Below are positions 1 to 64,000 of a stretch of DNA of 64,000 nucleotides, one piece after another. The stretch's first letter is position 1, and every line of letters starts with the position of its first letter. Below the pieces are notes generated by a model. It was given only the letters and a program-made list of their open reading frames with translations. It ran no database searches and was not told where the DNA came from. The position numbers and the translations under genes were made by a program. Source of the DNA: Okamejei kenojei. Its lineage: Eukaryota. Location: positions 23,870,001 through 23,934,000 of the forward strand of contig CM069159.1 of assembly GCA_035221665.1 (NCBI GenBank). Direction: 5' to 3'.

Positions 1-171
1 TGGAGTAACTCAGCGGGTGAGGCAGCATCTCTGGAGAGAAGGAGTGGGCGACATTTCGGGTCGAGAACCTTCATCAGCCTGAAGAAGGGTCTTGACCCAA
101 AACGTCGCCCGTTCCTCCTCTCCAGAGATGCTGCCTCACCCGCTGAGTTACTCCAGCATTTTGTGTCTACC
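1..171. repeat. Palindromic Penelope-LTR-like repeat
   Basis: Arms tggagtaactcagcggg...cttc(a)tcag / ctgaagaaggg...cccgctgagttactcca are reverse complements. Confidence 0.7.
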
Positions 172-356
172 TTATATCTGAGCGATCTCTGCACCTCACC
201 AGTAATAGCATCCATAATGTAGAATAAATTTAGTTGAGGTTGTTAATCTCCGTGGTCAAACAATGAAAGTCAGAGTTTCAAGGTACAGCAGGTTCTTATC
301 TCCATTTAATTAAGAGTTACTGTGTCAAACGGTCAGACAACACCAGCCTGTCCTAC

Positions 357-488
357 CTCGTTGAATCCTGACTTTGGGTGGGCTGGCAGCACAGTAAACG
401 GCCAAAGCGATGAGAAGTGTGGCGACAAGGTCTCCAATCACAAGCCCCGCCATGGTCCCTGAATCAACTTCCACACAATTCCGACAAG
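357..488 (-). CDS. CD3 gamma/delta-like unit A, transmembrane exon
   Basis: 132-nt phase 1/1 exon (ttttcag|...|gtagga) encoding (A)CRNCVEVDSGTMAGLVIGDLVATLLIALAVYCAASPPKVRIQR. Has the CxxCxE motif and an acidic TM residue typical of CD3 gamma/delta. ITAM exons would lie left of the window. Confidence 0.9.
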
Positions 489-542
489 CTGAAAAAAGGA
501 TTGAACAGAGTAGATGAGAGATTAAACAGAAGTCTAAATCTA

Positions 543-1365
543 AGGGCGGTATGGTGGAGCAGCCATAGAGTTGCTGCTTTACAGCGCTAGAGAACCGGGT
601 TCGATCCTCTCCACGGGTGCTGTCTGTATGGAGTTTGTACATTCCAAGGTTAATTCCCGGGATGGCGGGACTGTCATATGCTGAGAGAATGGAGCAGCTG
701 GGCTTGTACACTCTGGAGTTTAGAAGGATGAGAGGTTCTCTCATTGAAACATATAAAATTGTTAAGGGCTTGAACACGCTAGAGGCAGGAAACATGTTCC
801 CGATGTTGGGGGAGTCCAGAACCAGGGCCACAGTTTAAGAATAAGGAGTAAGCCATTTAGAATGGAGACGAGGAAACACTTTTTCTCACAGAGAGTGGTG
901 AGTCTGTGGAATTCTCTGCCTCAGAGGGCAGTGAAGGCAGGTTTTCTGGATGCTTTCAAGAGAGAGCTAGATAGCGCTCTTAAAAATAGCGAAGTCAGGG
1001 GATATGGGGAGAAGGCAGGAACGGGGTACTGATTGGGGATGGTCAGCCATGATCACATTGAATGGTGGTGCTGGCTCGAAGGGCCAAATGGCCTACTCCT
1101 GCACCTATTGTCTATTGTCTATTGCCTTTTGTCTATTCTCCCCATGACCGCGTGGGTTATCTCCGGGTGCTCCGGTTTCTTCCCACACTCTAAAGACGTA
1201 CAGGTTTGTAGTAGGTTAAGTGGCTTTGGCAAATGTGCATAGGATAGTGTGTATAGGATACACACTATACTGGTGTGTGGGATAATGCTAGTGTACGGGG
1301 ATCGCTGGTCGGCGTGGACTCAGTGGGATGAAGGGCCTGTTTCCACGCTGTATCTCTAAACTAAA
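543..1365 (+). mobile_element. HE1-like tRNA-derived SINE interrupted by a CR1/HER1 LINE 3' fragment (about 645-1133)
   Basis: tRNA A/B-box head (ggttcgatcc). The SINE body is split at gtacATTC...ATTCtcccatgacc around a CR1 tail (LGLYTLEFRRMRGSLIETYKI) ending in (ctattgt)n. Confidence 0.85.
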
Positions 1366-1489
1366 CTCTCTTTACTCTTCAAAACATATGTTAAACCAGT
1401 GAAAAAGAATGGATGCAACAACAAGCTGAAGGTGAATCACTACATTCTCTCCTTGTCCCTCGTAGGTGCAGAACCTCACCAAGGCACCC

Positions 1490-2235
1490 AGAACATGTTG
1501 ACAACAATTGGTAAAAAGAGGACCCTTAACGGCATTGATGTACAGAGGGATCGTGAAATTCAAGTCCAGAGTTTGCTGAAAGTAGTAACGTGAGTAGATA
1601 GAGTGTTAAAGAACGCGTATGTTATGCTTGCCTTCATCAGTCAGTGCATTGAGTCGAAGAGTCAGGAAGTCATGTTGCAGCTTCAGATAACTTTGGTTAG
1701 GCCGCATTTGGAGCATTATGTTCAATTCTAGTCGCACCATTACAGGAAGGATGTGGGGGATTTGGATGCGATGCACAGAGGTTAGCAGAATGCTGTCTGG
1801 ATTAGAGGTTATCAACTATAAGGAGAGGTTAGACAAACTTGCGTTGTCTTTTCTGGAGCTTTGGCAGCTGAGGGGAGACCTGATGGAAGGTTATAAAAGT
1901 GCGAGAGGCATTGATAGGGCAGACAGTAAGGCTCTTTTTTCCCAGCAATGAGATGTTAAACAATAGAGAGCTTTAAGGTTAGAGAGGTAAACTTTAAAGG
2001 AGATGTGCAGACAGGTTTTTTTACACACAGAACGATAGGTACCTGGAACACACTGCCAGGGTGGGAGTGGAAATAGATATGAAAGTGGCACTAAAGAGGC
2101 TTTAATATGGGCAGATGGAAATGCAGGGAATGTAGGAATATGGAGCAGGCACATTTAATGTGGCACCATGTTGGGCACAGACGCTGCGGGCCAAAGGGCC
2201 TGTTCTTGTGCTGTACCGTTCCACGTTCTATGTTC
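1490..2235 (+). mobile_element. Degenerate CR1 LINE 3' fragment
   Basis: Decayed LVRPHLE / LRGDLMEGYK RT C-terminus followed by the CR1 3' UTR. Confidence 0.75.
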
Positions 2236-3206
2236 TTCATTCGAGGTTCTTGACCATCATGGAGGAAATTGGAGGTTAATCCTTGGCTGACTGTGACACT
2301 GAGGTGCTGTGCAACTCACTGTTGTATGCCACCTCGCTCTTACCCAGCTTGAGCTCGGCTAATTCAACACATTGGACAAAATCTGGAACATTTATCATGA
2401 GTTTCATCTGTCAATGCCCAAGGGGAAGAAGAAGTGGTGATTTTATCTGTAGAAGGGTCTCGCCCCAGAACGTCACCCATTCCTTCTCGCCAGAGATTAA
2501 ATCAGCATCTGCAGTTCCTTCCAACACAAACAAGCCTTTTAGTGTCAGTATGACTAACAGCGTTATTGCTTGTGAAGTTTGCCTCATACAAATGGTTTGT
2601 GGTCTGATTAGATAGTTTCTACACAGACACAGCACAATCCCTGACGGGCTAACTGGTTCAAAAATATTGCTGTCATTAATAGCATTGAATTCAGTAGCGG
2701 TCAGTTATGCCTAACGCACAGCTGTGTCTGGACCGCATTGTGAGCTGAGTACGTTTTAGATAGTAGGTGCAGGAGGAGGCCATTCGACCCTTATTCATTG
2801 TAATCATGGTTTCGTCCGCTATCACATATCTCTTGACACTAAGAGCTCTATCCAACTCTTATTCTTATCTTCCAGGAAGCTTCCAGAAAGTTCCTGGCCC
2901 GTAATGTCACTTACCCAATCCTTCAGAGATGCTGCCTGACCTACTGAGTTACCCCAGCACTTCGGGTTTATTTTGTAAACCAGCATCCTGTGACCAAGTT
3001 TCTGTTTCTAAGGGGTATAAATGAACTAGGTGGGTTTTTATAACAACCCAGTGGCTTCAAGCTCATCGCTTTAATAGTGTTTGTTTTCTTAATCTATAGT
3101 TTTTAATTTTAGAAATGTTCTCATGTACATGATAAATGATTTTCATAAATGAGTCTCATGTAAATTCCTGTACTCCCGTGGTTTGATAGTCTAGGCTTCT
3201 ATGTTA

Positions 3207-3515
3207 AGGGCCTGTCCCACTGTACGAGGTAATTCAAGAACTCTACCGAGTTTTAAAAAAAAAATCAAACTCGTGGTAAGCACGTAGAATGTACGTAGCG
3301 GGTACGTTGGAGCTCGGGACATCACTTAGCGGCTCGTAATGCTAATGGCAGATACTCGGGAAATGCGGTAAGTTCGTGAAGATTTTTCAACATGTTGAAA
3401 AATGTCCACGAGAGCCCCGAGTACCTACGAGCGGCTATTACCGTAATTCTCCGAGTCTGAATTAGGGGAAACTCAGGTGAACTCTTGAATTACCTCGTAC
3501 AATGGGACAGGCTCT
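3207..3515. mobile_element. PIF/Harbinger-type MITE
   Basis: About 33-bp TIRs AGGGCCTGTCCCACTGTACGAGGTAATTCAAGA / TCTTGAATTACCTCGTACAATGGGACAGGCTCT; 3-bp TSD TTA at 3204-3206 and 3516-3518. Confidence 0.85.
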
Positions 3516-3574
3516 TTAGCAGTCAGGTAGCATGACCACCTTGTGGCAGACACTGTCGAAAGTCAGAAGAGATC

Positions 3575-3850
3575 AGCACAGCGGTGCAGTGGAAGAGGTG
3601 CTGCCTTACAACGCCAGAGACCTGGGTTCGAATCTGACTACGGGGGCTGTCTGTACGGAGTTTGTACATTCTCCCTGTGACCGTGTGGGTTTTCTCCAGG
3701 TGTTCCGGTTTCCTCCCACACTCCAAAGACGTACAGGTTTGTAGGTTAATTGGCTTCTGTAAATTGTCCCTGGTGTGTAGGGTTGAACTAGGGTGATCGT
3801 TGGTCGGCGCGAACTCGTTTCCACGCTGTATCTCTGAACTAAACGAAACT
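3575..3850 (+). mobile_element. HE1-like SINE
   Basis: tRNA head, gagtttgtacattctccctgtgacc core, (ctaaa)n tail. Confidence 0.85.
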
Positions 3851-3876
3851 AAAAAAATTTGTAATGTGTAACTTAC

Positions 3877-4056
3877 CTTTTATGAAGACAAAGGTAGAAT
3901 CTGAGGAACCAGAGCAGCCGTATTTCCCTGTGTCCGCATCAGTCCGTATTGTTCGTGAGGAGGAGGACGTTTCCTTGACATCGTCGCGGTAATTGATTGT
4001 TACATTCGCATTGCTACCACACTGGAGTTGGAGAGCTGATCCACTGGGTATGATCT
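3877..4056 (-). CDS. CD3 gamma/delta-like unit A, Ig-domain exon
   Basis: 180-nt phase 1/1 exon (ctttcttag|...|gtaagt): (K)IIPSGSALQLQCGSNANVTINYRDDVKETSSSSRTIRTDADTGKYGCSGSSDSTFVFIK. Two Cys plus DxGxYxC; splices in frame to the TM exon. Confidence 0.85.
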
Positions 4057-4309
4057 CTAAGAAAGGACAGAGTGAGTTTCATCTCTACAGCACCTTTCAT
4101 CACCTCAAGGAGCCTCAAAGCGCAGCACACTGCCAATGTGGTCACTGTCTTAATGTAGGAAACACAGTGACTAACGTGCCAACAATTATTTCTCTGGGCT
4201 CTGGTTTCTCATTCCTTTTCCACAAGTAATCAACCTCTCTGCCAACCTCCTCCCTCCTCACCCACCCTGCACAGGACCCAGCCTGAGACTGATCATCAAA
4301 TCGGCAAGT

Positions 4310-4680
4310 GTAAGGGGTTGGACAGGCTAGATGCAGGAAGATTGTTCCCGATGTTGGGGAAGTCCAGGACAAGGGGTCACAGCTTAAGGATAAGGGGGAA
4401 ATCCTTTAAGACCGAGATGAGAAAGACTTTTTTCACACAGAGAGTGGTGAGTCTCTGGAACTCTCTGCCACAGAGGGTAGTTGAGGCCAGTTCATTGGCT
4501 ATATTTAAGAGTGAGTTGGATGTGGCCCTTGTGGCTAAGGGGATCAGAGGGTATGGAGAGAAGGCAGGTACGGGATACTGAGTTGGATGATCAGCCATGA
4601 TCATATTGAATGGCGGTGCAGGCTCGAAGGGCTGAATGGCCTACTCCTGCACCTAATTTCTATGTTTCTATGTTTCTATG
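4310..4680 (+). mobile_element. Young CR1/HER1 LINE 3' end
   Basis: LDAGRLFPMLGKSRTRGHSLRIRG...FFTQRVVSLWNSLP; (ctatgttt)n tail. Confidence 0.88.
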
Positions 4681-5290
4681 TAAGAGCAATGGCACAACAG
4701 GTGATCTGAAACGCAAGGCCATAAGATGCAATCATTGTCCGTGTGCTTCAAGGCTGGAAGAAATTCAAGAGATTTAAATCTAAAGGGGAGCTGAACAACT
4801 CTTTGCTTCATGAGCTCTACCCATGCTCCATCCATCACAGTGGTAGGAATCCTACTAATGGAATGGGTTTTTGAACCCACTGATGCCATTGATTCATAGT
4901 CCACAGTTATAGTCAGTTCAATACATCTTCCCTTATTCTGTACAAATAACTTTTGGATCAGGAAGTGTTTGTGAAATATCCAACCACATTTGTACACTAA
5001 TCCCCAATCGCATTTCCATTTGGGTATTTGTACCTCCGTGCTAAAGGACATTATTGATGCCCATTTAATGATCCACTGATCTTGATGGGTGGCAATCAGT
5101 CTAATGCTTGTGGAAAGGATTAACTCCTTGTTCAGCTTTATCACTCAAACTCTTAAGAGTGTAAATAATCTATACTCTGCCATGTAATTATGAAAACATT
5201 GTTTCTGGTCCCTGTTGAAAGCAAGTTTAGCTCGAATAGTATCTCCTCAAAATCTAAGCGGCTCTTTATGATACTGAAAATATCACTTAC

Positions 5291-5311
5291 TTATCTGTGC
5301 CTCGCCGATCC
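5291..5311 (-). CDS. CD3 gamma/delta-like unit A, 21-nt mini-exon
   Basis: tattttcag|GG ATC GGC GAG GCA CAG ATA A|gtaagt = (G)IGEAQI(K). Same size and phase as the unit B mini-exon. Confidence 0.75.
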   Translation of the reverse strand, partial: GSARHR

Positions 5312-5402
5312 CTGAAAATAACAGAAATAGAAAATGAGTCACGGGTTTCATGGGTCATGGGTCATAGTTCACAACCTTGAGTGAATAGCATATACTTTAC
5401 AC

Positions 5403-5810
5403 CAAAGATCCTAGAGCGAGAAAGATGGTCCACTCGAGAAAAAGACGTAGTACGGTCATGGGCAGATTCATGGGTAATTTATCGGCCCCATTCCCGTAAC
5501 CGGCTTCCGTCTCCGCACCAAACATCCCGTAGCGGAGCAAAGATACCTGTGCGGAGACGGAAGCCGGTTACGGAAACATCCTCCTAAAAATAAAAGTTAT
5601 TTGGTAAAAATATTCTCCTCATTTTCAGAATTATAATTTATTAACACAAACTGTTCCCCCACGACGTTGATTACACTGTGAGTCGGGTCGGGTCGGGTCG
5701 GGTTACTGAAATGGAAGAAATAAAGCCCACGTTCCGCTCCGTTGCGCACTACACGTGAGCACATTGCATTTAGCAGGAGTGGTCTATCTTGCTCCACTAT
5801 AGGATCTTTG
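5403..5810. mobile_element. hAT-type MITE with internal hairpin
   Basis: TIRs CAAAGATCCTA...TAGGATCTTTG (imperfect to about 34 bp); 8-bp TSD CTTTACAC/CTTTACCC. Confidence 0.8.
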
Positions 5811-7039
5811 CTTTACCCTATCTCCATGAGAACAATGTGACCATCTTTCAGATCAATGTATTAGCTGGGTTAGGATGCCACATGTCGCACCCCTTGAGGT
5901 TTTATACCACCTCAATTGGTGAAGAGAGTAGTCAATTGACACCCATATTTCCATCTCCCGTACCATTTCCTCCCCCACGACATCCCACTCCCTACCCAAC
6001 TTTTCTTTGGCACAACTGCTGAAAATCTGCACATTTTATTTCACTATTTGAGAACGGCAGGGGAGAAAATCCAAGTAATTGCATACCTATTTTCTCAAAT
6101 TAATTGATGAGAAATTACTGGAGCTTTTGATTAACGAGTGAGGGACTGGAGTGTGAGAATGGACCAGCACGGATCTGCAAAGGGTCATGTTTGAGGACAT
6201 TGACTAAACACTTTTCAGAGGTAACTGAACTGGTGGTCAGGCAATGCCAACATATGTGGTTTATGTGGACTAGTAGAAGTCTTTTGATAAGAGATTGTGA
6301 GCCAAAATCTAAATGTATGGAACTGAAGACAATTTATAGAACTGGCTAAGCAGTAATGAGAGATCAAATGGGCAGGATTTGTTTGTGTTAGAACTTCATC
6401 AATTTATGGACTGTTTATGAACTATTAAACGCGGGATAGAAATACAATTGTATAAAACAGTGGCTTTTAAAGCAGTGTAGAAAGAACCAACGTAATTATA
6501 AAAAACTATTACTAATCTTAAATGGTCGCGTGAATTACTTGCAAATGAATTTCAACAGGCAAATTAACGATAGTTTTTATTGTATAGAATTGCCATTTTT
6601 CTAAATGGTGAGAAATCCAAAAACAGTCAGGTCCAAATAGACTGGTGTAGGATAGAACAAAAAATTAACAAAATAGTGTAATGCGATATTGGTCCAAATA
6701 TTAGGGGAGGCATAACAATGGGGGAATTTAGACTCCAACAGTGCAAATGTCCAGTTAGCTTATACTCAGTGTATTATGTTTCCTCCTGTATAATGCACCA
6801 TGGTGAACATGTATGGACATTGAACAGACCATTGTGCAGATTACCAGAACATTATCGAGTCTAACGGTTAAATGGCGAGAGTGTATGACAGATTTTCCTG
6901 GAATTCAAAAAGTGTATAAATGACCATCGGTGCTGGTTAGACATTAATATTAAGCTAAGATTAATTTAGTTGTAACATTTAAAATCAAGGGCTATGAGGA
7001 AAAGAGAGGCATATGGAATCACACCATGTTCCTGTTATA

Positions 7040-7410
7040 CCTTACGGAAAGGTACAACAGGCTTGGATAGAGTGGATGTGGAGAGGGTGTTTCCACTAGC
7101 GGGAGAGTCAAGGACTAGAGGTCATATCCTCAGGATGAAAGGACGTTCCTTTAGGAAGGAGATGAGAAGGAATTTCTTTAGTTAGAGAGTGATGAATCTG
7201 TAGAATTCTTTGCCGCAGATGGCTGTGGAGGCTGTCAATGAATATTTTTAAGGCAGAGATAGATAGATTCTTGATTAGTACATGTGTCAGGGGTTATGGG
7301 GAGAAGGCAGGAGAATTTGTTTAGGAGGGAAAGATAGATCAGCCACAATTGAATGGTGGAGTAGACTTGATGGGCCGAATGGCATAATTCTGTACCTATT
7401 ACGTATGACC
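7040..7410 (+). mobile_element. CR1 LINE 3' end
   Basis: GLDRVDVERVFPLAGESRTRGH motif and 3' UTR. Confidence 0.8.
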
Positions 7411-10400
7411 TTTTGATCCGGGAGCTATATGATATTTACTCTGAAATCCTTAACTTCCTAAGTGTTTGGGACAAGACGCTAGCGAGTGTAAAGCAATGGT
7501 GCAGTGTATCTAACATCTAGTTTAGTTCCCTTACATGTACTATGTGAATATAACAAACATTTCACTGCCATGCTCGTTTGATGATTAGATCATATTTCAG
7601 TTGTAACACCAAACAAAATACAAGGTTGCTCTTTGAAATTTCTGTACGGTACGGGAGTATTGAATGTCATTTAGCTGCTCATTTGTAACTTTTACACCAT
7701 AATGTCAACATTACATCCTGTAATATTTTTATTTATTTTTTTAAATTTTCTTTATTAGAAGTAATGTACATTACAATGATAAGCCAAAAATAACATAATA
7801 CATTTCCTGTACCACTTCTTATTTTATACTTTAAGAAGAAGATTAAGAAGAATAGAGAGAGTTAGATAGGATAGTAAGTGCGTGAAAGAGTGATCAGGAA
7901 GAACCCGTAGAAGCGTAAGACACAAGAAAGACTAAAAAAGAAAAACAAAGGAAAAGAAAGAAAAAAAAATAGAAGAGAAAATAGAAGAAAGTAAAATAAG
8001 CTAAGATAAAAGGGATGTACCTACTTCGTATCTTTACACACCCCTCACCAGGTCCTGATACCATTTACCATCCCGTAAATTTATGAGCGCACAGAATGAA
8101 TTATGTGAACATCATGCAGAGCAGCAGAGCAGCACGATCAAAGTGGTTGAAAGAGAAATGCCAAGCAGCAACAGAGGTTGAAGGGATAATGTTCTTCGGC
8201 ACCTTTCATTCAAGATGTCGCAATGTGCAATAGCATCAATGAGGGACTTCAGAAGAGAGACTGCGCAGCAAAATCATTAAAAAATATTTTAAGGTAACAA
8301 AACAACTTCAAATGTCGAAATAAGTTAATTTCAGAAAGATTGAACCATCGCTTTTCAATGAAAGTTGGCACGCAGGCAATAGATTAACCCTTTCCCTACG
8401 GGATACCTGGCTGGTAACGAGCTGGGTTTATCTGAAGGCGGGTGAGAGGACCTCGCTTGGTCGCCGTCTTGGAAGACGAAGGTGGAGATTAGAGGCTGAT
8501 AGGTGAGCGCTAACTGACTTTATCAACCAATCAGCCATGAGCTGCTCTTATCAGTGGTTTCTCTGATAAATATATTTAGAAGCAGCAACAGTCAAACCCT
8601 CCTTCGCAAAAAGAAGTGAATGAGTTCAAGTCTTCATTTCGAGCAAATAAATTGTCAATTTAATGACAAGTTAGATGCTAACGAAAGATTTATAATCCAG
8701 TTCTGTCATGGCCTCTGGAGGTTCCAGAGTCAATGAAATACAAAGCAAATATATAGACATGATGTTCGAAACACAGCAGCCAATTTCAGTACAACAAAGG
8801 CCCAAGGACATTCATGTGACAACGACGAGGGATTTTTTTAACACGATGCTCGTTGAGGAATACTTATCGTCAAGAAGGTGGGGAAGATTAAATTTCCAAA
8901 AGGTCATGGAATCTTTTAACCCCATCATTGTGGACTAAAAGAGTCAAGAGTGTTTAATTGTATTACCTACCGACAACGGAACAATGAAATTCTAACCTGC
9001 AACAGTATAATAGGCCGGTAAACACAATACACAGATGGCATATAATAAACAACAATTCAATAACCACAATGCCTGGTGCAAAAGAAAGCCCAAAGTCATT
9101 AGTGCAACCAAAGACAGTTCATAGTTGGGGTTAGCGTGTTTACTGCAATGTAGTGGTCAGATTACTGCTACAGCAAAGAGGGAGTGCCTCCAAAAGGAGC
9201 TGACTGGCGCAGCAGGTAGAGCTGCTGCCGCACAGCCCCACAGACCTGGGTCCGGGTGCTGTCTGTGCAGAGTTTGCACGCTCTCCCAGTGACCACAGAG
9301 GCTTCCTCCCATGCACGTTAATCTTCCCCTATAAAATTGTCCCCAGTGTGTAGAGAGTCGATGATAAAGTGGGATGGGTGCCTGGCATGCCTTGATTAGT
9401 TGGAGCATTGAGTATAAGAGTCAGGAAGTCATGTTACAGCTTTAGACAACTGGTGAAGCCACATTTGGAGCGTTGTGTGCAGTTCTGGTTGCCTCTGTAC
9501 AGGAAGGATGTGGGGAATGAATAGGTGATCAGTGGTCAGTGTGGACTTGGTGGGCTGATGTGCCTGTTTCCATGCTGCTTCTCTGAACCAAGAAACTAAA
9601 AGACTACCTCAGAACCGCGCTGGACTGTCAGCCTGGAATCAGGACTCAGGTTTCTGTCATGAGGAAACTTATGACATTATTTTCAGTACAAAGCGGGTCC
9701 CCTTCTTTAAGTCTCGGCATTTAACACGTCTCAACGTAATTATCCGCTGATTCCATTTAAATTTGCACGACTGGTGGCAGCTAATTATTACAGCATCATC
9801 GGTGCAGCAGTTGGGGGTAAATTCTCATTGAATTCTGCCTAAACCATCCAGAATTCTAAGAAAGTGTAAGGTAAGGGCAGCAGGAGGCCGTCAGAAGGTC
9901 TGCACGTCCGTGCAGTCGTTCAGTAAGATCAGCTTCAATGCTGTTTTCTTTGTCACATGCACAACTGCTCAATGACTGCGGAGATCTGCTCTGCTCCCTC
10001 TCTTTTTATTCAAGAAATTATCATCAAATTTGTCAATAAATCATAATCTGATGATTAGAGTTTCTTTGACCCATGGTTCTGTATTTCCCAGCCAAGGAAA
10101 AGCCTCTTCTCGTTCTCCAGAAATCCAGAAATAAATTCTTGGGAATATTGACCTTGTCACTTGTTGGTTTGTTTTTGCCTTGAACCAATCCATGCTAATG
10201 TATTACCCTACTTCCATGGTCCTAGTTTTGTACAATATACTTACTTCATCTCACGAAGCACCATCAACTTTATATTTCAGTCAGTATGAGGGATGAAGAG
10301 CTGTAATCGTGAATCAGTGGCTTATTTTAAGAATCTCATGGTATCTTCTTGAATGGTTTTCAAAAATTCCAATATATTACATTTACAGGTTTATTTAATT

Positions 10401-13400
10401 AATCTCCTCTCCACAACCAAAAGTAAGGATAGACATAATGGACTGATGATTCTATGAAAAATAACTTCTCTTTCATAAATCTTTGTTGATTTGTGCCGAT
10501 TGTGTTCCAGGGGCCCTGTTTGCTATTTCCTTATTGTTGAATTTTAATAATATCCCGATGACTGATCTCAGGATAACTTAGTTACAGTTTCCTGATTTCT
10601 CCATCCTTTCCTGAATGACTGGGTTATGGTTGCTATCCACAAGACCATTCTAAAACCACCCCTGGAGCTCAAACACTACAAAATTGCCATCTATGCAAGT
10701 TATTATTCAAGATTCAAGAGTGTTATATTGTCAAATGTCCCAAACAGAACAGTGAAGCAGTACAACAGAATATATAAACATAGTACTCTGTAAACAATAT
10801 AATAAATGAAAAAAGTTCAATGAGTGCGTGTATATGTGTGTTTGTACATACATGAGCACACATAAAACAAACAGTAATAGTGCAAAAGGACAAAACTAAT
10901 GTCCCCAAGTCTATGCCGTTCAGAGCTTATTTGAAGGTTGTAGTGTTTAACAGCCAGGTGGCTGTAGGGAAGAAGCTGTTCCTGTTCTGAACGTTTCAGT
11001 CTTCAGGCTCCTGTATCATCTTCCCGATGGTAGGAATGAAATGAGTGTGTGGCCAGGGTGGTGTGGGCCTCTGATGATGCTGGCTGTCTTTTTGGCTGGC
11101 AGCTGGAAACGTATGTAAGCTTTGACAGGTGTACAAGACTGAAGAGGCTGTGATATCTCAGCAGTCACCAAATCCCAATATCTGATAAGTGGTACACCTC
11201 CCACACACAGCCAACTGCTTGCGATTCTAGTCGCCCGCATTACATTACCTCCTTCCTCTTCCTGTTTGCATCTTTGTTATCTCTAGCCTGCATCAGTACT
11301 TTCAGCAACACGCTGTTAACTCATGTGTTATTAGATGCATTTCACTCCATCTCACTCATTGAGTCACAAGGAATGTTGCCAATTACAGGAAACACATTTG
11401 TAGCTGAGGGTACACTTGTTCAAATGGACAGTGTGCCACTAAGGCCTATCCTTACAAAATACCATGCAATTATATTTCAGTCAGTATCAGGGAGTGAAGT
11501 GCTTCATAATTCAGTGAGTTATTTGCAGAATCTCATGGTTTGCAAAGATCCCGACCTGCTTGCCTTGCCATTCTATTAGAGTTGGATCATTTGTAGTGAG
11601 TTCAAGACTCAAAATCAAAGTCAAAGTCAAATTTATTCCTCACATGCACCCGAAGGTGCAGTGAAAATGAAATCTAATTGACAGATTCAGGAGGTTTATG
11701 TAACATGAAAAATATAAGAAATAATCCTTACGATATGACTATTTGGGTAACAGAAATTTGCCGCTACAGAATTACAAGTCACAACTTGAATATGAGCTAT
11801 GGAACAAAATTCTCCCTTACAGAATTTATGCATCGATTTTATTTTAGTTTTGTCTGGCATTTATTAGCAATTGTGCTGATGTTTTGTGTTTTATGCTTGC
11901 TGTTATTGAAAAAATGCAATTTCCCCCTCCCCTCCTTACGTGGGGGTTGGTTGCACCTTGCAGAGAGTTGCAACATAGTCCAAGGGTTTACATGCGGGAT
12001 AATCAATACCTGGATGCAATCTAGAAGCTGAAATGTACCAAAAGGGTTTGGATGCTTTATGCTTACAATCGAGACACTGGTGAGTGCTTCACAGGCTGAT
12101 AAAGGGGTTAGTCATTTGTATGCAGAATATGTTCACCTTCTAGGGTTTTTGTTCAATATGTGAAAACTGCTGATACATCCTGAATTCCGGTTTTATTACA
12201 AACAGCAGGGACACGTTCACACCACGTGGAAGCCACAGATCATTTATTTCTTAATTGTCAATCAAATTACAAATTAAAAACTGATTGCAGAAAATCAGTG
12301 ACAATGGTTAGACAACGGCCAGTGTTGAAAAGACAAAAAGTGTGAGATAAAGGTAGAAGAGGCGTGAAGCCATTGGACTGAATACAGGTGGAATGGGAGT
12401 GGTTGGGGAAGAGGGAAGGACGGATATGGGTGAAAATCCGGATGGGGCACAGGAAAATGAAGGGGGGGGGGGGAAGTGGGGGGGGGGGGGGAGATATTGG
12501 AGTTGTTTCTGTTTGAGCTGTTTTCACACATTCTCATCCCTTTTCACACAGTGGAGATTGATTTTTGACGTCTCGTGGAGAGATCAAGAATTTCACATTG
12601 GGAAACCGGAGTGGAGAATGTTGCACAGAGCAGGCTCGCACAAGAGATCTTTGTGGAATACCTGTAATTTCCGAAAATTCTGTGATCCGTTTCTCCATCC
12701 CAAAATCATGTGCAAAAACATGAGAGGAATAGATCGGGTAGATGCACAGAGTCTCTTGCCTAGAGTGGGAGATTCAAAAACCAGAGAACATAGGTTTACG
12801 GTGAGGGAGGAAAGATTTAAAATAAACTTTTTCTCACAAAGGGTGGTAGGTGTATGTAAAACTCTGACCATTATCTGTTTATTTGCACCTTATCTGTTTA
12901 TTTATTCATGTGTGTATATATTTATATAATGGTATATGGACACACTGATCTGGTCTGTATTCATGCCTACTATATTCTGTTGTGCTGAAGCAAAGCAAGT
13001 ATTTCATTGCCCTATCTGGGACACATGACAATAAACTCTCTTGAATCTTGAATCTTGACAGGTACTTGGATAGGAGAGTTTAGAGGGATATGGTGTAGAT
13101 GGGACATGTTGGCTGGTGTGGGCAAGTTGGGCCGAAGGACCTGTTTCCACACTGTAAGACTCTATAACTCTATCCCTCTGTATACTTGTAGGAACTGCTC
13201 CTTAACAGCTGTCAAACTCTCCTGATCTTTGGGCAACTGATGTGAGGGTGGGGTTGGGTGGTGATAATGGGTCTGTCAAGGAACAAACACATTGGAGCAC
13301 TCCTGGACCAAACATTGATGGTCCAGGTAAGGGTCCATGAATCTTGAGTGCCTGTCCCTCTGGGATTCAGCTTGGATCGAGGTACCTGCCCCAGGAGAGG

Positions 13401-13622
13401 GAGGACATGGTGCCCACAGGCAGGACTGAGAGCTTTGTGACCAGCGAGCACGACAGAGGCTAAACTACATCCTTGCCATCTGGAATAACATTTAAAAAAA
13501 AACTTTTGTTGCAAAATAGCGACTTAGAAAAGTGGTTCCAGCAGTAAAAAAGCAAAATAAAGCAGTACGAGATAACTGAAGGTGCTCGGCCGAAAGGTCT
13601 TGGATCTCAGCTGTGTGCTTTT

Positions 13623-13685
13623 TTATATTTTCAGGCGTGGAGCAAGCTGGCTGTATTCAGAGCTCCCTCTACGATCCCGGAGATC
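13623..13685 (-). CDS. CD3 gamma/delta-like unit B, last coding exon (second half of ITAM)
   Basis: tattttctag|DLRDRRGSSEYSQLAPRLKI*; completes the ITAM YQDL-x8-YSQL. Confidence 0.88.
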   Translation of the reverse strand, partial: DLRDRRGSSEYSQLAPRLKI

Positions 13686-15758
13686 CTAGAAAATACCAAG
13701 ACAGTATTAACATCCAAATAATAAAGGGGGGGTACACAAAATGCTGGAGAAACTCAGCGGGTGCAGCAGCATCTATGGAGCGAAGGAGATAGGTAACGTT
13801 TCGGGCCAAAACCCTTCTTCAGACAGGATTAATAATCCAAATAATAAATATGTGACTACCTACTGCCTTAATCCTCCCATGTGTCAGGCAAGGAAACCCC
13901 GGTTGCCCCTTGCAGTTGTGGTTGCCACTTCAGGAGGAGGTTGTGAAGGCATGCGAGGGGCGGCGGAAAGGAATTCTGAGGACGTGCTCGTTGTCAGTCA
14001 TGTCCTGGCTGGGCCCGGCTTGTTCTCTTTGGAACAAGGGGATCGGAGGGAGATCCAGAACAAGGGCAACTGAGGGTGATCCAGAACAAGGGAGATTTGG
14101 GTGGCAGGCAAGGGGAGTGTTGGGTGGCAGTGGCTCCTCAAGGGATATGCGCATTAGTCAGAGTGATTGAGCAGTCGTGCTGGATTTTTGACACATTATA
14201 AATATAAAAGAGCTGGAAAGAATCAACAGGAGCTTCTCTGAAGGGAGATGAATAACTATAGAATAAGGGTGACAATTGGTCAATTAGCGGAGGGACTAAG
14301 GGTTGATGAAAACTCTTCACCCGAAAGACAGTGATGGGGCAAGTGGGGAAGAGTCTAGGATTTGCTGTCTGAAAGAGTAAAGGAGAGGGAAACTCTCATG
14401 GAAGCCGGGAGGCACCTGGATGAATCCTTGAAGAATCATAGCTTATAAAGCCAATGACCAAGAGCTGGAAAGTAGTTTTAATCAAAGTGAAGTTAGACAT
14501 AAATGGTGAAGAAACTCTGATCAGTCTGAAGAAGGGCTTGACCTGAAACGTCACCTATTCCTTCGCTCCATAGATGCTGCCTCACCCACTGAGTTTCTCC
14601 AGCATTTTTGTCTACCTTAGATTTTTTCCAGCATCTGCAGTTCTTTTGTAAACATTTAATCAAAATGAATTTGCTTTTGGTTGGCATGACAAATCACAAG
14701 CCGATTACAGCCCTTTTTCTGCTATAAATCTTGATGCTTCCTTAATTTCCCTCTTTCTACCATATCTTATTCACTGCATGGGATCTGGATTATGAAATTA
14801 CCCAGTATGAAATCACACTCCCAGCACTTTGCACTGAGATATCTATATTTCTCCCATCCCAGAGCAGGATAGATAAAATTATCTCCTTCAGGAAGGACAG
14901 TTACCATGTCCATCCCTGTACATCTCTTGTGTAAGGAGGAACAGCAGATGCTGGTTTAAACCGAAGACAGACACAAAAAGCTGGAGTAACTCAGCGGGAC
15001 AGGCAGCATCTCCGGAGAGAAGGAATGGGTGACGTTTCGGGTCGAGAACTTCTGAGTTACTCCAGCTTTTTGTGTCTATCTCCTCTACATGTCTTTATGG
15101 ACACTCTCGACAGAGGTCTAAGACCAGGTATCCTCTTCCCACTTCAACCAATAGAGCATGTTGTAAACCCGCAGTCTGCTGGTTTTGTGGAGATATCCAG
15201 TGTGTGCTTGACAAATATTTGAAGCTTTTGCCAATATTGAGGCACATGAGGCAGATACTATAACAACCGGTAGATAGATAGGAAAGGTTTACAGGGACAG
15301 CGGCCAAACTCAGGGAGGTACAACCAGTGTAGATGGGGCATCTTGGTCAACATGGGCAAGTTGAGCTGAAGGACCTGTTTCTGTGCTGTATGCCTCCTGC
15401 AGATCACTTGGCATACCCTGGATTGGCTCCGAGGGTATATCAAGTCATCCTTTCTCAGCCATTAAGAGAGCAAAACATTGTTCTCAACTGTTAGCTTACG
15501 TGATTTGGTTTCTCCTATTTAGTTCCCTGTAACCTAATCTCTCGCATACTCCCATCAACACCCCCGCTGACTTTTGTACCTCTTGCCAACACCAGGGCAA
15601 TTTACATGAAACTGCAACACCCGGGGGAAACTCACTTGGTTGCAAACTCCACACATTCATTTGTGTGATGCTCCACATTAATAACTTGATCAAAGTCCAA
15701 AACCCACTCAAACTCAGTGAAGGCAATACTCTAGTTGATAGCTGTTGACTATCCTTAC

Positions 15759-15805
15759 CTGATACAGATCATTGTTATGGGGAACAAGGTGCTGCTCATC
15801 AGAAG
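15759..15805 (-). CDS. CD3 gamma/delta-like unit B, cytoplasmic exon (DxxxLL-like motif, first ITAM Tyr)
   Basis: 47-nt exon cttttcttccag|(A)SDEQHLVPHNNDLYQ|gtaagg, resembling CD3 gamma ASDKQTLLPNDQLYQ. Confidence 0.9.
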
Positions 15806-16139
15806 CTGGAAGAAAAGTACAAGAAAAGGAATAAGAAACTTGGAATTATCTAAGGCACAACCAATACCATTTCTATAACGGTTAGGCTTAGGTATAGCAT
15901 TGTCATATGTACCAAGTTACAGAGAAAAGCTTTGTTTTGCATGATATCCATACAGATCGGATAAACCATACATAAATCAAGTCGAGCTCAAGTACAATAG
16001 ATGGAGAAAAAGGGAAAACACAGAGTGAAGAATATAGTTCCCAGCATTGTGGCAGATCAGTTCCATTGACAAAAGTCTAATGTCCTCAATAGGCTAGCAA
16101 TGAATCGGACAACACCCTAACTTATGGAAGGCCTGTTCA

Positions 16140-16880
16140 GATAACAAAGGGGAAGGAGCTGCTGAGACATGACAAATTTCTTCAGTCTCTTCAGGAAGTA
16201 AAGATATTGCTGAGCCTTCTGAGCATCGATGTGCTTGGTCCGTGAAAGATCATTGGTAATATTAATGCCAAGGAACTTAAAATTCTCAACCATTTACACT
16301 GCCACACCATTGATGGCTGATTGGAGCATGTACTCAACTATGCTTCCTGAAGTTAATAACTCGCTCCTTTGTCTTGCTGACATTCAGGGAGTAGTTTTTG
16401 TCCTGAAACCATATCCCTAAGTTCTGCATCTCCTTCCTGTACTCAGACAGTCTCATCATTGTGTGTGAGTCGGCCCACCACGGTGCAACTCTTCAGATGG
16501 AATTAGCACCAAGTTTAGCCATACAGTTGGGAGAGTATGGGGAGTATAGTAAGGCACTGAGAATGCATCCTTGTGTGGCTCCATATTGAGAATTATTGTG
16601 GAGGTCTAATTATTGTCTTCTATCCTCACTGATGGGGATTCCTAGATCCAGGATTTTGGAGATGAGTTTGGATAGGATTATGGTGTTGAAGGAAGAGCTA
16701 TAGTCGATACTTAGGAGTCTAACATAGTTCGTGTTATCTAAATGTTCCAGAGATTTGTTTAGGGCCAGGTAGATAGACCTGTTGCAACAGTCAAGGCTGG
16801 CTGGGAGGCTGGAGTTAATATGTGCCATCATCAGTCTATCAAAGCACTTCATGATGGTGGATGTCTGAGCCACTGGACGA
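16140..16880 (-). mobile_element. Degenerate Rex1/Babar-like LINE RT fragment
   Basis: [16 protein letters not shown]...[17 protein letters not shown], with indels. Confidence 0.75.
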
Positions 16881-17054
16881 TTGTCCAGCAATCTAAAATT
16901 CGCTTCCCCAAAATGTTTTGGTGTCTGGAGGTTAATTGAACCTCTCACAAGAGATCTTTTATTTTCCTAAGGGCAGCTCAACCTTCTGAACCTTCTGAAT
17001 GTTGTCGTCGGCAGGGCAGTCTGCATATCGCCAACTTTGACAATTTTACATTTT

Positions 17055-17262
17055 TTATCAAGCCAATTAATCAAGCCAATTAACCTACATGTCTGTATGT
17101 CTTTGCAGTGTGGGAGGAAACCGAAGTTCTTGGAGAAAACCCATGCAGATCACGGGGAGAAAGTACAAACTCCATACAGACAGCACCTGTAGTCGGGATC
17201 GAACCCGGGTCTCTGGCGCTGCATTTTGCTGGAAGGCAGCAACTCTACCGCTTTGCCACCGT
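17055..17262 (-). mobile_element. HE1-like SINE
   Basis: Reverse-complement tRNA head and SINE core. Confidence 0.8.
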
Positions 17263-17525
17263 GACTGCACAGTGTCCAATTGTCAGTATATCATGGTTCC
17301 GTTGCTTTTCAGTCAGAAAGTTGCAAATTCAAGTTCCAATGATCTCGTATGGGATCTCCAATGCCCATTGCTGGGATATGGACATGTTTGCAATGGGCCA
17401 TGAATCGACCCAACTGGCTCAAGGCCAAAAGGTTGGCCAAGTACATAATGGCCTTATAGTTAGTAGAAGCAGAGGATGAGACAATCAGTACAGGTGTGAT
17501 GAGGACTAATAAAATAAATGGTAAC

Positions 17526-17648
17526 CTTTTCCCCCCTTCGAAGATGCCACACAGTAGATCGCCAAAGCGATAAAGACAGTAGCAATGAGGTCTCCAATCA
17601 CAATTCCAGAGATCGTGTTGGCATCCAGTTTCACACAATTCCTACAAA
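17526..17648 (-). CDS. CD3 gamma/delta-like unit B, transmembrane exon (3' boundary uncertain)
   Basis: ttgttttcag|(L)CRNCVKLDANTISGIVIGDLIATVFIALAIYCVASSKGGK. The only phase-compatible donor is the weak AAG|gttacc; otherwise it reads through to TAG at 17506-17508. Confidence 0.85.
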
Positions 17649-18008
17649 CTGAAAACAAAGGTAGGACAAAAACATATCAAAAATGTATTTTAGATTTAAC
17701 ACAATATGATTTTTTAAATATCTATTCCTGTTTTGTGCACTCATTCTGGTGCTGCAGCTGACCACCTTCTTATGTTCAGCCAGTGCTGAATTGGCGAACA
17801 TAGCCCTGATATTCAAATTCTACTTCTGTCTCGGACAATGGTAGTCCACCACCTCTTTTGTTCCCAGCCCAATTTACTAATAGGTTCCAATGAGGAACTC
17901 AGGGTCAGGCAAGCCAGGGATAGCAATGTAACAAAGAGCAACACTAACATCATGCCCGACTCGAGTTGTCACATCGCTTCAAGTGTTACATAGAAAAGAT
18001 CAACTTAC

Positions 18009-18200
18009 GTTTGACAAACACAAAAGCAGTCGATCTCTTTTGGCCAACAGTGCAGGTATATTCTCCAGTATCGGTGTCCGAGAGCTTTATCAGTTTCATA
18101 TTACCATCATGCGTTTTCCCCGCGTAGTTCACTCCGTCCTTCTCCCATTCTCCAACAATTGGACACTTCATAGTGATGCCACCAGACTCTTCCTGGATCA
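18009..18200 (-). CDS. CD3 gamma/delta-like unit B, Ig-domain exon
   Basis: 192-nt phase 1/1 exon: (V)IQEESGGITMKCPIVGEWEKDGVNYAGKTHDGNMKLIKLSDTDTGEYTCTVGQKRSTAFVFVK, with the C...W...DTGEYTC Ig signature. Confidence 0.9.
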
Positions 18201-19374
18201 CTGAGAATAAAGCACAGGAGCTGAGCAGCACTCTGACAGTGCTACTGACTGGGAGGTGTGAGCTCCCTGCTGGAATTCAAAGTCTTATTCCCAACTAGTA
18301 ATTTGCGCTCAGTTTAGCTAGTGTCAATCTTAGAACAGAATGCTGATGTTGGAAGAGAAGCCAAGAAGGGAGAGAAAAAGGAATGGATCTTCCCACATGG
18401 ATGATGCTTGGCAACGGTTTAACATGAAAAAAGCTTGCAAGTTCACATCCCGGCATAGTTTTCTGGCACCTTGACTCTCAGTCTGAAGAACTGAAACGTT
18501 CTCGACCCGAAACATCACATATTCATTTTCTGACCCACTGAGTTATCCAGTTTTTTGTGTCTAACTATAGTTTTCTGAAGGTAGACTAAAGTGCTGGAGA
18601 AACACAGCAGGTGCAGCAGCATCTATGGAGTGAAGGAAATAGGCAATGTTTCTGGCTGAAACCCTTCTTCAGACTTAGTTTTCTGGAATTGCTTGCTTAA
18701 ATTTGATGATTTATAATTGAAAGGTAATATAATCTTGAAAATAGCCAAGGTGTTGGGAAATTATAACTGGATCACTGATGTCCTTAGGGAAGAGGGAGCG
18801 GCATTAGTCATATGCCTGAGACAAGATTAGCATTTCCAGAAATGTAAACCCTGAATTCAAATTGACAAACTAAACTTTTGGACACACAGCTCTGGATTGC
18901 TCTTTGTAGTATTTTATTTGTCTTCATGATATTTTATTATTCTGCTCAGTTGCTTATCTGTTTATTCTCGACTGCTGATCTATAACCAAGATGGTGTAGT
19001 GCCAGTAATATGTTTGTGGCTGCAGGAGTCAGTACTCTAGAAGCTATCCTAAGACAACACATGTGTAAATTCATTTGCAGGATAAATTACTCTAAAAATG
19101 TGCTTATTGTGGCCTTGACAAACATAAGGGTTAGCACTACACGCTACGAATCCCAGTTGTGGAGACACTGGTATCGTTGTCTCGTTGTACGACATTGATC
19201 ATTTTTTACACTGGATTTTTAACTTAAGCATTGTGGGGTTTTTTTTAAATATATAAATTATGATGTTTTTTTGTGATTTACCATGATTTTATATATATTT
19301 ATGATATTTGAGATGCAATACATTTTTTTTTAATGTAATGTTGCCCCTTGTCTGAACCTTGAGTCTGTAATAAA

Positions 19375-19403
19375 GTTATTATTATTATTATTATTATTAT
19401 TAT
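19375..19403. repeat. (TTA)n microsatellite
   Basis: Direct reading; tail of an adjacent LINE 3' fragment. Confidence 0.9.
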
Positions 19404-19409
19404 ACTCAA

Positions 19410-19630
19410 TGTGTGGATGGAACTGCAGATGATGGTTTACACCAGCGCACGATAGACACAAAACGCTGGAGTAACTCAGCGGGACAGGCAGCATCTCAGG
19501 AGAGAAGGAATGGGTGAGGTTTCGGGTCGGGTTTCTGTCTGGAAAAGCGTCTCGACCCGAAACGTCACCCATTTCTTCTCTGCAGAGATGCTGCCTGTCC
19601 CGCTGAGTTACTCCAGCGTTTTGTGTTTAT
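19410..19630. repeat. Palindromic Penelope-LTR-like repeat
   Basis: Inverted arms ctggagtaactcagcgggacaggcagcatctc / gagatgctgcctgtcccgctgagttactccag. Confidence 0.7.
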
Positions 19631-20093
19631 ACTCTATGTGTGTTGGTAGTCGAGGAGAAACATGTAAGCAAACTATCAGGATCTCGGAAGTTTTCCTGTC
19701 TGGAAAATTGATTCACTTTCTGGGTCACATTCTTTTGCAACTTAAGTGGAGGTTCAGTGAACTGAGTGTTTAGTGCTAGGAATTATCTTTACACCTTAAT
19801 CTCTGACCGGTAAGCTCAAAGCAATTGTAAAGGGAAGAGGCAAACAAAGTGAAATCAAAGAAATAGCAGAGATCTGGGCAGGGAGTCACCCTAACAGGGT
19901 TACTGCAAAGGTGGAGTAAGAAATGATCCACTTGCTCTCTTATCCATGCAATGTTTCAAAGATAAGAAAACAAGGTTTTCATTGAAAACCCAATTAAACA
20001 CTGTGGAAAATCTAACAAATCCTAACCTTCAATTTCTTGCTTTTCATAACTCAAAGTAACGTTTAACCCCAATAATAAAAATCAACAGCTTAC

Positions 20094-20114
20094 CAACCAT
20101 TTCTTGAGAAAACC
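20094..20114 (-). CDS. CD3 gamma/delta-like unit B, 21-nt mini-exon
   Basis: ctttctatttag|GG TTT TCT CAA GAA ATG GTT G|gtaagc = (G)FSQEMV(V); phase 1/1. Confidence 0.8.
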
Positions 20115-20689
20115 CTAAATAGAAAGAAATTGAGAAAACAGTCACCAGGGCAGCATGAATTTCAGTTTACAATTAAATACAAACGCTGACAGTAAAGGCG
20201 ACAGATGTACGCACACACACACACAGCGCACACACACGCGATTCATGCGATCAGTAAATCCCATTATATATCATGATTGTCTCCACAGGGTACGGATCAT
20301 ATAACTGCAGTATTGTCCAAACAATTAGAGTTGTCATGAGCTTTTGCTCTGCTCATTACCTCTTAATTTCATAACCAGGTACTCTGTGTAACTGTCCCTG
20401 AACTGTGTAACGCACAATGAAATTGGACCTCATGAGTGGGGTTGAGATATGGTTTGATTCTTCTTTTCCTTACTTCAAAAGAATGAACAAAATTAGTGAA
20501 CAGTCGTTTAAAACAGATGTGCACAGGAACTTCTCACTGAGGGTGGTGAATATCTGGAATTCTCTATTCTAGAGGGTTGTCATGATGAGATAATTGGGTG
20601 TCTTTAAAAGTAGAAATAGAACCATTTTCAAAAGTTCAGGGAAAAGTGACCTTTGAGGAAGTGGCACAACAGAGGAGATGAGTCCATAG

Positions 20690-20932
20690 AAATATAGAAA
20701 CATAGAAAATAGGTGCAGGAGTAGGCCATTCGGCCCTACGAGCCTGCACTGCCATTCAATATGATCATGGCTGATCATCCAACTCAGTATCCCTTACCTG
20801 CCTTCTCTCCACACCCCCTGATCCCTTTAGCCACAAGGGCCACATCTAACTCCCTCTTAAATGTAGCCAATGAACTGGCCTCAACTACCTTCTGTGGCAG
20901 AGAATTCCAGAGATTCACCATTCTCTGTGTGA
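20690..20932 (-). mobile_element. CR1/HER1 LINE 3' end
   Basis: Reverse complement of the 4310-4680 family. Confidence 0.85.
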
Positions 20933-22614
20933 AGAGGTCAGCCAAGATCATATTGAATGGTTGACCATGCTTCTATCTGCTCATGTTCTTAACCAGGAAG
21001 TGAACTTGAAATCTGATATCCCTTCCTAGGCAGAGGTGCAGTTGATCGGTTTAGGGGCAAAAGTCAATTATAAAAATGAAAAAGGATTAATGAACAATTG
21101 GAGTGAGAACAACTTAATATCAAGGAGCAGATCTGGTGAGGATATGTCGTTGGATGTGACCAAAGTCCTTTCAGGCAATGAACAGCGCCTAGTTTCTCTC
21201 CTTTCTTGCTCTTGTGTTGTAAGAAGAGTTTTAGTTTGGCTTTTGTTTTATTTTGTTTTTAGCTTAGTTTCCCTCCTTTCTTACTCGTGATGCAAGTATA
21301 TAGATCTCAATTCAAACTTTACCTTTATTTTGACAGATATAATATGATCCTCTTACAGGCAGCTGTTTCAATGGCAAATTAGCTGCGTTGAGCCACAGAA
21401 GTTTGCAAGTATGCCCTGAAGTTAGGGGTTGCCCTGGCAACTTAAGAATCACATCCGCCAATGATAAATGATAAGCAAAGCCCTACAGCTACACATAAAA
21501 CATTCTTCAGATCTGAAATTTATTCCGTATATAATCCCTGAAGATGCAAAAATGTTACATACGGCCTATATTGTTCCGTACATTTACGCAATCATGCAGA
21601 TATGAAAGATTTAATTGTAGACAGATATGCAAGGTTACTCCAGCACTTTTTTTGAAATACACAAAGTTCTCATGGAAAAAGATCTAAAAAAATCGATCAC
21701 TGAAGATTCAGAAAAATACCATTATTCAATTAACTGCCACTTGGATTCCCTCAGCTATGATGCAAGCAAAACATAATGACTTAACAGAAAGACAATACAG
21801 TACAAGTGTTCATCTTTTGACACAGGAGATAACTTGTAATTAAAATACACCACATAACATGCAAAGACATTAAGGAACGTTCCCAGCACCAAGATGTAGC
21901 AGCCATCATTAAAAAATACATCAATTGCAAATTGTGTCCAATTTGTACAACCGGATTTGCTTCATTAAAAAAAAGTTATCTCCGGCAACTATAATACAGT
22001 GACCTGTACTAACTATGGGAGCCAGTATTTTTCAAAAGTCTGAAAATATTTGGATTAATATCATCCAGTGAGCTTTATGGTGTACCATTTCTCCTCAAGG
22101 AGTATCTGTGCAGTGCTATTAAGGGTCAGGCCTACTGCAAAGGGTCGGTTAGCACCTCTGACCAACAAACAGGGTTCTCTGTTACATGAGTTAGCATAAG
22201 ACATCTGCAAGCATAGGTGGACAGGAAATCAACACTGCCCGGGAGGAAACTGTGACAAAAGTTGAATATTTCAGATAGGAAAAGAGTTTGGGTCGGTAGT
22301 TGAGTTTGACATGTTCCCGAGCTTTCATCACAAGGCATGCCGTCAACATCCTGACCACCAAATGGGGACCTTCCTCATCTCCTGTATTATAACGACTAAA
22401 GTATTATTATAACTATTACAACTAATAGTTACAAGCCCACAAAGGAGATATCCTGTTTCTGCATGGCCAGAGCAACACGAGTCACTGTACGACTTATCAG
22501 AGGGTGCGTTCATCTCTGAAGGATCCCCATTGAATTTGTACCATAGGCATTGAGTGACCATTTGGTCCAATGCTTGGCCGAGATCATTGCATTAACAGGC
22601 CTAACAAGGGTATA

Positions 22615-22831
22615 GGTGTAGGAAAGAACTGCAGATGCTGGTTTAAATCGAAGGTAGACACAAAATGCTGGAGTAACTCAGCGGGACAGGCAGCATCTCT
22701 GGAGAGAAGGAATGGGTGATGTTTCGGGTCCAGACCCTTCCTCATACCGTCTCGACCCGAAACGTCACCCATTCCTTCTCTCCAGAGATGCTGCCTGTCC
22801 CGCTGAGTTACTCCAGCATTTTGTGTCTACC
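22615..22831. repeat. Palindromic Penelope-LTR-like repeat in the 3' flank of the piggyBac ORF
   Basis: Near-perfect inverted arms ggtagacacaaaatgctggagtaactc... / ...gagttactccagcattttgtgtctacc. Confidence 0.75.
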
Positions 22832-23061
22832 GAGTGGTCACATCGCTCAAGTCACATTTGGATCCTTCTTAGAAGTGCCTCATCCTTCGTGGCAAGTGAA
22901 ATCCAGGGAGATGTGTCACTGAATCTTGAACTCAGAGAAGGTGAACAACTGTTTTTTGAAAGTCTTGTCTGATGACATCCCCGGGATCACTGGGATATCA
23001 GTCCTGGAATGGCCAGGGCAATGGTGGAGAGGTGGCAACACACAAGCCCACTGATGTGAAG

Positions 23062-24654
23062 TTAAGGGAGAGACTGATGGTAGTGTCTAAAGCATTGGAC
23101 TCTGCACAGCGGCACTTGACAAAACTCGCACATGAAGGAGGTCTCCACTGCTCTCCCGGACGCGGTTTTGCGCTTGCACCGCGAGCACTCCCGGCACACT
23201 TTCTTGCGCCCCTCAATCTTCACCATGTTGTGTGCTCTGGCGTTGCTGAAGCCCGCCTGGTACCTGGTTTCCGCCGACGAGGCCAGCCTGCCCTTCCTGC
23301 ACCCTCCCGCAGAGTAATCCCCACGCAGCATCTTGGCCAGCGCCGTCCTGAAGTTGAGGTGGTCATAGCGGCTGGGGAGCGGCGGGTCGTGAGATGACCT
23401 CTTGAAGATAAGCCAGGCATTGACGATGGTAATGTTCAATGAGAACCACAAGAGACACCTCCACCACTTTTTGGAAGGGCGACCCACGGGGTAATAGCTC
23501 CTCATTTGATCCGAAAGGTCAACGCCGCCCATGTACTTATTATACTCGGTGACCACCTGAGGTTTGACCACCCCCGAGCTGGCAATCATCTTGGTGCCTT
23601 GATTGTTTGACAGCGTGACTACCTGTCGCTTGTCCTTCCAGATGGTCAACAACAGCGATCCCTTCTGAAAGAACCGAACGTCGCCCTGTGTCTTGAGCTT
23701 CACCCTCCTGGCTTGTGCGGGGATGCCTCTGCGGGCGAGGTGTGCGGTGCAGCAAGCCCTGGTCCCTCGCTCCTCCAGGTGCTCCAGCAGGACGGGGCTT
23801 GCGAAGAAGCGGTCAAAGTACACGTGGTGGTGGCGGTGGAAGTAGGGACGACACAGCTCCAGCACCACGTCGTGCCCGGTGCCGTGGGGCGACGCCGGCC
23901 CCCGCCGCCCCGTGTACACCTTGAAGTTCAGGCAGTAGCCCGTGACAGATTCGCACAGCATCCACACTTTCACCCCCCACTTTGTCGGCTTGGCCGGGGC
24001 GTACTGCTTGAAATACAGCCGCCCTTTGTAAGCCACCATGCCCTCGTCCACGCTCAGGTCGCGGCCCGGGCGGTAGCTTTGGCCAAAGAGGCAGCGCACC
24101 ACCTCCATCAGGCCTCGGACTTTGTACACCGGGTCGTGCCCGGGGTCCGATCTGTCCAGGGCGCCCCTGTTGTCCCGGAGATGGAGATACTGGTTTAGTT
24201 TCCAAAACCTGTCTCTGGACATGGTAGAAGAGATCCATGGGCAGCGGAGGGAGGTGTCTTGGCTCCAGTACAGGGAGATGCGAGGCAGTTGCTTGATGCC
24301 CATCATGATGTTGATGGCGAGGAAAGCCTTGACTTCCTGGGACTCTGTGGGGGTCCAAGAGGAATCCCTTTTGCCTGCTTTCTCTTGGCACTGGGCAGCG
24401 TAGCGATTGGTTTCCACGGCTATGGTGTCGAACACAGCGTGTGGCCAGAGCAACGTGAAGTAATCCAGTGGGGTGGCGGTGCCTGGGAGCTGGTGCTGGG
24501 GGCCGCTGGGTTCAGTGAAGGGCGGCACATGAATATCTTGTAGATCAGTGGTCCACTCCACACCCTGATGCCCATCCGCCTCGTTCCCGATGGACGATTC
24601 TCTCTCTCCACGTCCCATATCCTCAGAAGACCTCACACCGCTCTCAGATTCCAT
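23062..24654 (-). CDS. piggyBac transposase / PGBD4-like protein, uninterrupted (530 aa from MESESG; ORF open to ATG at 24792)
   Basis: DDD triad in LSVDEGM, VYFDRFF and MGGVDLSDQ; KQYAPAKPTKWGVKVW motif; C-terminal cysteine-rich domain CRECSRC...CEFCQVPLCRVQCFRHYH. Confidence 0.93.
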   Translation of the reverse strand: MESESGVRSSEDMGRGERESSIGNEADGHQGVEWTTDLQDIHVPPFTEPSGPQHQLPGTATPLDYFTLLWPHAVFDTIAVETNRYAAQCQEKAGKRDSSWTPTESQEVKAFLAINIMMGIKQLPRISLYWSQDTSLRCPWISSTMSRDRFWKLNQYLHLRDNRGALDRSDPGHDPVYKVRGLMEVVRCLFGQSYRPGRDLSVDEGMVAYKGRLYFKQYAPAKPTKWGVKVWMLCESVTGYCLNFKVYTGRRGPASPHGTGHDVVLELCRPYFHRHHHVYFDRFFASPVLLEHLEERGTRACCTAHLARRGIPAQARRVKLKTQGDVRFFQKGSLLLTIWKDKRQVVTLSNNQGTKMIASSGVVKPQVVTEYNKYMGGVDLSDQMRSYYPVGRPSKKWWRCLLWFSLNITIVNAWLIFKRSSHDPPLPSRYDHLNFRTALAKMLRGDYSAGGCRKGRLASSAETRYQAGFSNARAHNMVKIEGRKKVCRECSRCKRKTASGRAVETSFMCEFCQVPLCRVQCFRHYHQSLP

Positions 24655-24848
24655 TACAATTTTAAAGCAGACCGGCCAATTGGACTTTTCTTCCCCCAAA
24701 CCCCAAAACGTTTGGTTCATTGACAGAACACATGCAATGTTCGACAATACCGCGCTGTGGGGGGGAAAAGAAGGTATAGTCAAAACGCGCATTTGATCTT
24801 TTCAATGGTGCCATGCCAGTAACCAGCTTAGAGAGAGTAACCAACAAA

Positions 24849-25363
24849 ATAGAGAGAGTACAGAGGAGATTTACTAGAATGTTGCCTGGGATCCAGCAAC
24901 TATGTTTCAGAGAAAGGTTGAACAAGTTAGGTCTTTATTCTTTGGAGCGCAGAAGGTTAAGGGGGGACTTGATTGAGGTCTTTAAAATGATGAAAGGGAT
25001 AGACAGAGTTGACGTGGATAAGCTTTTCCCATTAAGGGTAGGGAAGATTCAAACAAGAGGGCATGACATGCGAATTAAGGGACGGAAGTTTAGGGGTAAC
25101 GTGAGGGGGAACTTCTTTACTCAGAGGGTGGTGGCTGTGTGGAATGAGCTTCCAGCAGAAGTGGTGGAGGCAGGATCGATTTTAACATTTAAGAGTAAAG
25201 TGGATAGGTATATGGACGGGAAGGGAATGGAGGGGTATGGTCTGAGTGCAGGTAGATGGGACTAGGGGAAAACAAATGGTCGGCACGGACTGGAAGGGCC
25301 GAGAGGGCCTGTTTCCGTGCTGTAATTGTTATATGGTTATATGGTTATATGGTTATATGGTTA
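24849..25363 (+). mobile_element. 5'-truncated CR1 LINE immediately upstream of the piggyBac ORF
   Basis: IERVQRRFTRMLPG...LGLYSLERRRLRGDLIEVFK...FFTQRVVAVWNELP; (ATATGGTT)n tail; flanked by the TSD-like ACCAACA(A/T)AA. Confidence 0.9.
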
Positions 25364-27234
25364 CCAACATAACCAGTTTACGTCTGATAATAGACAATAG
25401 ACAATAGGTGCATGAGTAGGCCACTTGGCCCTTCGAGCCAGCACCGCCATTCAATGTGATCATGGCTGATCAAACATGATAAAGGTCCCACCCGAATTTT
25501 TTTTTCCTCCAGAGATACTGCCCGATCCACTGCGTTACGCCAGCACTTCGTGTCTATCTATCTACGCCAGACTTGCTGGCATTTCATTTAGAAATCTGCG
25601 AGCTACCAAATCCCATTGCAACGGTGCCTGGTCCCCTCAATATGGGGAAGTGTCGCTAGGCTGAGAAATGCTGCCATTTCTTCTCTCGTTCATCTCTAGC
25701 GAATTGCGGAATAGCTTCGGTTGGAAGTGGCCGATGCCCGAGTGGATTCCCCCTCTGTGTTGTGTTTCTTCCCAAACTTCGAATATCAATGCTAAACTTT
25801 TATTTTGTATTTTTCATCTGCAGCGGGTCATTTGGGGAAGTTCTGCCTCAATGACCTAAGATCATTGGTGTGACATTGATCTCTCTCTGCCACAGATGCT
25901 GCCTGACCTGTTATGTATTGACAGCACTTTGTTTCAGAATGGGGGGGGGGGGGGGGGGAGGTCCCCCTCGCTTGCTTCTCTTGCCACCTGCCACGTCCTC
26001 TGGGATTCAGCCTGATTGATGCTGAGTCCTCTTTTGGACAGCATTCCCACCTTAGTGCCGGACATTCTGTGCCCTTGCTACTCTAGTTCAATTGAATAGA
26101 ATGGAATACCTCATTGTCACAGTGACATTCTTTGCTTGCATACCCAAAGTATGCAATAGCCGCCATATGAAGGGTTCCTTCAGAGGGACATTCAACATGG
26201 AAGAGTTCAGCAAAGTGTTTAAAACTGTGATCAAATTGACCATGTTTGATCTGATAGAAACATAGGTATAGAAAATAGGTGCAGACGTCGGCCATTCGGT
26301 CCTTCGAACCATTCAATATGATCATGGCTGAACAACCAAAATCAGTACCCCGTTCCTGCTTTCGCCCCATATCCCTTGATTCCGTTAGCCATAAGAGCTA
26401 CATCTAACTCTCTCTTGATTACATCATTCATGGATGGGTTTTATGGGGTTCAAATCAATGACTTTCATTGTGGTGGGTCTGTCCATACCGAGCGAACCGA
26501 GGAAGAATCTGAAAGAAGAATCTGATTCTATCAATATGGTTCTGTCAAGTTTGTGATGATCGATCTGTCGCAACGCATGAACAGGGAGGGACATTATGAA
26601 GCGGGACTGTCTTTGTTATACAATAATCCGTCTGCAATGCCAAAACCAATATCACTTACTTCAATGTTTGTGTCGCACTGTGTTACAAATGGTCCCAATT
26701 CTTGGCAATAACGTGGCAAACTATTTTACATCCCCTACAGTGCAGTACCCAGCACTGAGCACTATCGCCCGATGTTCTCCACAGACGCTGCCTGGCCGCC
26801 GAGTCACCCCAGCACTTTGTGTAAACCAGTATTTGCAGTTCTTTAATTCTACACCAGCCCGGCGTTCAGCCGGACCCGTTCTGACTCGGTAACCGGTGAA
26901 TTAACCGATGCCAGGCTCGTGTAGAAATATACAGGGTCTCGACCCGAAACATCGCCTATCTCTTTACTCCAGAGATGCTACCTGACAAACTTGCTGTGTC
27001 CTTTCGCCCAGCTCACACCGCAGTCACAGGACAACTGTTCCCCGACACGCAGTCAATAACTGATATCCCCAAAAGTTAGGGAAACCAGAATATAAAATGT
27101 TGCCTTTCTTTCACGCATTTTAAAACATTGCTTAGAATCTGTAATAAAATGTGGCTCTTTGGTGACATTTTGCAGAGTGGGAGAGAGAATAACAGAGCTG
27201 CAACTGTGAAGGGACCAAACATTCTTGAAACTGG

Positions 27235-27420
27235 ATGGGGAAGGTGGAGAGGGGAGGTGAGGAAGGGGGGTGGTGGTAAGAGGTGAGGAAAGGAGATAAG
27301 AGGGGAGGAGAGGGGGGGGAGAGAAGTGGAATGAGAGGAGAGGATAGAAGAAGGGAGGGGTGGGGAGTGGAGAGGAGCGGGGGAGGGGGGAGGGAGGGGG
27401 AGGGAAAGGGGAGGGGTGGA
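27235..27420. repeat. Purine/G-rich low-complexity tract
   Basis: Long GA-rich run with many G-tracts. Confidence 0.85.
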
Positions 27421-28705
27421 GGTATTGCGCGTGTGCATCGGGCGGTTCTCCGGAGCATTGGAGAGCTGGAGCCCGCAGCCGGTCCCGGAGCGCCCGGCAC
27501 CGGCCGGCACGGGCCGTGTGCGCAGGGAATGGGTTAGAGACCAAGAACCGGGGAACCAGCGGCACTTAGCATTGAGTTAAAACTAAACTCTCAATTGCAA
27601 ATAGTTTAATAGCTGCAGATATTATACATATTGCAATTGACACCTGTGGCATTTGCTGTTCTTGTACAGTAAACCCGCAAGGACAAGCTGCTGGCTTGCT
27701 CTACTTTGTAAGAAATATTTTAACCCAAAGCATGTATTTTGTCAGGTAGCAACTGAAATTAAAAGACAGACCCGGGGACGCAATCCAGGTACAAGATTGA
27801 AATATGTTTGCAGTTTCTAAAATAAAATCACAATTTACAGAACATAAAAAATCATTTCTATATGCGTTGGGAAAATGTAGTTTGTGTTTTAAACCGCACA
27901 GTCTGCAAAGAAATCGGACTAACTATTGTTATCAACCTAGCGTGCATGTAGGGTTTTAAAACGTGATTAATTTATAGCTCAGACGTTTGCTGAGGTCTGG
28001 TTACTGCTTCATTCGCCCAAATTGACGATCTCACTCGTACATTTATGTCAAGGACTTGCTCCGAAAGATTTTAGTTTGCCTTTAAGCGGCCTTACATCTA
28101 TCTAGTAGCAAAAATATATCACGATGGAACCAAATACCAATCGTTTCACTTTCCAACCCTTGCATAAAACAAGGGTTTGTCCTCCTCCTTCAAAGCAAAC
28201 TCCAAATTAACGCGAAAATAGGGATTTGATCGCATTTGCTGTTGGTCCGCGCTCACCTGCCAAACCCGAGTCTACATTCAACGCGGGCACACAAAATGCT
28301 GGAGAAACTCAGCGGGTGCATTTTGTATACCCTCGATTTTCCAGCATCTGCAGTTCCTTCTTTAACACTTGTCTACATTCAACGCTATTTATATATTTTG
28401 TTACCGCTAAAGCGAATAAACAGCCTGCCTCGTTGGCCGCTATGTTAGCGTTACAATTTCCGGGCAAAGATTTATTACAAAATATATATTTGTAAATACT
28501 TGTTGTGGAGTATTGTCCGTGAATGCTGATAAGTATAATTACCAATAGTCATTTTAATAAGGATCCCATTAACATTCGGCTGTATTTGTGACGGTCCACT
28601 TACTGAAGTTAAAGCATAGCAGTTTGATATTTACTTTTAATTAATTGCAAAATCCCTCCCCCCCCCCCCCCCCCCAGAGTATAAACCTTTTGATATTGAT
28701 CTTAC

Positions 28706-28760
28706 CGAAGAGCAAGATTGTCGCGCCTATCGCGAACACGAGGTTCCTGTAAAACTGCAT
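28706..28760 (-). CDS. CD3 gamma/delta-like leader (signal peptide) exon
   Basis: 55 coding nt, MQFYRNLVFAIGATILLF(G)|gtaaga, phase 1. An acceptor (tttcctctctaaag) 11 nt upstream of the ATG implies an upstream non-coding exon. Unit B CDS totals 501 nt, in frame. Confidence 0.8.
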
Positions 28761-29274
28761 CTTTCCGATCCCTTTAGAGAGGAAACAAATCAAGATAATC
28801 CGTTTATTTTAAAGGTCTGTAATATTAAATTTCGCAGACTAATGTGATGCTCAGACTGTTACTTCTCCTGGGGTTGAGGAGGCGCTTTGTGCCGCTGAAC
28901 CCCCTTCAGATGAACAACAGGAACCGGCGAGGTGGAGACACAAGGAACTGCAAATGCTGCTTCACCCAAACCGTGAGGACTCGGCGATTCCGCGGTCCTG
29001 CAGCAGACGTCATAATGGCAGCGGCATCTGCTTTAAGGAACATTAACACTACAGTCTTGCAGTTCTCATTCTTTTGAATTTAAGGCGCGCCAGACACAGG
29101 CGTGCCGGAGTTATTCAGCGGGTCAGGCAGCATCTCTGGAGAAGTCAGGATGCTTCATGCTGCCCGATCCACTCAGTTACTCCAGCACTTTGTGTCTATC
29201 TTTGGTATGAACCAGCATCTACAGTTCTATGTTTCTACATCTCAGACACAATATTCTTGGCCTTACGGACGCCA

Positions 29275-29735
29275 TGGAATCATACAGCGTGGAAACAAGC
29301 CTTTCAGCCCAATTTGCCCATGCCGAGCAAAGTGTCGAACTAAGGCCGGCCCATTTGCCCGCGTTTGAGCCATATCCCTTTAAACCTTTCATATTCATGT
29401 ACCTGTCCAAATGACTTCAACATGGCGTTATTGGACTTGTCTCAACCACTTCCGCTAGTTCCACACAGTACCTCTCTGGCTCTTATTAAACCTCTCCCCT
29501 CAGACTTTAAATCTACGCCGTCTAGTTCTTGATTCCACAACCTCGGGTAAAAGGATGTGTGCCTTCAACATTTCTATGCTCCTCATGATTTAATACACTT
29601 CTGAAAGATCACTCCTCAGTCTCCTACCCTCCAAGGAATAAAGTCCCAGCGTGCCCAATCTCCCCCTTTTTACTCGGTCCCTTCACCCCTGGCAACATCT
29701 AAATCTTTTCTACACGCTTTCCACCTTCATGGCAT
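29275..29735 (-). mobile_element. Degenerate CR1 LINE 3' fragment
   Basis: Reverse-complement CR1 3' UTR and RT tail. Confidence 0.7.
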
Positions 29736-29899
29736 CTTTCCTGCGGCTCCCTGGGTGACCAAAACTGAACACCTACATGGGGAGAGCCAAGAATGGAGGA
29801 ATGTTTATCAAGAGCAGAAAAGCAGCCAGCACTGATTTGAAGAATTCCACAACCTTGGAGTTTGTCCTTGCCACACGTGCCCATTAGACTATCTCACAG

Positions 29900-31300
29900 T
29901 AAATTATCCAGTCCCACCTCACCACCGCCCCTGACCAACAATTAGCTGAAAGCACCACCCACCCCATGAGACTGTTTGACGTTCTCGGGAGCTTCACTGC
30001 TGAAGTGATAAAACTTGCTGGAGATGAAATTCAACGACATATCCACATCTTGATCTCTCGCATCTGGGAAGAGGAGATAATGCCAGGGGATTCCAGGGAT
30101 GGCAATGACCACATGAGCTTCAATGGTAATGGTGATTGAACAGTATTGTCAGCCACAAGGTAAGTCATTGTAAGAGATCTTGTCAATTGCCTCCTCCTAG
30201 TGGCTAAAGATCGGTTCACCAGTTGTGAGAACTGCAGGATGCTGCACTAACTATTTGACATAGTGTTTAATGACCTCATAAAAGCTTTTCACTTGGTTGG
30301 TCGAGAAGGGCTGTTTGGCATCCTCATACTTAGCTGGCCACGGAAATTCCTCTTCGTTTTAATCTGCTTGATCTCGGCTTGCAAGTCTTGATTTTAACGA
30401 ATGGTTCCACAATAAACCCAATTTCACTGTAGAGTGGTGTTAGGCAAAGTTGCATCATTGTCCCAAAACATTGGGTTGTAAGTTCTTGCTACAATACTGC
30501 CCGTTACCTCCAACAAGCTCGCTGGTGGAGAGGAACTAATCGACAGGACATTCAGGAAATCTTTCAACCTACTCACCTCCACTCATAGAGTCACACAGCA
30601 TGGAAACAGGCCCTTCGGCCCAACTTGCCCACACTCTAGCTCAGTTGTTGAGTTGCAATACATGGACAACACTGGTACATGTGCATGTTCAGAGGCAGAG
30701 CTTCAAGTCGTAACTGACTCACTCACAGATCCAATTGAATGGATGAGCCATACACTTAACCTCAACAGAATAAAGATCCTCTCTCAAACTGTCCCCTATG
30801 TACAGAACATCACCTGACAATAAAGGTTCATGATGAGACCTTGGAAAATGTGGACCACTTCCCACCATCTTGAGCGCCATCTCTCAACAAATACAGCCAG
30901 TAATAATCTGGACATCATCATCTTCAGAGCACCAGCACAATCTCTGGCTGTTGGAGGGGGTATGAAGATCAAGACCTCAAACTGGCAGAATGCTCATGGA
31001 CTAAATGGCAGCAGTGATTCCCACCCTCCTACCCACTTATGAGATAGGGCCAACTTTCAACCCTCATCCTAAAACAATTCTGTCTGGGCAAGATTGTCCA
31101 ATCCACTGTAGGTGGGTAAAATAAGCAGCATTAGTGTACCCTACTCTTCCAGACCATTGCCCCAGCATTGAAACTTTAGTCACACTCAAAGTTGAGTCTG
31201 ATGGGCAGGCCATTTCATTTGTTGGCTGAACATCATTCACAAAACAGATACTCAACTCCAGATGAAATTTTCAAGTCTGATAATGAAGCCTTCATGAACA
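29900..31300 (+). mobile_element. Highly degenerate RTE-clade LINE
   Basis: Remnants such as LISRIWEEEIMPGDSRD, VFNDLIKAF and SGVRQSCIIVP across many frameshifts. Confidence 0.55.
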
Positions 31301-32269
31301 CATGTAACATACTCATTTTCCAATAGGAACCCCTTCATTCTTCTAAACTCCAAGGTATACAGACCCCAATTATCTCACCTTTCTTGATAGGACAATCCTC
31401 TCATCCCAGGGATTAGCCTGGTGAATTTCTTCCACATAACCTCTTACCCCATTTTGCCACACTACACCCACTCTATTTAGAGATGGATAAGTTGATGTAC
31501 TGGTTGTTATTGAAACCCTACTGCATGGAGCCAAGATTCAGACCTGCCCACAAAGCTTTCCCTGCTGACTTGCATTCACTTCCAAGCTGAAACACCGAGT
31601 GCTGTATGACTGAGATACCCTGAGGGTATGAGGGATGAAGCTTTATTACTCAGGATTACTCAGCTCCGATAGAAGTGAAAGCTAGGAAAACCAAGTACAA
31701 AAACATAAAGGGCTTGCACTTATATGGCTCCTCAAAATGCCCTTAATCTCTTTACTTCTATTTAAAAAAAGTACATCAGGACTGTCACCATTACTGTAAT
31801 GTAGGAAACGCAGCAGCCAGTTTGTATATTGCAAGGTTCACACTCACAGTAACACATTAAGTGTTTATTTTAGTGATGCCTGTCAAGGGGTAAGTATTGG
31901 CCCGAGCACTGGGGAGTAGGACCTGCCGCTCTTCAAAATAGTGAGGTTCAGTGGGGAAGGTAGAACAGGCCGGAGTCTGTTCCAAAAGAGGGTCACAACA
32001 CTGTGGTCCTTCGGTATCCGAGTGGAGGTGTCAGCCTCGATTATGTGATCAAATGACCCCAGTTGTACGTTGCACTCAGGGGCACGTGTGATATTCACCA
32101 AACAGAATTGCAGTGCACGGGGCTGTTATACAGTATAAAGGCTTTGGCTTTGTCCAGCCCTGCTAATCTGGAACAAAGGAGCCCTGAACAGTCACCCAAC
32201 ACTCTGAACACTGGCACCTGATAGTCCCCTCTCTCTTTTTCTCTCTCTCTGGCGAGCCTGCAGTAAACT

Positions 32270-32590
32270 CACTTACTCACTTGTTCAACCACAATTAACT
32301 TGAGGTTCAGATATCGTTATGCCTTTCAAATTTAAACAACCCCCCATTGAGCACTTAAAGTATGGGTTGTGCGAAAGTGCCATAGCAACAGGCATACACT
32401 GAAGAGATTGGCGTGTAATTAACCATGATCAAGGAACACTGACCACAGCCAGGAGGAAGTTCTTCCTGGACACGCTGTGGGACACTTTGAAAGGATTTGC
32501 TCAGTTTCTGAGCAACATTTCTCAAGCAACATATTTCAGAAAGAAACGTTTATTGAAATGGCTCTGAATTATTTGAGAAAGCTAGAAGAC
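32270..32590. promoter_or_regulatory. Candidate bidirectional promoter for CD3 gamma/delta (-) and SAXO-like (+)
   Basis: X-box-like GTGCCATAGCAAC 32377-32389 and forkhead TAAACA about 32333; RUNX AACCACA 32287 and GACCACA 32441; ETS AGGAAGT 32454; minus-strand donors (gtgagt/gtaagt) at about 32267-32280. Confidence 0.45.
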
Positions 32591-35500
32591 ATGGAGTTCT
32601 CGGAGTTCTCGTGCCTGTGTGAGCTGTGTGATTGTGGGTAAGAGTGTCTCCAATATAGGCAAGGTTAAATAGGTTAGTGTTTAACACGGCGCATTTTGTA
32701 ATGTTTTCCGTTCAGCCCAAAGCTTATCACAGTTGAGGGAGCACTTCTGAACTGTAACCTCTGCTGTAATATTGTAATGTACTATGATCAATCAGTACCG
32801 TGTGTAGAATCATGAATGAATTTGCAAGAAATATTATTACAGTTAGTTTTGCCACATTCCACTTTATTGTTTAAGTGTATATCCATAAACAGTAAACCCT
32901 AATCCTTCCATTCTTCAGTTCCTCAACCCCCTCCCCCCCCCAAAATCATTGTTACCCAATCTCATCTTTTGAACCCCCACCTGAGCCTAGCATCTCAGCA
33001 TTGTACTTTCGTTTCCACCCCTTCATATACAATGAATCTCAACGCCATTCTATCTTGTACCAAACTCTACTCCTTCCACATTAAGGTTACCTGCCCACCA
33101 TAGCCGCAGTTCTATCCTAAGCCGCTACATTCTACTTATCACCGCAGTGACGTCACTACGTCCTTCTACCTGAACCCCCAACTTTACTTCTACTCCATTC
33201 CAAATTCTACCCTTCTATCGAAGCAACCAGTGGCTGGGGTCCCTTGCCAGCAAAGTTCAACACCAGTAACTGCTAAGGTAGCTGGTCATTGATCACCGCA
33301 TCTCTGACATCACAATATCAGTGACATCTCAGAATAATTAGTCCCAAAGTAGGGTAGGATTCATTGAGCCCGAGGTACAACTGTTGATCACTATCGATTT
33401 GTGCTGCTGGTAAGTGTCCATGGATTTTTTAAATCTTAACCATGATGTCCCATTTGGAATGCCCTGCCTATTCTCACACTTGAATATGGTCTTTTGAATG
33501 AGGGTGTTGGGAGGTAACCAGTCAATATCCTCAAGTTTGGAGGAGAAACATTTTAGAACATTAGTCATTGTAATTCTGAAGTTCTTTATTGGCCATTGAG
33601 CACTTTGAGCTATCCAGTGGGGACACGACTGGCTCGACTTGCAAGATCTCTATTATGAGCATTGCCGCAAGTTTGAAAGAAATCCCTGGACTATCATAAT
33701 ACTCGCATATTAATCCCATCCTCCTTCACCAGGAGTGTGGAAGTATTGAGCTTGGAATGGTGATGTTGGTCTTGCTAATTTAATGAGAACATTGTGCCTG
33801 ACTGAAGACATGACAAATAGGAGCTGCAGGTTAGATGGTTATCCTTTGCAATGCTGGAAATTGAAATTTGTGTTCTTCTGTTTTCAGACGGACAGGTTTG
33901 GCAAGCATGCAAGTTTCTGTTAAACATTTTACTTTTTTCGGCACTCTCATTGGGTAGTGATAAGCACATCTCATTCCAATTGTTCCATGTTGACTAATAT
34001 TGACAAGATGTGATAACGGCGAGAGACTGCACTTAAAGTAGGAACATATGACATCATCTTCTTAGGACTTCACAAAGAATGGTCAGAATATCTAAATGCT
34101 AATATGCTATTAACTGCAGAAGAGAGAGATTTATGGACACACGTATACTATTACCCTAATTTTTAGTGACAATGTATATAAATAACATTAAACTATACAG
34201 TAACGTGGCTAGAGAGAAATGCTAACTAAGATCAGAATGAAATTGCCTGTTTCAGGTTGGTAGCTGTAACTGCTGGGATCGTATCAGGGACTTCATGATT
34301 CACAGTTCATATCAGCGACGTAATAAAGTACTCAGTATACTCTGCGCAAATTTGCTGCTAAGATGAAGGTGGCAAAGAATCTGAAAAGGAACAAATAAGT
34401 TAAGAAAAAATTGTGACATGGTATATAATGTAAGAAATATGAGGTTATGCACTTTGAGAGTAAGAGTAGCAATACAGATTGTTGCATCGACAGAAGGAGA
34501 CTATAACATACCGAGGGATGAGGGTGACATCATATGAAACTCATCTCAGCACGCAAATTGGAGAGAAAATGGAGTGTGGTCTTTGCGGTAAAGGGCATGG
34601 AGTATATAAAAGTAGGCAAATGTCTCTATAACTGATAAGGGTTGACAATATATAAAATGTCTGTTGTTGGTTGGTAACTAGTTTCACCTGGTTACAGCTC
34701 CCTGATGAATTCTTCCTTCTCCTCCCCTCTAGTCAACACAAATATCATCAGAATTGCAAGAAGAAGCAATCACTTCAACGGCACTCAGTAAGCACAGACT
34801 GGCTCCTAACCAACTACCAGTCGTCCTTCAGGCGACCTCTGAGTAAGAACCTTTATTACGCTGTAATATAGTTGCATATCTCCACGTTATATTGATTAGG
34901 TGATATCTGCCTTCTCTATTCTCCGCTTAGCTTTGTTTCTGGTTTTGAGAAGCATTCTGGACTGACCCACAAGCTGGACATAAGACTCAAATAGATTCCA
35001 GTCAAAGGGGCAGTACACAATGTCTTAAAATTGGAGATTAAGATTGTTAGGTTCAGATCCCCCAATGATTTCCATGCTCCCTAAATCCTTGTTTCCAGAG
35101 TTACATTTAATAAAGGAATACACCCTTTCCCAACTGCCATGCTGTATGCCAGGTCTAATATACACAAGGCACATATTACTTTTGCCCCTTTATACAACCA
35201 GGCTCAAGACTACATCTCTTAAGATGTACTGGGAGTATTCAACAATTAAGGATAATTTTCCCGGATACGACTGAGAGAAAAATCCCCCCAAATATTCTAG
35301 AGATTTTGAAGAAAATTCTGTTTTGGGATTTATTTTCTTTGTAAGCAGGAAGCTCTATTTATGTTTGCAAATTTGATATTTTTCATAGATCTTTGTACAG
35401 TATCTTTGTAAACACAATACGTATTTAATGTAGTAAACCATTCCAATCAAAGGAGTGCAATCAAACAAACTTCGACACCAAGGAATGTAAAGGAACAGGC

Positions 35501-38500
35501 GACCAAAAGATTGGCCCAGGAGACAGGTTTAAGATGCATCTTAGTGAAAACAAGAAGGGTGCAATGGTTTTTGGGAGATATACAAAATATTAGGCATCTG
35601 TAGACACGGCTAACAAGGATATTGCAATCAACATCTGGGATGTGCAAAAGATCCAGTTGAAAATATATAAATGCTTTAAAGGACATTGAAGGTGTTGTTT
35701 ATAGGAAAACATTTGAAATTGTGCCAAAACTGAACCTTAAAATTTTTTAGTGTCCTTTCAACAATATCTTTACTAATGACCGAGACACTACATATAGAAA
35801 AAAAAAGGTTTGTCTTCACTGACAAACCAGATAAATTTTCAAAAATATGGTCTCTTTTTATTGACTTTCTTCAACAACATAATGGTTGAACACAAACTCA
35901 AAACCGATGGTAGGGTCGGGTGGGCGGGAATACGGAAGGGTCGTTGGACATATCTCCGCTTCTGTTACACCTTTTTTAGTTACGGGGTTTTTATTTTTCC
36001 TATTTTTCTTTATAAAAAAATGTTCTTTTTCTTTTCTTCTTCTTGTCCCTTTTTTTCCCATTTTCTTTTTTTCCTATCCAGTTATTAGTTGATAAAATGT
36101 TAAAACTGAAACAGTACGAACATTGTATAACTGTTATGTCGATCATTTTTTTTTGTACAATTGCTTCAAACAAAAATTAAAAAAAACAAATATATATATA
36201 TATATATACTTACACATACACATACACATACACATATACATATACGTATTTAATCCTTAGCCAACAACATTTTGACAATTCTGATGTTCTGTAACTAATG
36301 AATCTTGTTTAGAACAGTGACCACAGCACAAAGGTATTTCATAAACACCTCCATGTTGAAAATATACTACACATATGCATACCAGAAAGTGCAGGAAAAA
36401 ATCAAGAGGTCAGAGTCTGTTTCTCTCTTCACAAATGCTTCCAACCTGCTAATTGTTTCCAGTACTTTCTGGTTTTATTTTGGATTTCCAACATCTGAAG
36501 TTTTTTTATTTTCATTATAGAAATGCCTCATTTTACATTTTAAACCTAGCGTGCATCTTTTCTCTCATGAATTCGCAAGGAGCAGAGAATAATTCACTTT
36601 GAATTCCGTCTCAGATGTCCTGCCCCGCAGCAGCAAGAGGCCATTACGCACTCCACCGCACCCCAATCCCCCAGCCATGCAAAGTGAAACCACGCAACGC
36701 TCAGAATTTGGGCCGAGGGTCCAGAGAGAACAGGCAAAAGCTGGCAACCGGGTGAGTAGAGTGTGACTGCCATGTGCTGACATTCATTGTGTTATGTTGT
36801 TTCGATCCTGGGGAAGGGTCCAGGGCCACTGGAGAGTGGAATGGCCAAATTCTACACGCCAGGCAAAACAGGTGCAGCTTCACCAGTACCTTCTATGCTG
36901 TGACATAACAAACCTAGTTCTATACTCAATTCCCTGAGTGGTGAAGACCAACGCGCCAAAAGCCACCTTTACAATCCTATCTCCCTATCTATCTTTCAGG
37001 GAACTATGGATATGTACTCCTGGATTCTTCTGGTCTACAACACCGCCCAGGGTGCTACTGTTCAGGCAGCATCTTTGGAGAGAAGGAATTGGTGATATTT
37101 CGGTTCATTGGGTCTTGAAACGTCACCCATTCCTTCTCTCCAGAAATGCTGAGTTACTCTCCAGCATTTTGTGTCTACCTTTGATATAAACTAGCCTCTT
37201 ATTTCCTGTCTAGAAATGTACAGGAAGTTAACACCTAAAGGTTCACAGATATAGTGCGCAGGCCACCTGTGAGTCCATTATAGGACAGTGGCTGTTCCAT
37301 ACCACTCTTCTTCTTTCGTGAAGCGTACACAGCCTAAAGTTGTAGGACAACTTGTTCTATTTGATCTTCCGTTTGTGCACGTCGAGTTGATTGCATTAGT
37401 CGAAACAGGGCGGACCACGTGAAGGTTGCACTCTTCCACCCCTCCATACCACTGAACAAATGAAGAGATCCCAAGTGATTTCAGGCTATAGAGCTGTAGA
37501 GATTTCAGTGGTAGAGCTGCTGCCTTATAGCGGCAGAGATCCTGGTTCGATCTTGACCACGGGTGCAGTCTGTACGGAGTTTGTATGTTCTCCCTGTGAC
37601 TGTAAAGATTTTCTCCGGGAGCTCCAGTTTCCTCCCACACCCCAAAGACATACAGGTTTGTAGGTTAATTGACCGGTAAAAATGGTAAATTGTCCCTAGT
37701 GTGTTGGATAGTGTCAGTGTACGGGGTTAATCGCTGGTCGGCGCAGACTCGGTTGGCCAAAGGGCCGGTTTCCATGCTGTATCTCTATCAGGAGCTGGTT
37801 CAGGATGATAATGGGGACGACAGGCAAGGTTGGACCCTAGGACTGGACCCAATCTTTCATCAACAACTAAACTTTATGCCCTGCTGTATCCACTGCATTG
37901 TGTGGGCTGATGATGGGGTTGGAATTTAAGGCATCACTGGCAGAGTGCCTGAGTGCCCAAAGCCCACTGCTAGTTTCCAGATGGACGGAGATGATGGAAA
38001 GCATCAGGTAGGTAAACGGGAGAGGCCAACATTGGGGGAAAGTTTATCTCCCTTAACCGGATTTCCCTTCCACTCACCATTTGAAATAAATCTGAGTGGA
38101 AATTTAAAAAACGTTCATGCTGAAAATACAAAATGAAGCAGAAAATGTCATAAAGGCTCAGCAGATTACGCAGCATCTGTGGAAGGAGAAATATTAGTTC
38201 ACATTTGAGGTTGAAACCCCTTTGCCATAGGTTGTAGATCCTTCGACCTGAAAGATTATCTCAAAGATGCCTGACCTGCTGAGCATTCCCAGTATTTTCT
38301 ATCTAGGATTTATGTCTGCCAACAATTATTGAATGCTGGGTTATAAGTGGCACTCACTTCAAGACTCTGCATTAATGATGAGCAAACATTTCCATTTCTG
38401 TTCTTGTGCCATGTTGATGGGTTATTTCACATTGATAAGCCTCTGCAGGACCAACTTCACTCTAAATCTATGCACGCCAAGGCATTGACTCTAAAAGAAC

Positions 38501-41500
38501 GTCCAACGACAGTCCAGAAATGTCTCAAAGGTAGCCTACCGTCGAGTCGATCGAGTTCCAGAAGCAACGCCAGCTGCAAGGGTTGGAAGCCTGAGCCTTC
38601 AGTGAGACCTGGAGAACGCTTGACCGCATCAGGTGAAGCTCCCTAGTTTTCTGAGCCATTTCCTTTAGCTTTAAGTTGTTCGCTCCTTTGTTAATGGTGT
38701 TTTTGCACACCTCATGCTTTGGAATCATAGGATATGAATGGAGATGATAGTATCAGATGCAAGAGATGCGGTAATAAGTCCAAAACTGAAAGGTGGGAAA
38801 CTTTTAATGGAGGGGCATTCACAAGAAGCACTACCCTGGGATCTGCTTTATTTTCATTTACATTAACGACAGAGCAAAGGTTAGCTTATCTAAGTTTCCC
38901 ACTTCGAAAAGTGACCTGAGAGAAGGATACAAAGTGAATATGAAGAAGTTCCAACAGTTGTTAATTGAATTAGCAAGAAATTGGTAAATGGTGTATAATT
39001 CAGAGTGGCACAGTGGCGCAGTGGTAGAGTTGCTTCCTTACAACGCCAGAGACTCGGGTTCGATTCTGACTACGGGTGCCTGTCTCCTTAGAGTTTGTAC
39101 ATTCTCCCTGTGACCATGTGGGTTTCTCCAGTTTTCTCCCACACTCCAGAAATGTACAGATTTGTAGGTTACTTGGCTTGGTCTAATGGTAAATTGTCCC
39201 TGGTGTGTGTAGGACGGCGTTAGTGTACCGGGTTCGCTGGTCGGCGTGGACTGGGTGGGCCAAAGGGCCTGATTTGTACTGTATCATTGAACTAAACACT
39301 GATGTTATTCATTTTGGTGGGAAGAATAAAAGAATGGAACTAATTTTTGTCATTGATGAAAGACTAGAAAATGAGTTATTGAACGGTGCTGGGAGATGTG
39401 GCGGATTGGCTCATATTGCACGGAGACTGGATTGCAAGAGTAAGGAGATCTGAATATAACAAAAATTATGGAAGTACTCAGCAGGCGAGCTAGCACCTGT
39501 GGAAAGAAGCACATTTCGGACTGGTACCCTCTCGTCAAGACTGGGAAAAGTTTGAAGTAAATGTGTTTAGTGATGGTGGCAGGAAAGAATAAAATGGATT
39601 GTTTGCTTTAGCATGTAAGGCAGGACATAATGAGAGTGTGAAATGTTTAAAAGAAGGGAAGATTATCTCATTCAAATCAGAGGAGTGTGGGTGCAAAGCT
39701 GACAAGTACACATTTGGTTAATAGGTGTTTGAGGATCAGGGGAGAAGGGGCTCAGATATGGGGCTTGGATGGGTGATACCTGCTTCTGTTGCTAATGTTC
39801 TTATGACAATGCTGAAGAGAGGAATGTACATGGTTCCGAGAGCAGACCATTGTAAAATGATGTAGGCAGAGTGTGTGGATGAAAATATGGCTAAATTAAT
39901 CTGATGTGGGAATGTGTAAAGTCACCTTATTCAGACAAAGGAAGATAAATGGGAACATTGGAGACTGTAGCTCAATGACAGGACTTGCAGACAGAAATCT
40001 GGACCATTGACCCAGAGACACCAGTTCAAATTTCATCAGGAAATAAATTTGGAATTAAAGAAATATTCCCAGTGACGATACAACAACTGATTTTTGATTA
40101 AAACCCAACTGCTTTACTAATGTCCATCATCCACCCTGGCCTTTGTGACTTCAAGCCTATTAACTTGGTTGACTCTCAACTCAGTCCAAAGGTGAGGAGT
40201 GACATACGACAAATGGTGAAGATGTCCACACATAATGAATAAAAACCTTAAGTACAATTTCACAGAGTAATGGGACTTGGAGCTTAGTAGACATACATAT
40301 ATGTAAAATAAATATATAAGCAAATTAAATGTTGCCATTTACCTCAAGGAGTACAGACATACTAAGAAAAAAGAAATGCTTTCGTAACATAGAATATTGG
40401 TCAGACTCTATTTGGGGTACCATCATTGCCAACATATAGAAAGCAAGGGACCCAGATCTTTAACATTCTGTTTCTATTCTCTAGGATATCAATGTCCCCC
40501 GTATCAGAACAATATCCAGCAACCCACAAGAGAAGCGGAAATTCGTGAGAATTTCTGCAATATGCCAGAACGTGCAAAGCCCTTACCAGATAACTTAAAG
40601 TTCGAAGGTATGGCAAATTGAGCCACAGATAAGAGCAGGGTCCGGCAAAACAGCCCTTCTGTACACCATTCAGAGTGTACTTCAAGTGGGCTTTGTATTT
40701 CTCCATTGGTTCAAGGTCAGGGAGGTAAGAGCTGGATAATGAACAACAGTTATTCGCCATAAAATAGTCCCATGGTCGTCACACCTTGTGTTGGAAAATG
40801 CCTTGTCACATCATCATCTTCAGTTCCAGTTACAACACTGGATAGAAAAGGATTGTCTCATCAAACAATGATAACAATTTATTGCATAGCAACTCTAACA
40901 TTGAAATGCAAACAAGGTGCTTCACAGGCATCAACACTGGATAAAATGTATAAGTATATCATTGGTATAAAGCAGGATCTGCAGTTCATTTTTATTATAT
41001 GTTGCGTCACAGGCATGTTATCAAACAGAATTTAACACAGATTAGTCAGTTAACTATAAGGAGAGGGGAAGACAGATGGATTCATGGTGAGAATACTGGT
41101 TTGGAGCTTACATAGATTGAATGAAGACATAACGAACTGCAGAGGCTGGTTTATAAAAATGGCACAAATCGCTGGAGTCACTTAGCGGGTCAGGCAGCAT
41201 CTCTGGAGCATGAAGAAGCGTGATGTTTCGGGTCGAAATTTGTGAAATGGAGGACAAAAGACTGCAGATGCTGGTATCTTGAGCAAAAATCTATGGACTA
41301 AATGGACAATTGACGGTTTGGGTCAGGTCCTTTAGATTGACTCCAATTCCTTCCACAGATACTGCCTGGCCCACTGCGTTCCTACAGCAGTTTTGTTTTT
41401 GCTGAATAAATGTGTGAATGTTCATGTTTCAAAAATGAAAGTGACTGATATCTTTATATAGGTATAGGACTAGGTAGGCTAGGTAAAGACATGGACAGAT

Positions 41501-44500
41501 TTGGAAAATAAGATGAGAATTTGAAAATTATCAAGGGAAATGGCACACAGGAACTAATGAAAGCTAATAGATGGGCAGTAGAGTTTACCTCAATTTCACA
41601 ACATTAATGAGGCCGAAAGGGTGAAGTCAGTAAGCAGAGCTTTGAAACGCTCAGGTCTAGATTAAGAAAGGCTGGGGCTATGGTTTCAGCAGCAGACAGG
41701 ATAAAGCATGAACAGAACTGGGCAACCATAAGTGGAAATAACTGGTCACGGATATGCAGAACAATTGGCTTCAGCTGCTAGAGGGAGGAATCGAATGGAG
41801 CTTGGAGCTTGGAGCTGGGGCTTGTGAATGGGACTTTGACATTGGATTCAGCAGTCCCAATACATAGTGGAAGGAGGGCAGCACGGTGGCGTAGCAGTAG
41901 AGCAGCTGCCTTACAGCGCCAGAGACCCGGGTTCGATCCTGACTACGGGTGCTTGCCTGTACGGAGTTTGTACGCTCTCCCCGTGACCTGCGTGGGTTTT
42001 CTCCGAGATCTTCGGTTTCCTCCCCCACTCCAAAAGACGTACAGGTTTGTAGGTTAATTGTCTTGGTATCAATGTTAAGTGTGTGCAGGGCAGTACTAAT
42101 GTGTGTGGATGCTTGGTCGGCACATGACTCGGTGGGCCGAAGGGCCTGTTTCTGCACTGTATCTCTTAACCAAACGAAATGTCAACAGATTCAGTGCTGA
42201 ATGTTGGACAAGTAGGTTAACCATTTAGAAATGGCAGAGGAATTATAGAAGTAATACTGAGGTTCTGCTGGTTGTAATCAGTGTCTTTGAAGAAACCAAT
42301 GTTTATCTGGAAATGTAATTGCCAACAAATTGTATTTTCAGGACTGGAGTCAACCTCTCGAGGATGGGACACCAGACAGCACACTTGAATACTATAAAAA
42401 TGGCCAAGACCCAGCCTGTTGTGTCCAAGGCCTATTTTACAACTGAATTTTGATGCACGATGACAATGTTTAAAATAATCATTGTCCCATTGCGTCAAAA
42501 TGACATTACCATATATTAGAGTGGTTAGACAACTATTTTTTAAATGTTTCTTAAAGGCAGGCAGTAAATGAAAATTAGGAGAGATTAAGAATTCATTTTT
42601 GGGATACATTAAAAGGCAATGGCACAGGTTTCCAGGTGATTCTTTGGCTTCAACTGGACAGATTATATTGGACCCAGGGTGTTCTGCCATTACAAAGAAC
42701 ACAGCTACATTAGGTCAAGGGAGTTCGCTTCGCCTTTGCAACACTCACTTGTGGTTTTACCATGGGCTGCTTGGAACTCCCAGTTGGGATGATCCCAGGA
42801 CATGCATGATATTAGTTAGATCAGATACGTGTAGCAACAGGTAGAGTACAAAGCTTCCTCTATACTGTCCAGTCACTCACAGGGTGAATACGACATGGAT
42901 TTGATACAGAATACTGTAATAATCTGTGGGTCAAGTAGACATAGAGGATAGTGATGGTTTGCAGTTTTGCAGGCGTTGTAAAGTTATAATACATTGAATT
43001 AAATTGTTCACAATATGTTACTGTGTCACTAAAGGTGTTCATGATTTGAATACCACTTACCAAGTCGAATTTCAGCCTTTGCCCTTTGCGAGACAGAAGA
43101 CAGGCAAGAAGTGTCCAAAAATCAAGCCTGCTCCCATGGACCTGCTGAGCAGCTACCGCAAAGATTACCCTGAACACAACCAACCGAAGATGTTGTCAAT
43201 AATACCAGCACAGGACAACTTGCAAGTTAACCGCCATCTGCCGTAAGATCAGTGCATTGATGCACATTAATACCACATTGTTGAGGGGCAGTGTTGCATC
43301 TTGCGGAGGAATGTGACAAATATTAGAACTTTGTTTTCACTTTCTGAATAGTTCTTTCGAAAATTTAACTTCATCTTCTCCAACTCCCTCGCTTAACTAT
43401 TTCCTGCACCATGTCACTCACCAGAAAGAAGGCACTGGGAAATATTAATTTTCAAAATATCAAGAAATATCAATTCTGGTTCTTGTCAAATAGTGGAAAA
43501 CAGATATAGGAAATCTGAAATAAAAAGAGAAGATGCTGGAAACTTGGCAGCATTGTGAAAAGAAAAATAGAGCTAGGTCTATTTCAGGTCGAGGGCCCGT
43601 CATCAGGAATGGGAGAGAGGAACCAAACTTATTTTTGCTCTCGGCCATTTCTGGTGGAATTGAACCTGAAATATTAACTGTTTCTCTCTTCACAGAAGCT
43701 GCCTGAGTTGCTGAGTTTTTTTCCCCCCAGTACTTTGTTTTAATTTATTGCAAAGTGGTGTTGTGCAACGACAAGGTCAGATACCTTGTTGATACTCACT
43801 ATTAGAGTCATAGTGTGATACAGTGTGGAAACAGGCCATTCAGCCCAACTTGCCCACACCGGCCAACATGTCTTAGCTACACTAGTCCCACCTGCCTGCG
43901 CTTGGTCCATATTCTTCCAAACCTGTCCTATCCATGTATCTCTTAAACGATAGGATATAGTCCCAGCCCCAATTACCTCCTCTGGCAGCTTGTTCCATAT
44001 ACCCACGACCCTTTATATGAAAAAATTGCCCCTCGGATTCCTATTAAATCTTTTCCCCTTCACCTTGAACCTATGTCCTCTGGTCCTCAATTCCCCTACT
44101 CTGGGCAAGAGACAGTGATATTCAAACATGTGATAAAGTTCCAATGGTCTCAAAGCAACCGATTGTATTCTGTTACCAGGGAACGTTTGTAGTGACGAGT
44201 GTAAAGAATTGCACGTCATTTGATAGACTGCGTCTACACTTTGAAACACTGGCATTAACCTTTTACATGTATTATTCAAATCAGAATATTCAACTTCATC
44301 ACATTGCAGATTTTAAATTATCTTTTTCATTTAGCAAGAACCAGTCTTTAAATTCTCTGACCAGGTTTCAGTCTCCTTCCATAGTACTAAATCTCAAGAC
44401 TAAATAGATGCCGCACAGCTTCCCATTGTCCACCCAGTTTGTCTTTATGCCATATACAAGATTAATACAGTCCACATAGATGCTACCATCCAATCCTCAC

Positions 44501-47500
44501 GTGTATAGTGCCCAAGACTCAAATTACAACAAGTACAAAGAGGAACACTAGATAATGTTTCTTTCCCATGTTGACAAGAGAATTAAAACTATTTATAGAA
44601 CCAGTTAACTGGATCAGCCTCTGCGAATGCAGCTTGAACACAGATCCATTTCTTTACCAGATCACCAAAGCAACTCAACCTTTGCTGCATTGATACTTCC
44701 TGTTTACAGAGCCATACACATAGTTATCATGGGTCTCTCCAGTTGAGTGAATGCAGCTTAGATAGCTTAGGCCATTGGGAATACATGTTTACAAATAATT
44801 AATAATTTAAGAAATGGTTTTGGAATAGCTTTGATCAACTAAGCTTATCGTGTAGTATATGATGTAATATTAATGGAAAGGTTTGGAACCAAGGTGAAGG
44901 CACCTGGTCCTTCAGATTAATGTAAGGAGTAGATATGGAAAGTGTTTGTTCCTGGAGCCCATTGTGAAGGGTTAGGTGGGAAGCATATGATTTCATTTAT
45001 TGATATGTGGTCTGGGTAGCAGGTGACACTGAGGACTAATGTGTTGGGTTGGATCCATGTGATATTTTCGGGGAAGCGTGGATTGTGTGATATGCCTTAC
45101 CAGTTTGCAAACCATCTTCGAACATTTTTCAAAGCTGTAGGTGTCCTATGAATGGAATTTTTGCTGCATGAAAATAACAATGTCTTATAATCCTTAATTC
45201 CGATGCATCTTCCACATCTTGCAGTACGGACTTCAACACAATTCAGAAAAATTCATACGTTGGCTGGGACCCCACTCAATATCCCCGCCCTGATCCCATT
45301 AAATATAAGGATGAGTTGAGTGCGGAAGGAGCCATGGAGACCACCACAGTGACAAAGGTAATTCCTCTTACTTTATCAGCCCAGTGGGTTGAAGGAGGCA
45401 AAGCTCTCTTTTTAGCAGTGATTTATAATGTCAACCCTGGCACGTAGTTCCATTTCCCTTCAAACCACCTTAGTTGCCCTGGAAAAAGAGTAGAGCAACA
45501 TTTTTGAAGTCATGCCACATCAAAACGGGCCTTCCACCCACTAGGTCCACACCATTATCAAGTATCCATTTATACAAAGCCTACACTCATTTCATGTATT
45601 CTCCCAATAGTTCTATCAGCTCCGTCCATATTCTACCAATTACCTATACATTAGGAGTAATCCACTGTGTCCCATGGTGCTGGCCTACACATCATTGGGA
45701 TGCTGAAGGAAACCGAGCATTCAGATAAAAGCCATGCAGTGGAAACTCCACACAGACGGCACCAGAGGTCAGGAATGAACCTGTGGTGCTGGAGGTACAA
45801 AACAGCAGCTCTGCTAGCTGCGTCACTGTGCTGCCCCCTACAGATTAATGGTGTGATAGAAAAGAATGGCTTTCTATAATAGTTAGTAATTAAGCTAATT
45901 GGTTCTAGACTCCAGCTATATACAGATCAAAACAGCAAGGGCAATGGCTTACCTCCCCACCCCCTCCTCCTACCAAAACTCATTACCTAATGGAAGTCTG
46001 GTACTTGTTTTTTTTAAATTATTCAGAAACAATTATCAACATTTGCCACGTTAAGCCAGTCACTAATTTAGCTTATGTGCAAACTGTGGACCAGCTGCAT
46101 ATTAGGAACCTTGGAGTAAAAATATATTATTTGTTCCATCTCTCCTCCAGCATCTATTCAATTTGCACAATCATGGATTCCGTTTCCCTTTCTACCTCCA
46201 CCGTCCCATTTCATTCTAGTGCATACCAATATTACCCCAAATCTGTTTTTATATTCCAAATAAGTAATTGAATCCCACATGCAATAGCGGGGTATGGAGG
46301 GAGGCAAGTTACCTCTTTTGTGTCCGCTTGACATTTCATTATGTAATTGTTCACAGCATCCCAATCTTCAATCAGTTATCTATTCAGTGCATCTTTGACA
46401 GTTCATCAGCGGCGAGTAATAATCTGCTTAGTCACCTCCATTTTTACAGGAGTTAGTTTTTGCCTGTTAGTTTCATTCTTCTGTACTTTATCTCCTCAGC
46501 TTGAGTATAATATGAAACCCTCCATTAAAAAGCAAGAAATGCACCGCCCTACAACGCAGCAGTCTCTTGGTGGCAAATTTGATCCAAAAACATCGTATGC
46601 AGTATCCTACAAGGAGTGGGACCCTAAGACCAGGATACGCTATGGTGACCCTTATGACAAAGCCTTCGAGCCGCCATCAGTAAGCAGCAATATAAGTTAG
46701 ACATAGATTAAAGCTCCTTCTACACTATTGCAACAACCGTCCACAGGGCAGGTATAAAAGAGGTTAGATACCAGGTAAAGCTCCCCCCGATCAATTGGAT
46801 TTCTTCCAGATATCTCGCTACAATGTTTCCCGTAAAATGCATTCTTCAGCCTTGAGTGAGTAAATTATATTTTGCTGCGTAGTACCATTTGCACCTGTAC
46901 TTCCTTCTGAATCCAAAGTATGAGGAGTATGATTGAACACATTCTGATGCTTTGATATTCTCTACTGGTGCTGTAACGTTACCATTGTTGTTTGTATATC
47001 AGGGGAGGATTGAAAGTTCATCAGTAACTGGACGCGATTTCACCCCGAAAAATGTCTGCCTGCCACCAAACTATTCACCTTTCCCGCGAAAGAATACTCC
47101 TCACCACCAAAATGCCCGCAGGTAACACAACGTTTTAGCATATCGAGAACGCTTACCATCATAGGCTTTTGCAGCTTCGAATAAACTATCTATTTGTGTA
47201 AAAGCCTCCATGTGTAGAAACAGCTAAAGCGGTACATTTTTGAGGGCGTGAGTGATCAGGGTGTGAGTGCCTACGGTAATCTCATCCAACTTGAGAGATT
47301 GTAGTTGAAGTCCAACTCCAAAGAGTTGGGTGTAATAATGCAGGCTGCCACTGAAATTAAGGTTAGGGTGTACTGTACTAAGTGAGGTACCGTCTTTCAA
47401 ATGAGATAAAACTAATGATTCATTTACCCACTCAGTTTCTTATGAAAGGCGTAATTTCAAAGAAAATAGTGTTTAGACAAATGACTTACGATACAGAACA

Positions 47501-49244
47501 GCAGGCCCTTTGGCTGACAATGTCTGTCCCGAGCATGATGCCAAATTAAACTAATTTCACCTACCCGCCAATGATCCATATCGCTCCATTCCCTGCATAT
47601 GTGTATGCTTATCTAAACGTCTATTAAATGCCATTACCGTATCTTCTCCACCACCATATTCCAAGCACCCATAACTGTGTTAAAATTTACCTCATATATA
47701 CCTTTAGCTGCATCAACTTGATCAATGTTAGATTTAAAAAAATATTATTATTTCACACCTCTATGTAGGACCTTGCTTTTATATAGAATGGTTACAGTGA
47801 CCTCGAAAGTAGAACAGTGAATACACTTCAAGATTATTTAAATTACTTCACAAAACTATAAAGCATCATGGGATACACTAAAGCCATATAAAAAATGATA
47901 ATACAAGGATACTTTTCATTAGCTATCATTAGTGGTTAAGGGTAAGTTCTGCCATTATCCTCCCCGGTGGGCTGTCTTGAGAGCTCCTAGGCCAAGCAAG
48001 TGCGGAGGAGAAAAAACCTCCCATTAACTGCTATTTTTGAACACCATTGCAAGTCCGTTCTCTTAAATTACCTTGCGATCCTTTAAAATTATTTGCTCAA
48101 CATACTCATTCCAGACCGTGCACCAGATTAATTAGGAGTAGAAACTAGGAACTGTATACGCTGGATAACAAAAAAAGTCCCAGAGTACTGGAGTAACCCA
48201 ACAGGTCAAGCAGCATCCCTGGAGTATATGTATAGGACCCTTCTTCACACTCAAAAAAGGATCCAAGGAAGGTTCCCAATCCAAACTGTTACCTATCCAT
48301 GTTCTCCAGGGATTCTGCCTGACCCACTGAGTTACTCCAACAATGTGGGTTGTTTTAGATTAAGGGCTCAGTCAGTTGATCCAGCTGCACAATACATTAT
48401 ATGACACTCACTCTAAATTGGGGATTTGTTCTGGCCACCTATTATTCCACCCAAGAATACATTTTCTTAGTTTTCTGTTTATGGAATGTAATAACAACCA
48501 CTGTGTTTGGCTACAGAACACTGCTACACTTAACAACAGTGAAGGGCCTGGAAATGTTGCTGTGTTGATATAAACTTTATGCAAGTATGCAATTCATAAC
48601 AGTTGAACGGAAATCAATATGAAATAAATTCCCTAAAGTATCATGGGCTTTTTGTAGAGGGATAAGCAAGGAAATTATGTTAAGCATTTGTAGTGAGTTT
48701 AAATGCATGGGGAGTCTAAAAAACAATGATTTTCATTTTTAGATGAACACATTCTTCTAAAATACATCCTAATTCAAATCCTACATGCTATTCAAATAAG
48801 TATTTTGCTAGCTTCTATTTATTTATTTATTGTAATGTTTAAAAACAGATATCTGTAACTAGAGGGAACTCTATTTGTAATTTTATGTACTGAGCTATTG
48901 TAATCTGGATTGTACTGACAGAGAGTGCTGGCTACAGATTTGGAAATAACTTTCAAAGGAATATATATATATATATATATTTGAAGGGTTATGGAGAGGG
49001 TGCAGCAGAGGGAGAGAAATTGAATAGTTTTTCCCCCAAATGTTCCAGTACATGTACAATAGGCTGAATGTTCTTTCACTTTGGTCTACAATTGTAGACT
49101 ACATCAGTTTTCTTAAAATATCTCCTCTCTCACTTTCCCAGTTCAACCTTCCCCATGTGCAAGCTGCAAGCCTACCTGATCCACCAGCATCTCAAGAACA
49201 TGAAAATTTCCAACCGACCTGTGCCTGTAACGTGCGTTCAATAA
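32591..49244 (+). CDS. SAXO/FAM154-family (stabilizer of axonemal microtubules-like) gene, about 447-456 aa
   Basis: Exons 32591-32637 (MEFSEFSCLCELCDCG, like SAXO1 KCICELCSCG), 34733-34842, 36615-36751, [37981-38007 optional], 38449-38632, 40485-40607, 43035-43242, 45225-45357, 46500-46679, 47003-47121, 49142-49244. All GT-AG and phase-consistent (1344 nt without the optional exon). Repeated Mn-like motifs TTQRSEF, TTYQVEF, SSYRKDY, TIQKNSY, TSYAVSY, SVTGRDF. Confidence 0.82.
37307..37442 (-). mobile_element. 136-bp non-autonomous non-LTR retroposon (Vingi/Ingi- or RTE-like) with 5' ribozyme and (GAA)n tail
   Basis: Perfect 11-bp TSD TCCATACCACT at 37296-37306 and 37443-37453; minus-strand 3' end ...ACGAAAGAAGAAG. 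Confidence 0.85.
37389..37442 (-). ncRNA. Minimal HDV/CPEB3-like self-cleaving ribozyme (54 nt)
   Basis: GGGGUGG AA GAGUGCA ACC UUCACGU GGU CCGCCCU GU UUCGA C UAA UGCAAUC: P1 with G1-U wobble, P2 6/7 bp, P3, CPEB3-identical L3, catalytic C at 37399. Confidence 0.8.
37500..37785 (+). mobile_element. HE1-like SINE
   Basis: tRNA head remnant, core and CR1-like tail. Confidence 0.8.
39005..39297 (+). mobile_element. HE1-like SINE
   Basis: gtggcacagtggcgcagtggtagag...gggttcgattc head and core. Confidence 0.8.
41876..42178 (+). mobile_element. HE1-like SINE
   Basis: gggcagcacggtggcgtagcagtagag...gggttcgatcc head and core. Confidence 0.85.
43805..44112 (-). mobile_element. CR1 LINE 3' end
   Basis: LLPRVGELRTRGHRFKVKGKRF on the minus strand. 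Confidence 0.8.
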
Positions 49245-50185
49245 GACAGCAAACAGCTGCTATACCATAATCTTGGCACAGCAATACCAAGCAAAAGAGC
49301 ACTTCATCCCATCAAAGTTTATCTACATCATGTATGAGCCATCTGCCTTGCGGTTCTCATCACTAGATACTCGTCCCTAGCAGCAGCGTGGAAGCAATCT
49401 CATTATTCAGGGATGGTGGATATCACATATTCAAGATTTTTGCGGGTATGTCTCTTGGACAGATCAGCTATTTGATCTTGTGTTTTAATATTGGCTAATC
49501 AATGTACATCTTTTGTGGTATTTTATTTGTAGACACATATTTGCTTCTTCAAACCATACAGTGTGGCTGTTATAATCATAGAAATCAGTAACCATGATTT
49601 TGTTCAAAAAATAAAAAGTTTTGCTCTTTTAATATACCAAACAATCTTTGTCACTGAACCCTAAAATCACCCAACAATTGAACATCAGTTGTAAGAAGTG
49701 TATCATTACTGACTTGAACTTGCTGTGATGATTGTAGAATTAAAAGCAGCGGTTGCTTATATTTAATTAACCGTGGCATCATGTAGGTCAATACTGTCTT
49801 GCTTGATACATTTTAATAACCTGTGTTATTGTGTGTGAAAAAATGAGTTTGCTTAATGCAGATCACACCAATGATCAAAATGCAATTGCACATTTAAAGC
49901 AGAACATTTACCAGCTGGATACAGTTCAGCCTGCAAACAAATCAATAAAAATGAAAAGCTCATAAGACTGAAAGACCCACAAACACACAATATAAACTTT
50001 GTATTCAAAAGGACAAAATGTTAACTGATTAAAAAAAACAACTTTCATTTCTCTCATGTTTCCAAAAATTCAAACCACATTTGCAGAGAAATGAATAAAT
50101 ATCTTTCAGTGAAGTCTTTTTTCATGGAGTGTTAAAGTCCCAGTGTAAAAGTCTCCATGTACTGATAGCTATTATGTTTAATGGT

Positions 50186-53100
50186 TTACATATCCTCCAC
50201 GCTCCATTTGTACGCTATCTCTTGCATTGCTTTCTTTTCAGCCTGTCTGGCATACCGCTTCTTTTCAAACCCATTTGACCTGCAAATTAAAAACAAGTGT
50301 TTTGAGGTTGAAATGACTTCAAATATATTATGTGGCAGCTATCCGTATGGCATATTTTTGTGAAATTCCTTCTCATCCATGCAAATGTGGCTATCAATGG
50401 AGAATGGAATGATTTGCATTAAAAATTTTGAAATCAAGGGTTGCCTCCAATATGCAACAGATGCTTTTGGCCATGTGCAACCTATGATGAGCATTTGTCG
50501 ACACTGAACCTGTACTCGCTGGAGCTTAGAAGAACGAGGGGGGGACCTCATTGAAATGTACATAATAGTGAAAGGCTTGAACAGAGCAGATGTGGAGAGG
50601 ATGTTTCCACTAGTGGGAGAGTCTAAGAATAGAGGTCAAAGCCTCAGAATTAAAGGACGTTCTTTTAGGAAGGAGAAAAGGAGAAATTTATTTAGTCAGA
50701 GGGTGGTGAATCTTTGGAATTATTTGCCACAGAAAGCTATGGAGGCAAAGTCAGTGGATATTTTTAAGGCATTGAAAGATAGATTTTGAGTAGTACAGGT
50801 ATCAGAGATTATGGGGAGAAGATTTTGGTACCCGGCAGGATTAGATGAAAATAACTCTTTTTTTAAAATTTGTATACATGTCTCTATTGATATCACTATT
50901 TGGAATTGTGTTATTCACTATTAAGATGTATACTATAATCTCTTTTATATATATATATATAAAAGAGATTATATATATGTCTTTTATATATAAAGAATAA
51001 GAATATATACATATATATATTTTTTCTCTCTCTTCAATCAAAATTATTATTTAATCACTATTCTTACTGATTAAAATCTATTCTTTTCTTTTTCTACTTT
51101 CTAAAAAAATAGAAGTTTATAAGAATTATTCGTAACATTCGTATACTTATTGAAATAAGTTGGTTGTGTATTTGAAAAGTTGTTATACCGTTGTTATGAT
51201 GGATTACTTCTAATAAAAATATTATTACAAAAAGAGAAAGATAGATTTTGAGTAGTACAGGTATCAGAGATTATGGGGAGAAGACAGGAGAATGGAGACA
51301 GGAGGAGGGAGAGATAGATCAGCCATGATTGAATGGCGGAGTAGACTTGATGGGCCAAATCGCCTAATTCTGCTCCTATTCCTAATGACCTTATGAATAT
51401 TGATTAGATATAGAGAAGGTTCCTTCTACAATCATCTACAAAACATTGCCTGGGCAGATACAGCAAGTAGTTATTTCAGACATAACGTGCCAATGAAACT
51501 CTTCATTCAATGTTGCTCAGGTAAAATTCAAAATGGACATCTTAGCATCTTAAAATCACAAATGAATGGTGAAATACTGGCATTTGTTTTGAACTGGGCT
51601 TTCCCAAGAACTGAAACGAGACTGTTGGATGATTTCAGTTTCTGATTCACTGCAATCATTCAAAGAATTAAACTTTTTTTTAAAGTTCCTCCACTAAAAT
51701 CTTGTAAATCATTATCACCTGATCTGTGCTCATGTGATAATTAACCAACCACTACAATTTGTTTAAGTATCCATTTATGAAGGATTCAATTACTCAAAGT
51801 TACTTAAAGCCGACACAGGGTTCAGCTCCAATAAAGCGCTCAGGAATGCCCCCTTCAAAAGTGGGATTGAATTTTAAATCTATGCTCAAAATCTATAATG
51901 AATTAAATAGCTGCAAGTCCTTTCAAACATTTTACAGTACATTGCTGGTGTAGCAAATGAAGCTGTTGATCAGCTGAGGGTACAATAGAGAAATTTTTAC
52001 ACTTAGGACGCTCCATGGACCTGTTTCTCCTGTCCAAGTGTGGTCTCTCTGCTCAGAGTCTCTCCCCTTTCATCTTTTATTTTTCCAATTTAAAAAACCC
52101 TTGAGTCTACCCTGCCACTCAATTTGACCGTGGCAACTTCATTTATGGATCTTTTCTTCATATCCTATGCTATTTGTTTACTTCAATAGACCTTTGGTTT
52201 TAATATTTATGATGTAACTTAACATTCTTTCAGCAGCAGCAGCTTCTGATTCCATTTACACTGTAATTTCTACTGTTATCTGATTATCATGGGCGAAGAC
52301 TGCACATAGTTTAAAAATCTATGAAGGATTAAAACTAAACCACAAAAAATTATTAAAATAGAAACTGAGCATTACCTGTCCAATCCATCCCAGCGGTACC
52401 CAGGGTACAGATTGAACCTGTTGAGAGGTGGTGCAGGACCATTGTATCGTGGCTTCTCTAAAAAGGGAAAGAAAAAAGGATTTAGTCTTTATCCATAGTC
52501 AGAAACCTTATGCTTTCACAGTGCTATGGTTTAAAATCCCCTCAGTTTTGGAACCCCGTCACTTAATCATTTTGCTGAAAACTCACCATTTTTATTCTTG
52601 GCCTCTTTTTCCTTCTTCTTCTTGATTAACCCAGCCATTGGGTCACCATCCCGCTCTTTCTCACGTAGGAGGCGGTCTAAGTCTTCATCATCGATATGTC
52701 GGGCAAGTGGCTTTTGCATCTCACGAACTGCATCCTCTATGTTCTGTCTCTGCTGCTCTTGCTGAGCCAACCTGAAGCAAGTCATGTCAAGAATGAGTAG
52801 GACGAGCACAAAGAAGAGAGCAAAAACAAGAGACTGAGGAAAGGAATTGTGGAATTTGAGGCACAGTCAGGGGGTAAAGAAGCTATGTAAACATGAAATG
52901 TGTCGGGGTGGGGAGAGAGAGCGTTAGGAAGACTGCTTTAAGGAGGGGGAATGCATAACTTTGCAATTGAGGGCAAAGGTTGGGGAAGGAAAAAAAAGAC
53001 GGCTTGAACTTATGATTGGAAGAAAAATGCACGGGGAAAAGGTGCAAAGGGGTAGGAATTGTGTGATTTAAGAGAAAAAGGCAACAAAATAAATCACAAC

Positions 53101-56100
53101 ATATGAATGAAAGATGAAATGTAACAAGAAATTGGGAAGCAGATTGGTAGAGAGGGAAAATGGAGCACAGCTTAAGGTAATTAAGAGAGATGTCAACCTA
53201 TAATCGTAAGGGACTGGAATAGACTAACCAGCTGCTGTGGAACTACTCAACTTTACTGGAGCCCATCTTACTCATTATGTTGATGATGATTTATTAAAGT
53301 TCTGCTGGACTTACCCTTTGCCCCACTGGGCATATTTTTCAAGTTTTATTGCATTCTCCTCGTTCTTCTTCTTCTGTTCAAGCCGTTCCTGATCCAAGTC
53401 CCTCTTTTTCCCCGATTTATCTCGGAACACAGTAGTGGCATTTCTAGCGTCATCTTTAAAATAGTATTGAAAGATGTCAGCATCATCAGGTGGTCTGTAT
53501 TGGGAATTTATAAAACACCTCATCTTGATTACCAGCCACTCCCCACACGGAGTTGACGCACAGGAATTTCAGATTATCGATTACAATATAGTCAGGATTA
53601 TGGACTAGCACATGGCTGGAATGATGTGCAGAAGCATTCTTGGGTTAGTACAGGGTGTTAACAGCTGGGTAAGAGTGAACTATCTATTGTTCCCCTCAGC
53701 TGGGAAATATTACAAAGCACAAGGGTTTGGAAGCAGAGAAACAACATGGAGAAAATCTATTCACTGTAGCCTGCAGCACTGGCTGAAGTTAAAAAAGAGA
53801 ACATAGGTTTGGAACTAACCAAGCATAAGATGTTGGCCCATCAACATTTCTAGCAACAGCACACGCTCTCCAATTATTTCAAGTTTAATGTTAGAAAAAT
53901 ACTCTTTTCTAAATCTTTTCATTTCCTTAAATCCCTGAAGTATGGGAATCATTTGTTCCCTCCTTTTCATGTTTCCTCATCAGAGAGAGACATTTCTCTG
54001 AGAGGTGAACAAGTAATTGGAACCAAGATGGTTGCCACAACTAACCACAAATGTTTATCCAATTTTATTTACTCATGCCATAGAAATTCATTCCCCGTCT
54101 CAAAAATGCTCTGGTGGAATATCTCCTAGCTTCCCTTTTTACTCTCCTGGGGACCATTTTAAATGGATAACAGCGTGTCAAATAATTCATCCATTTTAGA
54201 ATTATTCAATGTCAGAATTCTTCATGTTGTTAAGAGTCCTTCATTAAATTGGCACACTTCTGCTGCAGAGGGAATGCCACAAATCTCTTAATTTTATCAT
54301 ATAATCACTTTTATCCAAACAAACTCTTGCTCCCTTTGACTTTAAATAATAGAGCTGAATACTCTATTTAATAAACTTCTACAAGTGTATGGTGTAAAAC
54401 ACACTGACTGGTTGCATCATGGCCTGGTTCTGAAATTTGAAAGTTCAAGAATGAAGGAAGCTACAGAAAGTGACAGACATTGCACATTCCATCATGGGTA
54501 CTGACTTCCCCACCAATGAAGTGCAACCTCAAGAAGGAAGCCAATATCATCAAAGATCCACACCATCCAGGCCCATTCACTTCTCGTTGCTACCAGCAAG
54601 GTGGTGGTACAGGAGCCAGACAATCATTACATGCAGCTTCAAGAACAGCTTCTTTCCATCAACCATCGGGTTATTGAACCACCCTGCACAATCCTAATCA
54701 TAACCCCACTGAACCACTATGGATTTTACATTACTATGGCAGCTCTATGTATTTTTGCTATTACGCAATCATTATCTCCTTTACTTAGAATAACTGATAG
54801 TTTATCGTATATCTATTGCTGTTGTTGCTACTGTTTCTAATGTGCATATAAAGCTGCAGCAAGTAAGAATTTCATTGTTCCATTTTATATCCAGTGCATA
54901 AGAGAAATAAACACTTAACACATGTGATTTTGGACAATATTTACAGTGACCTAACCTATGTTTTGCACATGTTTATCACATGTATGCACTCTACGATTCC
55001 ATCTTTACATTTTGTTTATTGACCAATATAATCAACTTGCAATTACCCATGAGAATTCTAGAGAGATATATAGAATAAAAGGAAAGATAAAAGCATGAAG
55101 TAATGAGAAAGCAAAAGATAGTAAAGAAAATGAAAGAGGTAACGTGGAGAGAAAGTGTGAAGGAGTAGAGAGAAAGTGAAAAACAAATAACAGGAAAAGA
55201 TTTTAAAAAAAAGATAAAATTGGTCTCAGCATTAACCCTAGAGTTCTTTCACTCCCAGTCTTTAATGTCATTTAAAAATCATAGTTATTAATGTTAGCAA
55301 AGCAGGTTAATTTTTGGGGTTAGGGACAAATTAACTCTCGTATTATTGAGCCAACAAGTCAGGAAATCCTACACTCTCTTCCCAATCTATGTTGTATAAA
55401 CTGGGGAAGGGTTAATGAAGCTCAGCATCACTGAGCCATGGGCTGATCTTGACTCTATAAACTTAATACAACGTGCAGGTACTTAAACAAAAGATTAAGT
55501 GAAGTAACGGGCTCCATGTTGATGCCTCCACAGTTGTTGATACCTTGCTTATGCTTGTGGCAGAATTATAGAGACCTTCAGAATCAGCATTTTCAGGGGG
55601 GAAAAAAGTTCCAAATTAATGTGTAACACTACAACTGCTAGGAGATCCCTCAAGCTGCATCGATACCTGCTAAGTGCTCGGCTGCTCGGTCCCTTTTCCT
55701 CCGGTCCTCTTTCTCTTTCCTTAATGTATCTGTCGATACCAGACCAGCCTTACCCCCAGATAGCATCTCATTCCCTTGTGACTGAAACACAAGATTTTGT
55801 AAGTTCATCTGTTTTTTATGTTAGTAACTTAAAGACAGCAAGATTAAGAACCACCAATGGCCACATTCAACAGATTAATTATGTTTTAAAGGCCAAATGT
55901 TCCTCTTTCCACCCTCTGCCATTAGTTTTCAGCTGTAAATGGTTTGTTTGAGATATTGCATGTTTTGGATGAATATGAAATTCCCATTAATTCAATTACT
56001 AGAAGAAATGTCTACCGTGACAATTTCAAAAATGAGTGGTATTCCATCTTAAACACTTTTGGAGTTTTGTGCAATCCCATACAGATTATTTATGGCCAAT

Positions 56101-59100
56101 CAGCGCGACTGGTCTATGCTGGTGCTTACATTCCATACTGGCCCCTTATTATTCAACACACAATGTCATTATTATTCTAATTCTGTGGCCTAATTCTGCT
56201 CCTATGTTTAAGGGTCTATAAGTCCTCCTAGTGGTTGTGAGTGGTACTTTCAGCATAAAGAAGTTTCTTGTGAATTCTCAATCTGATTTATAAGTAACAG
56301 GTATCAAATCAAGTGGAAATATTTGACTTCACATATAATTTACAAACCAGGGTTGTTGAAAATGTGGCCAATGGCGACTCTTGGATTGAACCCCGAAAGG
56401 GCCACCACTGTGAATATTATCAAGTACCACTACAGAGTTGTGGACAACTTGTACAAGGGAGAGGTGTTGTTGTGGTGGCATGTTGGAGAGAAGATCATTG
56501 GTGAAGTGGGGGCTTCTGCGAGACGATTGCTGGAAACAGGACTGCAGAGGAATGATGATGGTTGAAGGGAATGTGAGGATGTGGAAAGATATGGGTGATG
56601 AGAAATTGATGGAAATGGTGGAGTTTGTGATCAGGAAGATAAATTGGAGGGAGTTATCCATTACCATGTAAAACTAAAGGAGGTACTTATTTGGCGATTC
56701 ATTACATGGACTCTTTGGAAGTAAGCAAAGGGTGAAAATCTTTAGCATTTGTTCAAGCAGGCCTCAGCCTTCCTATTTGGACATTCTTTGGTGTTCATAT
56801 GTACAGATTTGTAGCACAAAAAAAAAATAAGACTTCGGTTGACCTGAAAATGGCCAAATGTTGATCACGCTTGTTATACAATCTTTCATAATGTAAGATT
56901 TATGTGAGTTCAAACCTGTCTTCGCTTTCCAAAGAAAACAGCTTTCTTTCTTTCACTTCACTATCATAAAACCCTATCCAATATAACAAAAATCGTGTGT
57001 GTGTGTGTGTGTGTGTGGGGGGGGGGGGTGTGCAAACATTTACAAATCCAAGCGAAAAATTGCTTCTCAGCTGTCTTAACTTGGAGACTCGTTATTCCAA
57101 AACCTCTAGTTCTAGGGGATTGTCTCAGCATCTACCTTATCAAATCTTTTTCAAAATGTTGTCTTACTAAGATCATCTCTCATTCTTCCAAACACACAGG
57201 TATTCGTCCAACCTGTTCAACCTTCCCTCATCAAACAACTCAACTTCTAGAATCAACCTCATGAGCATCATTTGAATTTCCTCCAGACATGATATAGATC
57301 CTTAAGAAAATCAAAACGGTAGACTGAGCTCCAGGTGTAGCATTGCAACTGTAGCCTTCCCGACAACATTCTTCCTTTAGGAGAGAAAAGTGAAAGAGAA
57401 ATATATTCCAAGCGTTTCAGGGCCAGACCTTGGCCCTTAGGCTCCTGATTATACATCAGCCAGATCAAAATAAGTCGAATGCAAACTATGTCAGTAGATC
57501 CAATATAGAGAACAGCATTTACAAAAACAAGGGGATGTTGGGGCAGAGGGGAAGGGGAATATTTGATGGATTCCTACCCTGGTGTACCTTGCCATCTACA
57601 TTCCTGTTCAATTAACTGCACAGGGCAATATCAACATGACTTACACAAAAATGCTTTAGAAGGGAAATAAATCCAATTCAATACTGCCGAGCTCCAAACT
57701 AGTTATCTACAAAGTCTCCTTTATAGACCATATTTGGTCCTCCCAAAGTGCTCCAAAGCAGCAAACAATATTGGGAGGAACTCACATAGGAATGTCAAGA
57801 CTGACATGACCTGCCTACTGCTCTGCAGGCTATTACTACATCATACCAGTAGATCAGCACTTGGTCCTACCTTCGTGCTCGGACTTGAGTCTCGACTGAC
57901 AACTTGGCCCCTTGAGGAAGCTTGCTTATGGGTGCGCTGCCTCTGCTGAGTAGGCGATGGGCACGAGTTTCCCGAGCCAGTCCTGTAGTCTGAGGTTTGA
58001 ATCTCCACCTTCCTGCGTGGTGGCGACAGGTCTGAGTCAGAAGAATGCTGACCACCCTTTCGTGGGGGTGACAGGTCAGAATCAGAATCCTTTGCGTTCC
58101 ATCGAGATCCTCTTGCTCTTCTGTCCTTGTCTCTCTTTGGGGACAATGCTAGGTAAGAAAGATTTTCACAATCAAAAATCAGAATTTTTAAATATATAAT
58201 TCTGCAAAACCAGGCACAAACCAGCAACATCTAGACCTCAAGGTGGAAGCCTCGGCCACCCAGGAGATGGAGCAGGTAGTTCATTAACTATTTTGATGAC
58301 TTTACATTCAAGTTGCATTAAACTTAGCCTTCTTATAATTATTTGTTCGAACTGTATAGTGCGAGTTTATACTGCATCTAATTTTTGCTGCATCTTTACT
58401 TGAGTTGATAGCAAAGGTTAAAAGTGGGAGTTGCGTTGCAGTTTTTTTCAATCCAATTCCCCATCTCCTGTTTTCTCTGGGAATTATACTTTATGGGTTG
58501 GAGATAGGTTAAAGTCAAAACAGTTGTTTGCATTTCCAGATGATGAAAGATTTGAGGAATCATGTATTTTTTCTGCTAGGGGAAAGGTCAGGGAGATAAT
58601 ACATACTCTTTCCATGTGACAAGTCTGTTGATCTGATTGATTTTTCTGAGTTTTTCTTCCTTGGAGGTGAAAGGTCGGGCGAATCATGACGTAATTTCCG
58701 CGGAGGTGAAAGGTCAGGAGAATCGTGGCGTCCCTTCCGAAGAGGTGAAAGGTCAGGGGAATCATGCCTTCCCTTCCTAAGAGGTGAAAGGTCAGGAGAA
58801 TCATGCCGTCCCCTCCGAGATGGTGAAAGGTCAGGAGAATCAGTCCACCTGTCCGGAACAGGTGAAGCACCTGATGAATCATGGCGTTGTCTTCTGGCCG
58901 CTGAGTGGTCAGGTGAAACTGCTCCCATTTTTTTCTTAGAATGCTGAGAACCACAATTCATCTCCTTTTCTGGTAGAGAATCAAAACCTGGTAATGAACT
59001 AAAAGAAAAACACACATTCGTGTATCAAAAAATACAGGGTCTTGATTCAATAACAGTATGTCAGCACTTTTATTCACTACTTTAATTATCTACACAATAC

Positions 59101-60851
59101 TTTATATTAGAGTTTGGCTGTTAAGCAAGTGTACAGGGTGTAAAGGCAACACGTCTCTATCCACTGCACAAGTGATATGTTTGCTTCAATTCCATCATTA
59201 GAAGTCTTGCCTTCAAACATCCAAATCCTAAGCAAGAATTCTCTCTGCAATCAATTTCAGTCCTCCCTCGCCTTCAAAAAGAATATTGAAACCTAATTAT
59301 TTTATCAAGGATTTAATCATCCACCCTTTCATTTCTTTATCATGGTTTTATAAAGCTCCTGTGAACCATCTTGAGTTGTCCGGTGTTGTGAAAATGCAAG
59401 TTGGTATGCTCATAAAACCCCAAACTGTAGGTTAATCAATCTATTGTAAACATGCCCAAAGAAGGGCAGTGAATGAAAACTGTGATATACCCATTTGAAG
59501 AATCAGCAAATTACTATAAATGCCTGCTGCACCGAAATAGACCATCTGACTGCTAATGGTATTTATGCTCCAAATCTTCTCCTACCATCTACCTTCCAGC
59601 ACATTCTTCAGCTTGTTTCTCCCAAGTGTGTATATCGAGCTTCCTCTGAAAATAATCTACTCTATGTACCTCTTTGCTGACTTTTCTGATTTCTTTTGAA
59701 TATTTTAGCTTCATCTTATTTTTCATGATCTTTAGTCATGCATTTCCTCTTCCAACATTATTTATGATATCTAATGGCTCCAAAATTGGAGGTTTCCTTA
59801 TAGGAATTAAAGCAAGTATTAGATACATCAATAATAGACAAAAGAGCAGCGTCCAGCAATTCAAACTTACCTGCCAGTTTGTGTTTGTAAAAACAGGTCT
59901 GAGCCCTGTGAGTCTGTATTTTCATCTAAAAGAAAACACAAAAGCATTAATTGCCCTTATAGCAGGCTTGTGCTCCCCTAATACTTCTTATTAATGGAGA
60001 CACAAGAGTCTGCTTATGCTGGAATCTAGGGTAAATCACAAACTGCTGTAGGAATTCAGCGGGTCAGGCAGCATCTGTCGAGGGAAATGGCCAGATGGCA
60101 TTTTGGATGAAGATGCTTCTTCAGTTGAAGGGCCCAACATGAAAAGTCATCAATCCATTTCCCACCGTGGACACTGCCTGTCCTGCTGAGTTCCACAGCA
60201 GTTTTGTTTATTACTTCCTTTTAATGGTATTTTATATATTGATAAAGGTTAACTATCGGTGTCTCCTATCGGTGTCTCTATTGTCAATTTTCCTGAACTG
60301 AGGGGTGTGTGTTGCGGGGAAGCAAGGAAATCACTAGAATTCACCTGGCAATTTAAACATATGTGGCACTGAATTCAAATTCACTATAACCTAAAGGTGA
60401 GTATTTAATAAAGTCTTCAAACAAAATGATGGGGAAACACCGTGGTGCTCCAGCTCCAATTACCCGGTTCAATCTTTTACCACAAGAGAGCAGCCATCAA
60501 ACCAGGTCTATTTGTGATCAGGACTCCAAAGTAACATGTTCAATTCTGAATGGCCCTTTGAAGTAGCCCAACACAGTATTTGGTTCAGGATGGCCCATTA
60601 ATACTTTGGTACCCGGGAGTGGGTAACAGATTCTGACCATGGCAGCAATGTTGACATTTCAATAATGCATTCAAAAGGGACGCTGTTGCTTTTGACAGGA
60701 TTTCAAAATCCACCATGACACTGATATACAATAATTCATAAAAGTTGACATCATGATTTTACCACATACCGCCTAAAACTTTCCACTTGCTGGATCGAAA
60801 TTCTTCCATTTGTTGGATGATTACAGGTCTCTCATCAATTAATTCTGCAAT
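50186..60851 (-). CDS. BUD13: BUD13 homolog (RES splicing complex), 3' nine coding exons; 5' exons beyond the window
   Basis: Exons 60770-60851, 59871-59925, 58607-58998, 57871-58148, 55667-55781, 53315-53453, 52587-52771, 52376-52457, 50186-50279, all phase-consistent. Diagnostic peptides [63 protein letters not shown]. Confidence 0.96.
50510..51395 (+). mobile_element. CR1 LINE 3' end split by a 413-bp AT-rich insert flanked by a 49-bp direct repeat
   Basis: CR1 motifs on both sides; identical repeat at 50774-50822 and 51236-51284. Confidence 0.8.
54370..54920 (+). mobile_element. Degenerate Rex1/Babar-like LINE 3' end
   Basis: [15 protein letters not shown]...[15 protein letters not shown]. 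Confidence 0.75.
56995..57028. repeat. (GT)n microsatellite followed by poly-G
   Basis: Direct reading. Confidence 0.9.
58660..58886 (-). repeat. Coding 39-bp (13-aa [13 protein letters not shown]) tandem repeat in BUD13
   Basis: aaaggtc recurs at 58670, 58709, 58748, 58787 and 58826 (period 39). Confidence 0.9.
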
Positions 60852-61254
60852 CTAAGAAAGAAGGCTTGGAATGAACATGAAATAATATAAAGAAGGGTCT
60901 CGACCCGAAATGTCGCCTATCTCCTTCGCTCCTTAGATGCTGCTGCACCCGCTGAGTTTCTCCAGCTTTTTGTGTACCCATGAAATAATATAACATTGAC
61001 TTTCAGTAACATAATTCTTTAATGTAGTAAAATGCTCCAAAACATTTCACAGGAATGTCACCAAAATATCTGGCACCAAGCTGAAAATAAATATTAGGAA
61101 AGATGGGGAAAGACTTTGCTTAAAGAGGTAAGTGTTAATGATTTTTTTTTAGGAGAAAGGTTTAGAAAATAAATGCCAGACCCTACAGACTATCTGATGA
61201 GAGCACAGCTGCCCATACAAGATTTACATGAGAAAATAACTTATTTTAGAAGTT

Positions 61255-61815
61255 CAGAAGATTACGGAGAGTCGGTCTGTCAAGGAGGACTCTCTCTAAC
61301 TTCTACAGGTGCACAGTAGAGAGCTTGCTGACCGGTTGCATCGTGGCTTGGTTCGGCAACTTGAGTGCCCTGGAGAGAAAAAGACTACAAAAAGTAGTAA
61401 ACACTGCCCAGTCCATCATCGACTCTGACCTTCCTTCCATCGAGGGGATCTACCACAGTCGCTGCCTCAAAAAGGCTGGCAGCATCATCAAGGACCCACA
61501 CCACCCTGGCCACACACTCATCTCCCTGCTACCTTCGGGTAGAAGGTACAGGAGCCTGAGAACTGCAACGACCCGGATCAGGAATAGCTACTTCCCCACA
61601 GCCATCAGGCTGTTAAACCTGGCTCGGACAAAACTCTGAACATTAATACCCCTCCATCTGTTATTTGCACTTTATTAATTTATTAATTAATGTGTGTATT
61701 TAAGTATATAACTGTAGTCAATGCCTACTATGTTCTGTTGTGCTATGCAAAGAAAGAATTTCATTGTCCTGTCAGGGACACATGACAATAAACTCTTTTG
61801 ATTCTTTTGAACTTG
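61255..61815 (+). mobile_element. Rex1/Babar-like LINE 3' end
   Basis: LTGCIVAWFGN...[32 protein letters not shown]...NSYFPTAIRLLN, then the 3' UTR with aataaa. Confidence 0.85.
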
Positions 61816-63549
61816 AGGAATCAAAAAATAGCTGATACACGTTAACAAAGTGGTAATGGACAAATGGGTGGAAATTAGAATGAATGTGGCAGCATTTTGA
61901 ATCAATTCAAGTTTATGGAGGGCACAAAGTTATCCAGGAAAATATAGAAATTGATGATTCTGAAGGTTAAAAAAAGTATCAATTTCTGAAGTTTAAAAAA
62001 TAATCAATGAGAATTTCAACAGTAGATGGGTTGAGGCATAGTAGAAACAAGCAATTTTGCAAAGGTGAAATTAGTTGTTATATCAGACGTTATGTAAGGT
62101 ATGCTCCCTACACAAAAAAAGTCTTGCTACATCCCTTTCTCATCTGAGTCTGCTGGACTTGCAAGAACTCCAGTGCCCTACATGGCATTGCAATGGCAAT
62201 CAGATGCTGGGAGATATAATGCCGTTGAGTAGTAACGTTACAATCCCCATGATCAGTGGTGCTCTAGATCTGCCCACTGCCTGTGCGTGCGACTCAAGAG
62301 GCTGTTGGGCGGGGGGGTGAGTAAAATGCAGGTTTTTCATTGGTTGTCAGGGAGGGATTTCCTCATACGACAAACTTATGATGTAGAGGAAATCTCGTTC
62401 TGTCATCCCGTGCGTGTTTTGTTTTTTTTATGTTGCTATTGGATCGCTGGATTTGAAAGTCGGGCTCAACTTCAACACCTTCCAAATCACACAATCAAGT
62501 TCAGGACAAAACAAAAGGCATGTAGGACGTTTAGTTAGCATCTTATCTAGTTTTTGGTGTAATTTCATTTAGATCTGATGATGCAAAATAAGTTATTTTG
62601 GCCCCGATGTCTGTAGGTACTGTGGACGTATTTAGTCAGATATTAGTATGATAATATTGATCATGGATAGACAATTACACAAAATACGGATACTTTAGAT
62701 GTTCTTATGACATGATTGTTTGAGGATTTTGATCACATGTCTGTGTAAACAGCCCTTGCTCTCGATCACAGCTTTTGTGTTAAGTTAATGGAAAAACAAT
62801 AGGGAACAAGATGCTAATTTCCAAGTATGAAAATGACAATAACGTTTTTAAAGACTGAAGATATGAAAGTGAATTGGGTATCAAATTAAAGGTTTTTTTA
62901 TGCTTTACCCAATGGGATAAAATTACAGGCTTGATTTTTAACCTCAACATTTTGTGACATCCCTACTTTGAGAAGCAAAGCTAACATGTACTGGGACATC
63001 AATCATTGCTACGTTATCATGAATAGCTGCAAGATCAATCAGCACACTTTCTCTTCTGTTGTCAAGTTCATGGCAAATACAAAATGTGCTCCACTTTAGG
63101 GAGTATGCTGAGAAAAATGTGGCACGTCATAACAAGGGCCGGATAATTCACAAACTCAAGGGATTTCCCTACATAAAGAGAAATTAACTTTAAAGGGAAT
63201 CATATCAGGACTATCCAAAAATCCTTTGCAGCTTTCCCATGTGCAAGGCTGACAAATACTAAGGGAATGGATTGTTCATCTGTCCTCTTCCCAAGGGATT
63301 GATATCAGGAGGAGTGGATAAAGCAGAGATGGAGTGTGCATAGAGGATCATTTTTGCCACAAGAAGCCATGGTTACCAGTTGAAACAATTCCAGGATAGT
63401 ATAAAACAAAGGCACAACATAAATAATAAAATATTATTGTATTGAATTTGCTCCAACACATCTCAGGTAATTTTATACATCATCTCAATTCACTAAAATA
63501 AAACAATCCTTCTCTTGCCTTTCGTCATTTTGCTCTCAACCATACAAGA

Positions 63550-63975
63550 AATTAGAAACATAGAAAATAGGTGCAATATCATGGCTGATCATCCAACTCA
63601 GTATCTTGTACCTGCCTTCTCTCCATACCCCCTGATCCCCCTGTACCATCTGCCACAGAAGGTAGTTGAGGCCAGTTCATTGGCTATATTTAAGAGGGAG
63701 TTAGATGTGGCCCTTGTGGCTAAAGGGATCGGGGGTATGGAGTGAAGGCAGTTACAGGATACTGAGTTGGATGATCAGCCATGATCATATTGAATGGCGG
63801 TGCAGGCTCGAAGGGCCTACTCCTGCACCTATTTTCTATGATTCTATCCCTTTAGCCACAAGGGCCACATCTAACTCCCTCTTAAATATAGCCAACGAAC
63901 TGGCCTCAACTACCTTCTGTGGCAGAGAATTCCACAGATTCACCACTCTGTGTGAAAAATGATTTTCTCATCTCA
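63550..63975. mobile_element. Rearranged CR1/HER1 3' end (minus/plus/minus segments)
   Basis: A minus-strand CR1 tail is interrupted at atcccc by a plus-strand copy of the same region (about 63649-63845), then resumes with atccctttagccacaaggg. Confidence 0.75.
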
Positions 63976-64000
63976 TCACCTCATTACAGGGAGTTGCGGA

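Follow-up and report, generated by a model that had tools for sequence, protein, structure and literature searches.

The leader intron of a CD3γδ gene in the skate Okamejei kenojei harbors an uninterrupted piggyBac transposase reading frame on the same strand as the host gene. This arrangement raises the question of whether the frame belongs to a mobile element or to a host gene and, in the latter case, whether that gene is expressed on its own or through CD3γδ. The locus was analyzed in a window of 64,000 nucleotides (GenBank assembly GCA_035221665.1, contig CM069159.1, positions 23,870,001 to 23,934,000 of the forward strand), to which all positions below refer. The frame is best explained as an immobile, single-copy, piggyBac-derived (PGBD) host gene that cartilaginous fishes carry within a CD3γδ intron. 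The reading proposed here, with a probability of roughly 0.65, is that of a domesticated PGBD gene expressed via the CD3γδ first exon.

The PGBD reading frame and its host gene

The ORF (P0001; 23062..24654, minus strand) encodes 530 amino acids and a stop codon, without an internal stop, in a stop-to-stop frame of 23062-24801 on the same strand. Its start codon, the ATG at 24654, lies in a strong context, with G at both −3 and +4, and occupies a Met position common to the orthologues. Pfam searches detected DDE_Tnp_1_7 (E = 1.6e-86, 349/349 positions covered) and zf-Tnp_2 (E = 3.7e-8). Residues D203, D281, D379, and D382 align with D268, D346, D447, and D450 of T. ni piggyBac, as counted on the 6x67 alignment, which we take to be the catalytic residues; their codons (24046..24048, 23812..23814, and, for the last two, 23509..23520, minus strand) are invariant in 9/9 chondrichthyan rows. 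The same holds for H475, C487, C490, C509, C512, C517, C521, and H526 of the C-terminal cysteine-rich domain (CRD; residues 471-530, 23065..23244, minus strand). The fold predicted from 109 sequences has a pLDDT of 89 and matches piggyBat (9c0f) and T. ni piggyBac (6x67) best, while a model built with 12 sequences was unusable (pLDDT 44). The ORF thus combines the features of the piggyBac family, namely a DDE_Tnp_1_7 core with the DDD triad and a fourth aspartate, the CRD, and the fold. An earlier note on this DNA had described an uninterrupted frame with the triad and a Cys-rich tail, lying on the CD3 strand between the leader and mini exons, and translation, Pfam, and the 6x67 alignment agree with this description. 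The GC content at third codon positions of the ORF is 0.76, compared with 0.39-0.49 in the flanks. The protein is predicted from its sequence to bind and cut DNA; conserved aspartates are no proof of activity.

The host gene comprises exons 28760-28706, 20114-20094, 18200-18009, 17648-17526, 15805-15759, and 13685-13623, which join into an open frame of 166 amino acids whose product is 96% identical to the CD3γδ-like proteins of Amblyraja and Leucoraja. Contigs of RNA type, from three same-species runs whose RNA type was guessed and which include spliced CD3 contigs, cover 28705-28892, and one such contig joins 18009 to 17648. The leader exon (28706..28892, minus strand) starts translation at ATG 28760 and ends in a phase-1 donor after 28706. 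Downstream lies cassette A (13623..20114, minus strand), with a mini exon (20114-20094), an Ig exon (18200-18009), a TM exon (17648-17526), and ITAM exons (15805-15759 and 13685-13623). The first part of cassette B (357..5311, minus strand) follows, with mini (5311-5291), Ig (4056-3877), and TM (488-357) exons; the ITAM exons of cassette B (L012) and the whole of cassette C (L013) are located left of the window. The exon at 28706..28892 is the only free-standing leader-like exon found for the three cassettes. A scan for leaders proper to cassettes B and C (window positions 1-36000 and L012-L015) returned two candidates. One is the real leader; the other, at 5351, runs through the cassette B pyrimidine tract and is probably an artefact. 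In Hemiscyllium, isoforms X2, X3, and X4 share their first 18 residues and carry three different Ig/TM/ITAM parts; the skate leader forms an open frame with each of its three cassettes, and the best match of each product is the corresponding Hemiscyllium isoform (59.5, 45.8, and 45.8%). It appears that three CD3γδ cassettes depend on a single leader exon, with the PGBD exon as a would-be fourth.

Copy number, ends, and age of the PGBD gene

A recently active or horizontally transferred piggyBac element might be intact simply through youth, with its ends hidden by later insertions. The intact triad and CRD agree with such an origin, as do the nearest non-vertebrate relatives (approximately 50% identical), which belong to clusters with several members, as is typical of mobile elements, and the high-copy repeats in both flanks, where later insertions had already been noticed. 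The upstream insert, formerly given as CR1 at 24849-25363, is indeed a high-copy repeat (24842..25363, plus strand), located approximately 90 nt upstream of the PGBD acceptor; it is presumably a CR1-like 3′ fragment, and a Pfam search of its translation gave no match. Downstream, in the presumed 3′ UTR, a palindromic high-copy repeat (22653..22831, no strand assigned; arms 22653-22735 and 22749-22831) has further copies within the window and is not a piggyBac end.

However, youth is a very improbable explanation, and one close to refuted, given the single copy, the lack of a pair of terminal inverted repeats (TIRs), the shared locus in skate and sharks, and a tree that tracks the hosts. The DNA search of the 2.76-Gb genome yielded one PGBD match, a lower bound. 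Among at least 10 protein matches, the remaining nine are partial, 27-49% identical, and mostly interrupted by stops, and the only full-length, stop-free PF13843 among at least 11 genome matches (20 candidates scored) is the ORF in the CD3 intron. No TTAA-flanked TIR pair (13 nt, ≤3 mismatches) was found among 26 × 20 TTAA sites, whereas the control detected TIRs in 12/25 related loci; TTAA-anchored tests run at seven stringencies recovered repeats and chance matches only, as did a BLAST comparison of the upstream with the downstream flank. The locus therefore lacks the TTAA-flanked TIRs and multiple dispersed copies of a mobile piggyBac-like element, the copy counts being lower bounds, and shows the single copy, intact ORF, and absence of TIRs of a domesticated PGBD. 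The earlier note had likewise seen no TTAA-flanked TIR pair, and the genome-wide copy count that it had proposed gave one DNA match and no near-identical TIR-flanked copies.

Orthologues that retain the DDD(D) residues and the zinc finger occur in seven other named chondrichthyans and a skate-like Logan record, at 71-92% identity: 92% in the latter, 78% in Narcine, 77% in Heptranchias, 75% in Pristiophorus and Scyliorhinus torazame, 74% in Heterodontus, 72% in Hemiscyllium, and 71% in Callorhinchus; the next matches are approximately 50% identical. Six named elasmobranchs have both PGBD and CD3 records. In three sharks from three orders, the PGBD protein is RefSeq “isoform X1” of the CD3 gene, namely Hemiscyllium (PGBD XP_060702870, CD3 isoforms 871-874), S. 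torazame (XP_072342411-413, CD3 414-415), and Heptranchias (XP_067826911, CD3 914-916 and 918). The other three records (Heterodontus, Narcine, and Pristiophorus) bear separate gene labels without an isoform label; in Heterodontus, PGBD (XP_067910284) and CD3 (285) have adjacent accessions, and in Narcine the two records agree in chromosome length only. The gene model GCC37783 of Chiloscyllium punctatum continues from PGBD to the Ig exon of CD3, so that PGBD must lie upstream of this exon on the same strand. The fusion that it encodes is likely a prediction artefact: it has no signal peptide, C. punctatum also has a normal CD3 record, and in the skate the matching site ranks outside the 12 best donors of that exon. 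On protein records, an orthologous position is thus indicated by isoform labels or adjacent accessions in 4/6 species and by one fused model, and PGBD sits at CD3 in the skate and at least four sharks. In 13 other chondrichthyans in which CD3 was found, including Amblyraja and Leucoraja, no PGBD protein was among the matches listed, which may reflect an annotation gap or real loss. A metagenome scan for orthologous DNA returned 80 loci, the best at 51% identity and none at chondrichthyan level.

Protein-level proxies support purifying selection on PGBD. Its conservation exceeds that of CD3 cassette A in 6/6 pairs, and invariant sites number 203/354 in the core, 36/60 in the CRD, and 10/60 in the N-terminus. 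Neutral decay would produce an expected 7.9 stops per 23% divergence, an estimate that is biased because protein databases take only intact proteins. In the main tree (30 rows, LG+G4; distant invertebrate rows and the chimeric P0125 left out), the chondrichthyan sequences form one clade that tracks host phylogeny (chondrichthyans 100/100, batoids 99/99, galeomorphs 90/90); the Callorhinchus-basal branch has support of 64/70 here and 97 in a quick tree. The gene dates at least to the elasmobranch ancestor and probably to that of all chondrichthyans, and the chimaera-elasmobranch split is put at approximately 420 My in the part of a review that was available (PMC6238376). Their sister group consists of lamprey and hagfish sequences (98/95), and one alternative to this grouping, picked after the tree had been seen, was rejected (p-AU 0.0105); the gene may accordingly have arisen before the chondrichthyans. 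The domestication proposed earlier is accordingly supported by the single copy, the missing TIRs, and orthologues in sharks, rays, and chimaera, those in sharks lying at CD3, as the comparison across relatives suggested by the same note was meant to reveal.

Possible routes of expression

The transcript record for PGBD consists of RefSeq predicted isoforms in sharks. In the skate, no RNA record was listed for 22900-24800, and no contig of the three runs mapped to 22845-24835, which counts neither way with regard to expression. RefSeq isoforms of one gene generally share a splice site or coding sequence, and from these labels we infer a PGBD-CD3 shared exon in sharks. The putative acceptor in the skate comprises a branch-point-like motif, a pyrimidine tract, and AG (24755..24783, minus strand), with an exon start at 24754, as previously proposed. 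On a simple pyrimidine score it reaches 18, the highest of 499 AG sites in the intron (28705-20115), whereas the five real CD3 acceptors score 12.5-16. Acceptor-like sites scoring ≥15 were also seen in 6/10 TIR-flanked relatives, a count without a chance baseline. The CD3γδ promoter likely drives transcription of the PGBD exon, which would act as an alternative last exon. Quite probably, four acceptors then compete for the leader donor at 28706, PGBD first and cassettes A, B, and C after it.

Because the CD3 leader ends in phase 1 and the acceptor is phase 2 for the transposase, a leader-24754 splice meets its first stop 12 codons past the junction and would give a 30-codon uORF out of frame with the transposase; the phase arithmetic of the earlier note, with its short uORF and no fusion, was correct. 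The 12 codons and stop occupy 24717..24754 (minus strand), and the stop overlaps the in-frame PGBD ATG at 24720 (AUGA). This upstream Met also occurs in P0002 and is missing from the shark records, and a conserved stop-start mechanism was rejected on that ground. If the leader makes this choice of acceptor, ribosomes would with good probability reach ATG 24720 or 24654 by re-initiation or continued scanning; with the splice out of frame, free transposase by re-initiation is likely and a fusion is not. The uORF stop would lie in the last exon, and the transcript should therefore escape junction-dependent decay. Three AATAAA hexamers on the minus strand (21519-21524, 21324-21329, and 21247-21252) are candidate polyA signals. 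Two of them had been pointed out before; they exist, but at 3 observed versus 1.5 expected and 1.5-1.8 kb beyond the stop, the hexamers are at chance level and provide no evidence of polyadenylation.

The same intron leaves room for a separate first exon. Between the leader and PGBD lies a CpG-rich patch (27301..27600, no strand assigned; GC 0.64, CpG o/e 0.76), a candidate independent promoter, and the unused donors at 28257 and 26660 outscore the leader donor. A domesticated PGBD might therefore be merely nested here, with its own non-coding first exon (e.g., within 27301-27600) and expression mainly in tissues other than T cells (gonad or brain, for instance); minor splicing would then account for its RefSeq link to CD3. 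That PGBD has a gene label of its own in Heterodontus, Narcine, and Pristiophorus agrees with this, as does the out-of-frame leader splice, and the identical PGBD protein encoded by the three S. torazame transcripts implies that these differ in their UTRs. Should the cyclostome sequences be orthologous, the PGBD gene would also predate CD3, since cyclostomes, to our knowledge, have none. On the other hand, PGBD is filed as a CD3-gene isoform in three shark orders, several alternative acceptors already appear to use the leader, and a strong acceptor has been retained directly downstream of the leader donor; independent expression is thus considered rather unlikely.

A further possibility is that the main role of the exon is in cis: as a premature terminal exon, it would draw off leader transcripts and tune CD3γδ output, with the protein secondary or restricted to DNA binding. 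This would fit the position of the intron's strongest acceptor as the first after the leader, and the out-of-frame splice. However, a cis trap does not need a frame of 530 codons, and the protein outdoes CD3 in conservation in every pair, with four aspartates and eight CRD residues invariant. Such a role is improbable; of the two consequences envisaged earlier, re-initiation is the likely one, while attenuation of CD3 as the main function fails to explain the protein conservation.

Under expression through the CD3γδ leader, it is somewhat probable, by analogy, that selection acts on nuclease- or transposase-like chemistry, beyond DNA binding, at genomic sites in CD3-expressing cells. With such expression, the T cells of cartilaginous fishes would own a host protein for which DNA binding and cleavage are predicted, and a second transposase would be linked to T cells. 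A more far-reaching and improbable reading regards the gene as a second vertebrate-ancestral domesticated piggyBac besides PGBD5 and, in cartilaginous fishes, as the first of four alternative cassettes behind the CD3γδ leader and an active non-RAG DDE endonuclease that T cells co-express with their receptor complex. In that event, lamprey, hagfish, chimaera, sharks, and rays would have retained the gene while bony vertebrates lost it, and the endonuclease may join shark-specific antigen-receptor or genome rearrangement.

Comparison with known systems

No description of a chondrichthyan PGBD in a CD3 intron was found in a search of literature outside subscription journals. The available text of one survey names PGBD1-5, KOBUTA, and NeoPGBD as domesticated vertebrate piggyBacs and no cartilaginous-fish gene (Bouallègue et al., 2017, PMC5381638), although its supplement of 101 PGBD-like sequences might list the Callorhinchus or lamprey protein. 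The present gene is hundreds of My old, has kept every catalytic and zinc-finger residue, and is located in a core gene of T-cell-receptor signalling in the oldest lineage with RAG-based immunity.

For the host gene, the part of a review that was available reports duplicated CD3γδ in the small-spotted catshark (Pettinello et al., 2017, via PMC6795676). Both cases show more than one CD3 copy in cartilaginous fish, but the skate has three cassettes apparently behind one leader, plus the PGBD exon; the original study may already note part of this layout, which would change the counting of shark CD3 copies.

The closest architectural parallel, drawn already in the earlier note, is PGBD3 in intron 5 of CSB/ERCC6 (Newman et al., 2008, PMC2268245). 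Insofar as the portions available describe it, PGBD3 is likewise a piggyBac ORF without introns that sits in sense within an intron of its host gene, brings its own 3′ acceptor, and can serve as an alternative terminal exon. The parallel fails in reading frame, ends, and polyA position: PGBD3 makes an in-frame fusion protein, retains TTAA and 13-nt TIRs, and is polyadenylated approximately 130 nt past its stop, whereas the skate splice is out of frame, TIRs are missing, and candidate polyA sites lie at least 1.5 kb away. Moreover, the acceptor-Met distance is 7 nt in PGBD3 and 100 nt (to the conserved Met) in the skate, PGBD3 has an Asn in the triad (PMC5381638, table) that is intact in the skate, and PGBD3 is approximately 43 My old in primates, whereas the skate gene spans chondrichthyans. 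If expressed from the CD3 first exon, the skate exon trap would yield a free enzyme, in contrast to the PGBD3 fusion.

PGBD4 (primates), KOBUTA (Xenopus), and NeoPGBD (teleosts) are, in the same survey text, single-copy, intronless domesticated ORFs under purifying selection and resemble the skate gene in the former respects, but their host ranges differ, and for NeoPGBD (649-682 aa) neither a splice signal nor a neighbouring gene is described (Bouallègue et al., 2017, PMC5381638). RefSeq calls the shark proteins “PGBD4-like,” which looks like an automatic name, because no named bony-vertebrate protein (PGBD4, KOBUTA, and NeoPGBD included) was among the top 120 matches of either protein search. 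That text also states that most domesticated PGBDs have not conserved the DDD triad, and its retention here points to use.

PGBD5 and the ciliate PiggyMac/TPB2 are ancient domesticated piggyBac proteins reported, in the sources as far as available, to act on host DNA, and they are the models for the chemistry proposed above. PGBD5 has several introns and no C-terminal zinc finger (PMC5381638, in part), whereas the skate gene is intronless and keeps the CRD; the chondrichthyan gene differs from both in being tied to an immune-receptor gene. The closest solved structures, piggyBat 9c0f and T. ni piggyBac 6x67 (E = 4.6e-57 and 1.2e-38; TM 0.66-0.68), belong to mobile elements with TIRs and are only 26-28% identical to the skate protein. 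Its CRD follows the pattern of one His and then seven Cys/His that is described, in the accessible text, for PiggyBat and Pgm (PMC8086355).

Structure and copy number of the PGBD gene

The piggyBac-derived gene (PGBD) in the leader-to-mini-exon intron of skate CD3γδ has a minus-strand frame that an ORF scan finds open at 23062-24801 and that would yield, from the ATG at 24654, a protein of 530 aa, as expected from the uninterrupted transposase ORF of the earlier note. The protein matches the Pfam profile DDE_Tnp_1_7 end to end and carries a zf-Tnp_2 finger, and D203/D281/D379/D382 align to D268/D346/D447/D450 of T. ni piggyBac, which bears out the full DDD triad and Cys-rich tail. The nearest solved structures are piggyBat and T. 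ni piggyBac, and a structure model (pLDDT 89; input of 109 homologues) resembles both in fold.

PGBD is no mobile element: a DNA search of the 2.76-Gb genome gives a single match for the ORF, and of the 11 matches to the family no other has a full-length piggyBac domain without stops. Of the 10 protein matches, the other nine are incomplete, with 27-49% identity; all three counts are lower bounds. Many near-identical TIR-flanked copies, which would have spoken for mobility, were not found. A scripted search detected no TTAA-flanked TIR pair anywhere in the intron, and the same script recovered TIRs at 12 of 25 related loci picked from 80. Other piggyBac-like remnants lie in the genome (G000) at C5:24177785, C25:22382810, C1:25764395, C9:7363602 and C13:19391606, those on C25 and C5 with open frames of 169-356 aa. 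A palindromic element of ~180 nt and very high copy number occupies 19452-19630 and 22653-22831; partial copies occur elsewhere, and the element is common in the window.

Orthologues and age of the insertion

The best PGBD matches form one cluster each for Heptranchias, Narcine, Pristiophorus, Scyliorhinus torazame, Heterodontus, Hemiscyllium (including Chiloscyllium punctatum), Callorhinchus and a skate-like record, below which identity falls to ~50%. Orthologues, which the earlier note had proposed to seek across skates, rays and sharks, are thus found in batoids, sharks and Callorhinchus. In the smaller tree they constitute one clade (support 100/100) that mirrors host grouping (batoids, 99/99; galeomorph sharks, 90/90); Callorhinchus is basal in a larger quick tree (97), and the smaller tree leaves this branch without resolution. 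PGBD is better conserved than cassette A of CD3 in all six species pairs, by percent identity (78 vs 71, 77 vs 66, 75 vs 68, 75 vs 61, 74 vs 64 and 72 vs 56%). No change is seen in any of the 9 alignment rows at the four aspartates or at eight Cys/His of the cysteine-rich domain (CRD), and conserved positions cluster in the core and the CRD. GC3 reaches 0.76 in the ORF, whereas the flanks have 0.39-0.49. Two protein searches returned no PGBD for 13 further chondrichthyans with CD3 matches (Stegostoma, Rhincodon, Cetorhinus, Carcharodon, Mustelus, S. canicula, C. plagiosum, two Mobula, Hypanus, Hemitrygon, Amblyraja and Leucoraja). For Amblyraja and Leucoraja, both very close to the Okamejei kenojei genome, an annotation gap is likely; in some of the 13 the gene may have been lost.

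In RefSeq, the PGBD of Hemiscyllium, S. torazame and Heptranchias is filed as "isoform X1", with CD3 isoforms as the next accessions; the Heterodontus accession adjoins that of CD3, and the Narcine PGBD and CD3 records agree in chromosome length only. In C. punctatum, one gene model continues from PGBD to the Ig exon of CD3 and thereby settles the order and strand of the two. As PGBD thus lies at CD3 in the skate and in sharks, its position is at least as old as the shark-ray ancestor. RefSeq isoforms of one gene have a splice site or CDS in common, so that PGBD is inferred to use an exon shared with CD3 in sharks.

A lamprey PGBD and two hagfish PGBDs (P0044, P0023 and P0128), all with intact triads, form a clade (100/97) that is sister to the chondrichthyan PGBDs (98/95) in the smaller tree, again like the host relationships; the one alternative topology tested, picked after the tree had been seen, was rejected (p-AU 0.0105). 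A vertebrate-ancestral gene is possible, and separate invasions by related elements are equally possible. No named bony-vertebrate protein occurs among the best 120 matches of either search, most of which are nameless. Lampreys and hagfishes undergo programmed DNA elimination.

Elsewhere in the window, exons at 34731-34842, 36615-36751 and 46500-46679 (+) belong to a divergently transcribed spliced gene with a contig joint; the one exon searched against Pfam has no significant match. Minus-strand exons at 57841-59024 with SPxR-type repeats, also without a Pfam match, presumably resemble BUD13 and might serve as a synteny anchor.

The CD3γδ host gene and the route to PGBD protein

Six exons around PGBD give an open 166-aa CD3γδ frame, 96% identical to the Amblyraja and Leucoraja proteins, which marks the window as skate DNA. 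One same-species contig joins the Ig and TM exons of cassette A exactly, and two cover the leader exon, reaching 28879 and 28892. PGBD lies in sense between the leader (donor after 28706) and the mini exon (20114), as originally described. A weak donor at 17526 (-; score -1.8) in the cassette A TM exon is nevertheless demanded by the frame.

The locus holds three tandem cassettes: A (20114-13623) and B (5311-357) on the minus strand of the window, B continuing leftward in L012 (7789-7116), and C farther left (L013, 7942-525). Each begins with a 21-nt phase-1 mini exon. A leader scan found one free-standing leader-like exon (28760-28706, -). Joined to it, every cassette reads through without a stop and encodes two YxxL/I motifs; each product best matches its counterpart among Hemiscyllium isoforms X2, X3 and X4, which have a common 18-residue leader and three different Ig-TM-ITAM parts. 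Three divergent cassettes apparently use one leader, an arrangement noteworthy in its own right. If this donor also serves PGBD, the PGBD acceptor is the first of four. An RNA-type contig stops exactly at the leader donor (28705); branching to more than one acceptor would account for this, and so would mere low coverage. An ATG 40 nt before the cassette B mini exon opens a frame (5351-5291, -) that crosses the pyrimidine tract and encodes a hydrophobic 20-mer, possibly a leader of cassette B's own, possibly a coincidence.

The acceptor at 24754, rightly singled out as strong, ranks first of the 499 AG sites of the intron by a simple score and exceeds all five real CD3 acceptors. The AATAAA signals noted downstream exist; their frequency is no higher than chance. 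The top donor-like site of the PGBD exon (21323, -) immediately follows the second AATAAA, and the exon might at times splice onward from it to the mini exon. Co-transcription with CD3γδ is likely; the main rival is that an independent promoter drives PGBD, a reading that two strong unused donors and the CpG-rich stretch at 27301-27600 would allow. With the leader spliced to 24754, the calculated frame stops after 18 + 12 codons, so that no leader-PGBD fusion arises, as predicted. The stop of this 30-codon uORF overlaps an in-frame PGBD ATG at 24720, and 63 nt farther on, in strong start context, comes the conserved Met (24654). Re-initiation and leaky scanning are general routes of translation beyond a short uORF, and PGBD protein would most readily be made by one of them.

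Function and comparison with known systems

Single copy, without TIRs and conserved across cartilaginous fishes, PGBD is most probably a real domesticated piggyBac gene, nested in CD3γδ. No description of it was found in the literature searched, and the main text of a survey of domesticated piggyBacs lacks the words "shark" and "Callorhinchus" (PMC5381638); the shark proteins are already in RefSeq as automatic "PGBD4-like" predictions. As domesticated PGBDs keep the triad only exceptionally, according to that survey (PMC5381638), its retention makes selection on the chemistry somewhat likelier (about 0.6) than selection on binding alone. PGBD may be hypothesized to cut DNA in T cells. The likeness to PGBD3 in CSB proposed in the earlier note holds in part: the skate gene has neither the in-frame fusion nor the nearby polyA of PGBD3, but the layout of an intronic ORF in sense is similar in both (PMC2268245).

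Follow-up and report, generated by a model that had tools for sequence, protein, structure and literature searches.

A 136-bp retroposon of a skate genome with a predicted minimal HDV-type ribozyme at its 5' end, and its likely Vingi-type partner

Introduction

The window analysed here is a 64,000-nt stretch of the genome of the skate Okamejei kenojei. Within an intron it carries a short insertion whose first 54 nt can be folded as a ribozyme of the HDV type. An initial annotation, made from the letters of the window, described this insertion as a promoter-less 'ribozyme SINE', mobilised by a Vingi/Ingi or RTE retrotransposon, that cuts itself out of host transcripts. The locus thus raises the question of what kind of element this is, where its two ends come from, and whether a ribozyme could account for its 5' end. 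Copies of the element are here called family 1, and related families in the same genome are numbered separately.

Results

The element and its insertion site

The features of the element and its surroundings are as follows (window coordinates).

37307..37442, minus strand: family 1 element, subfamily A, a 136-bp non-autonomous bipartite retroposon (sequence, copies, empty site)
37443..37453, minus strand: target site duplication (TSD) copy adjoining the first nucleotide, G1, 11 bp (direct repeat, empty site in organism B)
37296..37306, minus strand: TSD copy 3' of the tail, 11 bp (direct repeat, empty site in organism B)
37371..37442, minus strand: segment derived from a LINE 5' end, element nt 1-72 (86-88% to L122, L111 and L103)
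37351..37370, minus strand: middle linker of 20 nt, between the LINE-derived 5' and 3' segments
37307..37350, minus strand: segment derived from a LINE 3' end, with the last ORF codons, TAG stop (37336-37334), short 3' UTR and (AAG)n tail
37337..37353, minus strand: 7-bp hairpin across the junction of linker and 3' part
37324..37381, minus strand: predicted closing stem, 37381-37374 pairing with 37331-37324, which would join ribozyme and tail
36752..38445, plus strand: intron of the SAXO-like host gene, between mapped coding exons three and four

The host gene is a homolog of si:dkeyp-69c1.9, and PF05217 was found in three of six homologs; the closest named relatives of its protein are skate proteins (88% and 87%, one exon). 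It lies on the plus strand with exons on either side of the element (36614-36751 and 38446-38634), so that the element is indeed antisense within it. The initial annotation saw in this orientation a possible sign that sense copies are purged; at a single locus it has a chance expectation of 50%. A contig of organism B has the empty site, joining 37295 to 37443 and thus lacking the 136 nt and one TSD copy, while public contigs of organisms A and D have the filled junctions. The comparison fixes both ends of the element and its TSD, and agrees with the initial description of a 136-nt minus-strand insert between 11-bp direct repeats, in sequence as in coordinates.

There are no tandem repeats at 37307-37442, and scans with Rfam and tRNA programs gave no tRNA gene and no tRNA, 5S or 7SL match in the element, as the initial annotation had proposed. 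A classical SINE has a small-RNA head and Pol III boxes, but the head of family 1 is derived from a LINE. The element does have the dispersal, the TSDs of variable length and the simple-repeat tail of a non-LTR retroposon and, like a bipartite SIDE, takes both ends from one autonomous LINE and has no ORF. The term 'ribozyme SINE' is right in that this is a retroposon with an HDV-type fold, but bipartite non-autonomous LINE derivative is the better name, and these are of a known kind.

Two other high-copy repeats, with very high depth, flank the element. The repeat at 37490-37790 is presumably a tRNA-related shark/ray SINE, and that at 37055-37200 is a long hairpin drawing weak miRNA matches. 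Elsewhere in the window (23062-24801, minus strand) there is a 579-aa stop-to-stop frame, apparently unbroken, with DDE_Tnp_1_7 and zf-Tnp_2 matches, resembling a piggyBac transposase.

The predicted ribozyme head

The head of the window copy is parsed as follows, all on the minus strand.

37389..37442: predicted minimal P4-less HDV-like ribozyme, 54 nt (fold parse and descriptor)
37442-37436 with 37413-37407: P1; J1/2 at 37435-37434
37433-37427 with 37395-37389: P2
37426-37424 with 37416-37414: P3; L3 at 37423-37417
37406-37405: GU; 5-nt linker at 37404-37400; J4/2 at 37399-37396
37399: candidate catalytic C, element nt 44 (invariant in a nine-row alignment, and C in 114 of 119 copies)
37431: sporadic G for the majority T, element nt 12, breaking one P2 pair

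The head thus has the nested double pseudoknot of P1, P2 and P3 with a G1-U wobble, a putative catalytic C opening J4/2, and the conserved L3 and J1/4, with just five bases at the place of P4. A strict HDV descriptor run over both strands of the 64-kb window gave one match, with G1 at 37442 and the C at 37399, and so bears out the initial parse. When the catalytic C was set to U, A or G there were no matches in the window, and there were none in 150 first-order Markov controls of 64 kb.

Comparison with Rfam, suggested as a check in the initial annotation, gave a mixed result. A 101-nt scan matched CPEB3_ribozyme at 24.7 bits (E 5e-5), under the gathering cut-off of 35, and HDV-F-prausnitzii at 13.9 bits over 37442-37389, whereas a scan of 1.8 kb gave no ribozyme match and only miRNA and snoRNA noise. 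A further head (L129) scored 16.1 bits on CPEB3_ribozyme (RF00622), again below the cut-off. The z-scores from nested folding, a method without pseudoknots, do not stand out: the window copy has -0.2 and -0.9, and L007 has 0.6 and 0.0. This folding also offers an alternative pairing near P3, and the strict descriptor rejects 14 of 60 core-anchored copies.

The low Rfam scores, the reduction of P4 to 5 nt and the fact that cleavage is predicted from the fold would all suit an alternative in which the head of family 1, having lost P4, is a vestigial or protein-binding fold that does not cleave, its 5' end being set by transcription start or by recognition by the reverse transcriptase (RT). We regard this as unlikely, for reasons that come from the copies and from the related families described below.

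The mismatch in P2 reported earlier is present in the window copy but is not a property of the family, since nt 12 is T in 117 of 119 copies. It was also considered as a subfamily mark and rejected, being found in one of 119 unbiased copies.

Copies of family 1 and their 5' boundary

A 24-nt core has 6,828 exact matches in the genome and its reversed control none; a mutually exclusive 28-nt variant core has 1,424. The genome therefore contains at least 8,252 exact core matches, counts which are lower bounds and also take in LINE heads and other derivatives. In a DNA search of the genome with the element, 40 of 473 candidates were scored, and these were all near full length, at 95-100% identity. 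Sixty loci taken in order along contig 1 fall into two subfamilies of 31 and 29 copies, with median divergences from the column majority of 3.0% and 3.8%. The window copy has five differences from its subfamily majority, including the P2 mismatch. Variable sites at the level of the family are nt 8, 32, 42 and 45; these are places where the ribozyme model tolerates change, which argues against a fold that no longer cleaves.

The 5' boundary was analysed in 120 core-anchored loci, made up of the 60 along contig 1, 30 whose 3' parts are unusual and 30 that carry the variant core. The 5' strand of P1 (nt 1-7) stands at the start exactly in 91 of the 120, and with at most one mismatch in 111. Among 119 unique flanks, position +1 is G in 109 and conservation jumps there, while position -1 shows all four letters (T 62, A 20, C 19, G 18) with no excess of an extra G. 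Cap-derived extra G residues at 5' ends are known from L1 work, and the absence of such an excess would fit an uncapped template. A TSD adjoins G1 at 43 of 60 loci, compared to 0.75 per 60 when flanks are swapped, and the TSDs of these dispersed copies are about 8-15 bp long. Both the genome-wide copies and the shared start at G1 that had been predicted are thus observed. Contigs of run X15 (presumed RNA) contain family 1; these are contigs only, and show no pile-up of starts.

The partner LINE

The LINE from which the element is derived was found using a pattern anchored at the 3' end; an exclusion pattern anchored at the 5' end gave indel variants of the short element. The 3' pattern led to a 5'-truncated RT fragment (L079) whose 3' end is like that of the short element and which has 826 candidates. 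Of 20 LINE loci fetched, two are full or nearly full length: L122 (about 3.04 kb), which has a TSD, and L103 (about 3.10 kb), which is without the first 9 nt. Nucleotides 1-72 of the element match the LINE 5' end (L122, L103 and L111) and nt 93-136 match LINE 3' ends. What the short element keeps of the LINE at this end is therefore the last codons and the stop, followed by the 3' UTR and the (AAG)n tail. The autonomous partner with the same two ends that was sought is represented by L122 and L103. The 7-bp hairpin, correctly noted at the outset, is not present in the LINE and so was not inherited from its 3' end. The 20-nt linker was apparently built from a short duplication of letters of the LINE 5' UTR, for which L192, L209 and L457 may be intermediate forms. 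Further derivatives have other, independent breakpoints (L190, L205 and L463).

The ORF of the partner encodes an apurinic endonuclease (APE), an RT and a C-terminal CCHC motif, with profile matches to RVT_1 and, weakly, zf-RVT. Its closest intact relative, P0001 (75%), has 1019 aa with APE and RT and is without RNase H. A compact single ORF with APE and RT and no RNase H is how the Vingi clade is defined in PMC13708176, and Vingi-2_Gav of Repbase, a named element of that clade, has a head of this kind at its 5' end (PMC5786205 supplement). The partner is thus likely to be a Vingi element, a placement made from anatomy and head and not from a labelled RT tree. No labelled Vingi, Ingi or RTE proteins were found among the 120 matches listed or in the PDB, where a search gave R2 and group II intron RTs only.

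The C-terminal CCHC motif, present in the partner and its relatives, is not known from RTE elements. The named Vingi moreover shares the head architecture, and its head is almost the same in sequence as those of sister families with ORFs that match P0001. It is therefore very improbable that the partner is instead an RTE element or another LINE of the I group, even though RTE elements likewise have one ORF, no RNase H, a length of about 3.2 kb and bipartite derivatives (Kojima 2018). The initial proposal of mobilisation by 'Vingi/Ingi or RTE' is in this way narrowed to a Vingi/Ingi-type partner.

Among 101 scored candidates, every copy of the cognate LINE is broken or partial and none is intact; family 1 may hence be dormant, or it may depend on a sister LINE. 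Other Vingi-type families account for ten regions that hold long open frames, and none of these reaches a ribozyme head. The genome has at least three further LINE families of Vingi type with (AAG)n tails (L545, L548-L550, L546-L547 and L552-L554), which are 37-46% identical to P0001 and have open frames of up to 778 aa. Family 1 copies also lie inside Vingi-type LINE copies, including the partner itself (L110, rc 3065-3200; L007; L551).

Sister families and theta ribozymes

Other retroposon families of the same genome keep the register of the head (7/2/7/3/7/3/7/2/x/4/7) with different letters. In eight natural heads from five families, 131 of 136 helix cells are paired and 12 of 17 pairs have a two-sided change; across sister families and phage theta ribozymes together the register is kept, and both partners differ in 12 of 16 pairs. 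In a nine-row alignment that includes two theta rows, 96.5% of cells are paired and the covariation is 0.84, against 0.23 when shuffled and at most 0.16 when slid, and none of 500 shuffles reached that value; as the structure itself comes from the same sequences, these controls should be read with care. Paired letters thus change together across families, as the initial annotation had suggested checking. The catalytic C and the AA of J4/2 are invariant across families, which again speaks against a vestigial fold.

Family 2 (L479-L508, for example L481:1501-1705) is about 200 bp long and young, with 1,430 candidates, TSDs and a short P4; its head scores 32.8 bits on HDV-F-prausnitzii. It begins at G1 in 30 of the 30 best matches, a sample biased to full length. 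Its partner LINE was not found in the searches made, which included the ten regions with long open frames. Family 5 consists of P4-less, TSD-flanked elements of about 170 bp (L530-L533, L535 and L537). In the six copies seen the start is the second base of the predicted P1 and not G1, which a simple model of cutting at G1 does not explain and which would suit a fold that does not cleave.

The family 1 head has the P4-less minimal fold of theta ribozymes, and shares with them the layout of P3-L3-P3, GU, 5-nt linker and CNAA. Among pattern matches in metagenomes, a loose parser found folds of this layout in 51 of 112 and a strict parser in 16 of 112; among viral pattern matches the figures are 17 of 82 and 2 of 80. 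ARAGORN was run on 33 loci, and at 25 of them G1 is no more than 1 nt from the 3' end of a tRNA or tmRNA (hand count). A tblastn search found no Vingi ORF beside any of the 112 metagenome matches. These look-alikes are theta-type ribozymes, for which a cut site at the tRNA 3' end has been reported (bioRxiv 2023.06.13.544163). According to the same preprint, P4-less theta ribozymes are active in vitro, so that the lack of P4 in the family 1 head would not in itself preclude cleavage. Theta ribozymes are reported to be nearly 99% phage-borne, with none in the eukaryote genomes screened (Kienbeck 2024, PMC10879173). They differ from family 1 in lying after phage tRNAs, where family 1 has the motif at the head of a vertebrate retroposon, and the loss of P4 in family 1 was probably independent. 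As side observations, one theta-type ribozyme lies directly 3' of a tmRNA rather than a tRNA (L371:738-1183), and two IMG/VR core matches (L217 and L271) stand 117 nt from each other on one contig, possibly as tandem ribozymes.

The relation to the CPEB3 ribozyme

A search of the genome with RF00622 gave 59 scored candidates, of which 30 reach the gathering score of 35 bits, the best at 66.8; in 14 control genomes nothing was found above the cut-off. The passing heads (L509-L538) belong to several dispersed repeat families (for example C14:40547617-40547690 and C19:41379732-41379810), and two of them, L514 and L534, run directly into APE-RT ORFs matching P0001 (E 7e-37 and 4e-52). Compared by eye with the Rfam CPEB3 consensus, L510 is identical at 36 of 38 nt before P4. 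In the gharial element Vingi-2_Gav (nt 2-74; PMC5786205 supplement) the agreement, also by eye, is 35 of 37 nt on the 5' side of P4 and 11 of 11 nt on its 3' side, or 46 of 48 outside P4. The same supplement holds a decayed version inside a tRNA-headed SINE of the alligator (SINE2-1_AMi nt 61-127).

The letters of P1, J1/2, P2 and P3 vary freely among families. Since paired letters are free to vary, the identity between Vingi heads and CPEB3 is not forced by the fold, and the plain reading of the sequences is common descent of the CPEB3 ribozyme and the sister Vingi heads. Such descent would make the CPEB3 ribozyme of mammals the fossil head of a Vingi element; the context of the heads, multi-copy, TSD-flanked and linked to ORFs, would set the direction as from element to host gene. 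The mammalian ribozyme is single-copy, intronic and sense, and keeps P4. The resemblance of family 1 itself is in L3, GU, the G-rich start of P1 and the register, but its P1, P2 and P3 letters are different, its score is below the cut-off, and the sister families are far closer. The CPEB3 L3 loop noted initially is present in family 1; the initial annotation treated it as a shared motif, and the evidence points to descent of CPEB3 from Vingi heads. More generally, we think it probable that Vingi elements as a rule begin with an HDV-type ribozyme, that skate genomes have several ribozyme-only swarms, some with theta-like heads of 54 nt, and that CPEB3 is a Vingi 5' end domesticated from an intronic insertion.

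The literature covered, which includes PMC5753468, PMC4908430, PMC3391268, PMC10919898, PMC3277949 and two 2026 preprints, gave no link between Vingi and CPEB3 and no description of family 1. Older papers on Vingi and ribozymes (Kojima 2011; Ruminski 2011; Webb and Luptak 2011), Repbase/Dfam and the Vingi-1_Acar patents may hold part of it.

Discussion

A model for the propagation of family 1

With its bipartite origin, copy number, TSDs, sharp boundary at G1 and covarying helices, the element is very probably what internal deletion has left of a 3.1-kb LINE, itself likely a Vingi. It is short and non-coding and present in thousands of copies, and its first 54 nt form a predicted minimal HDV-type ribozyme that would cut before G1. 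We propose that a Pol II transcript reading through a copy, or starting nearby, would be cut at G1 by the head, releasing an uncapped RNA whose 5' and 3' ends would be brought together by the predicted stem. The APE-RT protein of the partner would bind the 3' end that stems from the LINE, together with the (AAG)n tail, and insert the copy by target-primed reverse transcription at a nick. Because the ribozyme would be recopied at each round, the 5' end would stay exact. The copy in the window itself is best explained as an old passenger, antisense in an intron and with one mismatch in P2.

The closing stem is a lead only. For families 1, 2 and 5, pairing is predicted between the stretch that follows the ribozyme and the one that precedes the tail, each family having its own sequences there, and in subfamily B the predicted stem is extended to 11 bp. 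In the full-length LINEs a stem between the 5' and 3' ends ranks third (L103) or falls outside the top six (L122).

An alternative concerns the step in which the element is promoter-less. The Pr77 head of L1Tc acts both as internal promoter and as ribozyme (PMC8256844; PMC4035085), and a tentative possibility is that the family 1 head does the same, transcription starting at or just upstream of G1 and the ribozyme trimming the product. Kojima 2018 argues that Pol II transcribes bipartite LINEs just as it does the parent elements, and transcription of its own would explain thousands of dispersed copies more easily. However, head letters differ at most paired positions across five families while the RNA fold is kept, which points to constraint on RNA rather than on a DNA motif, and there is no excess of G at -1. 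An internal promoter is otherwise compatible with our preferred explanation, differing from it in the promoter-less step.

Relation to known elements

Ribozyme-headed internal-deletion retroposons are already known, namely NARTc, RIME, SIDER and the R2 SIDEs. NARTc, RIME and SIDER have a poly(A) tail. R2 SIDEs were reportedly described by Eickbush in 2012 as ribozyme-headed derivatives of R2 by internal deletion; R2 is site-specific for 28S rDNA and has another type of nuclease, whereas family 1 is dispersed with TSDs. The elements of trypanosomatids resemble family 1 as short, internally deleted Ingi/L1Tc elements with an HDV-like head, L1TcRz-Pr77, which releases them from co-transcripts (PMC4035085). 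They differ in that the head has 77 nt with a P4, the host is a protist and promoter function has been shown (PMC8256844); the family 1 head is without P4. Non-autonomous Vingi derivatives such as the Vingi-1_EE families of the hedgehog, which arose by internal deletion (Kojima 2011 as cited in PMC5786205), are alike in being bipartite, 5' plus 3', derivatives of a compact, single-ORF, RNase H-less LINE.

Two things are new here. One is the predicted ribozyme without P4 that heads a retroposon of a vertebrate; the other is the set of sister heads, apparently of Vingi type, which lead into LINE ORFs and pass the Rfam cut-off for CPEB3, the best at 66.8 bits. P4-less HDV ribozymes, as predicted here, are in this way moved out of phages, and thousands of predicted self-cleaving sites are added to a vertebrate genome. 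Family 1 would be a natural minimal template of 136 nt for the Vingi LINE clade, a clade now in use for RNA-only gene insertion (PMC13708176). If the proposed history is true, Vingi heads are the outgroups of CPEB3 that Bendixsen 2021 called missing, and the CPEB3 matches in the sister families and in a crocodilian Vingi allow a direct test of where the best-known ribozyme of mammals came from.
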